Part shown: in pieces, positions 1 to 64,000 of the stretch
Layout: each line of letters begins with the position of its first letter
How positions within the stretch are numbered: position 1 is the first letter of the stretch
Assembly: GCA_963815215.1 (NCBI GenBank)
Contig: CAWFFU010000010.1
Location: forward strand, 295,863-359,862
From: an uncultured Trueperaceae bacterium
Lineage (GTDB): Bacteria; Deinococcota; Deinococci; Deinococcales; Trueperaceae
Direction: 5' to 3'
Length of the DNA stretch: 64,000 bases
Made by a program: the position numbers and the translations under genes
Notes under the pieces: model-generated
What the model was told of the DNA's origin: nothing
Database searches by the model: none
What the model saw: the letters and a program-made list of their open reading frames with translations, nothing else

Positions 1-599
1 AGCGGGTCGCGCAGTTTCATGTTCGGCGACGCCAGGTCGATCCTGGCGCGCAGCACGTGGGCGCCGTTCTCGAACTCGCCGGCACGCATGCGCCGGAACA
101 GGTCGAGGTTCTCCTCCGCCGAGCGCTGGCGGAAGGGGCTGGGGATGCCGGGCTGCTCGACGGTGCCGCGCATGCGCTGGATCTCGCCGGTCGGCAGGCT
201 GTCGACGTAGGCGTCCCCCATGGTGATGAGCTGCTCGGCGAGCTGGTACAGCCGCTCGAAGTAGTCCGACGCGAAACGCGTTGCCGGCCAGCTCCAGCCG
301 ACCCAGCGCAGGTCCTCCTCGATCGAGGTGACGTAGCGCATCTCCTCGACCTCGGGGTTGGTGTCGTCGAAGCGCAGGTTGCACACGCCGCCGTAGTCGG
401 CGGCCAGCCCGAAGTCCAGGAAGCTGGCGAAGGCGTGCCCGATGTGGGCGTAGCCGTTCGGCTCCGGAGGGAAGCGCGTGACGACACGGCGGTGACGGCC
501 GCTCTCGAGGTCGCGGTCGATGATGTCGGTGATGAAGTTGGGGTTCACCAGCCGGGCGGTTTCGGCGTCCGGCGCGGCGTCCCCGTCGGGAGTGGTCAC
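1..599 (-). CDS. glnS: Glutamine--tRNA ligase, N-terminal part (runs off window start)
   Basis: Manual translation from GTG at 599 (AGGAG RBS upstream) gives ...[36 protein letters not shown]..., the class I HIGH-motif start of GlnRS; not in the ORF track because it is truncated. Confidence 0.9.
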
Positions 600-698
600 G
601 TCGCTGGCTCCTTCGCCGGCCCTCCGGCGGCGCGCTGCCTGACAGGCCGCGCCCGGGCCGCTCCTCAGCTTAGCGCAGCCGCCCGCGGCCCGCGGGCG

Positions 699-1634
699 TC
701 AACGGAGGATCACCAGCGTGACGAAGTAGTAGGTCACCGGCACTGCGAACAGGGTGCTGTCGATGCGGTCGAGCACGCCTCCATGGCCGGGCAGGAAGAT
801 GCCGGCGTCCTTCACTCCGACCCAGCGCTTGATCAGCGACTCGAACAGGTCGCCGAGTTGCGCCGCGCTGCCGACCAGCAGGCTGAACAGCAGGCCGTCG
901 TAGAGATCGACGTGCAGGTGTGCCAGCCGCTTCAGCAGGAAGGTGGCGGCAGCCACCACGCCCACCGACAGGATCAGCCCGCCGAGCGAGCCCTCCACCG
1001 TCTTGTTGGGGCTGATGAGCGGGGCGAGCTTGCGCCGTCCCAGCCAGGATCCGATGGCGTAGGCGCCGACGTCGGAGGCCACGATGGCCAGCATCGGCAG
1101 CGTCAGGTACCACAGGCCCAGCACACCGTTGGGGGTGTAGCGCAGGGTGATGGTGTAGCCGAACAGCCAGGGGATGTACAGGTAGCCGAACATCGAATAG
1201 ACGATGGTGTTGACCGAGTCGCGGCGCGGCGCCACGACCTCGATGCCGATCAGGTAGAGCGCGACCAGGCCGAGCACGAGCTCACGCCAGCTCACACCGG
1301 CGATGAGCGGCTGCATGCCGGGGTAGGTGGCCGGCAGCGAGGCGGGCAGGGTGAGGGCGGCGGCCACCCAGAGGCTGCGCTTGCGCACGCGGATGCCGCG
1401 CAACGCCACCATCGACGCGAACTCCTGCAGAGCGATGAACGACAACACCAGATAGGCGGGCGCCAGCAACGGCAGCCCCACCCAGAACACCAGCAGCGCC
1501 GCCAGGAACGCAGCGAAGGCGCTGGCGATGCGCGCCACGTGCACGCCCTCCCGGCGGCGTACCGGATCCGCCTCCGCCGCCGACCTCGCCAGGCGATCGC
1601 GGGCCGAGCCCTCGACGCGCTCGTTCACGCGCAC
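699..1634 (-). CDS. cdsA: Phosphatidate cytidylyltransferase
   Basis: Hydrophobic protein with ISPNKTVEG, GDLFESLIKR and PGHGGVLDRIDS motifs; usual position after frr. Confidence 0.93.
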   Translation of the reverse strand: MRVNERVEGSARDRLARSAAEADPVRRREGVHVARIASAFAAFLAALLVFWVGLPLLAPAYLVLSFIALQEFASMVALRGIRVRKRSLWVAAALTLPASLPATYPGMQPLIAGVSWRELVLGLVALYLIGIEVVAPRRDSVNTIVYSMFGYLYIPWLFGYTITLRYTPNGVLGLWYLTLPMLAIVASDVGAYAIGSWLGRRKLAPLISPNKTVEGSLGGLILSVGVVAAATFLLKRLAHLHVDLYDGLLFSLLVGSAAQLGDLFESLIKRWVGVKDAGIFLPGHGGVLDRIDSTLFAVPVTYYFVTLVILR

Positions 1635-1724
1635 ACCGCTCGCCCGCTCACGGGCGCCCCTCGCCGATCCTCGCGCGCACGCCGCTCATCGCGACCTCCC
1701 CGCTGCTCGCCACGCGTGCCCCGG

Positions 1725-2279
1725 TCACACGGCGAGGATGTCCTCTTCCTTGGTCTTGACGCGGCCGTCGATGTCGGCCGTGAACTCGTCGGTCAGCTTC
1801 TGGACCTCGGCCTCGCCGCGCCGCAGGTCGTCCTCGGTGATGTCGTTGTCCTTCTGCATGTCCTTGAGGCTGTCGTTGCTGTCGCGCCGGATGTTGCGGA
1901 TCGCTACGCGGGCCTCCTCGGCCATGCCGTGCACCGCACGCACCAGGTCGCGGCGCCGCTCGTCGTTGAGCGCCGGCACACTGATGAAGATGGCGTCGCC
2001 CTGGTTGTTGGGGTTGAACCCCAGGTCGCTCTCCTGGATCGCGCGGTCGATCTCCTTGGCCGCCGACTTGTCGAACGGCGTGATGAGGAGGGTGCGGGGA
2101 TCGGGGCTGGAGATGGAGGCGATCTGGGTCAGCGGTACGCTACTGCCGTAGTACTCGACCATCACGCGGTTGAGGATGGCGGGGTTGGCCCTGCCGGTGC
2201 GCACGGTGGCGACGTTCGACTCGAAGGCTTCGAGGGACTTCTCCATGCGTTCCCGCGTTTCCTTCAGGACGCTCTTCAT
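1725..2279 (-). CDS. frr: Ribosome recycling factor
   Basis: VRTGRANPAIL, ARVAIRNIRRD and EVQKLTD motifs; ATG at 2279 with GGAGG RBS. Confidence 0.97.
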   Translation of the reverse strand: MKSVLKETRERMEKSLEAFESNVATVRTGRANPAILNRVMVEYYGSSVPLTQIASISSPDPRTLLITPFDKSAAKEIDRAIQESDLGFNPNNQGDAIFISVPALNDERRRDLVRAVHGMAEEARVAIRNIRRDSNDSLKDMQKDNDITEDDLRRGEAEVQKLTDEFTADIDGRVKTKEEDILAV

Positions 2280-2382
2280 CAGCGGTACCTCCTGCACTTC
2301 CCTTCGTCTGGGGCCCAGTCTACCGCGCGGTGGCGCGACGCGAACCGGGCGAGCGCGATGGGGCAGGAGGACGCTCGGAGCG

Positions 2383-3114
<732 letters not shown>

Positions 3115-3708
3115 CTACTCCCCGATGGCGATGCGCGCGTAGCGCCCCACCTGGATGTTCTCACCGATGGTCGCGATGGCTTCCTTGATCAAGGTGTCGA
3201 CGGTCTTCTTGTCGTCCTTGATGTAGGGCTGCTCGAGCAGGCAGATCTCGGCGAAGAACTTGTTCAGGCGCCCTTCCGCGATCTTCTCGACCACGTTGGC
3301 GGGCTTGCCTTCGGTGGCGGCCTGCTTGGCGAAGGCCGCGCGTTCGGCGTCGGCGAGCTCCTGGGGCACCTGGTCCCGGCTGACGTACTTCGGGTCGTTC
3401 ATCGCGATGTGCATCGCGATGTTGCGCGCCAGATCCTGGAACTGCTCGTTGAGGGCCACGAAGTCCGTCTCGCAGTTCAGCTCGATCATCACGCCGATCT
3501 TGCCGTTGTGATGGATGTAGGTGCCGATGAAGCCCTCGCCGGCGGCGCGGTCGGCCTTCTTGGCGGCCTTGGCGATGCCGCGCTCGCGCAGTAGTGCCGC
3601 CGCCTTGTCGATGTCACCCTCGGTTTCGTCGAGGGCCCGCTTGACATCCATCATGCCCGCCCCGGTCTGGGCGCGAAGCTGCTTGATCGATTCGGTGCTC
3701 ACTGCCAT
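3115..3708 (-). CDS. tsf: Elongation factor Ts (short, 197-aa form)
   Basis: LRAQTGAGMMDVKRAL and ELNCETDFVA motifs. Confidence 0.97.
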   Translation of the reverse strand: MAVSTESIKQLRAQTGAGMMDVKRALDETEGDIDKAAALLRERGIAKAAKKADRAAGEGFIGTYIHHNGKIGVMIELNCETDFVALNEQFQDLARNIAMHIAMNDPKYVSRDQVPQELADAERAAFAKQAATEGKPANVVEKIAEGRLNKFFAEICLLEQPYIKDDKKTVDTLIKEAIATIGENIQVGRYARIAIGE

Positions 3709-3740
3709 AGTCGTCGTTCCTCCGCGTCGGGCGCTGCTGG

Positions 3741-4868
3741 TCAGCGCTCGTCTTCGTCGTCGCTCGCGGTCTCGCCCTGCTCCTGCTGGGCCGGTTCCGC
3801 GCTGGTCTCATCCTCGTCGCTCGCAGCGGACGCCTTGGCCCGGCGCCGGGGCTTGGCCTCCGAAGGCGCTTCCGGCGCGGCTTCCGCGTCGGCGGCACCC
3901 TCCGCTTCCGGCTCCGCGTCGGTTTCCGCTTCGGTTGCCGCGTCAGTCGCCGCGTCAGTCGCCGCGTCGGTCGCGGCCTCCGCCTCAGGAACCTCGGGCT
4001 TCGGCGCCGCCGGGGCAGGCGGCGTCTCGGCCGCGGCCGGAGCGGCCGCCTGGCCCTCTGCCTGGCCCTCCGCCATCGCCGCCGCGGCCTTGATGGTCCG
4101 TTCGGGCGACGACATCGGGGTCGGCAGCGTCTCGCGCTGGCCCGACGTGGCCGACGCTTCGGCCGGCTGTTCGACCGGCTCGTCGGCGCCGCCCTTGACC
4201 TCGATGATGACGTCGGAGAGGCGCGCCGTGACGAGCTGGATGGAGCGGATAGCGTCGTCGTTGCCCGGGATGATGAAGTCCAGGACGTCGGGATCGCTGT
4301 CGGTGTCGGCCAGGGCCACGACCGGGATGTCGAGCTTGTTGGCTTCCTTGACCGCGATCGCCTCCTTGGTGGGGTCGATCACGAACAGCGCGTCCGGCAG
4401 GCGGTTCATGTCACGGATCCCGCCCAGGTAGCGCTGCAGACGCTGCAGCTCCTTGCCCATGGCGATCTGTTCCTTCTTGGTGAAGCGCAGGATCGACTCG
4501 TCGTCGAACATCCCCTGCAGGTCCTTGAGCCGGTCGACGCGCGTGCGGATGGTCTTGAAGTTGGTCAGCAGGCCGCCGAGCCAGCGCTCGTTGATGAACG
4601 GCATGCCGCAGCGCTTGGCCTCCGCCGCCAGGATCTCCTGAGCCTGCTTCTTGGTGCCGACGAACAGGATGGTGTTGCCGCGGCCGGCCATGTCGCGCAG
4701 GAAGTTGAACGACTTCTCGCTCTCTACCAGCGTCTTCTGCAGATCGATGATGAAGATGCCGTTGCGCTCCGCGAAGATGTAGCGCTTCATCTTCGGGTTC
4801 CAGCGCTTCGTCTCGTGCCCGAAGTGCACGCCGGCTTCCAGCAGTTGCTTCATTCCGAGGTACGACAT
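3741..4868 (-). CDS. rpsB: 30S ribosomal protein S2 with long Ala/Glu-rich C-terminal extension
   Basis: [36 protein letters not shown] and [14 protein letters not shown] at 4868 with GGAGG RBS. Confidence 0.97.
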
Positions 4869-5222
4869 CTGTGTTCCTCCAGGGCGGGATGTTGAGGTGA
4901 GAATCGGGAGGCCTGGGGCGCTCCCCATCCTGCCGTTGGCGCGGCGGACATCCCGCTACCGCCGACCAAACCTCCGCAGTATACAGGAGCGTTCTCATGC
5001 CAGGCCACTGCGCCCGACGTGAGCGTGCGACGGGCCGTGCGGCGAGGCCGGCCGGGGTGGCCGGTCGGGGTGGGTCCGCCCGAGGTGGCCGGTCGCCTCC
5101 ATACGGGAACGGGCGGACCGGAGGACCGGACCGCCCGCAGGGGTCGTGGGTTCGGAGCGTAGACGCTCGGAGCCGCGAGTCCGCGCCGGGGAGCTCAGGG
5201 CGCGGTTCTCAGGGCGCGGTAC

Positions 5223-6416
5223 TCAGGGAAGGGAGCTCAGGGCGTCCTTCGCAGGCTGGTACGTGGCGTCGATCTGCAGTGCGTGCTGGTACGCCTGACG
5301 GGCGTTCTGGACGTCGCCGCTGGCACCGCGAGCCTGGTAGGCCTGACCCAGCCAGTAGTAGGCGTCGGCGCTCTCCGGCGGAAGCAGGGCGCCCTGCTGG
5401 GCCCGCTTCACGGCCTCGTCGACCTTACCGGTCTTCAGGTAGGCGCGCGCCAGGTAGGTGTACAGCGGCGGCGCGAACACCGCACCGTTGAGCTTGAGCG
5501 CGGCCTCCAGCTTGGAGACGCTGTCCTTCACGTCGCCGCACTCGAACAAGGTGATGCCGAGCTGCGACATCGCCGACAGCGACTGCGGGTCGAGGCTGAC
5601 CGCCTGCGAGAGCTCGTACTCGGCGGTGCTGCAGTCCTTCAGGCGGTAGGCCACGTTGCCCAGGTTGTTGTGCGCGGAGCTGCTGGCGGGGTCGAGCACC
5701 ACCGCCCGACGGAACGCCTGCTGCGCCAGTTTGAGGTCGCCCTGGTCGCGGTAGACGCGCCCCAGGTTGACCTGGATGGTCGAGCGCTCCGGGTTGGTCA
5801 GGTTCTTGCCGGCGGCGCTGGAGGCCTGCGACACGGCCTGCTCGAGCACCGTCTGCGCCTCCTTGAGGTTGCCCAGGTCGTAGAGCACCACGCCCTTGGT
5901 GTTGAGCACCTTGGGATCCTGCGGCGCGATCGCTTCGGCCTGCTTGGCGGTGTCCAGGGCGTCGCTCAGGCGGTTGGGATAGCTCTTGGGGTCGCTCTGG
6001 TACTCGTCGCGGTAGGTGAGCGCCAGGTGCACCATGGCGAGCACGTTCTTGGGGTCCTGCTTGAGGGCCGCCTGGTAGGCGTCGATGGCCTGGGCGTAGG
6101 CCTGCTGGCACGACAGCGACCGGCCCTTGCCGACCAGCGCCTCGACGTTGGTCGGGTCGGTCTTCAGGGCCTCCTGGAAGAAGTACTGTGCCAGCGCGCA
6201 GTCGCCGTGGCCCAGATAGAACTGGCCGTCGCTCAGCAGAGTGGGCACGTCCGGGGGGCCGGACTTCGTGGGAGCCTGCGCCAGCGTCTTCGACTGGGTG
6301 GCGGGCGCGGTCGTGGAGCTCTGCGCGAAGGCGGTGGCGAGGCCCAGACCGACGGTCAGGGTCGCCAGCAGGACCTTCCCCCAGGCGCCGGTTCTGTTGT
6401 TCCTGATGCTGATCAA
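5223..6416 (-). CDS. Secreted tetratricopeptide-repeat protein
   Basis: Signal-peptide-like N-terminus (LLATLTVGLGLATAFA-Q) followed by many TPR repeats; TTG start at 6416 with GGAGG RBS. Confidence 0.8.
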   Translation of the reverse strand: MISIRNNRTGAWGKVLLATLTVGLGLATAFAQSSTTAPATQSKTLAQAPTKSGPPDVPTLLSDGQFYLGHGDCALAQYFFQEALKTDPTNVEALVGKGRSLSCQQAYAQAIDAYQAALKQDPKNVLAMVHLALTYRDEYQSDPKSYPNRLSDALDTAKQAEAIAPQDPKVLNTKGVVLYDLGNLKEAQTVLEQAVSQASSAAGKNLTNPERSTIQVNLGRVYRDQGDLKLAQQAFRRAVVLDPASSSAHNNLGNVAYRLKDCSTAEYELSQAVSLDPQSLSAMSQLGITLFECGDVKDSVSKLEAALKLNGAVFAPPLYTYLARAYLKTGKVDEAVKRAQQGALLPPESADAYYWLGQAYQARGASGDVQNARQAYQHALQIDATYQPAKDALSSLP

Positions 6417-6718
6417 CGTGTCCTCCGACAGGTCATGCGGTGTTGTGCGTGTCCAGGATGGGGCGAGTGTAGCATCCGGCCTTCCACTGCCGTCGCCCGA
6501 CGAGGCATTCACGGTGGTGGATAGCGGGCCGGGTGGCGGAGCGGGCCCTCAACGCGATGCCGCCGTCGAACGGAGCCTGGGCCCGCGGATAGGGCGTCGC
6601 TCGGTGACGTCCATTGCTGCCCATGATGACCACCCACTGTGAGAATGGGGTGTGCAGCACGGAACATATGCCCCTCTCGCGAGACTCGCGGCAGAGCCCT
6701 GCGGCGCCGTGGCGGGAC

Positions 6719-7405
<687 letters not shown>

Positions 7406-7710
7406 GGCCGGACGGCTCCGCGGCGGAGGGCCGGGGACGCGCCGCCGGCCGGGGACCTGCGTTCGATTGCGAGCACGTCGGGATTCTACCGCGTCGCGCC
7501 GCTGCGGGGCCGTCGCCGTCGTACGGCGGGCGCGCCCGCGCAGGATCGAGTGCTAGCATCGCGCCACCGAACCTCGGACGCTCGAGGCCGGACCCGTCGC
7601 GCGTAGGCTCGCGAGGCGTTAGCATGGGTGCGCCCGGGACAGATGTCCCCAGGTTCGCCTGGCGACGAGAGCATCCTGCGCGGCGTCCCACGTGTGAGAG
7701 AGGAAAACGC

Positions 7711-8688
7711 ATGGCCGAAGCGAGGCGACCTTCCACCCATGTCCTGGCCTGGTTCGCCCTGGCAGGCAACGCCCTGGTCATCCTGCAGGGCGCGTTCGTC
7801 CGGGCGTCGGGCTCCGGTGCCGGTTGCGGCGGCCACTGGCCGACCTGCAACGGTGAGGTCGTTCCGCTGAACGCCAACGTGCACACACTGATCGAGTTCA
7901 CCCACCGCGTACTGGCGCTGACGGTGCTGGTACTGGGCGTGTGGCTGCTGGTCCGGGCCATCCGGATGCGCAAGGAAGCGCCGGGCTTCAGCGCCTTCAC
8001 CTACGCGGCCTTCTACTTCCTGATCATGGAGGCGCTCCTCGGCGCCGTCACCGTGGTGTTCGGGCTCACCGGCGACAACCAGAGCCTGGCCCGCGGGGTG
8101 TTGGTGGCCGTCCACCTGGTGAACTCGCTGCTGCTCGTCGGCACGCTCACCGGGATGGTGGTGTTCTCGCGCCCCCGCCCGCCCGCCTGGCCGCTGCGTC
8201 TGGGTCGCCAGGGTGCGCTGGCCACCGTGCTCGGTCTCGGCCTGGTCAGCATGCTGGTGCTGATCTTCTCGGGCGGCATCGCCGCCATGGGCAACACCAT
8301 GTTCCCCTCGACCTCGTTACAGCAGGGATTCGCCGCGGACTTCAACCCCGCCTCGCACACGCTCATCCGTCTGCGCATCCTTCACCCGCTCATCGCCATC
8401 ACCGTCGGCACCTACCTCTTCGTCGGGCTGGGGCTCAGCTGGTGGATCAAGCCCACGCCCTCGGCGCGGCGCACCGCCCAGGCGCTGCTGGGCGTCTACC
8501 TGGCGCAGCTGGTCGTCGGAACGGCCAACCTGGCGTTCCTGGCGCCGATGGCGTTGCAGCTGCTCCACCTGACGATGGCCGTGCTGGCCTTCGCGTTGCT
8601 CACCACCCTCACGCTCGAGATGCTCGGCGGCCAGGCGACGCTCCGCGAGGGCGCCGCCCAACAGCGCGCCGCGATGGAGAAGGCGTAG
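7711..8688 (+). CDS. ctaA: Heme A synthase (COX15/CtaA family)
   Basis: GSGAGCGGHWPTCNG and IEFTHR motifs, several TM helices, adjacent to ctaB. Confidence 0.85.
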   Translation: MAEARRPSTHVLAWFALAGNALVILQGAFVRASGSGAGCGGHWPTCNGEVVPLNANVHTLIEFTHRVLALTVLVLGVWLLVRAIRMRKEAPGFSAFTYAAFYFLIMEALLGAVTVVFGLTGDNQSLARGVLVAVHLVNSLLLVGTLTGMVVFSRPRPPAWPLRLGRQGALATVLGLGLVSMLVLIFSGGIAAMGNTMFPSTSLQQGFAADFNPASHTLIRLRILHPLIAITVGTYLFVGLGLSWWIKPTPSARRTAQALLGVYLAQLVVGTANLAFLAPMALQLLHLTMAVLAFALLTTLTLEMLGGQATLREGAAQQRAAMEKA

Positions 8689-8690
8689 CC

Positions 8691-9608
8691 ATGGCCGATA
8701 CCCTGCCACCCGAAGCTGCCGCGCCCGCGCGCGCCACCGTGGGCGACTACATCACCTTGACCAAGCCGAAGGTGATCAGCCTGCTGCTGCTCACCACCGT
8801 GGGCGCCATGTTCATCGCCGCGCGTGGCTTCCCCGGCTGGATCCCGCTCATCGGCGTGATGCTCGGTGGTTACATGTCGGCGGGCGCCGCCGGCGTGTTC
8901 AACATGGTCTACGACCGCGACATCGACGAGCGCATGCGCCGCACCGCCAAGCGCCCGACCGTCACGCAGGTGGTGCCCACGCGCAACGCCCTCGTCTTCG
9001 GCGTGGCGCTGACGCTGGGGTCGTTCCTGGCCATCGCGCTGTCCACCAACGTGCTGGCGGCCCTGCTCTCGTGGGCGGGCATCGCCTTCTACGTGATCGT
9101 CTACACCATGTGGCTGAAGCGCAGCACCTGGCAGAACATCGTCATCGGCGGGGCCGCCGGGGCCATCCCGCCGCTGGTCGGCTGGGCGGCCGTGACCGGT
9201 CACCTCAGCCTGCTGGCGTGGGTCCTGTTCGCGCTGGTGTTCATGTGGACGCCGGTCCACTTCTGGGCGCTGGCGCTGATGATCAAGGACGAGTACCACA
9301 AGGTCGGGGTACCGATGGCGCCGTCCGTCATCGGCGAGCGCGCCACGGTGATGCAGATGGTGATGTACGCCTTGCTCACCATGGTGCTGACGGTGGCGCC
9401 GTTCTTCCTGCACGCGTTCAGCCCGGCCTACTTCCTGGCCGCGCTGGGGCTCAATGTCGTGCTGGCGTTGCGGGTCCTGCGGCTGTTCCAGATCGCCCGC
9501 GCCGGAACCCCCATCGATAAGGTGACGGCGTTGCCGCTGTACAAGTATTCGATGACCTACCTGGCGCTGGTCTTCCTCAGCATGGCGCTCGACCGGATCT
9601 TCTTCTGA
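8691..9608 (+). CDS. ctaB: Protoheme IX farnesyltransferase (heme O synthase)
   Basis: LTKPKVI, DRDIDERMRRTAKRP, NIVIGGAAGAIPPLVGW and WTPVHFWALA motifs. Confidence 0.95.
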   Translation: MADTLPPEAAAPARATVGDYITLTKPKVISLLLLTTVGAMFIAARGFPGWIPLIGVMLGGYMSAGAAGVFNMVYDRDIDERMRRTAKRPTVTQVVPTRNALVFGVALTLGSFLAIALSTNVLAALLSWAGIAFYVIVYTMWLKRSTWQNIVIGGAAGAIPPLVGWAAVTGHLSLLAWVLFALVFMWTPVHFWALALMIKDEYHKVGVPMAPSVIGERATVMQMVMYALLTMVLTVAPFFLHAFSPAYFLAALGLNVVLALRVLRLFQIARAGTPIDKVTALPLYKYSMTYLALVFLSMALDRIFF

Positions 9609-9619
9609 AGGGCAGCTCC

Positions 9620-10462
9620 TTGCGCTCCCGGCGCGATCTCCGCTTCCTGCTGCGTCCCCGCTGGCTGATCGGCACGCTGACCATCGTGGCGATGGCGGTG
9701 GTGATGGTCAACCTCGGCTTCTGGCAGCTCCGCCGGCTGCACCAGCGCCTCGAGCGCAACCACACCATCGAGGCGCGCATCCATGCGCCGCCGCAACCGC
9801 TGGCGCAGGCGCTGGCGCGCTACCACGTCGGCACCGACCTCAACGCTCCCGACAGTGTCGCCTACCGGCACGTCAGCGTGTCGGGGCGCTACGACGCCGC
9901 CGACGAGGTGCTGTTGCGTTCGCGCAGCCAGGGGGGCCAACCCGGCTTCCACGTGCTGACGCCGCTGATGCTGGCCGACGGTCGGGCACTGCTGGTCGAT
10001 CGCGGCTGGGTGCCCTTCACCGACAACCAACCGCCGGTGCCGGCAGCAGCGCCTCCGTCGGGCGAGGTGAGGTTGACCGGCCTGCTGCGTCTGCCCGAGC
10101 CCGAGCCGTCGGGGTTCTTCAAGGCCCTCAGCCCGCAGGACCCGGCCAGCGGGCCACTCAAGAAGAGCTTCTACGCCGACCCGGCGCGCCTGCAGGGCCA
10201 GTTCGCCATCCCGTTGATCGATGCCTACCTGCAGTTGGCGTCGCAGACGCCGGCGCAGACCGGAGAGCTGCCGGTGATGCCGGATCCGCCCGAGCTCTCC
10301 AATGGGCCGCACCTCAGCTACACCATCCAGTGGTTCTCGTTCACGGCCATCACGTTGGTCGGTTACGCCGTGGTGCTGGAGCGCCGCACGCGGGGAACGC
10401 CCGACGACGAGGACGACGACGAGGACGACGACATGCTGCCCCGCGCGAACGCCGACAACTGA
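9620..10462 (+). CDS. SURF1 family cytochrome oxidase assembly protein
   Basis: LGFWQLRR, GFHVLTPL, LLVDRGWVP and HLSYTIQWF motifs. Confidence 0.92.
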   Translation: MRSRRDLRFLLRPRWLIGTLTIVAMAVVMVNLGFWQLRRLHQRLERNHTIEARIHAPPQPLAQALARYHVGTDLNAPDSVAYRHVSVSGRYDAADEVLLRSRSQGGQPGFHVLTPLMLADGRALLVDRGWVPFTDNQPPVPAAAPPSGEVRLTGLLRLPEPEPSGFFKALSPQDPASGPLKKSFYADPARLQGQFAIPLIDAYLQLASQTPAQTGELPVMPDPPELSNGPHLSYTIQWFSFTAITLVGYAVVLERRTRGTPDDEDDDEDDDMLPRANADN

Positions 10463-10522
10463 GTCGGCTCGTTCCCCGGTAGCCGGGCCCGACGCGGTCC
10501 CGACGCGGTCCCGATGCCGTCG

Positions 10523-11644
10523 CTAGGCCGGAGCCTTGCCGAGCGCCTCGCGTAGCGTGCCTATCAGCGTGTCGAAGGGCTTGACGAACTTGTCGACCCC
10601 CTCGTCCTCCAGCGCCTGCGTGACCGCGCCCAGGTCGATGCCCAGCTCGGCGAGCTGCGAGAGCTTGGTGCCGTAGGCCTCCATGTCGTCGTGGATGCGG
10701 TCGGCGGGATCGCCGTGGTCGCGGTAGGCGTCGAGCGTCTCGAGCGGCAGGGTGTTGATGGTGTGTGGGCCGATGAGCGACTCGACGTACTTGACGTCGG
10801 AGTAGTCGGGGTTCTTGGTGCCGGTCGAGGCCCACAGCAGGCGCTGGCTGCGGGCGCCGCCGGCCCCGAGCGCCCGGAAGCGCTCGCTCCCGAAGACCTC
10901 CTGATAGATGGCGTAGGCCCGCTTGGCGCTGGCGATGGCGATCTCGCCGTGCAGCGCCTGGGCCGTGTCGGCGCGGGCGCCGCCCTGCTGCGCCAGCCTC
11001 TCCAGCATGGGGTCGACCATGACGTCGATGCGGCTCAGGAAGAAGCTCGCCACCGACGCCACGCGCGCCAGCGGCAGGCCCTTGGCGGCGCGCTCCTCGA
11101 GGCCGGCCAGGTAGGCCTCGGTCACCTCGCGGTAGCGCTCCAGCCCGAACAGCAGCGTGACGTTGACGTTGATGCCCTCGGCGATGAGCTGCCGGATGGC
11201 GCCCAGCCCGGCGGCGGTGCCGGGTACCTTGATGAAGGCGTTGGGCCGTCCCAGACGTTGCCACAGGTGACGCGCCTCGGCCAGGGTGCCCTCGGTATCG
11301 TGCGCCAGGTGGGGGGACACCTCCAGCGACACGTAGCCGTAGCGGCCGTCGGAGGCGTCGTAGGTGGGCCGGAACAGGTCGCAGGCGTTCTGGATGTCGC
11401 TGACCACCAGGTCCTCGTAAGCCTGCTCGACGGCGACGCCGCGGCGGGCGAGGTCCGCGACGGCCTCGTCGTAGTCGTTGGACTGGCCGATGGCCTTCTG
11501 GAAGATGGCGGGGTTGGAGGTGACGCCGCGCAGGCCGTCGTCATCGATGAGGGCCTGGAGGGTCCCGTCGCTGAGCCAGCTGCGACGGATCGCGTCCAGA
11601 TACACGGACTGCCCGAAGTCCCGCAGTCGTTCGAGGTTGCTCAT
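10523..11644 (-). CDS. tal: Transaldolase
   Basis: GVTSNPAIF, VSLEVSP, FIKVPGT, NVNVTLLF and RLLWASTGTKNP motifs. Confidence 0.95.
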   Translation of the reverse strand: MSNLERLRDFGQSVYLDAIRRSWLSDGTLQALIDDDGLRGVTSNPAIFQKAIGQSNDYDEAVADLARRGVAVEQAYEDLVVSDIQNACDLFRPTYDASDGRYGYVSLEVSPHLAHDTEGTLAEARHLWQRLGRPNAFIKVPGTAAGLGAIRQLIAEGINVNVTLLFGLERYREVTEAYLAGLEERAAKGLPLARVASVASFFLSRIDVMVDPMLERLAQQGGARADTAQALHGEIAIASAKRAYAIYQEVFGSERFRALGAGGARSQRLLWASTGTKNPDYSDVKYVESLIGPHTINTLPLETLDAYRDHGDPADRIHDDMEAYGTKLSQLAELGIDLGAVTQALEDEGVDKFVKPFDTLIGTLREALGKAPA

Positions 11645-11755
11645 GCTGATCCTCCCGTGGACCGGTGCGCGTCGGCGTGCGCCCGCGCCGGCCGATGAGG
11701 CCACGATACGACTCCGTGGCGCACCTTCCGCGTGGGGCGGGTTACGGGAGGGCGC

Positions 11756-12358
11756 TCAGGCGCGCTCGAGCCCGACGGCGACAACCGCGTCACCGCGCAG
11801 CTCGAGCTGCACGCGCGGCAGCGGCCGCACCGCCGGTCCGCTCACCGCTTCGCCCGCCCGCGTGGGATCGAAGATGCTCAGGTGGCAGGGGCAGGTAAGG
11901 TCGGGGTGGGGGGTGCGGTAGTTGAAGGCGAAGCTGATGCCGGCCAGGTCGCGGTTGAGGTACACGGTGCAGCCCAGGTGGGTGCACACCCGACTGAAGG
12001 CGGCCAGGTGGACCGTCTCCCCGCCGCTGGTGGTGGCCTCGAGCCCGCCGGGGATCGGCCCGGGTAGCCGCAGCGCGATGGCGGGGATGGGGTGATCGCC
12101 GGCCAGCTCGAAGGGCACCGAGTCCCAGGGCTGCGCGAAGGACTGGAGCCCGGCGACGGCGGTGGCCGGACGGGGCTCGAAGACGGGGTGCGTCGCGGGC
12201 GTGTCCTTCTCGAAATGGATGCGGATCGCCTCGTACAGGCCGAGCGCCCCGCCGCCGACCGCGAGCAGCACCGGCAGGCGCCAGGCCCAGCGGATCAGCC
12301 GGCGGCGGTCCTCGTCGGGCGCGTCGCCGGGTCCCGTGCCGGGCTCACTGGCGCTCAT
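11756..12358 (-). CDS. Rieske [2Fe-2S] protein with Tat-like signal
   Basis: CTHLGC and CPCHLS boxes; N-terminal RRRLI followed by a hydrophobic stretch. Confidence 0.9.
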   Translation of the reverse strand: MSASEPGTGPGDAPDEDRRRLIRWAWRLPVLLAVGGGALGLYEAIRIHFEKDTPATHPVFEPRPATAVAGLQSFAQPWDSVPFELAGDHPIPAIALRLPGPIPGGLEATTSGGETVHLAAFSRVCTHLGCTVYLNRDLAGISFAFNYRTPHPDLTCPCHLSIFDPTRAGEAVSGPAVRPLPRVQLELRGDAVVAVGLERA

Positions 12359-13890
12359 CGCTTCCCCGTGCCGCCGCTCGCCAGGGTGCCGGTCACGTAG
12401 CTCACAACGGCGTCGATCTGGTCGCTGTTGAGGCGCCCCTGGAAGCCCGGCATCATGCCGCGGCCGAAGCTCACGGCGTCCCGAACGTTGGGCGTGTTGG
12501 CCGCGCGAGGGTTGCCCGCCAGCGCGGGGCCGGAGCCCCCCTGACCGGCAGCGCCGTGGCAGGTGGCGCAGTTCGCCTCGAAGAGCTGTGCGCCATTGGG
12601 CGTGGGCGCCCCGGGCAGGACGGGGGCGGCAGCGCTGGTGTTCCCCTGCTGTCGCGCTTTGGCGCTGGCGATCAGGTCGGGTACGCGGCCCGCCTTGTCC
12701 GGCCCGCCCACCACCTTGACGTAGACGTTCCAGGTGTCGATGGCGTTCTGGTACTGCTGTTGGGTGAAGTAGGCGTTGCCGAGGATCAGCAGCGACGGCG
12801 CGTCTAGCTTCTCCGGCCCGCCCAGGTCCTGCGCGGCCCGGCGCAGCAGGGTGATGGCGTCACTGCTCCGGCCGCTCGTGAACAGCGCCTGACCGGTGCG
12901 GGTCAGGGCGGTGGTGTTGTCGGCGTTGGGTCCGGTGAGCACGCGGACGTAGACGTCGACGGCACGGTTCTTGTCGCCCTTCGTCCAGAAGGCGTCGGCC
13001 AGCGCCATGAGGTTGGCCTCACTGGGGTCGGCCTTCACCTTGTCCGCCAGCGGCTTCACCGCGTCGATGAGGGCGATCTGGCCCTTGGCCTGACTGTCGT
13101 TGGCGTTGCCGGGCGTGGCCAGGAAGTGTTGGAAAGCGCTCTTGGCCGCCGCCAGGTCGTTGCGGGCGAACGCCACCTGGCCCATCGCGTAGAGCGTCTC
13201 CGGATCGTCCGGGGAGACCGACAGCGCCTTCTGCAGGTACGTCTGCGCCTGTCCGAGGTCGCTCTGCAGGTAGACGGCGGCCAGGCGCTTGTAGGCCTCG
13301 ACCGGCACCGGCGAGATGGTGGCCACGACCTTCTTGTACGTGGCGACGGCCTGGTCGGTCTGCTGGTCGTTCCAATAGGCGTCGCCCAGCGCCAGCAGGT
13401 TCTTGGCGCTGGCGTCGGCCTTGACGGCTCGCTGCAGGGCCTCGATCTGCTTGGCGGCGCTGACGTCGGTGTTGGTGACGTTGGCGTTCGGGCCCACCCG
13501 CGGCAGCACCGAACCCGGCAGCACGGCGGCGGTGATCGCCACCAGCGCCAGCAGCGCCACCGCGCCGTAGGGGATGCGACGGGACCGTTCCCGCCGCCGC
13601 ACCGGCCGGCCGGCCAGCTCCGCCTCGCGCTCGTCGATGGCGCGCAACACGTGGGCGGCCTTGGCCTCGTAGCGGACGCGCAACTCGGTGCGGCTGCGCT
13701 CCGGGAGGTCCTGGCGTCCCTCCAGCTCGCGGATGGCGCGGAACAGCGCGTCACGCTCCTCCTCGAGGTCCTGCTGGATCGGGTCGCGGTCGTCGGGGAG
13801 GGGGTCGGCCTGGCCTGGGAGAAGCAGCGGCACAGCCACGTAGGCGAAGGCCACCAGAGCCAGCACCGCGATCACGATCAGGGTGGTCAT
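12355..13890 (-). CDS. CcmI-like membrane-anchored TPR protein fused to a C-terminal c-type cytochrome domain
   Basis: Two TM segments, TPR repeats, C-terminal CATCH heme motif and GRGMMPGF axial-Met motif; inside the ccm operon. Confidence 0.8.
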   Translation of the reverse strand: MTTLIVIAVLALVAFAYVAVPLLLPGQADPLPDDRDPIQQDLEEERDALFRAIRELEGRQDLPERSRTELRVRYEAKAAHVLRAIDEREAELAGRPVRRRERSRRIPYGAVALLALVAITAAVLPGSVLPRVGPNANVTNTDVSAAKQIEALQRAVKADASAKNLLALGDAYWNDQQTDQAVATYKKVVATISPVPVEAYKRLAAVYLQSDLGQAQTYLQKALSVSPDDPETLYAMGQVAFARNDLAAAKSAFQHFLATPGNANDSQAKGQIALIDAVKPLADKVKADPSEANLMALADAFWTKGDKNRAVDVYVRVLTGPNADNTTALTRTGQALFTSGRSSDAITLLRRAAQDLGGPEKLDAPSLLILGNAYFTQQQYQNAIDTWNVYVKVVGGPDKAGRVPDLIASAKARQQGNTSAAAPVLPGAPTPNGAQLFEANCATCHGAAGQGGSGPALAGNPRAANTPNVRDAVSFGRGMMPGFQGRLNSDQIDAVVSYVTGTLASGGTGKR

Positions 13891-14567
13891 CAGTTCTCGT
13901 CCTCGCGGCCGCGCAACGCTGCGCGCACCCGTTCCAGGTCTTCGTCGGGCGCCGCGGGGACGGCGTCGGCCGCCGCCCGCCAACGCCGCACCAGCACGAC
14001 AAGCGTGGCCACGCCGCTCAACAGGGCGAGCAGCGGCAGCAACCACACCACCAGGTGCAGCCCGGTCTTGGGCGGGTCGAGCAGGATCCAGTCTCCGTAG
14101 CGCTGGCGGAAGTAGCTCACGATCTGCTGCCGGTTCTTGCCGGCGTCGAGTTGCTGCTGGATGAGCCGGCGCATCTCGCCGGCGATCTCGGCATTGGAAT
14201 CCGCCACGGACTCGGCGGTGCACACCGGGCAGCGCAGCTCGCCGGCGATGGCGTAGGCGCGGTCGCTGATCTCGACGTCGGAGGGCGCGGCCGAAGTCCC
14301 CGTCGGGCTCGCTGTCGGGGTCGCTGTCGGGGTCGCTGTCGGGGTCCCTGTCGGGGCCGCTGTCGGGGTCGCGGGCGATGGCGTGGGCGTGGCTGCGGTG
14401 GGGGTTGCAGCGAGGGTTGCAGTGGGGGTCGCAGCGGGGGTTGCAGCGAGGGTCGCGGGCACGGAGGACGCCGCCGCCATCACGCCCACCGCCAAGAACG
14501 CCAGCCCAACGACGAGCGCCGGCGCCACCTTGCGCGATGCGATCCACCGGACGAGCGCTCGCATCAC
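13890..14567 (-). CDS. ccmH: Cytochrome c biogenesis protein CcmH
   Basis: LRCPVC, SVADS and RYGDWILLDPP motifs; Pro/Thr/Ala repeat linker. Confidence 0.92.
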   Translation of the reverse strand: MMRALVRWIASRKVAPALVVGLAFLAVGVMAAASSVPATLAATPAATPTATLAATPTAATPTPSPATPTAAPTGTPTATPTATPTASPTGTSAAPSDVEISDRAYAIAGELRCPVCTAESVADSNAEIAGEMRRLIQQQLDAGKNRQQIVSYFRQRYGDWILLDPPKTGLHLVVWLLPLLALLSGVATLVVLVRRWRAAADAVPAAPDEDLERVRAALRGREDEN

Positions 14568-15102
14568 TGCAGGATCGCCCCCAGCTCCTTGTCCATCACC
14601 TCAGGCGTGACGGGGCCGACCTGCTTGTACACCACGGTCCCCGAGCGATCGACGAAGTAGGTCTCCGGCACGCCGAACAGCGCGTACTCCACGCCGATGG
14701 AGCTGTCGTTGTCCATGCCCACCGGGAACGAGAAACCGAAGCGGCTGATGAACTGCCGGCCGGCATCGTACTTGCCGCGGTCCTGCGTCTGGATGCCCAC
14801 GAACAGCACTCCCTTGCCTCGGTAGCGCTGGTAGTACTGCTCCAACAGCGGCGCCTCCTCGAGGCAGGGGCCGCACCAGGAGGCCCAGAAGTTGATGACG
14901 AGGGGGGTGCCCTGGTGGGCGCTCGGCGAGAAGCTGTCGCCGTAGGTCGGCTGGTAGCGCTCGTACAGCGGCAGCGTGAACGGAGGTGCGGGCCGGCCGA
15001 TCAGGTTGGAAGGCACGTCGCGGTTGGGTGGGCCACGGAACAGGCCGTAGAGGAACAGCCCTGCCAGCACCGCGACCACCGCCACCACGACGAACAGCCG
15101 CT

Positions 15103-15106
<4 letters not shown>
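14564..15106 (-). CDS. ccmG: Thiol-disulfide oxidoreductase (CcmG/DsbE/TlpA)
   Basis: INFWASWCGPC and GVPETYFVD motifs; N-terminal membrane anchor. Confidence 0.88.
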
Positions 15107-17103
<1,997 letters not shown>

Positions 17104-17130
17104 AGGAGCCTCTCACGTGACCCGTGACCG

Positions 17131-17559
17131 CTACTGGAGCGTCTTCTTGAGCATGTTGACGTCGATGGGCTGTCCCGGCTGAGGCGGCTTGTAGTTGGCG
17201 CTGTGCTTCACCAGCAACTGGTCGCTCACGAACGTGCCCTTCTGGAAGCGCCCCTCGACCACCACGCCCTGGTTGGCCTTGAACAGGTCGGGCGGGGCGC
17301 CCTGGTAATCGACGGGGTAGGACTGGATGCTGTCGGTGATGATGAAGTGGAGCTGCAGCGTCTTGTCGTTGAAGTGCACCGTGCCGGCCTCGACCAGCCC
17401 GCCCAGCCGGATGCGGCGCCCCGCGAAGCCCGCCGGGTCCTTGGCGTACTCGTTGGGCAGCACGAAGTACACCAGCGAGTTGTTGAGGGCCTTGCTGATC
17501 ATGAAGCCGGCGACGCCGAGCACGGCGACGCCCAGGACGGCATAGGCGATCTTCTTCAA
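17131..17559 (-). CDS. ccmE: Heme chaperone CcmE
   Basis: RIRLGGLV, PDLFK, VVVEG and the HxxxY heme site (KHSANY). Confidence 0.93.
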   Translation of the reverse strand: MKKIAYAVLGVAVLGVAGFMISKALNNSLVYFVLPNEYAKDPAGFAGRRIRLGGLVEAGTVHFNDKTLQLHFIITDSIQSYPVDYQGAPPDLFKANQGVVVEGRFQKGTFVSDQLLVKHSANYKPPQPGQPIDVNMLKKTLQ

Positions 17560-17687
17560 GGTTCGTCCTCGCGTTCGGCGGCGCGGCGCGCGCGCCGCGC
17601 CAGGTACAGGCCGTACGCCGCGTAGGCGACGACGATCTCCAGCCAGCCGGCGGCGACCCAGCGCCAGTGTTGGGCGAGTTCAGACAC
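17556..17687 (-). CDS. ccmD: Heme exporter protein CcmD (43 aa, below ORF-track cutoff)
   Basis: GTG start overlaps the ccmC stop; MSELAQHWRWVAAGWLEIVVAYAAYGLYLARRARRAAEREDEP is a single TM helix plus basic tail; its stop overlaps the ccmE start. Confidence 0.75.
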   Translation of the reverse strand: MSELAQHWRWVAAGWLEIVVAYAAYGLYLARRARRAAEREDEP

Positions 17688-18411
17688 GGACGACCTCCCC
17701 GGCAGCGCCGTCCCCTTCGCGCCGCTCGCGGGCCTCCAGGCGCGCGTGCTCGAGCCGGGCGATGCGCACCCGCTCCGACACGAAGGTCAGATAGACGAGG
17801 GCCGCCACCCCCACGTTGAACAGCAGCACGAAGAGCATGATCGGCGCCACGGTGACGCCGGTGACGGCCACGCTCAGGGTGGGGTGAAGGGTGCGGAACC
17901 AGGCGGCCGCCAGGTAGTTGAACGGCAGGCTGACCGCCACGATGATGCCGATGACGGCGCTGACGCGCCCCCGACGCATGGGATCGTCGACGAGGCCGCG
18001 CACCACGAAGTAGCCCACCAGCAAGGCGAACATCAGCGCGGTGAGCGTCAGCTTGGCGTCCCAGGTCCAGTAGGTGTTGAGGGTGGGCTTGCTGTAGGTC
18101 ATGCCGCTCACCAGCGTGAGCGCGGCGAAGAAGGTGGCGATCTCGGCGTTGGCGACCGCGCGGGCGTCGTCGACGGGGCGCCCCCGCCACAGGAACGCCA
18201 TGCCGTACAGCGCCATCACGATGACGGCCACGAAGCACACCCAGGCCACCGAGACGTGCGCGTACATCATGCGGATCAGTTGCCCCTGGTTGACGTCAGG
18301 GGGGCTGACCACCAGCGCCAGGAAAGCACCGACACCGAACAGGATGAGGGTGGCGAGGCCCAGGATGCGCAGCCACAGCGGGCGCCCGGTGGCTTCCTGC
18401 CTTTGAGTCAT
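17680..18411 (-). CDS. ccmC: Heme exporter protein CcmC
   Basis: RMMYAHV, YWTWDAKLT (WWD motif) and WFRTLHP. Confidence 0.93.
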   Translation of the reverse strand: MTQRQEATGRPLWLRILGLATLILFGVGAFLALVVSPPDVNQGQLIRMMYAHVSVAWVCFVAVIVMALYGMAFLWRGRPVDDARAVANAEIATFFAALTLVSGMTYSKPTLNTYWTWDAKLTLTALMFALLVGYFVVRGLVDDPMRRGRVSAVIGIIVAVSLPFNYLAAAWFRTLHPTLSVAVTGVTVAPIMLFVLLFNVGVAALVYLTFVSERVRIARLEHARLEARERREGDGAAGEVVRV

Positions 18412-18510
18412 CGTCGCTCCTTCGGTCCGGGTCCCGAGGGACCCGGACCATAGTCTACGTTGCCGCCGTCCGGGGTCCGGTTGCAGCGTTGACCGATGTA
18501 GCCCCTTCCT

Positions 18511-19200
18511 TCACTCCTCCACGACAAGATGAAAGATCGCTGTGCAGGTGACGAAGTACACGAGGTCGAAACCGCCCAGGAGCTGCAACCAACCGCCCGC
18601 CAGGACGGCGTTGTGCAGGCTCATGAGAGATTCGCTGGAACGCACGGCGCCGAGCAGCACCGGCACCACCACCGGGAACATCAGCACCGGCAGCAGCGCC
18701 TCGCGCGCCTGCAGGTTGGCCGTCAGGGCGGCGTAGAAGGTGGCGACCACGGCGAACCCCAACGTCCCCAGCGTCAGCGTGACGGGCAGCAGCCACACGT
18801 CCGGTCCCGTCCCGGCGCCGTAGAGCATCAGCGTCACCGGCGCCATCAGCAGCCCCAGCGCCAGCAGGTACAGCCAGTTGGCCAGCAGCTTGCCCAGGAA
18901 CACCGACGCGCGCGGCACCGGGTACAACAGCAACTGGTCGAACGCGCCCTCCTCGAGGTCGGACTGGTAGCTCTGCGCCGCGGTGATGACGCCGGCGAAG
19001 GCGAGCGCCACCCACAGCACGCCGGGCGCGCTCCTGCGCAGCAGCTCCGCGTCCTGCCCCAGCGCGAACGCCATCATGATCAGCGTCACGGCGGAGAAGA
19101 ACAGCGTGGCGACGGTCACCGCCCGGCTGCGTACCTCCTGCAGGAGGTCCTTGCGGGCGATGGCGAGGACGGCGGCGACGTCCGCGCCGACACCGGTCAC
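18511..19200 (-). CDS. ccmB: Heme exporter permease CcmB
   Basis: KDLLQEVRSR, PGVLWV and REALLPVLMFPVVVPVL motifs; GTG at 19200. Confidence 0.92.
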   Translation of the reverse strand: MTGVGADVAAVLAIARKDLLQEVRSRAVTVATLFFSAVTLIMMAFALGQDAELLRRSAPGVLWVALAFAGVITAAQSYQSDLEEGAFDQLLLYPVPRASVFLGKLLANWLYLLALGLLMAPVTLMLYGAGTGPDVWLLPVTLTLGTLGFAVVATFYAALTANLQAREALLPVLMFPVVVPVLLGAVRSSESLMSLHNAVLAGGWLQLLGGFDLVYFVTCTAIFHLVVEE

Positions 19201-19961
19201 GGGGCGGCGCTCCGGCGCAGGGCGCCGTCGACGAGCTCCAGCACGGCGTCGGCGAAGCGGCCGCTGCGTTCGAGCTCGTGCGAGGCCATCAGTACCGTCC
19301 GGCCGCGCCGGCGCGCCGAAGCCAGCAGCTCGTCCAGGAGGTTCTTGCCGTCCTCGTCGAGGGCGGCGTAGGGCTCGTCCATCAACCACAGCGGTGGGTC
19401 GAGCAGTAGCAGGCGCGCCAGCCCCAGGCGCTTCTTCATGCCGCTGGAATAGGTGCGTACCAGCGTGTCGGCCACGTCGGACAGGCCGACGGTCGCCAGG
19501 GCGCCATCGACGGCGGCATCGACGCCGGCGGCCGCGAGGCCGCTCAGGGTGGCGGCCAGCCGCAGGTTCTCGCGCGCCGTCAGGACCGGATAGTTGCCCC
19601 CCAGCACGCTCACCAGGCCTACGCGGCGGCGCACCTCGTCGCCCTGCCGCTGCAGGTCGTAGCCGAACACCCAGCCGCGCCCGCGGTTGGGCCGTAGGCG
19701 GGTGGCGAGCACCCTCAGCAGGGTGGTCTTGCCGGCGCCGTTGCTGCCCCGCAGCACCGCGATCCGGCCGGCCGACATCTCCAGGCGCAGGTCGCGCAGC
19801 ACCAGCTCCCGGCCGAAGCGCTTGGCGATGCCGTCGAGCCGCAGCGCCAGCGCCGCCTCGGCGGTGCCGGGGCCCGTGGCGGTGGTGGACGGCGTGGCGG
19901 CGGCGGTCGCCTCCGGCGCGTGGGCCGATCGCGGTCCCGCCGCGGTGTCGGCGGGACTCAC
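19197..19961 (-). CDS. ccmA: Heme ABC exporter ATPase CcmA
   Basis: Walker A GSNGAGKTT, YSSGMKKRL signature, LMDEP; directly upstream of ccmB. Confidence 0.9.
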   Translation of the reverse strand: MSPADTAAGPRSAHAPEATAAATPSTTATGPGTAEAALALRLDGIAKRFGRELVLRDLRLEMSAGRIAVLRGSNGAGKTTLLRVLATRLRPNRGRGWVFGYDLQRQGDEVRRRVGLVSVLGGNYPVLTARENLRLAATLSGLAAAGVDAAVDGALATVGLSDVADTLVRTYSSGMKKRLGLARLLLLDPPLWLMDEPYAALDEDGKNLLDELLASARRRGRTVLMASHELERSGRFADAVLELVDGALRRSAAP

Positions 19962-20746
19962 AGCCGCGAGAGCAGCCAACGCGGCGTCACCTGGGACAGG
20001 TAGGTGTTGAGCTGGGTGTAGGTACCGGTGACCATCAGCAGCCCGGCGACGAGGAGCAGCGCGCCGGCGGCGCGCTCGACCCAGGGCAGGTAGGCGCGGA
20101 AGCGCTTGGAGAACAGCAGGAAGGGCTCGAGCGCCAGCGCCGCGACCAGGAACGGCACGGCCAGCCCGAGCGCGTACACCGCCAGCAGCGCCACGCCCTG
20201 CGCCAGCGTGCCCGACGCCCCCGCCAGCGTGAGGATGCCGCCGAGGATGGGGCCGATGCACGGCGACCAGCCGGCCGCGAACGCCATCCCGAGCAGCAGC
20301 GCGCCCCACGGACGGGCGGTCTGGCCGCGGTAGCGCAGGCGGGCGTCACGGTACAGGAACGGCACCTTCAGCACCCCCAGCATGACCAGGCCGAAGAGCG
20401 CCACCACGACGCCGGCGGCGACGGCGAGAACGTCGCGGTGCTGGCGCAGCACCGCGCCAAGCAGGCTGGCCGAGGCGCCCATGGCGATGAACACCAGCGT
20501 GAAGCCGGCGATGAACAGCAGGCTCTGGCGCAGCAACACCCGGCGGCTGCCGGCCACCGCGGCGGCGGAGGCCGCGCCCCGGCCGCCTCCGGAAGCTCCG
20601 CCGACGCTGCCGCCGACGCTGCCGCCGACGCTGCCGCCGACGCTGCCCCCCACGAACGCGAGGTAGCTCGGCACCAGCGGGAACACGCACGGCGACAGGA
20701 ACGACAGCAGCCCCGCCAGGAAGGCGAGTGGCAGACTCGGGATCAT
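19958..20746 (-). CDS. ccdA: Cytochrome c biogenesis protein CcdA
   Basis: SFLSPCVFPLVPSY and GWSPCIGPILG motifs; contains a GGSV repeat insert. Confidence 0.93.
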   Translation of the reverse strand: MIPSLPLAFLAGLLSFLSPCVFPLVPSYLAFVGGSVGGSVGGSVGGSVGGASGGGRGAASAAAVAGSRRVLLRQSLLFIAGFTLVFIAMGASASLLGAVLRQHRDVLAVAAGVVVALFGLVMLGVLKVPFLYRDARLRYRGQTARPWGALLLGMAFAAGWSPCIGPILGGILTLAGASGTLAQGVALLAVYALGLAVPFLVAALALEPFLLFSKRFRAYLPWVERAAGALLLVAGLLMVTGTYTQLNTYLSQVTPRWLLSRL

Positions 20747-20865
20747 CGCTCGCTCCCCGAGCGGGCCGCCGCGGGGCGCGGCGGGACCCGGGTTGCGGCC
20801 GGGCGGCGGGACGGGCGGAGGCTCACCCCGTCAGTATGGCCTATCGACGTGACGGGCGTCGTTCG

Positions 20866-20957
20866 CCGTTGCGGACACGGCCGTTCCCGACACGGGCGTT
20901 CCCGACACGGGCCGTTCTCGACACGGGCGGTCGTGGACATGGGCGGTCGCGGACAGG
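20866..20957. repeat. Degenerate 15-16 bp tandem repeat, about 6 copies, intergenic upstream of ccdA
   Basis: ccgttgcggacacgg / ccgttcccgacacgg / gcgttcccgacacgg / ccgttctcgacacgg followed by two weaker copies; no spacers. Confidence 0.75.
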
Positions 20958-21100
20958 ACAGCGCCCGGCGTGTTCGCCGGGCGCTGCGTGGGGCCGTGGG
21001 GCCCGCCAGGGGGGAGAGGGGGGACGGGATGGGGTGGAGCGGTCGGCCGCTGGGCCGGCGCTCCGACGGCAGGCTCAGGCTGCGGGCGCAGCTTGCGGGC

Positions 21101-21640
21101 TCAGGCCGCGGAGCTGCTGGTCAGGTGTGCCGTGACGTTGGCGCCCATCTGGTGGAACACCGCGCGCAGCTGCATGCCGTTCATGGTGAAGGTGTAGACC
21201 GCCAGGTCGGTGCTGTTGGACGCGTCCTGGGTGCTCTTGAAGCCGAGCGCGTCGAGGCTCTTCACGTAGTCGGCGACGACGTTGCCGAGCGTGGCGGAGC
21301 CGTGCGTGACGGTGAACCCGGTGGTCTGGCCGCCGTTGCTGGTGGTGCTCACGTCGGCGAGGTTGGCCAGCGTCGGGTAGACGGTGGCGCCGTCCGCGTT
21401 GGTGGTCGAGCCGGGGAGCGCCAGCGTGATGCTGGGCAGGCTGCTCACCGGCGCGCCGCTGGCGAGGTTCACCTGGAGCTGGTCACCCTTCATGGCGAAG
21501 CCGATGTAGCCGGTGGTCAGCGTCAAGTCGGTGAAGTTGAAGCCGCTGGTGTTGAACACGAAGGTAGCGGGGGCTGCCGAGGCGAAGGCGACGGAGAGAA
21601 GGGCGATGAGCCCGAGGGGCATGAGAAGGGCACGTTTCAT
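21101..21640 (-). CDS. Secreted Thr/Ser-rich hypothetical protein
   Basis: ATG at 21640 with AAGGAG RBS; MKRALLMPLGLIALLSVAFA signal peptide. Confidence 0.75.
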   Translation of the reverse strand: MKRALLMPLGLIALLSVAFASAAPATFVFNTSGFNFTDLTLTTGYIGFAMKGDQLQVNLASGAPVSSLPSITLALPGSTTNADGATVYPTLANLADVSTTSNGGQTTGFTVTHGSATLGNVVADYVKSLDALGFKSTQDASNSTDLAVYTFTMNGMQLRAVFHQMGANVTAHLTSSSAA

Positions 21641-21915
21641 GACGACTCCTTGGTGCGCGCCGTGAAGGCACGCGGTGCGAGGGTTCCTGCTGGGACGTCG
21701 GCCGGGAGGCCGGGTCCGGGCCCTCCGCCCGGAACCACATGCAGTGTGCGACCGAGCTGTGAAGGAGCGATTGCATCGGCGTGCAAAGGCCGTGCAATTG
21801 CGGTGAGGTCGGCGTGAGGTGCCGCTGAGATGTGCCCGAGGGCGTGCAGGAAGCGTGCAGGGAAGATGCCGTGGGGGGTGCAGCGATGGCGTTGCTCTGG
21901 CGCGCGGCGGCGAGC

Positions 21916-22995
21916 TCAGCGGCCGCCGGGCCCGTCCGCCCCGGGCGGCGGTTCGCGCGGCGGCTCGCTCGCGGGTCCGCCGGTCGCCCCGCCCGTCGCT
22001 TCGCCAGGGGCCTCGTCCGACGCGTCGGACGGAGCGTCGGTCCCGCCGCGCGGGCGCGAGCGCGAACGCAGCAGCACCGTGCCCCCCAGGGCGGGCCCGA
22101 TGGCGTAGCGGCTGTAGTAGGTGAGCAGGCGCCAGGCCAGGATGGCCGCGCCCACCTGCCCGGTCGTGCCCTCGGCGGCGAAGAGCGAGGCTGCGGCGAT
22201 CTCCAGCAGCCCGGCGCCGCCCGGCGTGGGGAACAGGAAGGAGATCACCATCGGGAGCTGCACCGCCGCCAGCGTCGGCAGCAGCGGCGGGTTCCCTCCC
22301 AACCCAGCCACCATCACGTAGAAGGCCAGGAAGGTCGCCAGGTAGAGCCCTGCCGTGAGGAGGTGGAGCACCGCCTGCAGGCCGATGCCGCGCCGCGACA
22401 GGCGGCCGGTGGCGGCCGCCACGCGGTCGAGGAAGTCGAGCGCGCCGGCGCGCCAGCGCCGGAGCCAGGCGATGCGCATGACGGGGCCGACGATGGCCTT
22501 CACCCAGAGCAAGCGGTAGGCGAGGAGGTAGTTCAGTGTCAGGAACGCCATCCCCAGCAGTACCGCCAGCAGCACCGGGGACGTCCCGCCCAGCAGGTCG
22601 GTGGAGTGCCCCAGCACCACCAGGCCGATCGGCACCGACCAGGTCAGGAAGAACAGGTCGACCACCCACACGTAGACGTTCACCGACCAGGCGCGGGCCG
22701 CCGGCAGCCCGTCCCGGACCAGCGACAGCACCACCGCCGGCGCCTGACCGCTGCCGCCCGGCGTGATGGCGGCGCTCAGAAGGCCCAGTGCGTAGGCGCG
22801 CAGCGCCCGCGCGAACCCCACCGGCTGCCCCGTCAGACGGGTGAGCAGCGTCAGCCGCAAGGCGCCGAGGAGGTAGTTCAGGGCGGTCAGCCCGGCCCCG
22901 GCCAGCCACGCCCAGACGGGAACCTGCGCGACCGAGGTGACGCTCTCGCCGAGCCACCAGAACGTCGCCAGGACGCCCAGAACGCCCAGGATCAC
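21916..22995 (-). CDS. YbhN/LPG_synthase_TM (flippase-like) membrane protein
   Basis: AITPGGSGQAP, PTPGGAGLLE and LAWRLLTYY motifs; start uncertain. Confidence 0.82.
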   Translation of the reverse strand: MILGVLGVLATFWWLGESVTSVAQVPVWAWLAGAGLTALNYLLGALRLTLLTRLTGQPVGFARALRAYALGLLSAAITPGGSGQAPAVVLSLVRDGLPAARAWSVNVYVWVVDLFFLTWSVPIGLVVLGHSTDLLGGTSPVLLAVLLGMAFLTLNYLLAYRLLWVKAIVGPVMRIAWLRRWRAGALDFLDRVAAATGRLSRRGIGLQAVLHLLTAGLYLATFLAFYVMVAGLGGNPPLLPTLAAVQLPMVISFLFPTPGGAGLLEIAAASLFAAEGTTGQVGAAILAWRLLTYYSRYAIGPALGGTVLLRSRSRPRGGTDAPSDASDEAPGEATGGATGGPASEPPREPPPGADGPGGR

Positions 22996-23149
22996 CGAGA
23001 GGGCGACGGCTCGTGCGATGGTGGGACCCCTTCCTGCGGCGGGGACGGCGCCCGGCGCGAGCGGCGTGGCGCCGGCCGGCAGGGCGTTCCCCGAGCTGCG
23101 CTGCGCCGGTCACTCTACCAAGCGGGGGTCGGTTGCGCCGTCGCCGACG

Positions 23150-24976
23150 TCAGCTCTGCACGCAGTTCTTGCCACTGCGCTTGGCGCGGTAGAGCATGGC
23201 GTCGGCGCGGGCCAGCAGGGTGGAGCCGTCCTCCTGCGGTCGCAGGCTCGCCACTCCCAGGCTGACGGTGAGCCGGATGCTGTGGTGCAAGCCGTCCCAG
23301 CTCTCCGACTCGACGACCTCGCGCAGCTTCTCCGCCACCTCGACCGCGCCCGCGATGCCGGTGTCGGGCATCACCACCACGAACTCCTCGCCGCCGAAGC
23401 GCGCGCACAGATCGACGTCGCGGACCTGCGAGCACATGAGGTGCGCCAGATGCTTGAGCACCTCGTCGCCGACGGTGTGCGAGAAGCGGTCGTTGACCTC
23501 CTTGAAATCGTCGATGTCGAGCATCAGTAGCGACAGCGGGACGCCGCTGCGGCGGCTGCGCGCCAGTTCCGTCTCCAGGCGGGCGTCGAGGGCGCGCCGG
23601 TTGTGCAGGCCGGTGAGCCCATCGAGGTTGCTGAGCCGCTCCAGCTCGGCCGCCTGCCGTTCGAGCTGGCGATGGAGCTCGCGCAGCTCGCGGTAGGCGC
23701 GCGCCAGCTCGACGTTGGTCAGGCGGTCGATCTCGCGGTCCTTGCGCAGCCGCTCGACGTCGTACTGCAGTACCAGCACCTCGGTGCGCACGTCCGAGAC
23801 CTCACGCATGACCTGCTCGCGGTGCCGGTGGTAGGCCTCGTAGTGGTCGAGCGCGGCCTCGGCGTCGCCGGTCTCGCGCAGGGCGCGCGCCAGGCCGTGA
23901 TGGGCGCGGTAGACGTCGACCGAAGAGCCGAGCTCCACGGCCGTGTCCAGCGCGGAGCGCAGCGCGCGCAGGGCCCGATCGGGCCTGTCGCGGGCCAGCT
24001 CCGCCTCGCCGGCGCCGATCAGCGCCTGGCAGCGCGAGCGCTTCTGGACGCCCGGCCCGACGAGCTCGTCGAGGCAGCGTTGGAAGGCGCCCAGGGCGGC
24101 CTCGGCTTGACCCTGCTCGAGGTACATGTGGCCCAGGCTCAGCAGGTTGAGGCTGGTGCCGTAGGCGTCGGAGACTTCGATGCCGCGCCGGAAGAAGCGC
24201 TCGGCGGCGACGTAGTCGCGCTTGCGCTGCATCGCCAGGCCGATGGCGCGCAGCGCCGTCGAGCGCTCGCGCTGGCGCTCGGGAGCGTCGCCCATGACTT
24301 CCAGGGCGCGCTCGGAGTACTCCAGCGCGCGATCGATGTGGCCGAGGTTGAGGTAGGTCTCGGCGACGCCGTTCAGGGGGCTGGCGGTGAGCTCCGGAGC
24401 GATCGGCTCGAGCACGGCCAGGGCGTGGGTGTGGTGCTCGAGCGCCTGCTCGTAGAGTCCCACCTTGTCGTAGCCCCAGCCCAGCCCGTGGCGGGCCAGC
24501 GCCTCGCCGACGGCGTCGCCCAGCGCATGCCGCAGGTAGGCCTCGAGGTTGGCGTACAGCAGCGAGGCCGGGAAGTCGCCGAGGCGGAAGTTCGATATCG
24601 CCAGGGCGGTGGCGGCTTCCGCCAGCGCCCCGCGGGCGCGGAGGGGCAGCGCCTCCAGCGCCTCGCCCCAGTGCGCCGCGTCGTGCCCGGGGTCGATATG
24701 GGCGGCCTGCAGCGCCTCCATGGCGTAGCTGCGGGCCAGGTCGTACTCGGTGTCGCGGAAGCTGGCGTGCGCCAGCAGGGCACGGCTGATCAGCCGGCCG
24801 CTGCGGTCGTGGAGGAACTCCGAGAGGTCGGCAGCCTGTTCGGCCAGCGCCCGGAAGTGGTGGTTGTCGCCGTCGACTGCCGCCCATGCGGCCGCCAGCG
24901 TTGCCTCCAGCCGGCGCTCGTCGTCCGGTATCGCAAGCAGCGCCTCCAGGTCGGCCGGTGGCACGGTGTCGCCCAT
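23150..24976 (-). CDS. TPR-containing diguanylate cyclase
   Basis: TPR repeats then DGLTGLHNRR, DIDDFKEVND and RFGGEEF. Confidence 0.92.
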   Translation of the reverse strand: MGDTVPPADLEALLAIPDDERRLEATLAAAWAAVDGDNHHFRALAEQAADLSEFLHDRSGRLISRALLAHASFRDTEYDLARSYAMEALQAAHIDPGHDAAHWGEALEALPLRARGALAEAATALAISNFRLGDFPASLLYANLEAYLRHALGDAVGEALARHGLGWGYDKVGLYEQALEHHTHALAVLEPIAPELTASPLNGVAETYLNLGHIDRALEYSERALEVMGDAPERQRERSTALRAIGLAMQRKRDYVAAERFFRRGIEVSDAYGTSLNLLSLGHMYLEQGQAEAALGAFQRCLDELVGPGVQKRSRCQALIGAGEAELARDRPDRALRALRSALDTAVELGSSVDVYRAHHGLARALRETGDAEAALDHYEAYHRHREQVMREVSDVRTEVLVLQYDVERLRKDREIDRLTNVELARAYRELRELHRQLERQAAELERLSNLDGLTGLHNRRALDARLETELARSRRSGVPLSLLMLDIDDFKEVNDRFSHTVGDEVLKHLAHLMCSQVRDVDLCARFGGEEFVVVMPDTGIAGAVEVAEKLREVVESESWDGLHHSIRLTVSLGVASLRPQEDGSTLLARADAMLYRAKRSGKNCVQS

Positions 24977-25130
24977 GGGCAGCTCGTTCCCCTCCGCGCG
25001 GCCCCCCAGCGCCCCGCCAGACTCCCATTATGCAAGAGGTGGCGGTCGCAGACTGTGCGCCTCGGCGGGCGGGAGGGTCGGGTGCGCTGCGGGAGGGCCG
25101 GGTGAGGCGCGGGCGGGTCGCGACCGGGTT

Positions 25131-25748
25131 TCAGCGTCGCATCAGCGCGAAGGCGATGTCCGGGCCTTGCTCGAGCCCGTAGGCGAGGTGCACCCACAGC
25201 CGGGCGAGGTGCTCGAGCTGCTCGGCCGCGCTCAGGGCGCCGCAATCGACCGGCTCGAGGCCGAGGTCGCTCGCCAGCCCGGCGGCGCGCGCCTTGGCGT
25301 CCGGGTCGTCGCCGGCCAGGAACAGGCTGGCGGCGTGGCCGGCGAAGCGCGGGTCCTCCATGCCGGCGGTGCCGATGCAGTTGAAGGCCTTCACGACGTG
25401 GGTGCCCGGCAGCGCGCGGGCCAACAGCTCCGCCGTCGAGGTCGTACCCTGCGGGCGCTCCTGGATGGCGTTGGTGGCGTCGAGCAGCACCTTGCCGCGC
25501 AGGTCACCCAGTCCCAGGAGGTAGTCGCGCGCCACCCGCCAGGGCGTGGCGAGCAGCAGCGTGTCGGCCTGCGTCGCCGCCTGGGCGGGCAGCAGCGCGC
25601 GGGCGCCGGGGCCGGTGAGCTCCACCAGCTCGCGCACGCTCGCCGAATCGGGGGTGCGGCTGCCGTAGACGATGGTGTGGCCGGCACGGGCCCAGGCGGG
25701 CCCCAGCGTGGAGCCGACGTTGCCGGTGCCGAGGATGGCGATGTCCAT
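25131..25748 (-). CDS. NADPH-dependent F420 reductase-like oxidoreductase (F420_oxidored)
   Basis: IAILGTGNVG Rossmann motif, LLDATN and VVKAFN; ATG at 25748 with GGAGG RBS. Confidence 0.85.
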   Translation of the reverse strand: MDIAILGTGNVGSTLGPAWARAGHTIVYGSRTPDSASVRELVELTGPGARALLPAQAATQADTLLLATPWRVARDYLLGLGDLRGKVLLDATNAIQERPQGTTSTAELLARALPGTHVVKAFNCIGTAGMEDPRFAGHAASLFLAGDDPDAKARAAGLASDLGLEPVDCGALSAAEQLEHLARLWVHLAYGLEQGPDIAFALMRR

Positions 25749-25927
25749 GCTTCCTCCTGGTGGGTCGGGGTTCCGTGGGCGCGGGCCCGCTGTTCGCGCG
25801 CAACCGGGCCACGCTCTTCCGGGTCGCGCTTCTCCGGATCGGGGGCCTCCCTGTCGGTGGCGCTCCGTGCCCCGTGCTGCGCTTCGGCCCGAGGATACGT
25901 CCGGGAGGCCGGGCGCCGGGGTCGCGC

Positions 25928-25987
25928 AGGGTGCGCGCAGGGTGCGGGCAGGGTGCGGGCGGGGTGCGGGCGGGGTGCGGGCGGGGG
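25928..25987 (+). repeat. 11-bp G-rich tandem repeat (RGGGTGCGGGC) x5
   Basis: agggtgcgcgc agggtgcgggc agggtgcgggc ggggtgcgggc ggggtgcgggc ggggg, between divergent genes. Confidence 0.85.
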
Positions 25988-26045
25988 TAGCACCCCTGTC
26001 GCGCGCGAGCACGGGAGCGGCCGCCGCCGGACCTACCCTGGAGCC

Positions 26046-26513
26046 ATGTCCGATGACACCGTGTGGCCCGACGATTTCGTGTGGCGCGGCCCGGTCCCGG
26101 CGCCGGAGGCGTGGGGCAAGCCCGGGCTGGTCATGCTCTTCAACCTGGAGTGCCCAGGCTGCATCTCGCGCGGGGTGCCGTTCCTCAAGCGCCTGGCGGC
26201 CGAGCACGGCGACCGCCTGCAACTGGTGATGGTCCACACCGCCTACGGGCACCGGGCGTATCCCCGCGACGAGGTGGTGCCCACCCTGACGCACTTCGCC
26301 GAGAGCTTCGCGCGCCTGGAGATCCCGGTGGCGCTGGACGTCGACGGCAGCCTGGCCGAGGCCTGGGGCGCCGAGGGCACCCCGCACTGGCTGGTGTTCG
26401 ACCGCCAGGGCCAGCAGGTGCGCAGCATCTACGGCTCGCAGGAGAACGCCCAGACCCGGCTTGGCTACCTGCTCGAGGAGCTGCTGGCCGACGGCGACGG
26501 CGTGCCCGGCTGA
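26046..26513 (+). CDS. Thioredoxin-fold redoxin (TlpA/peroxiredoxin-like)
   Basis: FNLECPGC CxxC motif and GTPHW cis-Pro loop. Confidence 0.82.
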   Translation: MSDDTVWPDDFVWRGPVPAPEAWGKPGLVMLFNLECPGCISRGVPFLKRLAAEHGDRLQLVMVHTAYGHRAYPRDEVVPTLTHFAESFARLEIPVALDVDGSLAEAWGAEGTPHWLVFDRQGQQVRSIYGSQENAQTRLGYLLEELLADGDGVPG

Positions 26514-26555
26514 GCGGACGGCAGGCGCCGGAGCGCGGTCAGTGGCGGAGCGCGG

Positions 26556-27167
26556 TCAGTGGCGGCCGCGCCACCACGACAGCAGGAACACCCCGGAGCC
26601 GATGAGCACCGCCGGCAGCAGCCAGTGCGGGCCGTTGCCCGACGGCGAGTTGACGAGCACCGTCAACACGATCCACAGCAGCGCCGGCGCCAGCGCCCAG
26701 CGCTGGCCGCCGCGCCCCCTGGGCAGCAGGTAGAGGGTGGTGAAGGTGGCGGCGAAGCCCAGGAACAGCAAAGGCGCCGGGTTCCAGCCGGGGAACAGCG
26801 CCTGCGACCCCGCCACCAGCGCCACCGAGGCCAGCACCCCCGATGGCAGCAGCGCCCACCAGCGCCGCGGGCTCGCGAGGTAGACCAGCGCGAAGACCAG
26901 CGCCGGGAAGCCGAGGGCGGCGACGCCCGCGAAGCGGCCGGCACTGGGGATGGCGAAGGCGCCGATCACGGCGATCAGGGCGATGCGCGCGCCGGGCCGC
27001 AGGCGGCCGCGCGTCCCCCACCAGGCGGCGGCGCCGACGGCGAACAGCAGCAGCACCCGCATCAGGTCCGGCAGGGCGCCCAGCGCGGGGCTGCGCGCGG
27101 CCACCGCCAGCACGCCGGCGGCGATGAGCACCACGCCGATGGTGGTCGACGAGCTACGCCGCGCCAC
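26556..27167 (-). CDS. Multi-pass membrane protein, paralogue of 29998-30961
   Basis: Hydrophobic; WWALLPSGVL and LFLGFAATF motifs shared with the paralogue. Confidence 0.7.
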   Translation of the reverse strand: MARRSSSTTIGVVLIAAGVLAVAARSPALGALPDLMRVLLLFAVGAAAWWGTRGRLRPGARIALIAVIGAFAIPSAGRFAGVAALGFPALVFALVYLASPRRWWALLPSGVLASVALVAGSQALFPGWNPAPLLFLGFAATFTTLYLLPRGRGGQRWALAPALLWIVLTVLVNSPSGNGPHWLLPAVLIGSGVFLLSWWRGRH

Positions 27168-29098
27168 GGCCGGCTCCTTCCGGCGTTGCGTGCCCTTCGG
27201 CGGCGCAGGGCGCGTCGACGGTGAGGGTGGTGCCCTCGCCCGGGCGGCTGGCGATGTCGAGCGTGCCGCGGATCTGACGCGCGCGCTCCTGCATGGACTG
27301 CAACCCCAGGTGATCGGCGCCGACGGGCTCGGGGCCCGGATGCGCCGTGTCGCCGCCCGGGTCGAAGCCGACGCCGTCGTCGGCGACGGTGAGACCCACG
27401 CGGCCGTCCCGGGTCGTCAGCGTCACCCGCACGTGCGCGGCGCGGGCGTGCTTGACGACGTTGTGGAGGGCCTCCTGGGCGATGCGGTAGAGCGCCTGCT
27501 TGGTGGCGAAGGGGGCGTCGGGCTCGGCCGGCGCCTCGAGCGTGGCGTCGATGCCGTGGCGCGTCTCCATCACGTCGAGCTGCTTGCGCAGCACGCCGAT
27601 GAGCCCCTCGTTCTCGAGCGACTCGGGGCGCAGCACGAAGATCAGCGCGCGCATCTCCTTGATGCCGGCTTGGGCCAGGTTCTCGACGTAGTCCAGCGCC
27701 TGCCGGGCGTCGTCGGGAGATTCGCCGAGCCTGCGCTGGGCGGTGTGCGTCCCCAGCAGGATGGCGTAGAGCGCCTGGCTGACGGAGTCGTGCAGCTCGC
27801 GCGCGAGGTGCTGGCGCTCTTCCAGCGCGGCGCGCTCCTGCACGCGCTGGTACAGCCGGGCGTTCTCCAGCGCCACGCCGAGCTGGTTGGCGAACGCCAC
27901 GGTGAGCTGGCGGCGCTCGATGCCGGGGTCGGTGCCGGGTCGGTGTTGCGCCCGGGGTTGCGGGCAGATTCGGGGCCCGTGCCGGGGCCCGTGCGGCGGG
28001 GTCTTCCGCGGGCGCACGGGTCACCAGTAGCACGCCGACGACCGCGTCGCGTACGACCATCGGCACGGCCAGCAGCCGCGGGGCCGGGGCATGTGCGGGC
28101 GCGCGTGAGGGTGTGTGTGCGGGCGCGCCAGTGGGTGCGCCCGCTTGCGCGGGGACCGCGTCGGCGACCGCGTCGGCCTCCAGCGGCTCGCGCGAGGCCA
28201 GCGCCCGCGCCAGCAGGGCGGGGTCCGCCGGGGGCTCGACGCCGCGCCCGGCGACGCGCCGCGCTTCACCGCCCGGCAGCGGCTCGTAGACGGTGGCGCC
28301 TGAGCAGCCCACGGCGGCCTCGAGCCGTTCGAGGATCTGGTCCAGCATCGGGCCCAGCTCCAGGGTGAGGGCGGTGCTGTTGGAGAGCTCGAGCAGCGCC
28401 GTGAGGTCGGCGGTGCGCTCGCGCACGCGGCGCTCCAGCAGCTCGAGGGACTCGGCCAGTTCGGCGGACATGTGGTTGAACGCCTCGGCCAGCAGCCCCA
28501 GCTCGCTGCGCGAGGTGACGGGCAGGGTCACGCCCAGCCGGCCGGCGGCCAGCTCGCGGGTGCCGCGCACCAGCTCGGCGATCGGCTCGGTGAGCAGGCG
28601 GCGGCTGAACAGGGTGGCGCCGACCAGCGTGAACAGGAACACGGCGGCGAGGTTGATGAGGGTGGAGCGCACGATGGCGCGCAGGTCGAGCGGCGGGGGG
28701 GTGGACGTGCTGGGGTTCGTCGCGCCCGGAGCGGTCGTGCCTGGCAAGGCTGGACCAATTGCGGTCCCGGTCGCCGGCCGGCTGAGCTGCACCACGCCCA
28801 CGCGCGCCTGCTCGAAGGCGCGGGTGAGCTGGATGGCGGTGGCGCCCGCCAGCACCGCCACCACCACGAGGATGAGCAGCGCCAGCCGGGTCTGCAGCCG
28901 GTGGACGACGGGCACGGTCTCGACCGGCGTGAAGACGGCGCCGGTGCGCGGGTCGTGGGGCGGCAGGTCCCGGTGGAACGGGTCGCGGTGCGGCGGCTCG
29001 TTGTTGAGCGGGTCGCGGGGCGCGGTGTGGCTCGCGGTTTCGCCGGTAACGCGGGTCGCGTCGTGGGGCGGGGCTTGGGAGCGCGGGGGGTCGGTCAT
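27154..29098 (-). CDS. Sensor histidine kinase (HAMP-GAF-HisKA_3-HATPase), split by a frameshift near 27930
   Basis: ORF 27062-29098 gives TM/HAMP/GAF; ORF 27154-28017 gives ERQHLARELHDSVSQALY, EALHNVVKHA, DDGVGFD and GLQSMQERA. Confidence 0.88.
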
Positions 29099-29104
29099 GG
29101 CGCG

Positions 29105-29842
29105 CTACTCGAGCCCGGCCAGGCCCTCCTTGAGGGCGAACAGGGCGGCCTGGGTCCGGCTCTGCAGGTCGAGCTTGGAGAGCACGCTGGAGACGTGCGT
29201 CTTCACCGTGACCTCGGAGACGCCCAGGGCGTCGGCGATGGCGCGGTTGGTCAGGCCCTTGGCGACCAGGCGCAGGGTGTCGGTCTCGCGCGGGGTGAGC
29301 ACCTCGCGCATCTCGGGGGTGCGGACCTCGCGCACCAGGCGCTTCTGCACCTTGGGATCGAAGCGCACCTCGCCGCGCGAGGCGGCGCGGATGGCCTCGA
29401 ACAGTGCCTCCGGGCCGGTCTCCTTGAGCAGGTAGGCGGCGGCGCCCGCCTCGACCGCGTCGATGACGAGCCGGTCCTCCAGCACGCTGGTGAGCGCGAC
29501 GACCTCGATCTCGGGGTACTCGGCCTTGATGGCGCGGGTGGCGTCGACGCCGTTCATGACCGGCATCAGCAGGTCCATCAGGACGACCTGGGGGGCCAGC
29601 GCAGCCACGCGTTCGAGTGCCTCGCGGCCGTTGGCGGCCTCGCCCACGACCTCAAGGTCGGGCTCGAGCGAGAGCACCATGCGCAGACCCTGCCGCACCA
29701 CGGTGTGGTCGTCGACCAGGAGCACGCGGATGCGCGCGGGTCGGGTGCTGTCGGGTCGGGTGCCGTCCGAGCCGGCGCTGTCAGAACCGGTGCCGTCGGG
29801 GCCGGCGGGTGCGGGGTCGTGCGGGTTCGAGGCGTCGGTCAC
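29105..29842 (-). CDS. NarL/LuxR family response regulator
   Basis: VLLVDDH, LMDLLMP, YLLK and the LTPRE...VKTHVSSVLSKL HTH. Confidence 0.95.
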   Translation of the reverse strand: MTDASNPHDPAPAGPDGTGSDSAGSDGTRPDSTRPARIRVLLVDDHTVVRQGLRMVLSLEPDLEVVGEAANGREALERVAALAPQVVLMDLLMPVMNGVDATRAIKAEYPEIEVVALTSVLEDRLVIDAVEAGAAAYLLKETGPEALFEAIRAASRGEVRFDPKVQKRLVREVRTPEMREVLTPRETDTLRLVAKGLTNRAIADALGVSEVTVKTHVSSVLSKLDLQSRTQAALFALKEGLAGLE

Positions 29843-29912
29843 CGGGATCTCCCTGCTGGATGGTGCGTCCCTGGGGTGGGTTCAGCTTACCGCCGGCTCC
29901 CGCGCGCGGCTT

Positions 29913-29979
29913 CCATCTTTGGTAGGAGCGCGGTCCCCATCTTTGTGCAGATGTCGCGCGCCGACGCCGCGGCTAGCAT
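29913..29979 (+). promoter_or_regulatory. Putative response-regulator operator(s) and -10 box for the divergent membrane protein gene
   Basis: CCATCTTTG repeated at 29913 and 29937; perfect CATCT-N6-AGATG palindrome at 29938-29953; TAGCAT at 29974-29979. Confidence 0.5.
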
Positions 29980-29997
29980 CGGGGTCGGAGGACAACC

Positions 29998-30961
29998 GTG
30001 ATGGAAGCACCCCTTGGCAAGGACCGCAACACCACGATCGGAGTGATCCTGGTCATCCTGGGAGGGCTGGCACTGCTCTCCAACTTCGGCTTCTTCCAGG
30101 GCATGAGCCACCTGGTGGGCGCGCTCTTCTTCGCGTTCCTGGGCGGGCTGGCCCTGCGGCACTACCAGCGCAAGCACCGCACCGGCTCGCTGGTGGGCGC
30201 CTTCGTGCTCTTCGGCCTGGCGGCCGCGGCCGCCGTCTCCGGCGCCCTGTCGGGCTTCTTCTTCCTGGGGCTCATCGGCGCGGGCTTCGGCGCGCTGTAC
30301 TACACCGACCGCGAGCGCTGGTGGGCGATCATCCCGGCCGGCACGTTGCTGTCGCTGGCGGTGGTGGCGGCGCTCGACGAGTTCGCCCCCCGCTACGAGT
30401 CGGGATCGGTGCTGTTCCTCGGCCTGGCGGCGACCTTCCTGCTGCTGACCCGGCTGCCGGACGAGCCCAAGCGCTGGGCCATCTACCCGGCCGTCGTGTT
30501 CGTGGTGCTGGCCGTGCTGGGGTTCTCGGTGGGCGGCAACTGGCTGCTTCCGCTGGCGTTGGTTGGGGTGGGCGTGTACCTGCTCTACCGGCGCAACGGC
30601 GAACACGCGGCGGTGGCCGAGTCGGTGGCCCAGTCGGTGGTCGAGCCGGCGGTCGAGTCGGCGGCTGCGGCCGGGACAGGCCACGGCGGCAGCCGAGCCG
30701 AGTGCGGCAGGTACCGCGGGCGCAGCGGGCGCCGATGGACCCGCGACACGCGCCGAGCAGCAGCAGGCTCCTGCGCAGGGCGCAGCGGCTGCAACCGAGC
30801 CGGGATCGGCGGGTAATGGGTCGGCGGAAACGGCCACGGCCGGCAGCGGAGCGGCAGGCATGGCGCCGGAGGACGGCGCGTCGCACGGCGGGTCGACGGA
30901 CGACCCAGCGAACGGACGAGCGAACGAGCCGAGCGACGAGGACGATCCCGCGAAGCTCTAG
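29998..30961 (+). CDS. LiaF/LiaI-like multi-pass membrane protein with low-complexity tail (probable frameshift near 30670)
   Basis: GVILVILGGLALLSN N-terminus and several TMs; the acidic Ala-rich tail continues in ORF 30563-30961. Confidence 0.65.
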
Positions 30962-31242
30962 GCGCGACCGGACGCAGGCCCCCGCGGTACGCTCAGACAG
31001 GATGTCGGACGCTCCGAGCCAGAGCCCGGAGCGTCCGACCGTGCCGGTGGTCCAGTTGTGGCCCCGACCCACGCCGAAGGACCTGTGACCTCTACAGGCG
31101 CTTGCGCGGCGGGGGCCACCTGGGCTAAGATTGTCAGGCTGTGCGCTCGTGGGCCGCCCATCCGCGCTAGCGGAGAGCCACAAGCAGGGTGGCAACCCGA
31201 GCGATCCAAGAGGACGAGACCCCATCCCTGCGGGAGACGACG

Positions 31243-31737
31243 ATGAAGTACAACAAAGGCGCCATCCTGCGCTCGATCGAGCAGCCCTCCATGCGGGACG
31301 ATGTGCCCGACTTCGACACCGGCGACACGGTCCGCGTCGACTACAAGGTCGTCGAGGGCAACCGTAGCCGCATCCAGGCGTTCGAAGGCGTCGTCATCGC
31401 CAGGAAGAACGGCAAGGGTGCTCGCTCCAGCGTGACGGTTCGCAAGGTGTCGTTCGGAGAAGGCGTCGAGCGCATCTTCCCGATCCACTCGCCGCTGATC
31501 GACAAGATCGTGGTGGTGCGGCGCGGCCGTACGCGGCGCGCGAAGCTCTACTACCTGCGCAACCTCCGTGGCAAGAAGGCGCGTCTGCGTACCGACACCG
31601 CCCGCCAGGAGATGGACCGTGCCGCGGCCCGCGCCGCGCGCGACGCTGAGGTCAACGGTGGAGCGGCCGGCGCCGAGGCCGGGGCAGGAGCCAAGGGCTC
31701 GAGCAAGGCCAAGGGCAAGAAGGCCAAGACGTCGTAG
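31243..31737 (+). CDS. rplS: 50S ribosomal protein L19
   Basis: [30 protein letters not shown] and RRAKLYYLR. Confidence 0.97.
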
Positions 31738-31762
31738 CCGAACGCGCGAGCCACGCGCGTTG

Positions 31763-31792
31763 TTGACACCCCGCCAGCCCTCCGACTAACAT
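31763..31792 (+). promoter_or_regulatory. Sigma70-type promoter for tRNA-Ala
   Basis: TTGACA (31763-31768), 18-bp spacer, TAACAT (31787-31792). Confidence 0.7.
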
Positions 31793-31829
31793 GTTCCTTG
31801 CCCGTGCTGGCGGGCACAATCCATCCCAT

Positions 31830-31905
<76 letters not shown>

Positions 31906-31933
31906 GAGAAACGGCGTTCTAAACGCAAGATGT

Positions 31934-31960
31934 GAGGCGCACCGCAAGTGGGTGCGCCTC
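31934..31960 (+). terminator. Hairpin between tRNA and convergent integrase (likely terminator)
   Basis: GAGGCGCACC-gcaagtg-GGTGCGCCTC, perfect 10-bp stem followed by CTTCTAT. Confidence 0.6.
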
Positions 31961-31990
31961 CTTCTATCTAGGGTTGACAGCAATTTGACA

Positions 31991-33176
31991 TCAGTTGTCG
32001 GGTTGGGCCGATCCGAGGAGTTGATCCATGGACAGCGCTGCGGCGCGGTGCTGCTCCTCGTAGGTGTGCTGGTAGACCGATCGGGTGAACTTGACATCGG
32101 TGTGGCCCAGCCGTTCGGAGAGTACCTTGTCGTCGACGTGCTGGCTGAGGGCAAGAGAGGCATAGGTGTGGCGGAGGTCGTGGATCCTGATGACGGGAAC
32201 GTTGGCCTTCTTGCAGATGCGTTTCATGATCCGCTTGAGATTGTCCGGGTGGTAGGGGGTCCCGATCTCCGTTGCGATGACCACTCCCGACTCCGTCCAT
32301 GCCTCGGCCGCGAGCTTGCGATCCTCGTCCTGCTTCTGGCGGTGCTGACTGAGGACCTCGACAACGTCGGGCGACAGGTAGATCATCCGCCTGCTCGAGT
32401 CCGTCTTCGGCGGCGCGAACTCAAGCCCACCTCCTGGCCTGCTCCGCAGGGCTAGCTCGATCCTGAGGTAACCCTCGTCCAGGTCTACGGCATCCCACTT
32501 CAACCCGAAGACCTCCCCCCGTCGGAGGCCGAGGCTCAAGAGCAGGTAGAAGGCCGCGTAGAGCCGCTCGCCTTCGGCGGCCCGCAGAAAGCGAGCCGCC
32601 TGATCCGGGGTCCACATGGCCTTGGGGGTCTTCTTCTGCTTGTAGCGGAAACTGACGCCATCGACCGGGTTCCGCCGCAGCTGTTCCCGCCGGACGGCAT
32701 CAGCCAAGGGCCCCCGCGTCAGCCATAGGGCGTAGTGGATGGTCCGCTTGCTTAGCCCCTTCTCGCCGAGGGAGATCAACAGATCCTCGATATGGCTTGC
32801 GCGGATCCTGTCGATACGCATGTCTCCTAGGACGGGCACGATGTGGTCGTTGAGGAGTTGTGCGTAGGACTGGTAGGTCGTGCGCGCAACCCGCGGCTGC
32901 CTCACCTGTAGCCATCGTCCCGCAAGCCGTCCGAATGTGACCGCCTCGGAACCAATCAGCTCGCCCTTGCCGTGAAGGTAGAGCATCTCGTTGAGCAGCT
33001 TGCGGGCTTCGTCTTCGGACTTGGCGTACCTGTAGATCCGGCGGGGCTTGCCTTCAGGCGTGCGGCCGATGGTAAGTGCTGCCTGCCAGCGGCCATCTTT
33101 GCGTTGTGTGATTGAGCCCTCGTTGTTGTGGCGGCGGCGCCGCTCTTTCCTTCTGCTTCTTGCTGCGAGTTGCCAT
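31991..33176 (-). CDS. Tyrosine recombinase/integrase (one-base frameshift near 33150)
   Basis: GLRRGEV, HDLRHT, LGH and Y motifs; the frame extends upstream to RRRHNNEGSITQRKDGRWQA; ATG at 33176 with GGAGG RBS is one base out of frame. Confidence 0.92.
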
Positions 33177-33432
33177 CGCTTCCTCCAGACAGTGTTGCTA
33201 GCTCCGGGGTTGTTGCGGGCTTAGGGCTGTCCCCCTTTCAGTGGGATTCGCCTTGCCCGCTCCCCAGTCGGTGCTGTGGTGGAAGCAGTGACATCAATTC
33301 TAGCTGATGCAGGCGGTCATGGCAAGCAGAGATCGCGTCCTGGACGCATAAGACAGTCTTACCCCTGGGGTGGCGACTGCGAAGCGACAGCCCACCACGG
33401 CAACATCCCGATGTACCGAGGCGAGAGCCCGT

Positions 33433-33580
33433 ACAAGTGGACCCCGGATTCCGGACAGCCGGCTTAGGTGGGAAGCGGTAGTCTTCCGGGATGGGGAGCA
33501 GCGTGAAGAAGCAGCGTCGGAATCACTCTCCGCAGTTCAAGGCCAAGGTGGCTCTGGAGGCGGCGAAGGAGGAGCGCAAT
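33433..33580 (+). pseudogene. IS3-family left end and truncated transposase OrfA
   Basis: IR-like AAGTGGACCCCGGATTCCGGACA then KKQRRNHSPQFKAKVALEA, which breaks off after about 25 codons. Confidence 0.7.
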
Positions 33581-33791
33581 CCCGGTGAGCGCCTCGTCCC
33601 GCAAGACCAACTCACTCTTGCGCCCCATCCAGTCACTGATGTTCCCTTGGTCTTCGCTGCACTGGCCACGGCCATTTGAGAGTCACGCGACCGGTTCTTC
33701 TCGCAGACTTGCGACTGCCGCGATGCAGGACGTCTACGGGTGCGGGCCGAAGCGGTCACCTTGAACGCCCTCATGACAGGCGAGACATGTA

Positions 33792-34352
33792 TCAACGGGT
33801 GCCACCACGCGGTCGCGGTCCGAAGATGATGCTCGTCGTTGCAGGAGGCAGGGCTGAGACGGGTACCAGCCTCCCGATTACAAGAGGTGTATCGATAACA
33901 CCCGCGAGATCCCTGATTTCTGTGGAGAGCTTCTCGAATGAGGTTAGTACGGGCGCATCGTTCGGCGATACCACCTTCAGGAAGGCCGTATCTGCCGCCG
34001 CGATGATTGCGACGTCTGCGTGTTTCCCTGCCGTGACCTTCATCGCGTCCAAGATGTCTGATCCAAGGCTCATCTGGTGTCTGAACGTGAATCGGACCCA
34101 AGTGCGATCACGTACGTAGCGTCCTCCCTCGCCGTCCCACCCGGTGTCCAGGAAGCGCTGATCGATGACACGATTCAGATATGGTTGGATGCCCATCGGT
34201 GGTCGTTTGCCTTGCGCCAGCTTCTCGGTCCTTGCGGCTGCGTAGGCGAGTGCGGCCTCCTTCCACGAACCCTGGAGCGTCCCATCGAGCTGAGTATCTC
34301 CAACCGCGAGCTCTTGGTCGCACCATGGAGCACGGAAGAGCTCGACTTTCAC
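33792..34352 (-). CDS. Putative BglII/BstYI-fold restriction-endonuclease-like protein with atypical catalytic positions
   Basis: LNRVIDQRFLDTGW, DVAIIAA, SFEKL and PLVIGRL resemble the BglII scaffold; GTG start overlaps the upstream stop. Confidence 0.5.
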   Translation of the reverse strand: MKVELFRAPWCDQELAVGDTQLDGTLQGSWKEAALAYAAARTEKLAQGKRPPMGIQPYLNRVIDQRFLDTGWDGEGGRYVRDRTWVRFTFRHQMSLGSDILDAMKVTAGKHADVAIIAAADTAFLKVVSPNDAPVLTSFEKLSTEIRDLAGVIDTPLVIGRLVPVSALPPATTSIIFGPRPRGGTR

Positions 34353-37300
34353 GCCCTGGGCCCTCGGACAGGAATCGCTCCGACACGCTTGACAGCCAAT
34401 CTGGTCCCGTCTCTGCTCCAGATCGGGAGGGGCGGTGCCGCAACATCGCCGGGCATGGGCGCCGTCAACTCTGCAGGGTTCGGCCACCATCCGATGAGGG
34501 CAGAATGAATCGCAACGACTGGGTCACCTTCGCTGACCGAGACGAAGCCCGCGGCATCGAGGTCCAGGATCGTACCGAAGATGAGCGCGTCGAGCACCTC
34601 CGGGAGGCTGTCGGGCCTGAGAACGACGACCCCATCTCCAGAACCTGCGCAGCCGAGCAGGAGCGGTACGCCATCGGCCTCAACGATCATGAGGGGAGCA
34701 AGCTCACCGTCAGCTGAGTTTGCCGGTGGCAGCGATTCGAGGAGAGCTGAAGATCCACTGCGCCGCGAGAGTGAAACCGGTCCGTGCATCGACATCTGCC
34801 GACACCGCGACAGTGGTGCCCTTGCTGGCGAACCGGGTGGCGCCATCAACCCTCGCTACAACCCAACCAGCTCTTGCGGCGGTCCGCTCTAGCACACGGA
34901 GAAGGCGCGATCGGAAGTCGGACGTGCCTTGCCAACCGAGACGTTCCACGGGCGCGCGATTCCAGACCCTGGAGAGCGCTTTCAGCTGAGTCGACTTCCG
35001 GGCTTCCTGTAATTCTGCGAGGAGGTCTGACGTCGGGCGTCCAGCTCCAAGCGACCGTTCACTCACGGCGGCGCGGATTGCCTGGCTGACGAGCTCGGGG
35101 TAGGTGCCTACGGCCAGGTCCAGCAGCTCCTTGCGGGCCAAGAGGCGACCGTAGATTTCCCTCTCGATGCTCCCGGGATACCATAGGTTGACGATTCTGA
35201 CGGTCGGCTCCTTCTGGCCCACGCGAGCGATGCGCCCGATTCGTTGCTCGAGCTTGGCGGGGTTCCAGGGTACGTCGACGTTGATCAGGACGCTTGCTGC
35301 TTGAAGGTTCAGGCCCTCTGAAGCGGCGTCAGAGCAGAACACCACCCCAACAGCTCCTGCGTCCAGTGCATCGGTGACGTCCTTCTTCGAAGCTCTCCTC
35401 CGAGTGGTACCGTCGAATACCTCCACAAATCCTCCCGTGTAGGTTGCGAAGGGCACCATCGTCCCGAACGCGTCGCGGAACGATTCGATGAGTGACCGTA
35501 CCGTTGACGTGTACTTCGAGAAGACGAGGCAGCTGTGGCCCGCGTCGAGCCCACTACGCAGTTGTGCCATGGCCTCGATCATCTTGGGATCGATAGCCCG
35601 CGGTGTTGGCTCGAACTGCTCGAACATCTTCAGGATGGGACGGATGTACGAGAGCTCGACTTCGCAGGCTCTTCGAACGGCGTCCGTAGGACGTTCGGTG
35701 TCTTCATCCGACCAAGTGTCGACTGACTCGTCCTCATCATCGTCAGTCTCCTCATCGCTCCATGCCTCGCCTGCAAGCAGGGAGACCAAGCGGTCTGACC
35801 GCCGGCGGAGCGTATCGAAGGCGGATTGGAGGCTCGACGCGATCCGCTGTTGGTACGTCACTGTCAAGAACCCGACCGAGTTCGACCGGTCGCTCCACAT
35901 CGACCTCTCGACGGTGCCCAAGGCTTCACTCAGGTAGCGCTCGACCGCCCGCAACAGGGTCAGAACCTGATGTGGAGAGACGGGTTCGATGGAGTCGAAT
36001 GTGCGTTCCGGGAACGAGTATCCGATCCGTTCGAGTGCGCCGCGCGTATTGCGCAGTATCAACAGGGCTGCAGGGTGGAACCGCACAAGGCCCTCGAAGA
36101 CAGTCGGCCATGCCTGCCGGGCCGCCGTAGTTGCTCTGAGCCGCGCCCGAATTCCATCGCTTGCAGCGATGGCCTCGACAATGCGACCCACGTTATGGCG
36201 CCCCATGGCTCTCGGGGCGAACCAGGATCCTCGATGTCTCGAGGATGTCGACTGCATCGGATACCTCCTGCATGTCGGGATCGTCTTCGGTACCGCGACT
36301 CAGGAGGGTGAGGCTCCTCCTGTAAACGCCGTCAGTGAACTCCGACGGCAAGGACAGGAGTTCCAACATGTCGCGAAGTTCGCCTTCATCCATCTGCATC
36401 GGTGTCGCGGTGAGAAACAAGAGATGCGGAACCGACCGTGAGATATCGTGCATCATCTTCCGCAAGAGAGACTCAGAGCTCCCGGTCGGCCCACGGCGCT
36501 TCCGCGCTGCATGTGCTTCGTCCAGGACGACCATGTCTGGCAGCACGGTGGCGGTTCTGAACGCATGGCCCCGCCGCTTCGTGCCCCTCGCGAGATCCCT
36601 GGAGACGATCAATCGGCTCGGGTAATCACGCCCGAATGGTCCGTCCATCGCCCGACGGACCGCGCCTGATGCGGCAATGAACTCGCGCCGGTATGAATCG
36701 AACCGCCAGAAGTCCATCCCGAAGGAGTCGGTCAGCTCATCCTGCCACTGTCTCGCCAGTGAAGGTGGCACCAAGATGATGACTCGTTCGACACCAAGGA
36801 AGTTGACCGCGAACTTGACCACCGCTGCCGCCTCGTAGGTCTTCCCAAGCCCTACTTCGTCCGCCAGGAGTGCGCGCACTGGCCACCTGCTCGTTGCCTC
36901 GATCAGGACCCGTTCCTGATGAGGGAAGAGGGGTCGCTCACTCGAGTTCACGGCAGCCATGAGAGGGCTGTCACGCAGCAGCCTGACGACGTCGAGTGGT
37001 CGGGCCAGCCGTGGAGTAGAAGGTCTCCGAGGCGCACCCACCCCGAGTGCGGCCAGTAGCTCGTCGCCGAACGCCTGGTCAACCACCGCGACTTCGAGGC
37101 CATCGACATCACCGCTCCACACTTCCTCGAACTGCGCTAGATGTGCGGACGTGTAGGGGGCGCCCCCTGCCCAGGACATGTGCACCGTCACCTCTTCGTA
37201 GTTGCCGCCCAGCCCAGAGACCGTCTCATTCGGGCTACCGGAGGCCGAGACCACATCGCCGAACACGTCCGAGAAGATGAGGCGCTTGCTATGGAAGATC

Positions 37301-37715
37301 CTGGGAGCGCTTCGGTCCCCCCTACCACTCTGGCGCATCTGACCTCCAGCATCCCATCTCGCAGCATCCAGCCAACGGTCTCGATGCGGTCGCGTCGGAG
37401 CTCGTCTGTGAGGGTCGAGACGCCCTCCACGATGCGCTGTCGCAGGTTCGCGACGACCTCGTCTATCGCCGCTGCGCGCGTGGCCGCCACGAGTTCAGGG
37501 TCGAGTGCGTGGGCTCCTACGATGAGTCGCACGTGTCCACCGTTCGCCCGCAAGCCATCCAAGCCTTCGGCCACCGCCACCAGCGACCCGACGGTGAAGT
37601 AGCCGGCCAGACGGTCGTATCGACTCGAGTTGGAGAGCGCGGGCTGGAGAAGGTCGCGGGCGATCTCGCGCCCCGGCCCTGCATAGAAGATCCGAAGAGG
37701 GATGTCCCTAAGCAA
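34349..37715 (-). CDS. PLD (HKD) nuclease - SNF2 helicase fusion, split by frameshifts near 37298, 36228 and 34755
   Basis: YDRLAGYF N-domain, FHSKRLIFSD...SGSPNET HKD motif, LADEVGLGKT, LDEAH, LTATP, SEGLNLQ and WNPAKLEQRIGRIAR across four consecutive ORFs. Confidence 0.85.
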
Positions 37716-37717
37716 CG

Positions 37718-38371
37718 CTACCCGGGTTTCTCGGCGACGGCCGCGATGATACTCGCGCAGATCTCATCGTCCCCGTCTGGCGAAGGCACGGCGACAACGC
37801 CTCGGTCGACCAACTGACGCAATAGGCCCAGAGCGTACGTTGCCTGCCGAGGTGTGAGCGGCCGGCCGCCTTTCCGTCTCGTCGCGAAGCTCTTGAGTGC
37901 AGAGACGTTCTTTGGTGCCTTCCTGCCTGATCGGGGCCAAACCCCGTATTGGTCGGCCTTCTTCGCCGCGACGTGGAATGCCTCGGCGCCAAGGACGGTC
38001 ACGCGCTCCGCTGGGGAGATCCCGACGAGTTCGCGCAGGACCGTACGCACGGACTCGAACGCGGTACTCCGGGGACGGTCCTTGAGCCCATCCAGTGCCT
38101 TCGTGATCTCCTCTGTTGGCACCTGAGATAGCAGCATCCACGTGGTGGTCGGTGGATCGGCCTCAGAAATCAGGTTCAGGCTGTCGTCCTCAAGGGTGTC
38201 TAGCCTGATCGCGGACTCGAACTCCGCTTGGGTCGCAGCCACCGTATCCGCGGCCGCTTCCACGGTGAGGCCGCTCTCATGGAAGGCCTGTCCTACGCTT
38301 CGCACCCAGTCCCCGAGGGGCTGACGGGGAGCAGCCCAGGTCCTCTCGAGCGCACCGCTTTCGTCAGTCAT
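37718..38371 (-). CDS. Hypothetical helical protein, second gene of the GHKL operon
   Basis: Start overlaps the GHKL stop (ATGA) and its stop abuts the helicase start; protein-like composition. Confidence 0.7.
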   Translation of the reverse strand: MTDESGALERTWAAPRQPLGDWVRSVGQAFHESGLTVEAAADTVAATQAEFESAIRLDTLEDDSLNLISEADPPTTTWMLLSQVPTEEITKALDGLKDRPRSTAFESVRTVLRELVGISPAERVTVLGAEAFHVAAKKADQYGVWPRSGRKAPKNVSALKSFATRRKGGRPLTPRQATYALGLLRQLVDRGVVAVPSPDGDDEICASIIAAVAEKPG

Positions 38372-39894
38372 GCCGTGGCACCTCGACGCGAGTCATCAGC
38401 CCCCTGCTCCGTGACGCCGCCAGCGACAGGCCTGAATTCGCCTGTCAGCGCATCGTGCAACCATTCGTCCCGTACCCTCCGTGCCCGCCGAGAATCGATG
38501 CCCTCGTACTCCTGGAGCACCCGCGCGATGCAGTCTGCGATTGCGAGGCAGCCAAGGAACTCCTCGTCGGAGGTCTTCTCGAATGCAACCGCGTTCGCGT
38601 TGAGCATCACCACCATCTCGAGTGAGCTAGCGTCGTACACGTAATCCCAAGGAAGTAGTTCGTTGTCCAGGCTCTCGACCGTGCAGTCAACCGTCACTGA
38701 GCCCCTGGGCAATGAGATGATATTGCGCCGGGCCGCCAGGCGTGTGGCGGTGGTTGGCGCCACCGATTCCCCTTGCGAATCGTCGTCTGACGCGTTCGAT
38801 GGGGGCGGAGCGTCCGAGTCGCTCCCGTCTTCTCCTCCTGCTCCGTTGCCTAGAACGCTCCTCATCCGGGAGAGTGCACGATGGACCCTTGACGTGTCGT
38901 CGCGTCCGCGACTCATCGATCTCGAGGCCTCGACGGCTGGCCGCAACAGTGCCTTCATCGTCGCCACCGCGAGTCTCCACTCTTCACGAGACGTTTCGAA
39001 CCCTCTCTTGTTGAAGTTGACGGGAACGAAATCGAGATGGGCCTCGCCCATGATCCTGGAAGTCATGAGGTGAGCAGCGAAGAACGACTTGTTCCAGGAC
39101 TCGATGAGCTGTCCCTCTCGATACAGATTGATGCCGTAGTCACCCCGGTTGTGTGTCTGCGAGTCCAGACCGAACCAACCCGACACCCGCCACGTCTGGC
39201 CCTCGACGACGAGCTCATCGAACTCGTGTCGCGACCCCTCGATGAGGTTGTACGGCGCTGGTGATGCCTCCGTCCCGTTGACGAAGATGCGGTCCTTCTG
39301 GGTGGTGATGTGGGGGCTGTAGGCTCGGCCAAGGAAGTCAAGGATGGCACCGGCCATGATCTCCTTGTCACGCAGACTCGTCACCCAGATAGCAGTGCCC
39401 TGCGGCCTGTCCACGAGAGGGCCGCTTCTATCAGGCTCGTCCTCTACGATTTCGATCGACCAGTCGTGCGAGGCGCTCGCACCCCGTCGCCCGAAATCTT
39501 CAAGGTCGAACGTGACTCGATACTCGACGCCATCCTGGTTCTCCGGTCGTGTCACGATTCCCCACCGTCTACCCAGGCTCGCGGCCGCAGTCTTCATACC
39601 AAGGCCGTAGGTACCCATCCTCGCCGTCTTCCGGCCGGTGATGATGTCCATGTCTATGCCGAGACGCACCGCCTCCTGCAAGATGTCGAGAGTCATCCCC
39701 GATGCATCATCCGCGATAGTCAGTTCGCCGTCGTCCAGCGTTACGTCCACGCGGACCGGTGCGTCTGCCACCCTTGCATCGAGGCTGTTCGCTACCAGCT
39801 CGGCCACGGCTTCCGGGGGCTTCAGGGCGGTTGCCCCGATGGTCTGCATTAGTCGTGGTGACGGCACGTTATCGAATCGATGCGTCTTGGGCAT
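38368..39894 (-). CDS. GHKL (MORC/MutL-like, HATPase_c_3) ATPase
   Basis: AVAELVANSLDA, IADDASGM, GTYGLGMKTAAASLG and GT motifs followed by an S5-like region; AGGAG RBS. Confidence 0.85.
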   Translation of the reverse strand: MPKTHRFDNVPSPRLMQTIGATALKPPEAVAELVANSLDARVADAPVRVDVTLDDGELTIADDASGMTLDILQEAVRLGIDMDIITGRKTARMGTYGLGMKTAAASLGRRWGIVTRPENQDGVEYRVTFDLEDFGRRGASASHDWSIEIVEDEPDRSGPLVDRPQGTAIWVTSLRDKEIMAGAILDFLGRAYSPHITTQKDRIFVNGTEASPAPYNLIEGSRHEFDELVVEGQTWRVSGWFGLDSQTHNRGDYGINLYREGQLIESWNKSFFAAHLMTSRIMGEAHLDFVPVNFNKRGFETSREEWRLAVATMKALLRPAVEASRSMSRGRDDTSRVHRALSRMRSVLGNGAGGEDGSDSDAPPPSNASDDDSQGESVAPTTATRLAARRNIISLPRGSVTVDCTVESLDNELLPWDYVYDASSLEMVVMLNANAVAFEKTSDEEFLGCLAIADCIARVLQEYEGIDSRRARRVRDEWLHDALTGEFRPVAGGVTEQGADDSRRGATA

Positions 39895-40118
39895 TCGCTA
39901 CTCCTAGCTCCCAGTCTGCGATAGGGCTCCGAGGCCAGATTCCATCGTGGCCCTGCTAGTCCCCTGTGTGCAGCATCCTCCTGCGACAGCACGACGCCCC
40001 ACGGATCCCGCCTGGAACTCACATGCTGCTCTCAGGATAGCCCACGATTTCGACCTCTCTGCGCTGGAATCTTCACCCCCGAGAGGAACGGAAGACGGCA
40101 AGGTGTTGCGATGATCAA

Positions 40119-40784
40119 TTGAAACCACCAGAGAAGCGCGACCACATCGTTCGACAGCGCGCCCTACGCTTGAACGGCTACTTCCTCGACGAGGCTTTGT
40201 GGGATGAGGAGTGGATTCAGATCAGAGGCCGGGAGCTCCTCCAACAGGCACTGAAGATCTGGGCTCGACCCCAAGAGGAGGCTGGTCAGCATCAGCAGGC
40301 CGCGGATGTCGAACTCGCCCTTGAGATCGAGACTGAGCCTGAACCCGTGACAGCCAAACAGCTCCTTCCGGCTGCCCTGTCCGCCTTTGAGAAGGCCGCC
40401 CCCAACGGCTTGAAGTTGGTTGGGCGGGGGAAGACCTACCGTCAAGTGCGAGTGGAAGGCTGGCCCGCAGACCTCCACTACGAGTTCTCGGCGCACGACG
40501 AGGTCTTCGGCGTTGACCTGCATGTGGAGCTGGCGGAGGGCCATCCGCTTAGGGACCGCCTGGTTAAGCAACTCGACTCGTTGCTCCCAGTCGTTCGCCA
40601 AGGCTTCCCGGGGTTCGAAGGGAAGCGTCTCAACAAGCGGACCTGGCGGTGGCCCCGAGTGGAGATTCCCGTCGGCGCGGTGCCTGGTGAGCAACTGGGG
40701 GCAGGAATGCTGCGGCTTATCGACCTCACGAAGTCAAGGATGGACGGTGTCGTGAGGGCCGCCGCGAACCAAGCAGCTGACTAG
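40119..40784 (+). pseudogene. 3' remnant of a GmrSD/DUF1524-like protein with an extra C-terminal domain
   Basis: LRLNGYF...WDEEWIQIRGRELLQQALKIWARP resembles the end of DUF1524-type proteins; no N-terminal part or good start. Confidence 0.55.
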
Positions 40785-41330
40785 TTGTCGTGCTTGAGAT
40801 GCGGTTTGCCAGGGGTTCCCGTGCGTACACGCACGCCGTTGGGCCTCTCAACTCCGGGCAGCGTCATTTTACAGGCTCATCTTCGTCGCGCATGGGAGTC
40901 TCGCTGCCTTCTTGCAGGGGACGCGCATGGGCGGACGCTCAATTCGCGGAAGGTCAAGACAAGTGAATCGGGCATTCGCGAGCTGATCAAAGTGATTAGG
41001 AGGACATTTGGGCTGAAAAAGATTGCGAGGTCACTTCTAGTGGTAACAGGCATTGGTGTCGTGTCGACAGCGCTCGCCCAGATTAGCACGGCGAAGTTGA
41101 ACAATGACGTCTACTGGATGGGTATCCAAGCCAAGCCCTGCGAACCGGACCATTGGCTCAAGGGGGTGGACATTACCTTCAGCCTCTGCGGCGAACCTTT
41201 TCGTGGGCCGAACGTCATAAGGGCGGGCAAGAGGCGCATTCAACGTGACGCTGATCAACGATGACGGGTTCCTGACAAGCAAGTCAAGTCCCGTCTTGTC
41301 TGTAGATTCCTCCATCAGCCGGTCGTTACC

Positions 41331-41615
41331 CTTCGCCAAGTCCAGGCGCCACCGCTTCGGTCCGTTGAACTTGTAGGCAGGGTCAGCGAATATCGCCGAC
41401 TCCGGTGTCCAACCTAGGTGCGTGAGGCGCTGGCGGAGAAGTATGTTGATGGCCGCCGAAAGCGAGTTGCTGGACCTACCACTCTGGAATCTGTCTATCA
41501 GTGCGGCATCATCGATGCAGCGAGCGACCTCTTGCAACTCGTCCCATTCAGCTGCGTACCTGGGTTCCGCAAGAATTGTTCCTGCATGCCTGTGTGAGTG
41601 TAGTTGGAAACGCAT
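41331..41615 (-). pseudogene. Truncated BglII/BstYI family restriction endonuclease
   Basis: MRFQLHSHRHAGTIL...SLSAAINILLRQRLTHLGWTPESAIF...WRLDLAK, after which the resemblance is lost before the catalytic E. Confidence 0.6.
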
Positions 41616-42238
41616 TGCCCCCAAACCGCTCTGGCTCCCGATCGTAACCCTTGTGGCGCCTCTGCGAAGACTATGACCGGGCCCGGATGGAGGAGGCCGC
41701 CTGCGACGTGCCGACGCAGGATGGAATGCAGGAATCGTGTGTGTCCGTGATGGTGCTGTCAGACTCCTGTAAGAGCGCGAAGGTTTCGATAGACTCAAGC
41801 GCAAGCGCACGTTTCGTGGCCGGGTCACGCGCTTCCTAGGGGGAAGTAATGGAATGGAACAGCGTCGAGGGTGTGCCAGGATGGCTGGCGCTCCCTTGTG
41901 TACGCATATCTCGATGTCGGGGAGGCTTCGCGGCCTCCTGTACAGCGGAGCGCCCGGGCTGCGAGCCAGTCAGCGTCGACCGGACGCACGGCAATCTGCG
42001 GCATCAAGGGTGGATGGCCGTGGAGTGACCCCGGAGACCGTCCTGGCGGAAGTGGCCCAGAAGCTGAGGACCGAGTACGGTGGGAGCGTACCTCCACATC
42101 TCACGGGTCGGCAGCTTCTTGATCTAGCAGAAACCGTGCTCGGTGGGGACACCCAACTGGACTGCACAGGTACGTCCCTGCGGGCTTACCTTGGATTCCG
42201 GATGCGAGCGTGGTGGGCCGCGTGGTCCCAGGGAGCCC

Positions 42239-42829
42239 ATGTCCCCCGAGGAGATCGAGATCCTTCTAGGCGCCGGTGCGGCTCAGGAGCACTGGCCTCT
42301 CATCGTTGAGATTGAGCGCCAGGTCGCTGGCTCGGGGGGCACCGTGGCCTCGGTCGAGACCCGTGACTACGCCTGCCGGGTGCTCATCGACGTGGGCGAC
42401 TGGCTTCAAGGCGTCGACATCTTCTTCGATCGGAACCGCAGGTACGGTGCAGTCCGGCAGGTGGGCCGATCGCGTGACCCTGAACGAACCTCTGAGTTCC
42501 TCGAGCATGTCGAGAGGGCTGTCGCCGCGTTCGGCGTCAGTGATCCGGAGGAGAGCCAGCTTCCGGAGCATGCGTCTGAGGTCCTCGCATGTGTCGCAAA
42601 GGTTCTCGGTAAGCGTGGCGCACCCATCTGGTTCGCCGGAGCGGACCTCTACACCGTTCGCCTACACCACGATACAGGGCTTGTTGGCTTCTCTAGGAAC
42701 AAGCAGGGGATATGGACCCGTGCATACTTCCAACCAGGTCGCGGAGTTGAGGGCCCACCCCCGGAGCTCGCGGAGGCCATGGGTCAGGTCCTCGCGTGCC
42801 TTCACGACGGCTCCAAGGGGCCCGCGTGA
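42239..42829 (+). CDS. Tandem TBP-like-fold protein (TOTE-type, putative)
   Basis: Two internal helix+beta-meander repeats (VETRDYACRVLID...VDIFFDRNRRY and GADLYTVRLHHD...GFSRNKQGIW); first gene of the operon, next to a TPR/OB protein. Confidence 0.5.
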   Translation: MSPEEIEILLGAGAAQEHWPLIVEIERQVAGSGGTVASVETRDYACRVLIDVGDWLQGVDIFFDRNRRYGAVRQVGRSRDPERTSEFLEHVERAVAAFGVSDPEESQLPEHASEVLACVAKVLGKRGAPIWFAGADLYTVRLHHDTGLVGFSRNKQGIWTRAYFQPGRGVEGPPPELAEAMGQVLACLHDGSKGPA

Positions 42830-44356
42830 TGGGAGGCGTGTCTTCCGAGATCACGGCGCTCCGCAAGAGCGGGAGAACGAACGAGGCCTTAGAGATGGCG
42901 CGCGCGCTGGCCGTGAACGGTAACGTCTCACACGCCGAGCGGATGGCCCACGCCTGGGCGGTCTGGCAGGCGCTCAAGGAAGCCGTCCGGCGGCTGCCTA
43001 ACATCGGGACCGGGAAGCCTTCCGGCGTCTTGCACATCCGTAGGCTCCTGAAGGAGTACGCGGACCTGGATCCGCCGAGAGATGACCTGTGCAATCGGCA
43101 GGTCTTGACCGTACTCCTGAAGGTTGCCCAGGACCTCGACGGGTTCGTCAAGTTCGTCCGATGGTGGGGATCCGCAAGTCGCCCTCGATGCGGACTCCTA
43201 TGCCCCGTTCGTAACGAGCGATGGGAAGACGGTCCCGAGCTTCGCGGAGCGCGTCCAGTCGGCAGTCAGCAAGCACGTTCTCACCCACGCCACGCCCCCG
43301 CGCCGGGAAGACTTGGAGTTCGCACTGTCCTTGACGGAACTTGTCGGGAAACGGACCAAGGGGAAAGGTCGGTTCATCCCCTACTACCGGGGTCGCCTGC
43401 TCGTGGAGTTGGGCGATGTTGACGGTGGCATCGCGAGCCTGCGGAGGTTCACTGGCTCGAACGTCAAGGAGTGGTGGGCATGGCGGACGCTCGCGGAGGC
43501 GTTGTTGGGGAAGGACGCGGATGCGGCCCACAAGGCGGCTGCGAGGGCGGTCGTCCTGTGCCCCGAGGATTTCAAGAGATTGGCGCTCGGCCTATTGGAG
43601 CGAAGCGCTCAGGCCGCCAGGACCGAACTTCCCGATGGGGACGGCCTGCGCGCACTGGCTTCGTCCGCGAGCGAGATACTCTTCGGCGAGCTGCCGTGGG
43701 AACGCGGAGTTGCTGTGCTTCCGTTGCAAAGGAAAGGGCGACGCGACCTAGCCCGGTTCGCTGTCCAACGCGGCGATGAGTGGGTATCGGTCGTGGCGCC
43801 GGGTCTAGAAGAATGCGTGGCCTTCGGAACCGAGGTGGAGCTTAGGGTTGTTCCATCGGGGCGTGGGCCGAAGGCGGTTGCGGTGAGGTTGGCCGAGGTG
43901 GTTGAGGTCGGAAGCGATCAGGGTTTGCCCTGGCGGGTAGGCGTTGTGACTGCCGTCGACGCGGCCCGAGGAACGGTGCAGGTTCAGTACGCGCTGGACG
44001 GCAAGGGCTGGGTGCCTGCGCCAGAAGGGTTCACCCATGACGTAGGCGATGCGGTACGCGTCGTTGTGTCAAGCACGGACCGTGGCCGGGCAGTGGTCGG
44101 GATCGACGAAGCAGTGGCTTGGGAGTACGCAGCAGGAGGTGTGGGGGTCATCCGTACAGAAGGCCCGTTGGAGGTGACTTCCGCCGGCTTCGGTTTCGTC
44201 GACGCCCCCGAGGACCGGGTGTTCGTCCCACCCGATCTCGTTCCGGCGCCGGTGCCGTCCGAGGTGCAGGTTGTGGCGGTGCGCGCGATCGATCGGAAGC
44301 GGGGCGTACCCGGATGGCGAGCGATCGCGTTACACCCGAAGGCAGTGGCGCCATGA
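42829..44356 (+). CDS. TPR + S1/cold-shock-like OB protein (DUF7017/TOTE-like), frameshift near 43169
   Basis: ITALRKSGRTNEA, GKTVPSFAER, PYYRGRLL and KEWWAWRTLAE, then C-terminal GFGFV...VFVPPDLV...RKRGVPGWRAI. Confidence 0.65.
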
Positions 44357-45324
44357 GCTCGCCTACCGAAGCAGTGCCGCTAGAGGATCGCTTGTTCGTT
44401 GCCGGACGCCGGAGATCTGCGTGGCGGCCGCTGCCTCCCTTCGCCAAGGCGGCCACCGCCCTAGGGAGGGAGCTTTGGTCAGGAGCCGTGGCCGGCCAAA
44501 CGAACCTGATCGTACTCGTTGTCCCACAGCGGTCGTTCGTCGCTTGGTTCATCTGTCTCGGCGCGCTCGACGCCTCCCTCAGTGCGTCGGTCGACACCGT
44601 CCCGCAGGAAGTGGAGGTCGGTTCGGGGGTCAAGGTCGTCTTCGAAGGTGGTGTCTATGACGGTGTGTACCTCGGGCTTCACGAGCGAGTCGTGCTGGGG
44701 GAGCACAAGCGCTACCACGATGTGCAGGTGAGGGGGAGCGGCAAGATGATGTTCCCAGAGGGGCAGGCGGAGCTGATCACCGTTTCTCAAGCCGGTGACG
44801 GACCGCGGCTGGGGAGCTTCCGGCCCGCGACGCCCTCCGATCAACTGGCCTTCGCCGCCGCGGCGCTGGGGTTGAAGGACCCCGTACGGTTCGAGGCTGA
44901 GACGGAGGAGGTCGCTGCAGTGATCGGGGTCCGCTCCGCGCTCAGCAGCGAACTGGGGTATGCGGAGCTTTCTGTGAAGGACGGCCCTAACAGACTCAGT
45001 GGATCGCTCAACGACCTCCTTCGTGTTCGCGGGCCGCATTCGACAAGCGGGTGGCGCGTCGACCTACAGACATCGCTCGGCGACGGCGCACCCGGGGGCG
45101 ATGCCCGCCTGCTGGTCATGGATGGCGCGCTTGCGGTCCTACGGCGGGGCTTGGACTTCGACGTGAGGAACCTCGTCGTGCTTGTCGACCCCGTGGACCC
45201 CAGCACGCCGCTTGCCCTGAGTGAGTTGGAGCAACGCGCCGCACTCTCCGAACAGCTCCAGTTGCCCGAGGCCCTTTCGCACCCCGGGTTCGGCGATATC
45301 GAAAGAGCTTGGTTGCGGACATGA
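44353..45324 (+). CDS. Hypothetical protein, possibly N-terminal half of a DrmE-like protein
   Basis: ATGA-coupled on both sides; degenerate alpha/beta fold features (LLVMDG, VVLVD). Confidence 0.6.
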   Translation: MSSPTEAVPLEDRLFVAGRRRSAWRPLPPFAKAATALGRELWSGAVAGQTNLIVLVVPQRSFVAWFICLGALDASLSASVDTVPQEVEVGSGVKVVFEGGVYDGVYLGLHERVVLGEHKRYHDVQVRGSGKMMFPEGQAELITVSQAGDGPRLGSFRPATPSDQLAFAAAALGLKDPVRFEAETEEVAAVIGVRSALSSELGYAELSVKDGPNRLSGSLNDLLRVRGPHSTSGWRVDLQTSLGDGAPGGDARLLVMDGALAVLRRGLDFDVRNLVVLVDPVDPSTPLALSELEQRAALSEQLQLPEALSHPGFGDIERAWLRT

Positions 45325-46871
45325 CCGTGCTCCAGGCCTCGCTGGAGGGGACCGCGCGAGCATGGGATATCGCTCGGACAGCCTCACACGAGATCATCGA
45401 AGTGCCGTACCCGCTGTTGGATGTGGTCAAGGACCGCTTGGTTCGACTACTGAAGCTGCACCCGGACAGAGGCTCCGTCTCCTACGAGGTCCTCGCCGTT
45501 CTGCGACGGTATCGGTTCCGGTCGAACGTGGTGCCGGCTGCTCCCGGCTCCCCGTTGCTCTGGGGTTCAGAGACCGTCACACTGGCACTACCGCAATTGG
45601 CGAACCTTGCCGCCGAGGGTATCGGAGAGAGTGGTGCCTGGGCGGAGCTTCTAGACGCTGTCACCGACCTCCGATCGCAGAATGGGGCTTCACCTATGTG
45701 GGCTGAGCTACTGAACCGTTGGCCCACGGTGCCGCGCCCGGCTGCTCTCGTGGTGCAGCGTCACCGCGATGTCGCGGTGGTGGAGGCGCTTGCCTCCAGC
45801 CTCCCTGGGAATCCGGTGGTGGTGGCGCCCCCCGAGCTCGCGCACACATGGGACCGCGAGGTGCTAGTGGTGTTCGGTCCACCCAGGGCATACCCAGATT
45901 GGGTGTTCAACGTGCCGCGCGGTGACACCTTGTGGCTTCGGTACTCCTCCGCTAGTGACCGTCCGCCATCCCCCTCCTACCTCTCGTTCTCGGAACGAGG
46001 TCGAGACCGCACGCAGAGGACCGTCTTGTACGCCGGTCACGCGCCAGGAATCGCGCGTCCAACGGATGACCTGCCGGACGACATCGAGGACATCCTCAGG
46101 CCCACGCTCGATTGGGGGAAGGTCGCGAGGGTCAAGCAGAGCCGGCTCTCCCTTTCGGAGGAGGATGCCGAGGACGTCGTTCCGGCCATGGCGGTGATCT
46201 TCGATGGCGACGTCCCTGTCTTCCTTTCAGCCGAGCCTGGTGCTAGCGTTACGGTTCTGGACGTTGATTCTGCTGACGTGACGCACGAGAAGACCGATCG
46301 ATTGCGGCCTGGCATGTACGTCGTGCTGCGGACCCAGGGTGGCGGGGACTTCGTTCGAGAGGTCGCCGACAGGTTGCTTGGGGAGCGGGCGCGACCGCTG
46401 AGAGAGGACATCGAAGGCTGGAAACGTGACCTGCGGGCTCGACTGCGGCAGATCGGAACGCAGCCGTTCACGGACCAACTGCGGGAACAGGGCGTCGAAG
46501 TAGATCCGCAGACGGTGCGATCGTGGTCCAGGGATCACGTTATGGCACCGGGTTCCCTACAGCGGTTCAGGAGCGTGATGGTGGCGCTCGGTCGGACGGA
46601 TGTCGAAGAACGATGGGTGGTGATCGGCCGGGTGCGCGCTGCCCATCGTAGCGCCGGTCACCGTGTGCGCCAGATGCTGCTGGCTGAAGTGCGGAAGACG
46701 GACATCTCCGAGTTGCGCCGCTCGGCACGGATTGCATTCAGCTTGGAGGGTGAGCAGGGGGGGACGCTCACGGCCTTCCGGATCGAGGAGATTCCTGGGG
46801 TGTCGTTGGAAGTCCCAAGATCGCTTCTGAACCATTGGGATGAAGGAGAGGAGTCACCGTGGCCCGCATGA
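45321..46871 (+). CDS. DrmE-like protein (C-terminal half)
   Basis: VIFDG...LRPGMYVVLR...DFVREVAD...WKRDL...TVRSW...RAAHRSAG pattern and position upstream of drmA/drmB. Confidence 0.55.
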   Translation: MTVLQASLEGTARAWDIARTASHEIIEVPYPLLDVVKDRLVRLLKLHPDRGSVSYEVLAVLRRYRFRSNVVPAAPGSPLLWGSETVTLALPQLANLAAEGIGESGAWAELLDAVTDLRSQNGASPMWAELLNRWPTVPRPAALVVQRHRDVAVVEALASSLPGNPVVVAPPELAHTWDREVLVVFGPPRAYPDWVFNVPRGDTLWLRYSSASDRPPSPSYLSFSERGRDRTQRTVLYAGHAPGIARPTDDLPDDIEDILRPTLDWGKVARVKQSRLSLSEEDAEDVVPAMAVIFDGDVPVFLSAEPGASVTVLDVDSADVTHEKTDRLRPGMYVVLRTQGGGDFVREVADRLLGERARPLREDIEGWKRDLRARLRQIGTQPFTDQLREQGVEVDPQTVRSWSRDHVMAPGSLQRFRSVMVALGRTDVEERWVVIGRVRAAHRSAGHRVRQMLLAEVRKTDISELRRSARIAFSLEGEQGGTLTAFRIEEIPGVSLEVPRSLLNHWDEGEESPWPA

Positions 46872-48602
46872 TTCCACCGGTGTTCGACGAGACCATCACG
46901 GTCTCGCCCGGTGAGCGGAAGTTGTTCCGGATGTTGGAGTTGAGCCCCGAAACGGAAGGCTGGGTGGTGTTGCATTCCCAGCGCATCGCCCGCCCGAAGA
47001 GCAAGGAGCGGGGCGAGGCGGACTTCGTGGTGATGATCCCAGGCCTGGGCGTACTGGTTCTAGAGGTCAAGGCACATCACCACATCGCACGAAGGGAGGG
47101 TCGGTGGCTGTTCGGCGGTGACGCCAGTCCGGGTAAGGACCCGTTCGTCCAGGCGGAGGTCGCGATGCGCGCGCTGAAGGGCTCGGTCGACAAGGGCTTA
47201 CAGGGAAGTGGGCGCAGGGTCTTGTTCGCGGACGCGGTGGTGTTCACGCACGTCGACCAGATTCCGTCGGTTGATGAGTGGAAACAGCGTCAAGTCATCG
47301 ACGCGCGGTCTGTGACAGCAGAGAAGCTCGCTTCGGCGTTGAGACGGAGCCTGGAGTCAGCCGCGAGTGAACTCCGTCATACACACGGGTTGACCGGGTG
47401 GACGTTCGATGATGACGACATCGAGGGTGTGCTGCGGGTGTTGCGCCCGGAGTTCGATGTGACGTTGTCGCCAGCTGGCCGCCGAGCGCAGCTGCAGGAC
47501 GACCTGATTCGCTTCACCAACGAGCAGTTCGGGGCGCTCGACGCTACGAGCCTGAACCACCGTGTCGTGTTCGAAGGTCCGGCGGGGACGGGCAAGACGC
47601 TTCTGGCCGTCGAGGCAGCGAAACGGGCATTGGATGCCGGCCGTCGCGTCCTGTTGACGTGTCACAACGCTGCGCTCGCGGACCACCTGAAGTCCGTGCT
47701 ATCGGACCGGCTGGCGTCGGGCCGATTGACGGTCGGGACCCTGCACCGCGTCCTGATGTCTTTGACCGGGTCCGAGCCGCCCGAGCACGACGAACAGGCT
47801 TTCTTCGGCCGCGAGCTTCCGGAGGCCGCGCTAGAGGTGCTCCTCGAGGCAAGGGAGGATGCGGCCGCTCGAGGGTTCCTCTTCGATACGGTGATCGTCG
47901 ACGAACTACAGGATTTGGCCCAGGAGCCGTTCCTGGTCCTTTTCCCTGAGTTCCTGACTTCGGAGGATGGGACGCTCTTCGCCTTCGGCGACCTCGATAA
48001 CCAGGCGATCTTCCAGCACGAGGATGCTGAAATCCTTCGGGAGCGGATCTACGATTGCCTCGGGAAACCGGCTGGGTACAGGTTGCTCACGAACTGCCGC
48101 AACACACCACGGGTCGTGAGTTGGGTCACCGGGCTGGTAGACGTAACCCCTGCGTACAGCGGGATCCGGCGGCCGGATGACGGGGCCGATCCTGAGCTCG
48201 TGGTGGTGCCGGAGGAGGACCAGCCTGCGCAGCTCGTGAAGGTTCTCGATTCCCTGCTCGCAAGCGGCTACCGGGCCGAGGAAGATCGTGGTCTTGTCCG
48301 TAGTGAGTGACCAACACAGCCTCGCCCGGCGTGTCGAGGCGCCCAACTGGCGGAACCGCCTCCGACCGCTTGCGAGAGCCTCAACGGGGGTCGTCGGGTA
48401 CACCAGTGTCTACCGGTTCAAAGGCCTCGAGAGCCGCGTGGTCGTTCTCACCGATGTGGCCGGCATCGATGGCGAGAATCGGGAGGCTCTATACGTGGGA
48501 CTGACCCGCGCAGTTGAAACGATCGTGATCATGACATCGCCTGCTGTGGTGCCTTTCATGCTCGCCAGGCTGCGTCGGGCCCACGCTGGGGTCGCTGCAT
48601 GA
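46859..48602 (+). CDS. NERD nuclease - superfamily 1 helicase fusion (frameshift near 48285)
   Basis: GE..LF, VLHS, EADFVV...VLEVK; GPAGTGKT, IVDELQD, NCRN, then RFKGLE and LYVGLTRA in the next frame. Confidence 0.88.
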
Positions 48603-51600
48603 GCCCTGACCGGGGTGTGCGGGCACGTCGCACCATGCTCGCCGGCATACGGCGCGAGATGCTGGGACCCGCAGGTTGCGGCCACGCTCTCAACATCACC
48701 ACAGGGGTCACGCATGCGGAGGACGCGTATCTCCCTTTCGTGGATGCGGAAACCGGAGAGGAAGTGCTCACGGTCGAATTTCCGCTTCAGCGGTACGGCC
48801 TGGGCGTTCTCTTCCCGAAGGAGGAGGCCGACCTAGGATCGCGACCGTAGGTGAACAGCCCGAAGGTGAGGTTGAGACCCCTGAGGCGACGGAAGAATTC
48901 GGGACGGACGAAGGCGTATCCGAGAAGGCCGATCAGGGCTTGACAGCGATGGGCAATCACGTTGGGGGTAGGTCTGAGCCCGGGGAAGATGACCTTCCAG
49001 ATCTGGTCGATACCGCAAGGAGGCGCCCATCCAGCATGGCGGTGAGCTTCCGCTTGCGACGCGGCGCGGATTGCCTGATTCGAGCCGTGTTGCCAGAGCG
49101 GGAGCCGGGGACGCCTTTCCCCGTCAACGGGCGGTACCGCCCGTTCGAAGCTGAGGCGGCGAAGAACGGGAACGGCCGCCATTTCAAGTGGTGGGTTCGG
49201 CGTCAACTGTCAGGGGCCGACACCTTCCGCGTTCCTGCGTCCCTCGCGGTCGGGGAGCGGGTTCCACTGGAGTCGGTGGAACGTGTGCGGCAGGGTGATA
49301 CCGACGGGCTCGACGTCCGGTTCCACGCTTTCGCTCGGCGCTTCCCGGGTGGCGAGCCCGGCGACCTGATCCTCAACGGTCGTGCTCTCGAACCATACGC
49401 CGTCGGGTGGCGGACTGCGGGACGCGGGATGCCTTTTCCAGTCGTACTTCGAAGTGGACGTTGCCGAGGACGGGGGCACCGAGTTCGCGGCCCTTCCCGG
49501 AACGGCCGCCTCGGATTCTACAGGCGAGTCGCTCCGCTTGATCTACAGGGAGGCACGAACGTTCGCGGTGGGCCACGGGTGTGCGGCAGATTGGCGCAGC
49601 GATCGGAGTTCCGTCAAAGCGGTGATCGCGACGAGCTTCCCCGGGTTCGAGGTGGGGAGCATGACGCCAGATCTCCGGGACGATGTCGGAGAGCCACTGA
49701 CCGTTCCGATGGGAGAGCTGGCGGGGCTGGTCACGAGTCCCGACCAGTTCGCACAGCTCGATCGGGTCGTCGAGAGCTACGGAGCCTGGATCCGTGGCCT
49801 GGAGCTTGAAGCGGCGTCGTTGGATGAGACTGAGCGAGTGCAGGCGAAGCTCCACATCGAGCGGGCGCGCGAGGCGGAGGTTCGGATGCGGGAGGGTATC
49901 GACCTTCTCCGAACCGACCCGCAGGTCCGAAGGGCCTTCGAGCTCGCGAACCATGCGATGCTTCTACAGCAGGTCCAGACGAACAAGGAGCCACGCTCGG
50001 TGACCGTCGGGAGGGGGGCGCCGAATTTCACCCCACCCTACGCAGCGCCGAACGTAGCGGTGCCGCCACGCGGCCGCGGGAACTGGCGACCGTTCCAGAT
50101 CGGTTTCCTCCTCGCATCGCTGGCATCAACGGGATTCCGCGATCACGAGGACCGCGAGCTCGTGGATCTGATTTGGTTCCCTACCGGGGGCGGCAAGACG
50201 GAGGCCTACCTCGGTCTCACGGCCTTCTCGGCCTTCCTGCGGCGAATCAGGGCGCCTGGCGATTCGGGTACGGACACGTTGATGCGCTACACCTTGCGCC
50301 TTCTGACAGCGCAGCAGTACGAACGAGCTGCGGCCTTGATTTGCTCCATGGATGTCATCAGGATGGATCGTGTCGATGAGCTCGGGAGCGCACCGTTCTC
50401 GATCGGGCTCTGGGTGGGTGGCGGCACGACCAGCAACAACTGGACGGACGCCAAGTCGGCGCTGAGGAAGCTCGCCGATCCCAAGCGAAGGCGGTCGGCC
50501 CCGAACCCATTCCTTGTCACCCGGTGTCCATGGTGCGGCTGTGAGATGGGACCGCGCGCTCATCGGCCGTACGTACTCGGCTACCACCTCGAGCAGAACA
50601 AGAGGGTCGTGTTCCGTTGCCCTGACCCGGCGTGTCCTTTCCACGAGGGGCTACCACTCCACGTGGTCGACGAGGACCTCTACGAGAGCCGACCAACCCT
50701 GGTGATCGGGACGGTCGACAAGTTCGCCCGGTTGAGCTGGTCAGAACGGCCGCGCTCGTTGTTCGGCCTCGGTGAGGATGGCCACCGGGAGTTGCCTCCA
50801 CCCAACCTCATCATCCAGGACGAACTCCACCTCATCTCTGGTCCGCTGGGCACCATGGTCGGGCACTTCGAGGTCCTCGTGGAGCGCCTGTGTCAGGGAG
50901 GGACGGGCGGCGACCGGAAGCCGAAGATTGTGTGCTCGACCGCCACCGTCCGGAACTACGAGGATCAGATTCGCTGGCTGTTCGGGCGGCCACGATCGCG
51001 CGTCTTCCCTCCGCCTGGAGTGGACGTGGATGACAGCTTCTTCGGTATTCGAGCTAGGAGCGCAGACGGGCGGCCGGCCCCCGGTCGCCTCTACGTGGGC
51101 CTGTACGCTCCCGTCCTCGGGTCCCACATGAACGTGCAAATCCGGGCTTACGCGGCCGTCCTGCAAGCGGCGATGGGGTTGCCTGAGCGAGAGCGTGACG
51201 CGTACTGGACTTTGATGGGCTTCTTCAACTCGCTGCGCGACCTCGGCTCCACGACCACCCTGCTACGCGACCAAATCCAGGGGCATCTCACCATCATGTG
51301 GACGCGGGCTGGGCTCCGAAGAGAGGACCGCCGTGACGCGAGACGAACGATCCACGAGGTCATCGAGCTGACGAGCCGGCTGCGCAGCGAGGAGGTCCCA
51401 GCCGCGCTTGCGCGCCTCTCCACTCCCTACGAAGGCGAGAAGTCCACGGCGGTCGACACGTGTCTAGCGTCAAGCATGATCGAGGTTGGCATCGATGTCG
51501 AGCGGCTCGGCCTCATGGTCGTGACGGGCCAGCCGAAGACGACCTCACAGTACATCCAAGTGACGGGCCGCGTAGGTAGGCGCTGGTGGGACCGACCAGG

Positions 51601-52123
51601 GCTGGTGGTTGTTGTGTACGCGCCTTCACGAGCGCGCGATCGGTCCGTCTTCGAGGGATTCCGTGCCTTCCACGAGCGTCTCTACGCCGCCGTCGAGCCA
51701 ACGAGCGTCACGCCCTTCGCGCTGCCAACCCTGAATCGTGCGATGCATGGTGTACTGGTCGGATACGCAAGGCAACTCCTCGATACCCGGGAACTGGCCA
51801 GCCCGACCGACGTCAACCTGGACGACTTGCATGAGTTCCTGGAGGTGCTCCGGGAACGGTCAAGAGTCGTCGATCCTGGCGCCGAGGAGATGGTCGCGGA
51901 CCAGTTCGACAAGCTCCTGAGGCAGTGGGAACTCCGTGCGCCCACGCGCTGGGAGAACTGGCAAGACCCTGACGATTCCAACGTCCTCCAGGTGAGCGCA
52001 TCGAGCGCGGCGGGGCGCGAGCGCGAAGGTGGGCCCTGGCGCACCCCGAACTCCATGCGGAACGTGGATGCGGAGTGCGTCATCGATACCCGGATCGCGC
52101 AGGACATCGAGGCGGCCAGCTGA
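48599..52123 (+). CDS. DISARM DrmA-like SF2 helicase (frameshifts near 48838 and 49374)
   Basis: WRPFQ, LIWFPTGGGKTEAY, RYTLRLLTAQQ, CPWCG, IIQDELHLISGPLG and GQPKTTSQYIQVTGRVGR. Confidence 0.88.
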
Positions 52124-53975
52124 TGTTCAGCCAAGACAGCATCAGGAGGGGCCACCTGATTTACGGCGCAGGGGTGGGGGGCCTGACGGTCCTCAAGAAC
52201 GGTACATCGGTCATCTGCGCAGGACTCGACTATTGGTTCAAAGACCGAGATGGCCGCGTGAGCGACACGGTTAACTCCAACGAGCTCGACGAGTGGCGCT
52301 TGAAGGCTCGCTTGCGAGTGCGCTCCCTCCGGCAGCCTCCAGCCCCAACCGAGACCATCGGCAACGAGTCCAAGGGGCCGGCGAACAGTGTCGTCGTTCC
52401 GTTCCTGCGATTCCCGCAGTGGCACGTCTGCCCCCGCTGCAGGAGCCTGGAGTTCGTTCAGGAGCCGGAGCGCCGATGCCGCCGAGTGCTCGCGCTGCAG
52501 GGCCAAGAACAAACACAAGAGCTTCCTGATCCAGGTTCCAATCGTGACGGCTTGTAAGGCGGGACACCTCGACGAGTTCCCCTGGCAGGCGTGGATCGGA
52601 TGTCAGTGCGAAACGCCCCGGATGACGTTGAAGCAGAGCGGTGGCGCGGGGCTAGCCAACTTCAAGGTGCGATGCGATTCCTGCGGGAAGGTCAAGGGGC
52701 TGCGGGGAGCCCTTGGCGAGGACAGCCTCGGCGTTTGCCATGGTGAACGCCCCTGGCTCCTGGGAGCTGAGCAGGAGGCATGTGATGAGTCGCTACAGGG
52801 TGTCCTCCGGAATTCGTCGAACACGTACTTCCCCGATGTGGTGTCGTCCGTGTACGTCCCCCCGGACGCTTCCGGCGCCCCGCCGAAACTCGTCGAGCAC
52901 CTGATGAGCGAAGACTTCTCGATGACGCTAGGAATTCTGAGGCAGCTGCCTGAGCCACAGCGTCTCGAAACCCTGATCCAGTACGGTGACGGGTTCGTCC
53001 GGGACCACTCGCGGGAACAAGTCGATGCGGCGATGAAGCTGGTGCTTGCGGACCGTGAGGTGGCGTCGGTCGCTGCCTCCAGCGAGGTCGATTACCGCCA
53101 ACGCGAGTACGACATCCTGAGGTCGACGGTGGTACACGAGCGGCTCCGAGTTCGTGTCGCCCCGAGCGAGAACTACGAAGCCGCTGTCCGCACCTCAGGC
53201 ATCGCAGCCATCTCCTTGGTCGACCAGCTCGTGGTGACGAAGGCACTCGCTGGCTTCAGCAGGGTGCTCCCCAGAGCGTACAGCGGAGGCGACGAGGGCG
53301 CCCGGCTGCTCTGGAAAGAACTACCTCAACGCAAGCATCGATGGCTCCCAGCTGTCCAGGTCCGGGGCGAGGGCATCCTCATCACCTTGGAAGAGAGCCG
53401 TCTGCATGCTTGGGAAGCGCGCGACAGCGTTCGGACCCGCTACGCGACCGTGATCGGCAGCGCGGAGGAGGCTCGCTTCGCACCCCACCAGATCGCGGAG
53501 TTCTCACCGCGCCTGTTCCTACTCCACACGCTTTCGCATCTGGTCGATCAACCGACTCGTGTTCCACGCCGGCTACTCGGCCGCATCCCTCGCGGAGCGC
53601 ATCTACTGCCGTCAACCGGGCGGTGACGTCGCACCGATGGCGGGTGTACTGATCTACACGGCGGCCGGTGATGCGGACGGAACGCTCGGCGGGCTCGTCA
53701 GGCTCGGAGAGCCGGCGGTTCTGGAAGGAGTGCTCCGAGATGCGGTGGATACGGCCAGGTGGTGCAGCAACGATCCCGTATGCATGGAGGTCGGCAGGCA
53801 GGGACCGGACGGCTTGAATTTGGCCGCGTGCCACGCCTGTGCGCATGTTCCAGAGACGGCTTGTGAGGCCTTCAACGTCATGATGGACCGAGGCGCCGTG
53901 GTGGGAACCCTAGAAGACCCCACACTCGGCTTCTTCTCAGGCACGCCGCTGCTGGAGGGTGTGAAGCATGCATGA
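52123..53975 (+). CDS. DISARM DrmB-like DUF1998 protein (frameshifts near 52470 and 53546)
   Basis: CKAGHLDEFPW, LLHTLSHL, YSAASLAERIY, GTLGGL, CSNDPVC and ACHACAHVPETACE. Confidence 0.88.
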
Positions 53976-54718
53976 TCGGCGGACAGGTGCGGGACCATCG
54001 CGGTCGTGAGCGTGTCGCGTTCCTCAGGCGAACCCTCGTGCGGGAGGGGCGAACCCACGATGGTACCTACCCCTGGCATCGCACCACGAACCCGTACCTC
54101 ATCCTCATCGCTGAGCTCCTGCTGAAGAGGACCAAGAGGGTCGTCGTTGCTCGCGTCTTCGACGTGTTCGCCGGAGCGTACCCTACGGCCGCAGACCTCG
54201 CCGCAGCTGACCCCGATGCGCTCTACGAGCGTATCCGACCGGTCGGATTGGCGCGCCGCACGAAGCGCTTGCCGCAAGTCGGCGCAGCTATCGTCGCTAA
54301 CGGGGGAGTACCCTCGGATCGGATTGCGCTGCTCCGATTCCCTGAGGTGGGAGCCTACGTTGCGGATGCCACCCGTCTCTACGCGTTCTCCGAGCCGTGC
54401 TTCCCTTTGGACCGGAACGCCCAGCGCGTCCTACGCCGTTCCATCGACGGGTGCCATCCCGATCGAACGGTGGACCCTTACGAGGATGCCCACGTGGTCG
54501 AGGCGGTGGTCAACCTGACCGCCGGCGCGTCGGTCGGAAAGGTGCGGGCGTTGCACCAAGGTCTCCTCTCCGTGGCTTGGAGTCACTGCGGTCCGCGTCC
54601 GCGGTGCTCCGGTTGTCCGCTACGTTCGGCTTGCTGGTGGGCGCTGGAGTCCAGTGCAGCCCACGAGGCCGGTGATGGGCCGGACGAAGGATCAACCAAC
54701 GTGGAGGGGGGCCCATGA
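53972..54718 (+). CDS. HhH-GPD DNA glycosylase, Mig (T:G mismatch)-like, with Fe-S cluster motif
   Basis: YPW..TTNPYLILIAELLLKRT, HhH LLRFPEVGAY, LDRN and C-terminal CGPRPRCSGCPLRSAC. Confidence 0.8.
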   Translation: MIGGQVRDHRGRERVAFLRRTLVREGRTHDGTYPWHRTTNPYLILIAELLLKRTKRVVVARVFDVFAGAYPTAADLAAADPDALYERIRPVGLARRTKRLPQVGAAIVANGGVPSDRIALLRFPEVGAYVADATRLYAFSEPCFPLDRNAQRVLRRSIDGCHPDRTVDPYEDAHVVEAVVNLTAGASVGKVRALHQGLLSVAWSHCGPRPRCSGCPLRSACWWALESSAAHEAGDGPDEGSTNVEGGP

Positions 54719-56125
54719 CCAACCTCCCGTACAATCCGAGCGACGCGACCGACATCCTCCGCTATGCGCGCAGGCTCGATCGGGCGCACGCTCCGACAGG
54801 TCCTTGGGGACGAGGTTGCCAACCATGGCATCGCCGGCAAGGGTAGGTTCGGCCAGGTTCTCGAGACGCGCTACTTCCGGTACCCGCTGAACTCCGAGAG
54901 TCGCCCGGACTTCGCTGACGCAGGGCTGGAGCTAAAAGCCACAGGCTTGGTGCCTGATGGCCACGGAAGTTGGAAAGCCAAGGAGAGGGTGAAGCTCAAC
55001 GCCATCAACTTCCACGAGGTGAGCAGCGAGGATTTCTGGTCGAGCACCTTCCTCCGGAAGAACCTCAGCATCCTGCTTATCTGCTACGCGTACGAGAAGG
55101 GTCAGTTGGCGGTCGACAACATGGTGGAGCTCGTGGACAACTGGCGGATTCCCGAGCAGGACCTCATCCAGATCGAACGTGAGTGGAACCTCATCGTCGA
55201 TCTAGTCCGCGAAGGCCGAGCTCACGAGCTTTCCGAGAGCCTGACGAACTACATCGGTGCTTGCACCACCGGCCAAGGTGGGGGTCGCGATCTCCAGGAG
55301 CAGCCGTGCTCGGATGTGCTCGCGAAGAGGAGGGCGTTCTCCTTCAAGCAACCCTACGTTACGCGCATCGTCAGGGAGTTCGTCGCACGGGAGGACCGTC
55401 GTCGCGCGAAGGTGCGTGGGGGATCGTTGGTCACGAGTCTCGACGAGTTGCGGGAAGCGGGATCGATCGAACATCTGGCCCTCCGCAGGTTCGAACCGCA
55501 CCTCGGCAGGACCGAAGCTGACATCACGAGGGAATTCGGCATACGGGTCCCGCACAGCAAGAACCGGCGGGAGACTCTGAACTTGGCCATCCTGGGTGTA
55601 CGGGGCACGAGGAGGGTCGACGAGTTCGACAAGGCAGGCATCACCATGCGCTCGTTCACATTGCGGATGGGCACTCGGCTCCCCAAGGAAGACTTCCCAC
55701 TCCCGGCGTTCGAGTTCTCCGACCTGAGCGATGAACGATGGGGGACGTCAGCGCTGCGAACGCACCTGCTGAATCGCTTCCTGACCGTCTTCTACATGCT
55801 CGACGGAACCGGCACCTACACCCTGAAGGATGCCGTGTTCTGGGCGTTCCCCGAGTCCGAGCTCGACGGAGCAGTCCGCGAGACCTGGGTGAGGACGGTT
55901 CGGCTGGTCCGTCAAGGGCGCATCGATGGGCTCCCGAAAGCGGCGGACACGCACCTTGTGTTCCTCCGGACCCACGGGCGGGACAGCAGGGACACATCAC
56001 GCTTGCCGGACGGGAGAGCGTTCCCCAGAGTATCGTTCTGGCTCTACCGGGCCTACCTGAAGCGGGTGTTCGAAGATGTAGGCACATACCCAATCCGGGC
56101 GAGCGCGATCCAAGGCGCCAGGTAG
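54715..56125 (+). CDS. Sau3AI/MutH-family restriction endonuclease (frameshift near 54778)
   Basis: KGRFGQVLE, NSESRPDF...GLELKAT, AHELSESLTNYIGACT and RAFSFK, plus a second MutH-like domain; ATG at 54715 overlaps the upstream stop. Confidence 0.88.
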
Positions 56126-56136
56126 AATGACCACCT

Positions 56137-57438
56137 ATGGGTCACCGGGTGGATATCAGGGTAGCCGAACTCTTCGCCGGTGTGGGAGGGTTCCGCCTTG
56201 GTCTTGAACGGGCGAGCATGAACGGTGCCCGTGTAGATTTCCGCGTGGTTTGGAGCAACCAGTGGGAGCCATCCACCAAGAAGCAGCATGCGTCGGACCT
56301 TTACGTGTCCCGCTTCGGACCGGAGGGCCACGCGAACGTTGATATCAAGAATGTCGAAGCAGCGGACATCCCCGACCACGATCTTCTGGTGGGGGGCTTC
56401 CCGTGCCAGGACTACTCGGTCGCTCGAACGCTGAACCAGGCCGCTGGCCTTGTCGGCAAGAAGGGCGTTCTCTGGTGGGAGATTCATCGTGTCCTCAAGG
56501 AGAAGGGTGAGGCAAGGGCCAGCTTCCTTCTGCTTGAGAACGTCGATCGCCTCCTGAAGTCTCCCGCGACCCAACGTGGCCGCGACTTCGCCATCATGCT
56601 CGCTTCCCTCCTGGATCTTGGCTACGTTGTCGAGTGGCGGGTCATCAACGCCGCGGACTACGGGATGCCACAACGTAGACGCAGGGTGTTCGTCCTCGCG
56701 TACCTGGGGCGGAGTGGTCCCGGGGGGTCAGCTCTGGGAACGGAGCCGGCCGAGTGGGTGTTGGACGCTGGGCCACTCGCGCGGGCCTTCCCCGTCCAGG
56801 CCGAGCAGGGGCTGCCGCTGCCGATCGAAATCGAAGGCGATCTCGCACAAGTCTCCGACGGCTTCAACGTTGGCAGCCGGGCCTCACCCTTCCAGAACGC
56901 GGGCATCGCGATGCGGTCGGGGGACAAGCGGCTCGTGTGGACGCTCAAGGGTCGGCCATCGTACGAGGGCGAGAGAACGACACTGGGCGATGTACTCGTG
57001 CCGGAACAGGATGTGCCGGCCTCGTTCTTCCTCCGTGAGAATGAACTCGAGCAGTGGACGTTCCTCAAAGGAGCGAAGTCGCTGGAGAGAACCAGCCGCA
57101 GCAGCGGTCATCGGTATCGCTACACGGAGGGAGGGATGGCCTTCCCGGAACCCCTCGATCGCGCTTCGCGGACCGTCGTAACGGGAGAGGGTGGCAGGTC
57201 TCCATCGCGGTTCAAGCACGTGGTGAAGACCCCCACCGGTAGGTATAGGCGTCTCACGCCTGTGGAGCTTGAGCGGTTGAACATGTTCCCCGATGAGCAC
57301 ACGGCTGGGGTGAGCCAGGTCAGGAGGGCATTCCTGATGGGGAACGCGCTCGTAGTGGGTGTCGTGGAGGCTATCGCCACGGAACTGGGTGTGGTCGTGA
57401 ACGAGACGTCCAGGGAAGTCGCCGGCGCCCGCGGCTGA
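56137..57438 (+). CDS. C5 cytosine DNA methyltransferase, M.Sau3AI-like (GATC)
   Basis: [43 protein letters not shown] and MGNAL motifs. Confidence 0.93.
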
Positions 57439-57448
57439 AGAGACTTGC

Positions 57449-58372
57449 ATGGATCGTTCCCGGGGCGCACTGCTTGGACTCGCGGTCGGCGATGCGTTGG
57501 GGACGACGCTGGAGTTCAAGGAGACGGGAACGCTCGCGCCCATCCGCGACATGGTGGGCGGCGGTCCCTTCGGATTGTGGCCGGGTCAGTGGACCGACGA
57601 CACCAGCATGGCGCTCTGCCTGGTCGAGAGTCTTGTCGAGAAGCAGGGTTTCGACCCTCGCGATCAGATGGAACGCTACGTCCGGTGGTGGAAGGAAGGG
57701 CACTGGAGCAGTACGGGACGGTGCTTCGACATCGGGGTGACGACGCGGGCGGCGTTGCAGCGCTCCATCGACACGGGGGAGCCGTTCGCGGGCTCGACGG
57801 ATCCTCGTACTGCTGGGAACGGGTCGTTGATGCGGCTCGCTCCGGTGCCGATAGCCTTCGCCACCGAGCCTCAGCGGGCGATGGACCTGGCGGGGGAGAG
57901 TTCTAGGACTACGCATGGGGCGCGGACCTGCATCGACGCCTGTCGGTACTTCGGCGGTCTGATCGTGGGTGCCCTCGAAGACCGACCGAAGGCCGAGTTG
58001 CTGGCGCGAAGGTTCAGCCCGGTCGATGGCTACTGGACTGCGCATCCGTTGGATCCGCTGATCGACGAAGTGGCGTCGGGGTCGTTCAAGTGCAGGGAGC
58101 CTCCGGAGATTGTCGGGAGTGGCTGGGTGGTCCGGTCCCTGGAGGCGGCGCCCTACGCGTTCGCGAGCACGTCATCGTTCGAGGAAGGTGCGCTTCGAGC
58201 GGTCAACCTCGGGAACGATGCGGACACGACGGGTGCCATCTACGGCCAGATAGGTGGCGCCTACTACGGTGCCGACGCCATTCCCGAGCGATGGCGAGAC
58301 CGGATCGCTTCGCTTCACGCCATCGAAGGGTTCGCGGACAGACTCCTCGAGCTGGCTCGCTCGCCCGGCTGA
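57449..58372 (+). CDS. ADP-ribosylglycohydrolase (DraG/ARH family)
   Basis: GDALG, WTDDT, GNGSLMR, THG and [10 protein letters not shown] motifs. Confidence 0.93.
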
Positions 58373-58516
58373 GCGGCCGCCGCCTTCGTGCCGAAGATCG
58401 AAGAGGCTTGTTGATCGTATGGCTCCGTTTCGGCTGCGCTGCTACTGCACAGCGGCCCGCTGGAGGTACGGCGTACCATGCGGCGTACACGTTGCCGGTG
58501 GAGATGGGGGCGCGGG

Positions 58517-59644
58517 GTGGTCGTTGTCACGTGGAATCTCGGCCGTAGCCATCATGGAGCCCAGATGCAGTTCGTCCGGAGCCTGTCTCCCGACGTTGTG
58601 GCGTTCCAGGAGGTTAGCGCTGCAGCGGTTCAGCAGATCACGCGTGCGCTCGCTGATGCGGGACTGAGGTACGTCGTGTCGACTGTTGGCGACGATCGAA
58701 GCTACCCGTTCGTGCTCGTCACGGGAGCCAGGTGGCCGGTGAGGGTCGGCAACACGTCCGCTGCATCGCTTCCGTTCCCCGAGCGCGTGCTCGTCACAGA
58801 AGTGGACGCCCCAACGGGAGGCGTTGAGCTGGTGAACGTGCATGTGCCGCCGGCGACCTCGAGCGGAGTCGCGACCAAGATCGCGACCTTCGAAGGGCTG
58901 AAGCAGCTATTGTCCCAGCCGACGGACCGGCCGCGCATCGTGTGCGGCGACTTCAACACCCCGAAGGCCGAAAGCGCATCTGGTCAGGTGGTGTTCTGGG
59001 GGGATCAGCGCCAGGTCCAGGCGGAGCGCGACATCATCCTCGGGTTGCCCGAGGTTGGGCTTGCCGATGTGTTCCGATCGCTTCACGGGTACGGAGAGAA
59101 GGCGGTCTCCTGGCGTGCAAGCAACGGGACTGGACGCCGCTACGACCACGTCTTCGCTGCCGCGGAATTGCCTGCCTCCGACGCGCGCTACGAAGACCTC
59201 GACGAGATTGCCGCGCAACGTCTCGGTGACCACGCCCCTCTCCGCGTGGTGTTCGATGACCTTTCGACTAAGAGCGCTGCGCCTCAGCGCAGCGTGATGG
59301 AAGGCCCCAAAATGGCGTCCTCCGAGCCGCGCGCCGTTCGCCGGAAAGGACCTGCTATGGAACCTGATGGTCACGAGCCTCTTCGGTCATTCCTGACACG
59401 TCTCGACTTTCTGCACGATGTTCGGCAGTTGCCGGACGACGCCCGGCGCGGGCAGTTCTTCCGGGGGTGGCGCCGAGCGGTGACTGGACCAGCCTATGCG
59501 CGGAGCACGCTTCGCCGGCTCACCTGGAACAACCTCGGATATCGAGCCGGCATGGAGTTCGGCCCGGCATCACACGAGCGGATCGATGAGGCGTTCGAGA
59601 GCCTCGCGCGGATCTATTCGGTCGACGGCCCACTGCGTTCCTAG
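58517..59644 (+). CDS. Endonuclease/exonuclease/phosphatase (EEP) protein with an unknown C-terminal domain
   Basis: TWN, DVVAFQEV, NVHVP, CGDFN, YDH and GDHAP motifs; start uncertain. Confidence 0.85.
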   Translation: MVVVTWNLGRSHHGAQMQFVRSLSPDVVAFQEVSAAAVQQITRALADAGLRYVVSTVGDDRSYPFVLVTGARWPVRVGNTSAASLPFPERVLVTEVDAPTGGVELVNVHVPPATSSGVATKIATFEGLKQLLSQPTDRPRIVCGDFNTPKAESASGQVVFWGDQRQVQAERDIILGLPEVGLADVFRSLHGYGEKAVSWRASNGTGRRYDHVFAAAELPASDARYEDLDEIAAQRLGDHAPLRVVFDDLSTKSAAPQRSVMEGPKMASSEPRAVRRKGPAMEPDGHEPLRSFLTRLDFLHDVRQLPDDARRGQFFRGWRRAVTGPAYARSTLRRLTWNNLGYRAGMEFGPASHERIDEAFESLARIYSVDGPLRS

Positions 59645-59755
59645 GGCGTTTGCATCCTCGAAGGCGAATTGGGGCGCGCGAGAGGTTGTGGATTCACCGG
59701 CGGCCCAACGACTTGGAGTAGAAGGTATGCCGGTGCGTTCAACGTGTGCTGAGCT

Positions 59756-60946
59756 TCAACCCATCAGACGAGCCTTGGCCGCCTGGAACTCTTCGTCGGT
59801 GAGGATGCCCCGCTCGTGAAGCTCCGTGAGCATGTCCAACTCCCGCGCCGCCGACGAGCGGGGCTGAGACACAGTGCCGCCAGTCCCCTCTTCAACGAAG
59901 GTGAAGCGGTCCCGGTAGAGCTTCTGGAAGAAGTACCGGACGGGGTCCAGACGCGTTGACTTCACGGCGAAGTTGAGTTGGTACGTGCGACTGGGGGCGC
60001 GCGCTTCGATCGTGAGGACGGCGCTTCCGATCGCCTCGGACCGTTCGAGGCCGCTCATGCCGGCCACGCCGGCGCTCAGTCGGCCGAACAAGCGCACGCC
60101 CACGAACCCCCCATCGAGGCTGGCTTGTTCGTCCAGGACGGCGGCGCGCGCGTTCTCGCGGATGGATACCGCGTTGACGATGTCGTGACGGAGGTGGACG
60201 GCGTGGCCGTCCCCGTAGCCAGTCCTGAACACCCAGGTGGGTTCGATCCGGATAACCAGGCCCGTGCCTACGTCGTCAAAGCGAACCTGGCGGTTCGAAA
60301 GCTCCGTATAGGCGCGGTCCTTCGTATTCTCGCGCTCCAGCCAGCCCTCGAAGGCCGGGATGCCGCTCAGGTACGTCACGGCGGCCACCGTCTTCGGGCC
60401 ATTCTCCACGCCGTTCAGGACCATGGGTCCGTACAGCACGGTGAGCTCTTCTTTGGTGGAGAACTGCTCAAGCTCTACGGGCGCCGTGTTGCGCCGGCGA
60501 ACTGGCTCCTCGAGCAGGGCGATGAGTGCGCTACGAAGGTGTTGTCGACGTGCTTCGATCTCGCCGGGGTCGACACTGTCGAGCCGGTAGGCGGGAAAGG
60601 AGCGCATCCGTGCGAGCAGTCTCGCTACACGCGGCCAAGCCGCGGCGTCCACGACAAGCGTGATGCTTCCTTGCTGCGCGGCACCTCCGGGCACCTGCTG
60701 GATCGTGAGCTCGATGCCGGCCGCAGTCTGCTTCTTCAGGACGGATGTGAGCTTGCGGAGGGCGATGGCTTGGCCACTGGCGGTAAATCCTCCAGCTTGG
60801 ACGATCAGGAGATGCGTGGACGTCAGCGCCAGACCGCGACCCACACTTGTGGGAGCTTCAACATGGATAGGCCCTAGACCTTCTCTGGCCAAGAGGCGGT
60901 TCACCTGGATATCGAGACCGCTTGGAAGCCAACTGCGCCAACGCAT
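59756..60946 (-). CDS. SHOCT-domain protein with putative PH-like beta domains
   Basis: C-terminal ELDMLTELHERGILTDEEFQAAKARL is a SHOCT signature; AGGAGG RBS before ATG at 60946. Confidence 0.75.
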   Translation of the reverse strand: MRWRSWLPSGLDIQVNRLLAREGLGPIHVEAPTSVGRGLALTSTHLLIVQAGGFTASGQAIALRKLTSVLKKQTAAGIELTIQQVPGGAAQQGSITLVVDAAAWPRVARLLARMRSFPAYRLDSVDPGEIEARRQHLRSALIALLEEPVRRRNTAPVELEQFSTKEELTVLYGPMVLNGVENGPKTVAAVTYLSGIPAFEGWLERENTKDRAYTELSNRQVRFDDVGTGLVIRIEPTWVFRTGYGDGHAVHLRHDIVNAVSIRENARAAVLDEQASLDGGFVGVRLFGRLSAGVAGMSGLERSEAIGSAVLTIEARAPSRTYQLNFAVKSTRLDPVRYFFQKLYRDRFTFVEEGTGGTVSQPRSSAARELDMLTELHERGILTDEEFQAAKARLMG

Positions 60947-61339
60947 CGTTACCGTGCCTCCTGACGCGCGCATTCGCGCAGGAGCCCCTTCAGCGTCTGG
61001 GCCGGTTCCGGAACTGCTTGCAGCCAGCGTACTGCGCGGCTGGAGCGCATCCCGTGACCGCAGCCGAGCGCACCTACGTGGTCTATGCGCTCGCGGCTGG
61101 CGAAGCGTTGGAACCTTCTCTTCAGGGGCGAGGCTCCAAGAAGTAGTTCAGCCATGGTGTGTTGCGTCGCTCTTGTGCCTCGCCCATCCCGTAGAACTGG
61201 TCGAGATGGATGCGAAGGAACGAGCTGTGACGATCGTCTGACGAACGGACGTCCTGGACAATGATGCGGGATTGTCCAGGACGGTGCAGGAAAACGCCAA
61301 GCGTCTTCACGCAATAGGGGGTGTCTTCAATCGGCGCGC

Positions 61340-62482
61340 TCACGCGCTTCCCCAAAACCGGTACGCGAAATGGGCCAGTCGCATGATCTCAGGTACGTCG
61401 CCATTCGAGTCGATGTCGATGAACTGAACGGGTGGATCGGCTCGCCCCGAGTGCAGCCTCTCGTCCAGATCGAGATACGTGTCAGGCAGCTGGTCCTTGG
61501 AGGCGTGCAACCGGATCTCGACGCGACCTGTTTGCTGGGGCCTGGCAACGAAGAATACGTTCGTGCCGCGCCCGTAGAACCAGCCATTCGCCCGTGTGTA
61601 GCTGCTCGCACGCGGGAACTCGTCACGGAATGTCTGCTGGATCTCTTGGAAGAGATCGCGACGCTCCTTGGTCTCCATGTCATCGACAGGCAGTGGAGAG
61701 GCCGTCGGACCCGACCTCGCTCTTGCGGCATCTCTTGGCTCTTCGCGAGGCACCGTCCGCCCTGGGCTTATGCCGGGACCTGGCGTTGGCTGTGTTGCGG
61801 TGGATCGCAGTTGCCCAAGGATCTCGTGGTTGAAGTTGTAGAGCAGGCGGTCCAGCTCCCATCCCTCGAGTCCTGCCCTCTGTGCGACCTTGCGATAGAA
61901 GTCCTCGTGTTCCTGGAAACTGGCGAATGAGAGTCCCAGGGTCTTGCTGACGTTCTGGATTCGCTCGTCGACGGCCACGCTGTCTCGGAAGGCTGGGTGG
62001 TAGATGTCCATCGGTATGTTGCGCGCGTACTTCGGTCCGATGCCAGCGAAAGAACGCAGGAATGCGATGATCTCGTCCCTGTCGTTCATGACCCGAAAGC
62101 GCTCGTTGGCGGCTTCGAGCCCACCCATTGCCTCGATGCGGTCAAAGTTCTGTGCCAGCCACCCAGCTTTCTGGTCAGGCATTCGGACCTTCGCGCGTTG
62201 CAGGACGGTGCGCAACCGCTCCAAACGTTCGGTAGGCTCGAGTGCTGAAAGCGCCTGGAAGGTGACGAGTCGATAGTTGCCCTCGTTGCCTATGAGGCCG
62301 TCCCAGCCCCTCGAGTTGCCCATCGTGGCCATGCTGACCAGGAGACGCCTCCACAGGAAGTCGTCGGCGTCCATCTGATGTCGGCCTGTCTTGTGATGCT
62401 CGATCTCGTCAGCGTGGGTTGCGTACACGCCCTCGACGATCGGCGCCAGGACTTCGATGGCAGCTGCGATCTCTTCGGTCAT
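61340..62482 (-). CDS. HhH DNA glycosylase/AP lyase (Ogg-like) with an extra C-terminal domain
   Basis: RMPDQKA, HhH LRSFAGIGPKYA with Lys, AVDER Asp and ELDRLLY; AGGAGG RBS. Confidence 0.72.
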   Translation of the reverse strand: MTEEIAAAIEVLAPIVEGVYATHADEIEHHKTGRHQMDADDFLWRRLLVSMATMGNSRGWDGLIGNEGNYRLVTFQALSALEPTERLERLRTVLQRAKVRMPDQKAGWLAQNFDRIEAMGGLEAANERFRVMNDRDEIIAFLRSFAGIGPKYARNIPMDIYHPAFRDSVAVDERIQNVSKTLGLSFASFQEHEDFYRKVAQRAGLEGWELDRLLYNFNHEILGQLRSTATQPTPGPGISPGRTVPREEPRDAARARSGPTASPLPVDDMETKERRDLFQEIQQTFRDEFPRASSYTRANGWFYGRGTNVFFVARPQQTGRVEIRLHASKDQLPDTYLDLDERLHSGRADPPVQFIDIDSNGDVPEIMRLAHFAYRFWGSA

Positions 62483-62500
62483 CGCCTACCTCCTGCCACT

Positions 62501-62533
62501 ACCGTAGGGGGGCGGTGTGACAGTTCGTGTCAC
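62501..62533 (-). promoter_or_regulatory. Putative WYL operator/promoter: GTGACA-N5-TGTCAC palindrome, N10, then TACGGT -10 box
   Basis: Minus strand reads GTGACAcgaacTGTCAC-accgcccccc-TACGGT just upstream of the glycosylase RBS. Confidence 0.6.
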
Positions 62534-63504
62534 TGCTCTTCCTCGTAGGCGGAAATCGCATCCCGAAGGTCCCTCAGGACCTGTTCCCTCAACCATGTCG
62601 GCTCGAAGACTTCCATCTTCGGTCCCCAGCTCTCAATCCACGACTTCAGTTCGTTCGCCTCACCGCGCTCGGTCCGGGCCCCGGGAACCGAGAACACGAG
62701 CCCGCCATCATCGAGCACGCGGTCGATCTCGACCCCCCTGTTGTCGAACTCCTTCACTTGCATGGCAATCGATCCATCGCACCACAGCCGCGCTTGAAAT
62801 CGCTCGCCCGACAAGATGCCCCACGATGACTGGAGGTGCGGCACGGGATCGAACGTCGGCGGGATCTCGAAGTCCTCGTTCAGCAGGATAGGATTCTCGA
62901 TCCTGTCGAGTTTGAAAGTACGGATTCCCTGGCTTCGCCGCGAGTGCCCGATGACGTAGCCAGCCAGATTCACTGGACTCACCTCGTAGTGATACGCCTC
63001 GACGTCGTGCCGTTTGGTCGTCTCCTTGAAGGGATTCCTTCGATAGTCGATGCGCAGAACCTTGCTTTCGAACCACGCGCGGGCGACGAGTTCGAGTGTC
63101 CGGCTCGGCTTCTCCCGTCTTGCTGGCAGCCAGTCTTCGGCGGCGGCGAGTCGCGATCTCGCAGGCTCTGGCACCTGTTGGACGAGTTTTCGGAGAACGG
63201 ACGCGTAGTTCGCGTCCACCATGCGCGCGTGGTTCACGAGCAAGCGCGTCGCGGAGTAGATCGCGAGCGCCTCGGGAAACTCGAGTGCGAGCCCGGTCTT
63301 GGACGGCAGCGAGTATTCGCCGTCGTGGCCGTCGAGGCCCCTCTCGAGGTCGCCGATGACTTGCAGGTCCCTATAGATCTTCCTCGGGTGCACCCCAAAC
63401 TCGGCGGCAAGCTCCGGAACTCTCCTGGGACGGGCGCGGAGCGCCTGGATCATCCGCAGGATCCGCGCGGTCCGGACATACACCGGCTCACGTTCTCGTG
63501 CCAT
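62530..63504 (-). CDS. WYL-domain transcriptional regulator (HTH-WYL-WCX)
   Basis: ELAAEFGVHPRKIYRDL wHTH, YVIG...IRTFKLDRI WYL core and WGPKMEVFEPTWLR WCX. Confidence 0.93.
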   Translation of the reverse strand: MAREREPVYVRTARILRMIQALRARPRRVPELAAEFGVHPRKIYRDLQVIGDLERGLDGHDGEYSLPSKTGLALEFPEALAIYSATRLLVNHARMVDANYASVLRKLVQQVPEPARSRLAAAEDWLPARREKPSRTLELVARAWFESKVLRIDYRRNPFKETTKRHDVEAYHYEVSPVNLAGYVIGHSRRSQGIRTFKLDRIENPILLNEDFEIPPTFDPVPHLQSSWGILSGERFQARLWCDGSIAMQVKEFDNRGVEIDRVLDDGGLVFSVPGARTERGEANELKSWIESWGPKMEVFEPTWLREQVLRDLRDAISAYEEEQ

Positions 63505-63917
63505 GAGTCTCCTGCCGCGAGCTTACTCGCTCAACTTCCGCAAACCGGCAATGGCGCGTCGGGGCGCGGCGTGGGCAGTCGTATCCTTGAGCGTAATCCA
63601 GGTCGCCACAATAGGAGGTTGACAAGCGCCACATGGGGACTGAGTTGTGGATGACACTTGCGGCCCATTGCTTGTTTCCGATTCTCCCGTCAAGATCGGA
63701 AACGACGACAAGCTCGGCCGGTCGGGTCTTGCCAGGAAGTTGGTCGAAGCTCTCTTTGCCGTTCCAAGACAACGGAGTCTAGTGGTTCGGCTTGTCGGTA
63801 CCTGTGAATCAGAACCGAACTCCACAGTTCGCACAGACTATTGGACGCAACCGTGCTCGCGCCCCGAATGGCGCCCCACCCCTGGGGTACCGCAGCTTCT
63901 TCGGCCCACACCCTAAC

Positions 63918-63972
63918 TGGTCCAAATCCGCGGGGTCAGAGCACTTTGACCTAACCCCTGGAGCTTGGACCA
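63918..63972. mobile_element. Abutted IS3-family terminal inverted repeats (right end, 3-bp spacer, left end)
   Basis: TGGTCCAAATCCGCGGGGTCAGAGCA-ctt-TGACCTAACCCCTGGAGCTTGGACCA; the ends match at 18/26 positions as inverted repeats and have TG/CA termini. Confidence 0.65.
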
Positions 63973-64000
63973 GGTTAAGCGCCGGCTCTCGCTCTTCACC

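Follow-up and report, generated by a model that had tools for sequence, protein, structure and literature searches.

The question raised by this locus is whether four adjacent minus-strand genes, encoding a MORC-family GHKL ATPase (g1), a small helical protein (g2), a nuclease-helicase (g3) and a protein with the BstYI/BglII/BamHI fold (g4), form a defence system and, if so, of which kind. They lie in a 64,000-nt stretch of DNA from an uncultured Trueperaceae bacterium, here called the window, whose features are collected in Table 1. The first-pass annotation had described the genes as coupled, and the junctions are confirmed: the stop of g1 and the start of g2 share an ATGA (38368-38371), at 37715-37720 the TAG stop of g2 (37718-37720) is followed 2 nt on by a TTG start at 37715, and at 34349-34352 a TGA (34349-34351) overlaps the GTG of g4 (34350-34352). 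Its domain calls for g1 (GHKL/MORC), g3 (PLD-SNF2) and g4 (BglII fold) hold in Pfam, PADLOC and structure comparison. We consider it rather probable that the window carries one copy of a conserved, mobile, restriction-like MORC-ATPase defence cassette that works by the mechanism set out below; a DNA-targeting defence role tied to a methylase is, as a claim of its own, highly probable.

Table 1. Features of the window discussed in the text (positions count from its first letter).
Feature	Position	Strand	Details
tRNA-Ala(GGC)	31830-31905	+	island boundary
Tyrosine integrase	31991-33220	-	island boundary
g4, BstYI/BglII/BamHI-fold protein	33792..34352	-	186 aa, intact
g4 block SFEKL	33927-33941	-	
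g4 block SPNDA	33954-33968	-	
g4 block TFRHQMSLGSD	34056-34088	-	
g3, HKD (PLD) nuclease + SNF2/RapA-like helicase	34349..37715	-	~1120 codons, three frames
g3 frame break 3	34735..34765	-	contig comparison and ORF-coordinate frame arithmetic
g3 motif VI	35214-35246	-	
g3 frame break 2	36193..36232	-	restores frame of first piece; tblastn and fragment alignment
g3 TATP	36400-36411	-	
g3 DEAH	36511-36522	-	
g3 Walker A (GLGKT)	36838-36852	-	
g3 GSPNET	37222-37239	-	
g3 HKD motif	37273-37296	-	
g3 frame break 1	37303..37325	-	in or just after six-G run, between '...ARVVG' and HKD motif; tblastn and fragment alignment
g2, all-helical protein	37718..38371	-	217 aa, intact
g2 conserved motif PPxTTW	38138-38155	-	
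g1, MORC-family GHKL ATPase	38368..39894	-	508 aa, intact
g1 S5-domain Lys296	within 38998-39018	-	
g1 G-loop (YGLGMKTA)	39586-39609	-	
g1 motif II (DDASGM)	39694-39711	-	
g1 GHKL motif I (E32, N36, D39)	39775-39801	-	
Sau3AI-family (MutH-like) type II restriction endonuclease	54719..56125	+	NF040973 342 bits vs cut-off 300; PDB 4pxg Sau3AI 1.1e-49
C5 cytosine DNA methylase	56131..57438	+	PF00145 9.5e-58; TIGR00675 222 bits

That the four genes form a unit had been proposed together with a synteny search, which was run and bears the proposal out. It returned 46 loci, among which L002-L026 (n=25) are full-family relatives; three of these 25 are incomplete, and the counts given here use the 22 loci with enough DNA. 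The order and strand of g1-g2-g3 are the same in 22/22 related loci, and g4 follows g3 in 16/22. This arrangement is far beyond chance and reaches from archaea to at least four bacterial phyla, although the counts overstate the independence of the loci because these are phylogenetically clumped, with eight from Bacteroidales.

The assignment of g1 to the MORC family is based on HATPase_c_3 (56.9 bits, 3e-15, against a Pfam cut-off of 25) and on its nearest solved relatives in a PDB profile search, MORC3 (1.3e-18) and MORC4 (1.6e-16), ahead of topo VI-B (1e-6) and MutL (4e-5). Morc6_S5 scores 22 bits, under its Pfam cut-off of 26.2. The GHKL residues are invariant across 24 homologues. For g2, which has no match in Pfam, PADLOC or NCBIfam and whose family numbers 184 representatives among 1.84 billion, the AF2 model (pLDDT 93.9) resembles ParB 6s6h (VIA Z 9.0), Spo0J (7.4) and KorB (6.2); the N-terminal half of the predicted structure is the part that resembles the ParB/KorB DNA-binding domain. 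Foldseek gives these matches a probability of 0.93-1.0 but E-values of 0.4-1. Complex prediction places g2 on the C-terminal domain of g1 (about residues 399-462) with a score of 0.61 against 0.18 for the best control; that mark is reached by 116/157 solved complexes and 2/215 mismatched pairs. Prediction runs share at least 79% of contacts at a partner pLDDT of at least 82, and among the g2 residues in the predicted interface are the conserved E50, P73, P74, T76 and W78. On these models g2 is read as an adaptor on the g1 C-terminal domain, and DNA binding by g2 is doubtful, because its ParB-like helix-turn-helix region is the very surface predicted to contact g1.

The pieces of g3 match SNF2, ResIII and Helicase_C in Pfam and PbeA and PLD_Helicase in PADLOC, with RapA as the best PDB match (6e-31), while intact homologues carry PLDc_2, SNF2-rel_dom and Helicase_C. 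As a member of the coupled set g3 stands only in part: its junctions are real, but in the given sequence it is not one open reading frame. Instead it is divided into four pieces in three frames (37715 to ~37320, ~37320 to ~36200, ~36200 to ~34750 and ~34750 to 34349). The GTGA coupling to g4 holds solely when this fourth piece is read in its own frame. A single ORF of 1075-1156 aa is found in 21/22 loci, L015 being the one in which g3 is also broken. Because the frame is interrupted three times, the window copy either owes its breaks to mis-assembly or polymorphism, or has recently been inactivated.

It is quite credible, at somewhat less than an even chance, that the window copy is a dead remnant with three genuine frameshifts in a decaying island, whatever the family does elsewhere. 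Three frame changes within 3.4 kb, a split in a second island gene (NERD-UvrD) and the broken g3 of L015 fit such decay, as does the intact state of rpoB, rpoC and uvrA in this assembly, each a single stop-free reading frame, from which it follows that indels do not pervade the assembly in general. By contrast, break 3, the only one of the three covered by a 295-nt metagenome contig (run X3), is missing from that contig, which differs by 0 other letters and 1 gap: it has one letter fewer at 34750, and this connects frame pieces three and four. For this reason, assembly error or polymorphism is as likely a cause of the breaks as decay. Also counting against decay, 158 of the columns invariant among 18 intact homologues can be tested in the window g3, and 146 of these are retained, compared with 0-11 columns lost of 159-170 when intact homologues are left out singly. 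No in-frame stop and no lost catalytic motif is found inside the pieces, which keep HKD, Walker A, DEAH and motif VI, and g1, g2 and g4 are all intact.

The last gene was assigned by structure; g4 has no Pfam match at E <= 0.1. Its AF2 model (pLDDT 88, pTM 0.84) matches BglII in Foldseek (2e-5) and gives VIA Z values of 14.7 for BstYI, 13.4 for BglII, 12.4 for BamHI and 12.0 for OkrAI, with the next unrelated chain at 4.4. Across these four enzymes Z ranges from 11.2 to 14.7 over 142-161 aligned residues, and PF09195, the BglII model, is found on some members of the g4 family (542 clusters), namely on 10 of the 120 clusters listed. Sequence identity to the four enzymes, however, is 9-18%. By position only, against the BglII numbering, N60 and an acidic residue at 75 line up with two catalytic residues of BglII, while an invariant Thr84 stands at the third position; on this positional comparison the second catalytic acid seems to be replaced. 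Unlike these enzymes, g4 is never alone but is the last gene of a cassette. Known members of the BstYI/BglII/BamHI structural family all recognise sites that have GATC at their core.

The first-pass annotation had also stated that the genes have no methylase of their own. This holds inside 33792-39894 but not for the wider setting, since a C5 methylase lies within the fetched flank in 17/22 loci and a same-family enzyme occurs elsewhere in 4/5 of the remaining genomes, making 21/22 cassette genomes in total; the control was 1/40 relatives without the cassette with a full-length match. In L008 the methylase starts 158 nt beyond the locus end, in L004 it lies about 10 kb upstream, and in L003 and L012 it is on a separate contig from the cassette. 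At E <= 1e-10 the methylase family is missing from the genome of L002 (Haloarchaeobius), and a haloarchaeal plasmid copy has no such gene among those listed for it. Cassette-linked methylases are 37-88% identical among themselves; of the ten compared, the window enzyme is 55-58% identical to those of L011, L013, L014, L019 and L020 and 41-49% to the other five. It lies 16 kb from g1 and forms a pair with the Sau3AI-type endonuclease, the pair being 15-16 kb from the cassette in the same tRNA-Ala island. This methylase probably serves the cassette as its self-marking partner, and its site is presumably the C of GATC, going by the specificity of the Sau3AI system.

The same data bear on whether the cassette could instead depend on modification, as a type IV-like enzyme of the SauUSI kind; it would then target phage DNA with modified cytosines and not unmodified DNA, and the neighbouring methylase would belong to the Sau3AI-type system only. 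The PLD and SF2 architecture common to g3, SauUSI and MtsD would fit. An SRA-domain protein and an AspBHI-like enzyme, both of m5C-dependent kinds, flank the L008 cassette, those of L006 and L010 have McrBC-like genes after them, and L002 lacks the methylase. We nevertheless regard this as quite improbable. With the methylase family in 21/22 cassette genomes against 1/40 controls, an m5C-dependent nuclease would be toxic to its own host unless it had a different target. Four intact g3 homologues show neither an SRA domain nor a target-recognition domain of the SauUSI type (Pfam, E <= 0.05), and the folds closest to g4 are those of enzymes that act on unmodified sites.

A restriction-like reading could also dispense with site recognition by the cassette itself, which would then amplify the Sau3AI-like enzyme in the manner of MutL-MutH-UvrD: g1 would switch on the MutH-like endonuclease where GATC is unmethylated and bring g3 to the cut for processive DNA destruction. 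A Sau3AI/MutH-like gene is present within the fetched flank in 13/22 loci and in the window, g1 is a relative of MutL, and the MutL-MutH-UvrD analogy has been drawn for MORC operons (PMC2292703). All 17/17 methylase-bearing loci have g4, a Sau3AI-like gene, or both. Five of them (L005, L013, L019, L020 and L022), however, have no Sau3AI-like gene in the fetched flanks and all have g4, and the archaeal three-gene forms have neither, which makes a role confined to amplification unlikely.

The preferred reading, a restriction-like cassette, can be drawn as a sequence of reader, clamp and nuclease, to which in this specific form we give just short of an even chance. Host DNA would be marked by the methylase, probably at the C of GATC, and g4 and/or the Sau3AI-like enzyme would sense unmethylated sites on incoming DNA. 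The MORC dimer of g1, with g2 on its C-terminal domain, would then close on DNA in an ATP-dependent manner and recruit or license g3, which would pair into a PLD active site, translocate by its SNF2 motor and cut the foreign DNA. Pairing is needed because each g3 carries only one HKD motif; BfiI, SauUSI and MtsD pair likewise.

No named system had been recognised in the four genes, and no PADLOC v2.0.0 system matches them: g2 and g4 have no model there, g1 has a faint N-terminal MzaB match only and g3 has generic PLD-helicase matches, while in NCBIfam the cassette proteins stay below model cut-offs. The cassette is thus uncatalogued in both, yet it fits a kind predicted in 2008. Iyer, Abhiman and Aravind (PMC2292703) predicted operons of MORC/paraMORC, SFII helicase and cytosine methylase to be restriction-modification systems, and describe three forms: Rad25-like helicases occur with a restriction endonuclease (RE) or rarely HKD, SWI2/SNF2 is accompanied by HNH or EcoRII-like nucleases, and a new RE-fold protein goes with another helicase. 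Both those operons and the cassette have a MORC GHKL+S5 ATPase, an SFII helicase with a nuclease domain and a nearby cytosine methylase, and for both a restriction-like role with the MutL-MutH-UvrD analogy has been proposed. The combination of HKD-SNF2 with a ParB-like small protein, a BglII-fold protein and a Sau3AI-type pair is not among these three forms, although the full neighbourhood lists of that paper may contain it. No experimental test of the predicted MORC restriction systems was found, and a 2026 preprint still says 'proposed'.

Three further systems resemble the cassette in part. In MANTIS, formerly Gao_RL or GAO_29, MtsD is described as a dimeric PLD-SF2 effector downstream of a recognition complex that includes a methylase (preprint 10.64898/2026.09.23.753747), and the four-part logic of ATPase, small co-regulator, methylase and dimeric helicase-nuclease acting after DNA recognition is common to both. 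Homologues of g3 cover almost all of the NCBIfam model 'phospholipase D-like domain-containing anti-phage protein', and we infer that this model and PADLOC PLD_Helicase stand for MtsD. Scores of 313-320 bits (NF042964) are, however, far under the cut-off of 1100, the cassette has a MORC GHKL ATPase and a C5 cytosine methylase where MANTIS is described with an AAA+ ATPase and an adenine methylase, and g2 and g4 have no counterpart among the MANTIS components described. PbeA joins an HKD endoDNase to an SF2 helicase and, like g3, comes with a small protein, and some PbeABCD/CxC-ABC-ATPase-DndE systems are reported to carry cytosine methylases (PMC10853773). The PADLOC PbeA model is matched by g3 (181 bits for L006) in its first half only (positions 2-396 of 672), and the cassette has a MORC ATPase in place of the CxC ABC ATPase described there and no DndE. 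SauUSI, a restriction enzyme of type IV, also combines a PLD nuclease with an SF2 motor and acts as a dimer, but it is described as one protein that works autonomously and recognises methylated cytosine through a target-recognition domain, whereas g3 has no such domain in Pfam and is always found with g1 and g2.

The locus had been put forward as a candidate system, and the cassette sits in a tRNA-Ala defence island, at the end that holds the integrase, with about 15 kb of other defence genes between it and the methylase/endonuclease pair. GC content drops from 71% to about 63% at the island boundary (31830..33220). As g2 was not found in 40 relatives, GC falls, and the island is bordered by a tRNA gene and an integrase, the cassette is horizontally acquired. 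Among the other island genes, NERD-UvrD is itself split into 46844-48310 and 48240-48602.

The gene set headed by a MORC-family GHKL ATPase makes up a genuine defence cassette that is both conserved and mobile; it consists of the ATPase gene (g1), a gene for an all-helical protein (g2), a gene for an HKD nuclease joined to an SNF2 helicase (g3) and, in many loci, a gene for a protein with a restriction-enzyme fold (g4). A search with g1 returned 103 protein clusters of full-length relatives, mostly metagenomic; the few named relatives are haloarchaeal and carry the labels “ATP-binding” or “hypothetical”. Scanning one genome per species gave 46 loci, 25 of which (L002-L026) hold members of the family, three of these being cut short by contig ends; the remaining loci match the N-terminal GHKL domain only. 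In all 22 loci with enough DNA, g1, g2 and g3 are consecutive and on the same strand, with g4 next in 16 of them. The first-pass annotation had made its case for a second defence system depend on the four genes occurring together elsewhere, and this synteny bears it out.

Carriers are found among the archaea (Halobacteria, Methanomassiliicoccus and a Thermoplasmatota MAG) as well as the bacteria, where they include Actinomycetota (with Coriobacteriia), Bacillota (Sarcina, Butyrivibrio, Blautia, Sharpea), Bacteroidales and a Thermoguttaceae MAG. Among cultured strains, the cassette is intact in Sarcina sp. DSM 11001, Butyrivibrio sp. AE3009, Blautia celeris, Blautia hominis and Sharpea porci. 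Representatives of the g2 family number 184 in a library of 1.84 billion, and the g4 family comprises 542 clusters. In 21 of the 22 loci g3 is a single open reading frame (1075-1156 aa); the exception is a Bacteroidales MAG (L015, 10093-13321), whose broken homologue consists of two ORFs, one of 697 aa and one of 337 aa. The three-gene form is also found on a Haladaptatus plasmid, where its annotation reads only ATP-binding, hypothetical and helicase-related, and the genes after it (L063, 14890-19446) encode a DEAD/DEAH helicase and a DUF1998 protein that look like a DrmA/DrmB pair.

Features of the cassette and its surroundings in the window
Feature	Position	Strand	Remark
tRNA-Ala(GGC)	31830-31905		left end of island
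tyrosine integrase	31991-33220		after tRNA-Ala(GGC)
g4	33792-34352	-	186 aa
g3	34349-37715	-	four pieces (A to D)
g3 break 3	near 34750		piece C to piece D
g3 break 2	36193-36232		piece B to piece C
g3 break 1	37303-37325		within or beside a run of six G
g2	37718-38371	-	217 aa
g1	38368-39894	-	508 aa
TOTE-conflict-system-like protein, then DrmE_C-like protein	43121-46871	+	S1CSD-TOTE-2, DUF7017, TPR in the first
NERD + UvrD N-terminal + AAA_19	46844-48310	+	
UvrD_C_2	48240-48602	+	3e-8; frame differs from 46844-48310
HhH-GPD superfamily DNA glycosylase	53867-54718	+	6.5e-9
Sau3AI-family endonuclease	54719-56125	+	
C5 cytosine methylase	56131-57438	+	
ADP-ribosylglycohydrolase, then endonuclease/exonuclease/phosphatase (EEP)-family protein	57401-59644	+	1.4e-77 for the first
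WYL-WCX regulator	62530-63522	-	

The ATPase g1 matches HATPase_c_3 with 56.9 bits (cut-off 25) and contains GHKL motifs I-III (E/N, DxGxG and the G-loop), with E32, N36, D39, D62, G66, G97 and G99 invariant across 24 sequences. The window protein scores 22 bits against Morc6_S5, under the cut-off of 26.2; many of its homologues have a precomputed PF17942 assignment, and Lys296 is invariant. In a PDB profile search the nearest solved relatives are MORC3 (1.3e-18) and MORC4 (1.6e-16), each with two matched stretches, and topoisomerase VI-B and MutL rank far behind.

For g2 there is no family match in Pfam, PADLOC or NCBIfam. Its predicted fold has 13 helices (pLDDT 93.9). A resemblance to the DNA-binding domain of ParB, Spo0J and KorB (VIA Z 9.0, 7.4 and 6.2) covers residues 1-117 and is not decisive between helical proteins. 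Foldseek returned nothing at E <= 0.001 for g2, the ParB likeness coming from its probability column and from the VIA Z of 6-9. The predicted complex of g1 and g2 supports binding between the two: it scores 0.61 against 0.18 for the best control, a mark that 116 of 157 solved complexes and 2 of 215 mismatched pairs attain. Separate runs share at least 79% of contacts with a partner pLDDT of at least 82, and the predicted interface joins residues 399-430 of g1 to residues 36-53, 74-80 and 101-109 of g2. The most conserved residues of g2 (E50 and the PPxTTW motif) fall within it.

As read from the intact homologues, g3 combines a single PLD/HKD domain with an SNF2-type motor, and its C-terminal part is poorly conserved. 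The nuclease motif HxK(x)4D...GSxN is present in the window as FHSKRLIFSD...GSPNET at 37222-37296 and is kept in 18 homologues; PLDc_2 reaches 29.3 bits (cut-off 27) in the g3 of the Sarcina locus L006 and stays under the cut-off in three other homologues. RapA is the best solved relative, and a weak lead to RapA_C (score 0.93, in 34% of one cluster) was obtained from the ESM Atlas for the C-terminal 168 residues. g3 also resembles the NCBIfam “phospholipase D-like anti-phage protein”, DrmD, PbeA and HmaA, in each case below the curated cut-off.

The BglII fold which had been proposed for g4 is borne out by its predicted structure (pLDDT 88). Aligned by VIA, the model gives Z 14.7 with BstYI (rmsd 2.7 over 143 residues), 13.4 with BglII and 12.4 with BamHI, against 4.4 for the next fold, and Foldseek finds BglII at E 2e-5 with probability 1.0. 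Judged by this model, g4 belongs specifically to the BstYI/BglII/BamHI/OkrAI structural family (Z 11.2-14.7). A PDB profile search by sequence gave a chance match to a ribosomal protein alone (E 0.76) and no alignment to the BstYI/BglII/BamHI enzymes. The catalytic acidic residues of BglII would be D84, E93 and Q95. By position only, an Asn and an acidic residue at 75 in g4 line up with two catalytic residues of BglII, and the next site is an invariant Thr84.

The cassette had been described as having no methylase of its own. This overlooked a probable self-marking partner: in 17 of the 22 loci the fetched flanks include a C5 cytosine methylase, often immediately upstream of g1 and in its orientation, and a methylase of the same family is found elsewhere in four of the five remaining genomes. 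It begins 158 nt beyond the fetched locus end, beside a Sau3AI-like gene, in L008; it lies about 10 kb upstream in L004, assuming that contig C1 carries that locus; and it is on other contigs in L003 and L012. The Haloarchaeobius genome (L002) is the sole cassette genome in which no same-family methylase was found at E <= 1e-10. The cassette-linked methylases form one family with 37-88% pairwise identity, and as a control, a full-length member of this family occurs in one of 40 relatives without the cassette, five others matching in the generic N-terminal half only. The loci are not independent (eight are from Bacteroidales); the link recurs across phyla and in different arrangements, with the methylase upstream in either orientation or downstream. 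Every methylase-bearing locus contains g4, a Sau3AI-like gene or both.

In the window, the partner methylase lies 16 kb from the cassette. It is 55-58% identical to five cassette-linked methylases and 41-49% to the other five compared, scores 222 bits with TIGR00675 (cut-off 100.65) and adjoins an endonuclease that scores 342.1 bits with NF040973 (cut-off 300) and matches PDB 4pxg at 1.1e-49. By these profiles, the two genes (54719-57438) form a Sau3AI-family restriction-modification pair, whose specificity would be GATC, as for Sau3AI. A Sau3AI/MutH-like endonuclease stands beside the methylase in 13 of the 22 loci, and the cassette could be an amplifier of this enzyme in the manner of MutL-MutH-UvrD, an idea that we consider improbable.

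Four translationally coupled minus-strand genes had also been described. All three junctions stand, with g1 and g2 joined by ATGA at 38368-38371, the g2 stop at 37718-37720 followed 2 nt on by a TTG start at 37715, and the end of g3 joined to g4 by GTGA at 34349-34352; the third gene, however, is not a single ORF. Comparing intact homologues with the window (tblastn and fragment alignment) divides g3 into four pieces, of which A (37715 to ~37320) and C (~36200 to ~34750) share a frame, B (~37320 to ~36200) is offset and D (~34750 to 34349) is in a third frame. These breaks are probably due to assembly error or to polymorphism in the population. A 295-nt contig from one of four metagenome runs equals the window over 34600-34895 save for one letter absent at 34750, and from the ORF coordinates, leaving out that base puts pieces C and D in one frame. 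At the other two breaks (bins 37287-37497 and 36232-36442) the depth of contigs is zero in all four runs, and a look for RNA records over the g3 stretch listed none.

The window copy might instead be a recently inactivated one or a dead remnant, a reading which we regard as quite possible. It draws on the fact that in the same assembly rpoB, rpoC and uvrA each run as one open frame free of stops, which implies that the assembly is not generally full of indels, and on a second frame-broken gene of the island, that of the NERD-UvrD helicase (46844-48602). Against inactivation speaks the metagenome contig, from which one of the breaks is missing in otherwise identical DNA, as well as the health of the rest of g3: of the 158 testable columns without variation among 18 intact homologues, the pieces keep 146, where in a leave-one-out baseline intact homologues lose 0-11 of 159-170 such columns, and the HKD, Walker A, DEAH, TATP and motif VI signatures are all retained. 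The value of the finding lies in the family with its intact copies in cultured strains more than in the window copy, which is possibly broken or mis-assembled.

The first-pass annotation did not recognise the gene combination as a named system, and this stands insofar as the defining features of MANTIS, Pbe, DISARM and Mza are absent; the general kind, however, was predicted in 2008. PADLOC, with which that annotation had proposed a comparison, has no model for g2 or g4 in v2.0.0. MANTIS (formerly Gao_RL) is the closest characterised analogue in logic, having an ATPase, a co-regulator, a methylase and a PLD-SF2 effector according to the accessible part of the preprint (10.64898/2026.09.23.753747). 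Its parts are an AAA+ MtsA, a co-regulator MtsB and an adenine methylase MtsC, whereas g1 is a GHKL ATPase, the cassette-linked methylase is a C5-cytosine enzyme and g2 has no PADLOC match; g3 homologues score 313.5 and 320.5 bits with NF042964 (cut-off 1100). The HKD-SF2 build of g3 recurs in PbeA of the CxC-ABC/DndE systems, as far as the accessible text goes (PMC10853773), and within PbeABCD only g3 matches, g1, g2 and g4 having no PbeB, PbeC or PbeD match at E <= 0.1. For DISARM, DrmD reaches 206.7 bits (cut-off 610) and no DrmA, DrmB or DrmC is found within the cassette. MzaB of Mza gives 37.8 bits (cut-off 850) over the N-terminal 90 residues only. Assignment to Hma was rejected: g3 matches HmaA as a generic SNF2 protein, but g1 has no HmaC match.

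The 2008 prediction put together a MORC/paraMORC ATPase, a helicase-nuclease of superfamily II and a cytosine methylase as a restriction-modification system, in the accessible portion of that work (PMC2292703). No description of the cassette gene set was found in that portion or in searches of the non-subscription literature. The present set is a new form of the kind that had been predicted. Eukaryotic MORCs, which work alongside DNA methylation in silencing, are believed to derive from prokaryotic MORC ATPases, for which a mode of action has been proposed (PMC2292703); a preprint of October 2026 still terms the role of prokaryotic MORC operons proposed. As a MORC case, the cassette is compact and testable, since its four genes are small to medium in size and its methylases belong to one identifiable family.

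A bolder reading, which we propose tentatively, is that the MORC ATPase, the SNF2 motor and the C5 methylase form a prokaryotic immune module, in which a catalytically degenerate, BstYI/BglII-like g4 would read methylation at GATC-core sites and a MORC clamp would license the HKD-SNF2 nuclease via g2. In the most likely mode of action, host DNA would be marked by the methylase, and g4 would then read the methylation state of GATC-core sites, a task that the Sau3AI-like enzyme could perform where g4 is missing. Sau3AI cuts GATC and its methylase places m5C in that site; to our knowledge, the sites of BstYI, BglII, BamHI and OkrAI all have a GATC core. If these specificities hold, g4 is well placed for such reading. 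A MORC dimer, its C-terminal domain carrying g2, would clamp onto unmarked DNA and bring in or license g3, which has a single HKD motif and must therefore pair to form one active site. Such pairing has been shown for MtsD and compared with BfiI and SauUSI in the accessible part of the MANTIS preprint (10.64898/2026.09.23.753747). The paired g3 would translocate and then cut DNA. That the cassette is a modification-dependent enzyme like SauUSI seems less probable still than the amplifier model. Should the bolder reading be correct, it would be the first worked example of bacterial MORCs sensing an epigenetic mark and a direct antecedent of the eukaryotic partnership between MORC, DDM1/LSH-type SNF2 proteins and DNA methylation. 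The cassette would bring a MORC-driven member to the defences guided by methylation (R-M, BREX, DISARM and MANTIS) and would test the recruitment of a restriction-enzyme fold as a methylation reader.

The part of the window to the right of the tRNA-Ala(GGC) gene and the integrase is a defence island. G+C content is ~71% to roughly 31 kb and ~63% for the remainder, the step coinciding with the tRNA gene. A second copy of the 3' part of the tRNA was sought across the window and not found, which leaves the far end of the island unplaced and implies that it is either beyond 64000 or degenerate. The g2 family was not found in any of 40 relatives (9 at genus, 15 at family and 16 at order level); the cassette was therefore gained by horizontal transfer. 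A promoter and terminator scan of 33300-40400 gave no promoter-like and one terminator-like signal, the latter within g1, which is no more than in shuffled sequences.

Besides the cassette, the island contains genes for TOTE-like and DrmE_C-like proteins, NERD-UvrD and DEAD helicases, an HhH-GPD glycosylase, the Sau3AI-family endonuclease and C5 methylase, an ADP-ribosylglycohydrolase, an EEP nuclease/phosphatase and a WYL regulator. More frame changes may be present in the TOTE-like to DrmE_C-like stretch, where ORFs at 43121-44356, 44041-45324 and 45225-46871 overlap. The HhH-GPD glycosylase gene is immediately upstream of the endonuclease and methylase genes. Deamination of m5C is countered in other systems by Vsr, which performs the T:G mismatch repair part, and the glycosylase may have a Vsr-like role as such a partner. 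The ADP-ribosylglycohydrolase, the EEP-family protein and the WYL-WCX regulator are possibly extra defence modules of the island. Other defence genes adjoin the cassette elsewhere: McrBC-like genes (an AAA_5 ATPase, then DUF2357 + PDDEXK_7) directly follow it in Sarcina (L006, 12235-15657) and Blautia (L010, 13977-17427), and in Butyrivibrio sp. AE3009 (L008, 6787-7857 and 14002-15207) it is flanked, beside a Sau3AI-type pair, by an SRA-domain protein and an AspBHI-like/Mrr-type endonuclease, enzymes of a kind that is m5C-dependent.

Follow-up and report, generated by a model that had tools for sequence, protein, structure and literature searches.

A five-gene DISARM relative with a split DrmE homologue and an exchangeable methylation cassette in a Trueperaceae genomic island

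Inspection of the open reading frames revealed eleven genes, all on the + strand, running from approximately 41854 to 58372 of the window, that is, the whole 64,000-nt stretch of DNA analyzed (Table 1). The preliminary description had reported eleven co-oriented genes joined by overlapping start and stop codons or by gaps of about 10 bp, and this is borne out by the junctions seen in the sequence: TGATG overlaps occur at 42829 and 52123, ATGA overlaps at 44353, 45321, 46868, 48599, 53972, and 54715, and gaps of 11 and 10 bp precede the genes of the C5 methylase and the ADP-ribosylhydrolase, respectively. The ATGA junction at 46868 is an overlap that the initial list lacked. Gene 1 was first placed at 42239, and it probably starts further upstream, its frame being open from 41854. 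The family labels given initially are upheld by profile matches, except for the TBP label of gene 1, for which the matches are weak. The operon sits in a low-GC island at a tRNA gene, and a DrmA match is absent from nine of nine genomes of the same genus. Scans for promoters and terminators gave chance-level results only.

Table 1. Features of the island and coordinates in the window.
Feature	Coordinates	Strand	Remarks
tRNA-Ala(GGC)	31830..31905	+	left edge of the low-GC island carrying the operon
Gene 1, weakly TBP-TOTE/PDC-M16A-like	41854..42829	+	~324 aa if start 41854 is correct; frameshift error 42196
TPR + S1/CSD protein, TOTE type	42829..44356	+	508 aa; error at 43166
Gene A, N-terminal half of DrmE (distant homologue)	44353..45324	+	predicted RecA1-like fold without Walker A/B; CarD/Tudor-like insert, residues 86-144
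Gene E, C-terminal half of DrmE (distant homologue)	45321..46871	+	predicted SF2 RecA2 domain with helical insert, then DrmE_C region
NERD nuclease-SF1 helicase fusion	46868..48602	+	577 aa; PF08378 (over cut-off), PF13538; error at 48282
DrmA-like SF2 helicase	48599..52123	+	1174 aa; errors near 48835 and at 49374
DrmB (DUF1998/MZB)	52123..53975	+	616 aa; NF038324 on three pieces, PF09369; errors 52459, 53545
Mig-like T:G mismatch glycosylase	53972..54718	+	HhH-GPD, four C-terminal cysteines
Sau3AI-family restriction endonuclease	54715..56125	+	469 aa; break near 54776
C5 cytosine methyltransferase, predicted GATC	56137..57438	+	only PF00145 gene found in the genome
ADP-ribosylglycohydrolase	57449..58372	+	PF03747 E 1e-77

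Judged by sequence comparison, genes A and E each correspond to one half of a split, distant homologue of the DrmE family, in agreement with the initial proposal that the DrmE-like part is divided in two. Gene A aligns with the N-terminal half of fused DrmE-family proteins (hhalign 96.4%, E 1e-9, with shuffles reaching at most 0.08%) and gene E with the C-terminal half (hhalign 99.7%). Each of them pairs with its half of fused NF038316 proteins, with scores below the family cut-offs: gene E scores 40 bits against NF038316 (cut-off 80) and matches PF24957 with an E of 2e-5, and NF038323 gave no match. Homologue searches with A alone and with E alone returned one and two proteins, respectively, and no fused A-E form was found in a search limited to 1037-2960 aa, the fused forms having come from loci. 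From structural models, the A+E pair is predicted to be an SF2 helicase without catalytic activity that carries a CarD/Tudor-like insert. The AF2 model of gene A (pLDDT 65) gives fold matches at VIA Z 7-8 and a best Foldseek E of 8e-4, and GxGK[ST] occurs in none of 37 gene A homologues. The model of gene E (pLDDT 76) matches eIF4A domain 2 (VIA Z 10.3, rmsd 3.0, 119 aligned), while Foldseek returned nothing for it at E 0.001.

The NERD-SF1 fusion that follows retains GE.DF, EVK, GxAGxGKT, DExQD, and NCRN, which are conserved in an alignment of 27 rows. DrmA is matched by PADLOC (3e-200), by the structure 7s9v (E 8e-137), and by NF038325, with 819 bits on a 913-aa piece where the cut-off of 950 refers to the whole protein; it is of the short type, given that NF038325 outscores NF038326. 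An acidic N-terminal loop occupies the place of the trigger loop, the position being taken from the homologue L111. With DrmA and DrmB matched, the DISARM class 2-like core lacking drmC (PLD) that had been described at the outset stands, as no PLD ORF was found in the operon by domain and PADLOC profile searches. A PLD-SNF2 gene lies 4-7 kb away on the opposite strand and could supply a PLD activity.

Behind drmB, the Sau3AI-type restriction-modification pair with its Mig glycosylase was likewise recovered as first reported. The endonuclease scores 341.7 bits against NF040973 (cut-off 300), matches 4pxg with an E of 2e-49, and contains the PD...ELK motif; the best match of the Mig-like protein among solved structures is 1kea (E 9e-22), with MutY at 3e-13. 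The methylase scores 492 bits against PADLOC MTase_II versus 122 against DrmMII.

Conservation of the gene order in other genomes had been named at the outset as a check, and it holds for five genes only. The conserved core is A-E-(NERD-SF1)-DrmA-DrmB without DrmC, found in four named phyla and in 19 metagenome clusters. Its order is kept in genomes G277, G263, G320, G038, and G069, in 19 of 28 typed metagenome or viral clusters, and in all five plasmid records opened (Nostoc, Rhodococcus, two Bacillus, and Priestia), one of which has A-E moved behind drmB. The split-type DrmB rows, 29 in number, form one side of a branch with an SH-aLRT of 98 in a quick tree that has long branches among its four outgroup rows. 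The NERD-SF1 gene, noted early on in front of drmA, is a regular member of the split clusters (17 of 19, with motifs intact); it is absent from six of ten genome or plasmid split loci (G277, G038, Nostoc, two Bacillus, and Priestia) and, therefore, is not the sole route to cutting.

What follows drmB varies. A C5 methylase is present in 26 of 45 related clusters (10 of 15 split clusters), accompanied in 12 of the 26 by Vsr or HhH-GPD and also by several different restriction families, and is absent from the four ORFs behind drmB in the other 19; genomes G263 and G320 carry the core with no methylase beside it. No PLD was found behind drmB in 150 ORFs of the 45 clusters. The position behind drmB is a swappable slot for methylation cassettes with changing repair and restriction partners. 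A core that usually lacks a methylase was considered and ruled out by the 26 of 45 clusters.

With moderate confidence, the locus is read as a core of five genes resembling class 2 DISARM (split DrmE, NERD-SF1, DrmA, and DrmB, no DrmC), likely anti-phage, combined with an interchangeable cytosine-methylation cassette, in which the nuclease-helicase likely replaces the usual nuclease and the TOTE-like and ADP-ribosylhydrolase genes are likely neighbors. The sections of PMC9142583 on Serratia DrmAB describe a complex that a trigger loop holds shut and that opens on unmethylated DNA bearing a single-stranded 5' end, and the DrmAB encoded here may be kept shut in the same manner. The A+E pair, as a predicted dead helicase, could act as a DNA-binding clamp or scaffold, and NERD-SF1 would follow and degrade the unwound DNA. 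Host GATC sites would be marked by the C5 methylase, with Mig correcting the T:G mispairs to which 5mC gives rise, and the Sau3AI-type enzyme would by itself cleave GATC that lacks methylation. Sau3AI leaves a 5' GATC overhang, and cuts of this type may create 5' overhangs that load DrmAB.

Core and trio could instead be two independent defenses that share an island, with the core sensing DNA structure alone and ignoring GATC methylation. We consider this unlikely, though it retains some weight: in three of the five Trueperaceae genomes that have the trio (G282, G249, and G280) it is free-standing, with no DrmA match, the endonuclease is closer to free-standing homologues (59-60% identity) than to its docked counterpart in G277 (39%), the cores of G263 and G320 adjoin no methylase, and class 1 DISARM tolerates loss of its methylases according to parts of 10.1101/2021.12.28.474362. 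Nonetheless, the frequency of C5 methylases behind drmB with changing partners, the ATGA overlaps linking drmB, mig, and the endonuclease gene, and the same trio in the same slot in the sister lineage G277 argue for a connection, as does the deleterious loss of class 2 DrmMII described in parts of the same source.

A bolder reading, which we hold to be doubtful, takes DrmE as a dead SF2 helicase whose CarD/Mfd-like domain links DISARM with the RNA polymerase that works on phage DNA and which is split in a large unnamed branch; NERD-SF1 would be the missing nuclease of DISARM, any type II methylation cassette could be plugged in as self mark, and the TOTE sensor pair would have been captured here, a TALON-like design reached independently.

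That all eleven genes form one conserved system, as was originally put forward, is not upheld. The TPR-S1 protein clearly belongs to its family (PF22707, DUF7017, 48.6 bits with a cut-off of 27; PADLOC PDC-M16B), and its nearest relatives are at most 34% identical and share the architecture. No genomic context for these relatives was retrieved from metagenome, viral, or plasmid collections, and a count of 0 of 301 in Planctomycetota is uninformative, the positive control being silent too. Gene 1 matches PF22721 (TBP) with an E of 0.043 and 13.9 bits, below the cut-off of 27, and is the best and sole match to it in the genome (E 0.18); its C-terminal part matches PDC-M16A (E 5e-5), no effector domain was found in it by domain and PADLOC profile searches, and the ESM Atlas gave no match above 0.8. 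It appears quite improbable that the eleven genes are integrated into a DISARM-type analogue of TALON, with infection sensed by the TBP-like and TPR-S1 proteins, which would then activate the helicase-nuclease core. Such a system would fit the overlapping stop and start codons that link gene 1, TPR-S1, and gene A, the similar G+C of the eleven genes (0.62-0.67), and the same four functions in TALON, namely TPR-CSD, TBP, NERD nuclease, and YprA helicase (Bell et al. 2025, 10.1101/2025.09.15.676423). Against it, the TOTE TPR-S1 profile is found in none of 114 related loci, including 38 A-bearing loci with at least 298 bp upstream, PF22707 exceeds its cut-off in one of 364 Deinococcota genomes, which is the source genome itself, the sister locus L001 lacks this family, and the TBP match of gene 1 is sub-threshold. 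Neither the TOTE-like pair nor the ADP-ribosylglycohydrolase occurs in any of the 114 loci, and the slot behind drmB takes many cassettes besides the Sau3AI trio. The row of eleven co-oriented genes is confirmed, yet they are not one conserved system; the array seems to be a single genome's assembly of modules, in which the TOTE-like genes and the ADP-ribosylhydrolase are likely island neighbors by chance.

That the core is a DNA repair module (an MrfAB-like helicase with a glycosylase and an ADP-ribose eraser) and not a defense is very improbable: YprA/MrfA helicases do function in repair, and Mig and ADP-ribosylhydrolase are repair-type enzymes, but DrmA matches DISARM DrmA far better than YprA/MrfA (E 8e-137 versus 2e-4), the spread is patchy, on islands and plasmids, and restriction genes are the neighbors.

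Eight one-base frameshifts are spread over six operon genes, and the preliminary description had called for their repair. The extra base is absent from short-read contigs at six of the eight sites (42196, 43166, 48282, 49374, 52459, and 53545), with one contig per run at a depth of 2.3-5.3 and the gene 1 indel (42196) seen in two runs; the breaks near 48835 and 54776 lie outside this evidence. Because the short-read contigs remove six of the eight, the frameshifts are taken as assembly errors, and the read-through frames (324, 508, 577, 1174, 616, and 469 aa) have no internal stops and lengths that match homologues. Eight frameshifts in 16.5 kb, approximately ten times the core-gene rate of 0.47 per 10 kb, might suggest a decaying pseudogene cluster, a reading that the short-read contigs and the absence of in-frame stops leave with next to no credence.

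GATC is found at four of the six read-confirmed breaks versus a background of 2.6% (p 7e-6, top of 256 tetramers), the pattern in the left part of the island resting on a single break located by profile ends. Methylated GATC is linked to indels in long reads, and the clustering is a hint of an active methylase of predicted GATC specificity. This reading is weakened because only two of 14 frameshifts in core genes are near GATC, with no genome-wide GATC enrichment of frameshifts; genome-wide avoidance of GATC itself is slight (ratio 0.94). The relevant parts of PMC8495745 describe indel errors in long reads, and shifts of the signal where GATC is methylated, with indels at GATC itself absent from those parts.

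The accounts of DISARM cited here leave open by which route DNA is destroyed and what DrmE contributes. The branch described here offers direct tests, given its built-in candidate nuclease and a DrmE fold predicted as a dead helicase whose two halves can be separated; its natural variants, some with other methylases and some lacking one, can show whether the core reads the methyl mark.

Among known systems, the trio resembles the Sau3AI and DpnIII type II systems in its MutH-like endonuclease and C5 methylase, and differs in its association with a Mig glycosylase and its place behind drmB, with a GATC specificity that is predicted. The EILLRRT-like and G-x-Y motifs, the Asp, and the four cysteines of the Mig-like protein, which we take to have functional roles, align with those of the T:G glycosylase Mig.MthI (PDB 1kea), and the same activity is predicted here. 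According to parts of PMC4471560, DpnIII shares 34% identity with Sau3AI and cleaves GATC, and the partner methylase produces 5mC in this site. Azaca was ruled out as the identity of the core, having DUF6361, PLD, and SF2 parts in the sections of 10.1101/2025.07.10.664194 concerned. According to Bell et al., TOTE comprises a TPR + OB protein, a TBP, and an effector; here the first is present, the TBP match is weak, and gene 1 has no effector domain match. TALON places TPR-CSD, TBP, NERD nuclease, and YprA-family helicase side by side, and TPR-CSD (PF22707) and NERD (PF08378) are present here above their cut-offs, with a weak TBP match in gene 1. The helicase of TALON is a one-piece, ARMADA-like protein with a C-terminal dead RNase H tail. 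In the present locus, by contrast, two genes of DISARM type encode DrmA and DrmB, the NERD domain forms a fusion with SF1, and related loci do not share the TOTE pair. Bell et al. mention many uncharacterized DISARM-like classes, and their Table S1 gives the label 'DISARM-like helicase' to the L001 DrmA and to that of the Nostoc plasmid; the main text is without DrmE, Sau3A, or MutH, names NERD once (for TALON), and does not describe this operon, of which no description was found in the literature. Among the closest systems is class 2 DISARM, taken here as anti-phage activity requiring drmA, drmB, and drmE, and given as drmE-drmA-drmB-drmC-drmMII in the parts of PMC9252829, PMC9142583, and 10.1101/2021.12.28.474362 that treat it. 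The short-type DrmA, the separate DrmB, the DrmE-related protein in front, and the C5 methylase behind are shared. Unlike in class 2 DISARM, DrmE is here in two genes, a NERD-SF1 gene is inserted, no DrmC follows drmB (DrmC being already described as dispensable and often missing in parts of PMC9142583), and the methylase, of type II, comes with an endonuclease and a glycosylase of its own. The conserved five-gene core is an unnamed relative of DISARM.

The genome has a size of 3.3 Mb and is 97% complete, and the window is the terminal part of its contig C10. The G+C content falls from approximately 0.72 to 0.62-0.65 near 31-32 kb of the window, at a tRNA-Ala gene, and the operon lies within the resulting island. 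The gene labels of the preliminary description were recovered in Pfam, PADLOC, NCBIfam and PDB searches, with the exception of the TBP label of the first gene, which is weak. The last two junctions of the operon are gaps of 11 and 10 bp. The closest named relative of the locus is found in a Trueperaceae assembly.

Coordinates of the features in the window and in related loci (L numbers)
Feature	Location	Strand	Remarks
tRNA-Ala(GGC)	window 31830-31905		edge of a defence island of at least 32 kb that extends to the contig end
GHKL/MORC ATPase, small gene, PLD-SNF2 helicase	window 34710-39894	-	PADLOC PbeA/PLD_Helicase
Eleven-gene operon	window, about 41854 to 58372	+	TGATG/ATGA overlaps at eight junctions
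Gene A (N-terminal half of DrmE)	window 44353-45324	+	
Gene E (C-terminal half of DrmE)	window 45321-46871	+	
EEP nuclease, SHOCT protein, 380-aa unknown, WYL/WCX regulator	window 58478-63504		more island genes
drmA-drmB-A-E	L061:9951-17905		Bacillus toyonensis plasmid
HhH-GPD glycosylase-C5 methylase fusion	L128/L135:12240-14048		behind drmB
HhH-GPD glycosylase-C5 methylase fusion	L119:1526-3448		behind drmB

Six of the operon genes are interrupted by eight one-base breaks. The extra base is absent at six of these breaks in contigs from four public short-read runs (one contig per run, at low depth, from runs that may not be independent of the source of the assembly). Repair of the frameshifts by read-through, which had been recommended beforehand, leaves all six broken genes free of stops and at homologue length. 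Given these two observations, the operon is most likely intact.

A DrmA query at E 1e-50 finds matches in 20 of 364 Deinococcota genomes (one unpublished genome included) and in none of nine same-genus genomes. Gene order was examined in the flanks of 11 of these 20, and the order A-E-(NERD-SF1)-DrmA-DrmB was seen in G277, G263, G320, G038 and G069. This core is also present in all five plasmid records examined (of 70), from Nostoc, Rhodococcus, two Bacillus and Priestia. In B. toyonensis, A and E follow drmB, indicating that A, E, drmA and drmB move as a group, whichever pair comes first. For a DrmB alignment search, the best 80 loci were taken from 577 in metagenomes, together with five viral loci; 81 of these 85 have a DrmB match and form 58 clusters, with DrmE split into two genes in 19, fused in 9 (protein of 850-890 aa) and not typable in 30. 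In a quick tree built on 42 DrmB rows, a branch with SH-aLRT 98 separates the 29 split rows from the others, and the window is the sister of G277.

The TPR-S1 protein, second gene of the operon, is of the true TOTE type, and the identity of its best matches is never above 34%. Its profile, from 82 relatives, matches the window and 0 of 114 related loci, of which 38 carry A with at least 298 bp upstream; 12 of these 38 are independent and have at least 1.3 kb. The profile of the ADP-ribosylglycohydrolase, the last gene, likewise matches 0 of 114; PF22707 is above cut-off in one of 364 Deinococcota genomes. The search for conserved gene order therefore bears out the five-gene core, but not the claim that the TOTE pair (the first two genes) and the hydrolase belong to the same unit. 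These genes are best read as neighbours. Nonetheless, they may be functionally linked to the core, given the tight junctions and the resemblance of the array bearing the TOTE pair to TALON.

Each of the nine fused proteins that were tested scores above the cut-off of the DrmE family, with 367-757 bits. In profile comparisons, A aligns to the N-half of fused proteins (96.4%, 221 columns) and E to the C-half (99.7%); neither the crossed nor the shuffled controls exceed 0.3%. The earlier proposal that DrmE is split in two is therefore correct. The AlphaFold model of A is RecA1-like in fold (at a middling Z 7-8) and contains an inserted barrel, similar to Tudor and CarD domains (56 aligned, rmsd 2.2, Z 7.3). 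That of E opens with an SF2 RecA2 domain (Z 10.3), in a comparison covering E up to residue 258. Residues 82-159 of one fused protein match an Mfd model (E 1.5e-6). Walker A and DExD/H motifs are absent from all 37 A rows and 11 fused N-halves. Given these folds and the absence of the motifs, we predict that DrmE is a dead SF2 helicase. In the literature, drmE is described as a gene without an assigned function, and class 2 protection is lost when it is removed (10.1101/2021.12.28.474362).

No PLD domain was found among 150 (of 151) ORFs, the first four behind drmB in the 45 clusters with at least 1.5 kb downstream of it. NERD-SF1, with intact motifs, occurs in 17 of 19 split and five of nine fused clusters, and in only 4 of 10 split loci from genomes and plasmids.

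The position behind drmB holds a C5 methylase in 26 of the 45 clusters, 12 of which also have Vsr or an HhH-GPD glycosylase. Among split clusters the count is 10 of 15, with one further carrying an N6 enzyme. Other partners across clusters are AspBHI/Mrr, Eco47II, FokI-like, MvaI/BcnI, SacI and McrBC; Rhodococcus opacus has Vsr, NaeI and HNH. Sau3AI was seen in none of the 85 loci of metagenome or viral origin; it occurs in five of 364 Deinococcota genomes, every time with Mig and the methylase. This trio lies behind drmB in the present genome and in G277, and is free-standing in G282, G249 and G280, which have no DrmA match (at a contig end in G280). The slot is conserved and its content variable. 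Free-standing trios L183, L184 and L185, from three Trueperaceae genomes, have the endonuclease inverted in two. Locus L156 encodes a methylase-Vsr fusion, and in L136, L135, L169 and L166 an AspBHI/Mrr-type methylation-dependent nuclease adjoins the C5 methylase in the slot.

Methylation can be linked to motif-specific indels. Of the six confirmed errors, four overlap or adjoin a GATC (background 2.6%, p 7e-6, best among 256 tetramers) and five are within three bases of one; both unconfirmed operon breaks are at GATC. The neighbouring PLD-SNF2 helicase gene has two frameshifts, the first at GATC near 37300 and the second in a stretch that also contains GATC. A genome-wide search for PF00145 recovered the operon methylase and no other gene, and searches for other methylases gave one D12 match below cut-off and one N6/N4 match, located at the end of a 597-aa frame. 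The clustering of errors and this sole PF00145 gene suggest that GATC is modified in island-carrying cells. Against this reading, 298 proteins of a same-genus genome revealed 14 frameshifts across 299 kb of core genes, and only 2 of the 14 are near GATC. A mixed population, hypothetically with the island in some cells only, would reconcile the two. Genome-wide, avoidance is strong for CTAG (ratio 0.34) but not for GATC (0.94), a pattern that would fit a GATC system of recent arrival.

In Serratia, a trigger loop keeps DrmAB closed, and DrmAB is loaded onto 5'-overhang DNA (PMC9142583). A split-clade DrmA that aligns to the trigger-loop end shows an acidic stretch of variable sequence at this place, and so does the DrmA of the window. 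Beside the gene content, conservation and motifs observed here, we infer possible roles for the components: A and E would act as a scaffold, NERD-SF1 would degrade DNA, the methylase would set the self mark, Mig would be a repair partner, and Sau3AI would be a second cutter that may supply ends to DrmAB.

No account of the operon came up in full-text searches, though the variant may already be covered by DefenseFinder models or in subscription papers. The locus would work like DISARM but does not qualify as a class 2 member with respect to DrmC; DrmC is often missing and dispensable (PMC9142583). The locus is real, and combines modules with a class 2-like DISARM variant that is widespread and has no name yet.
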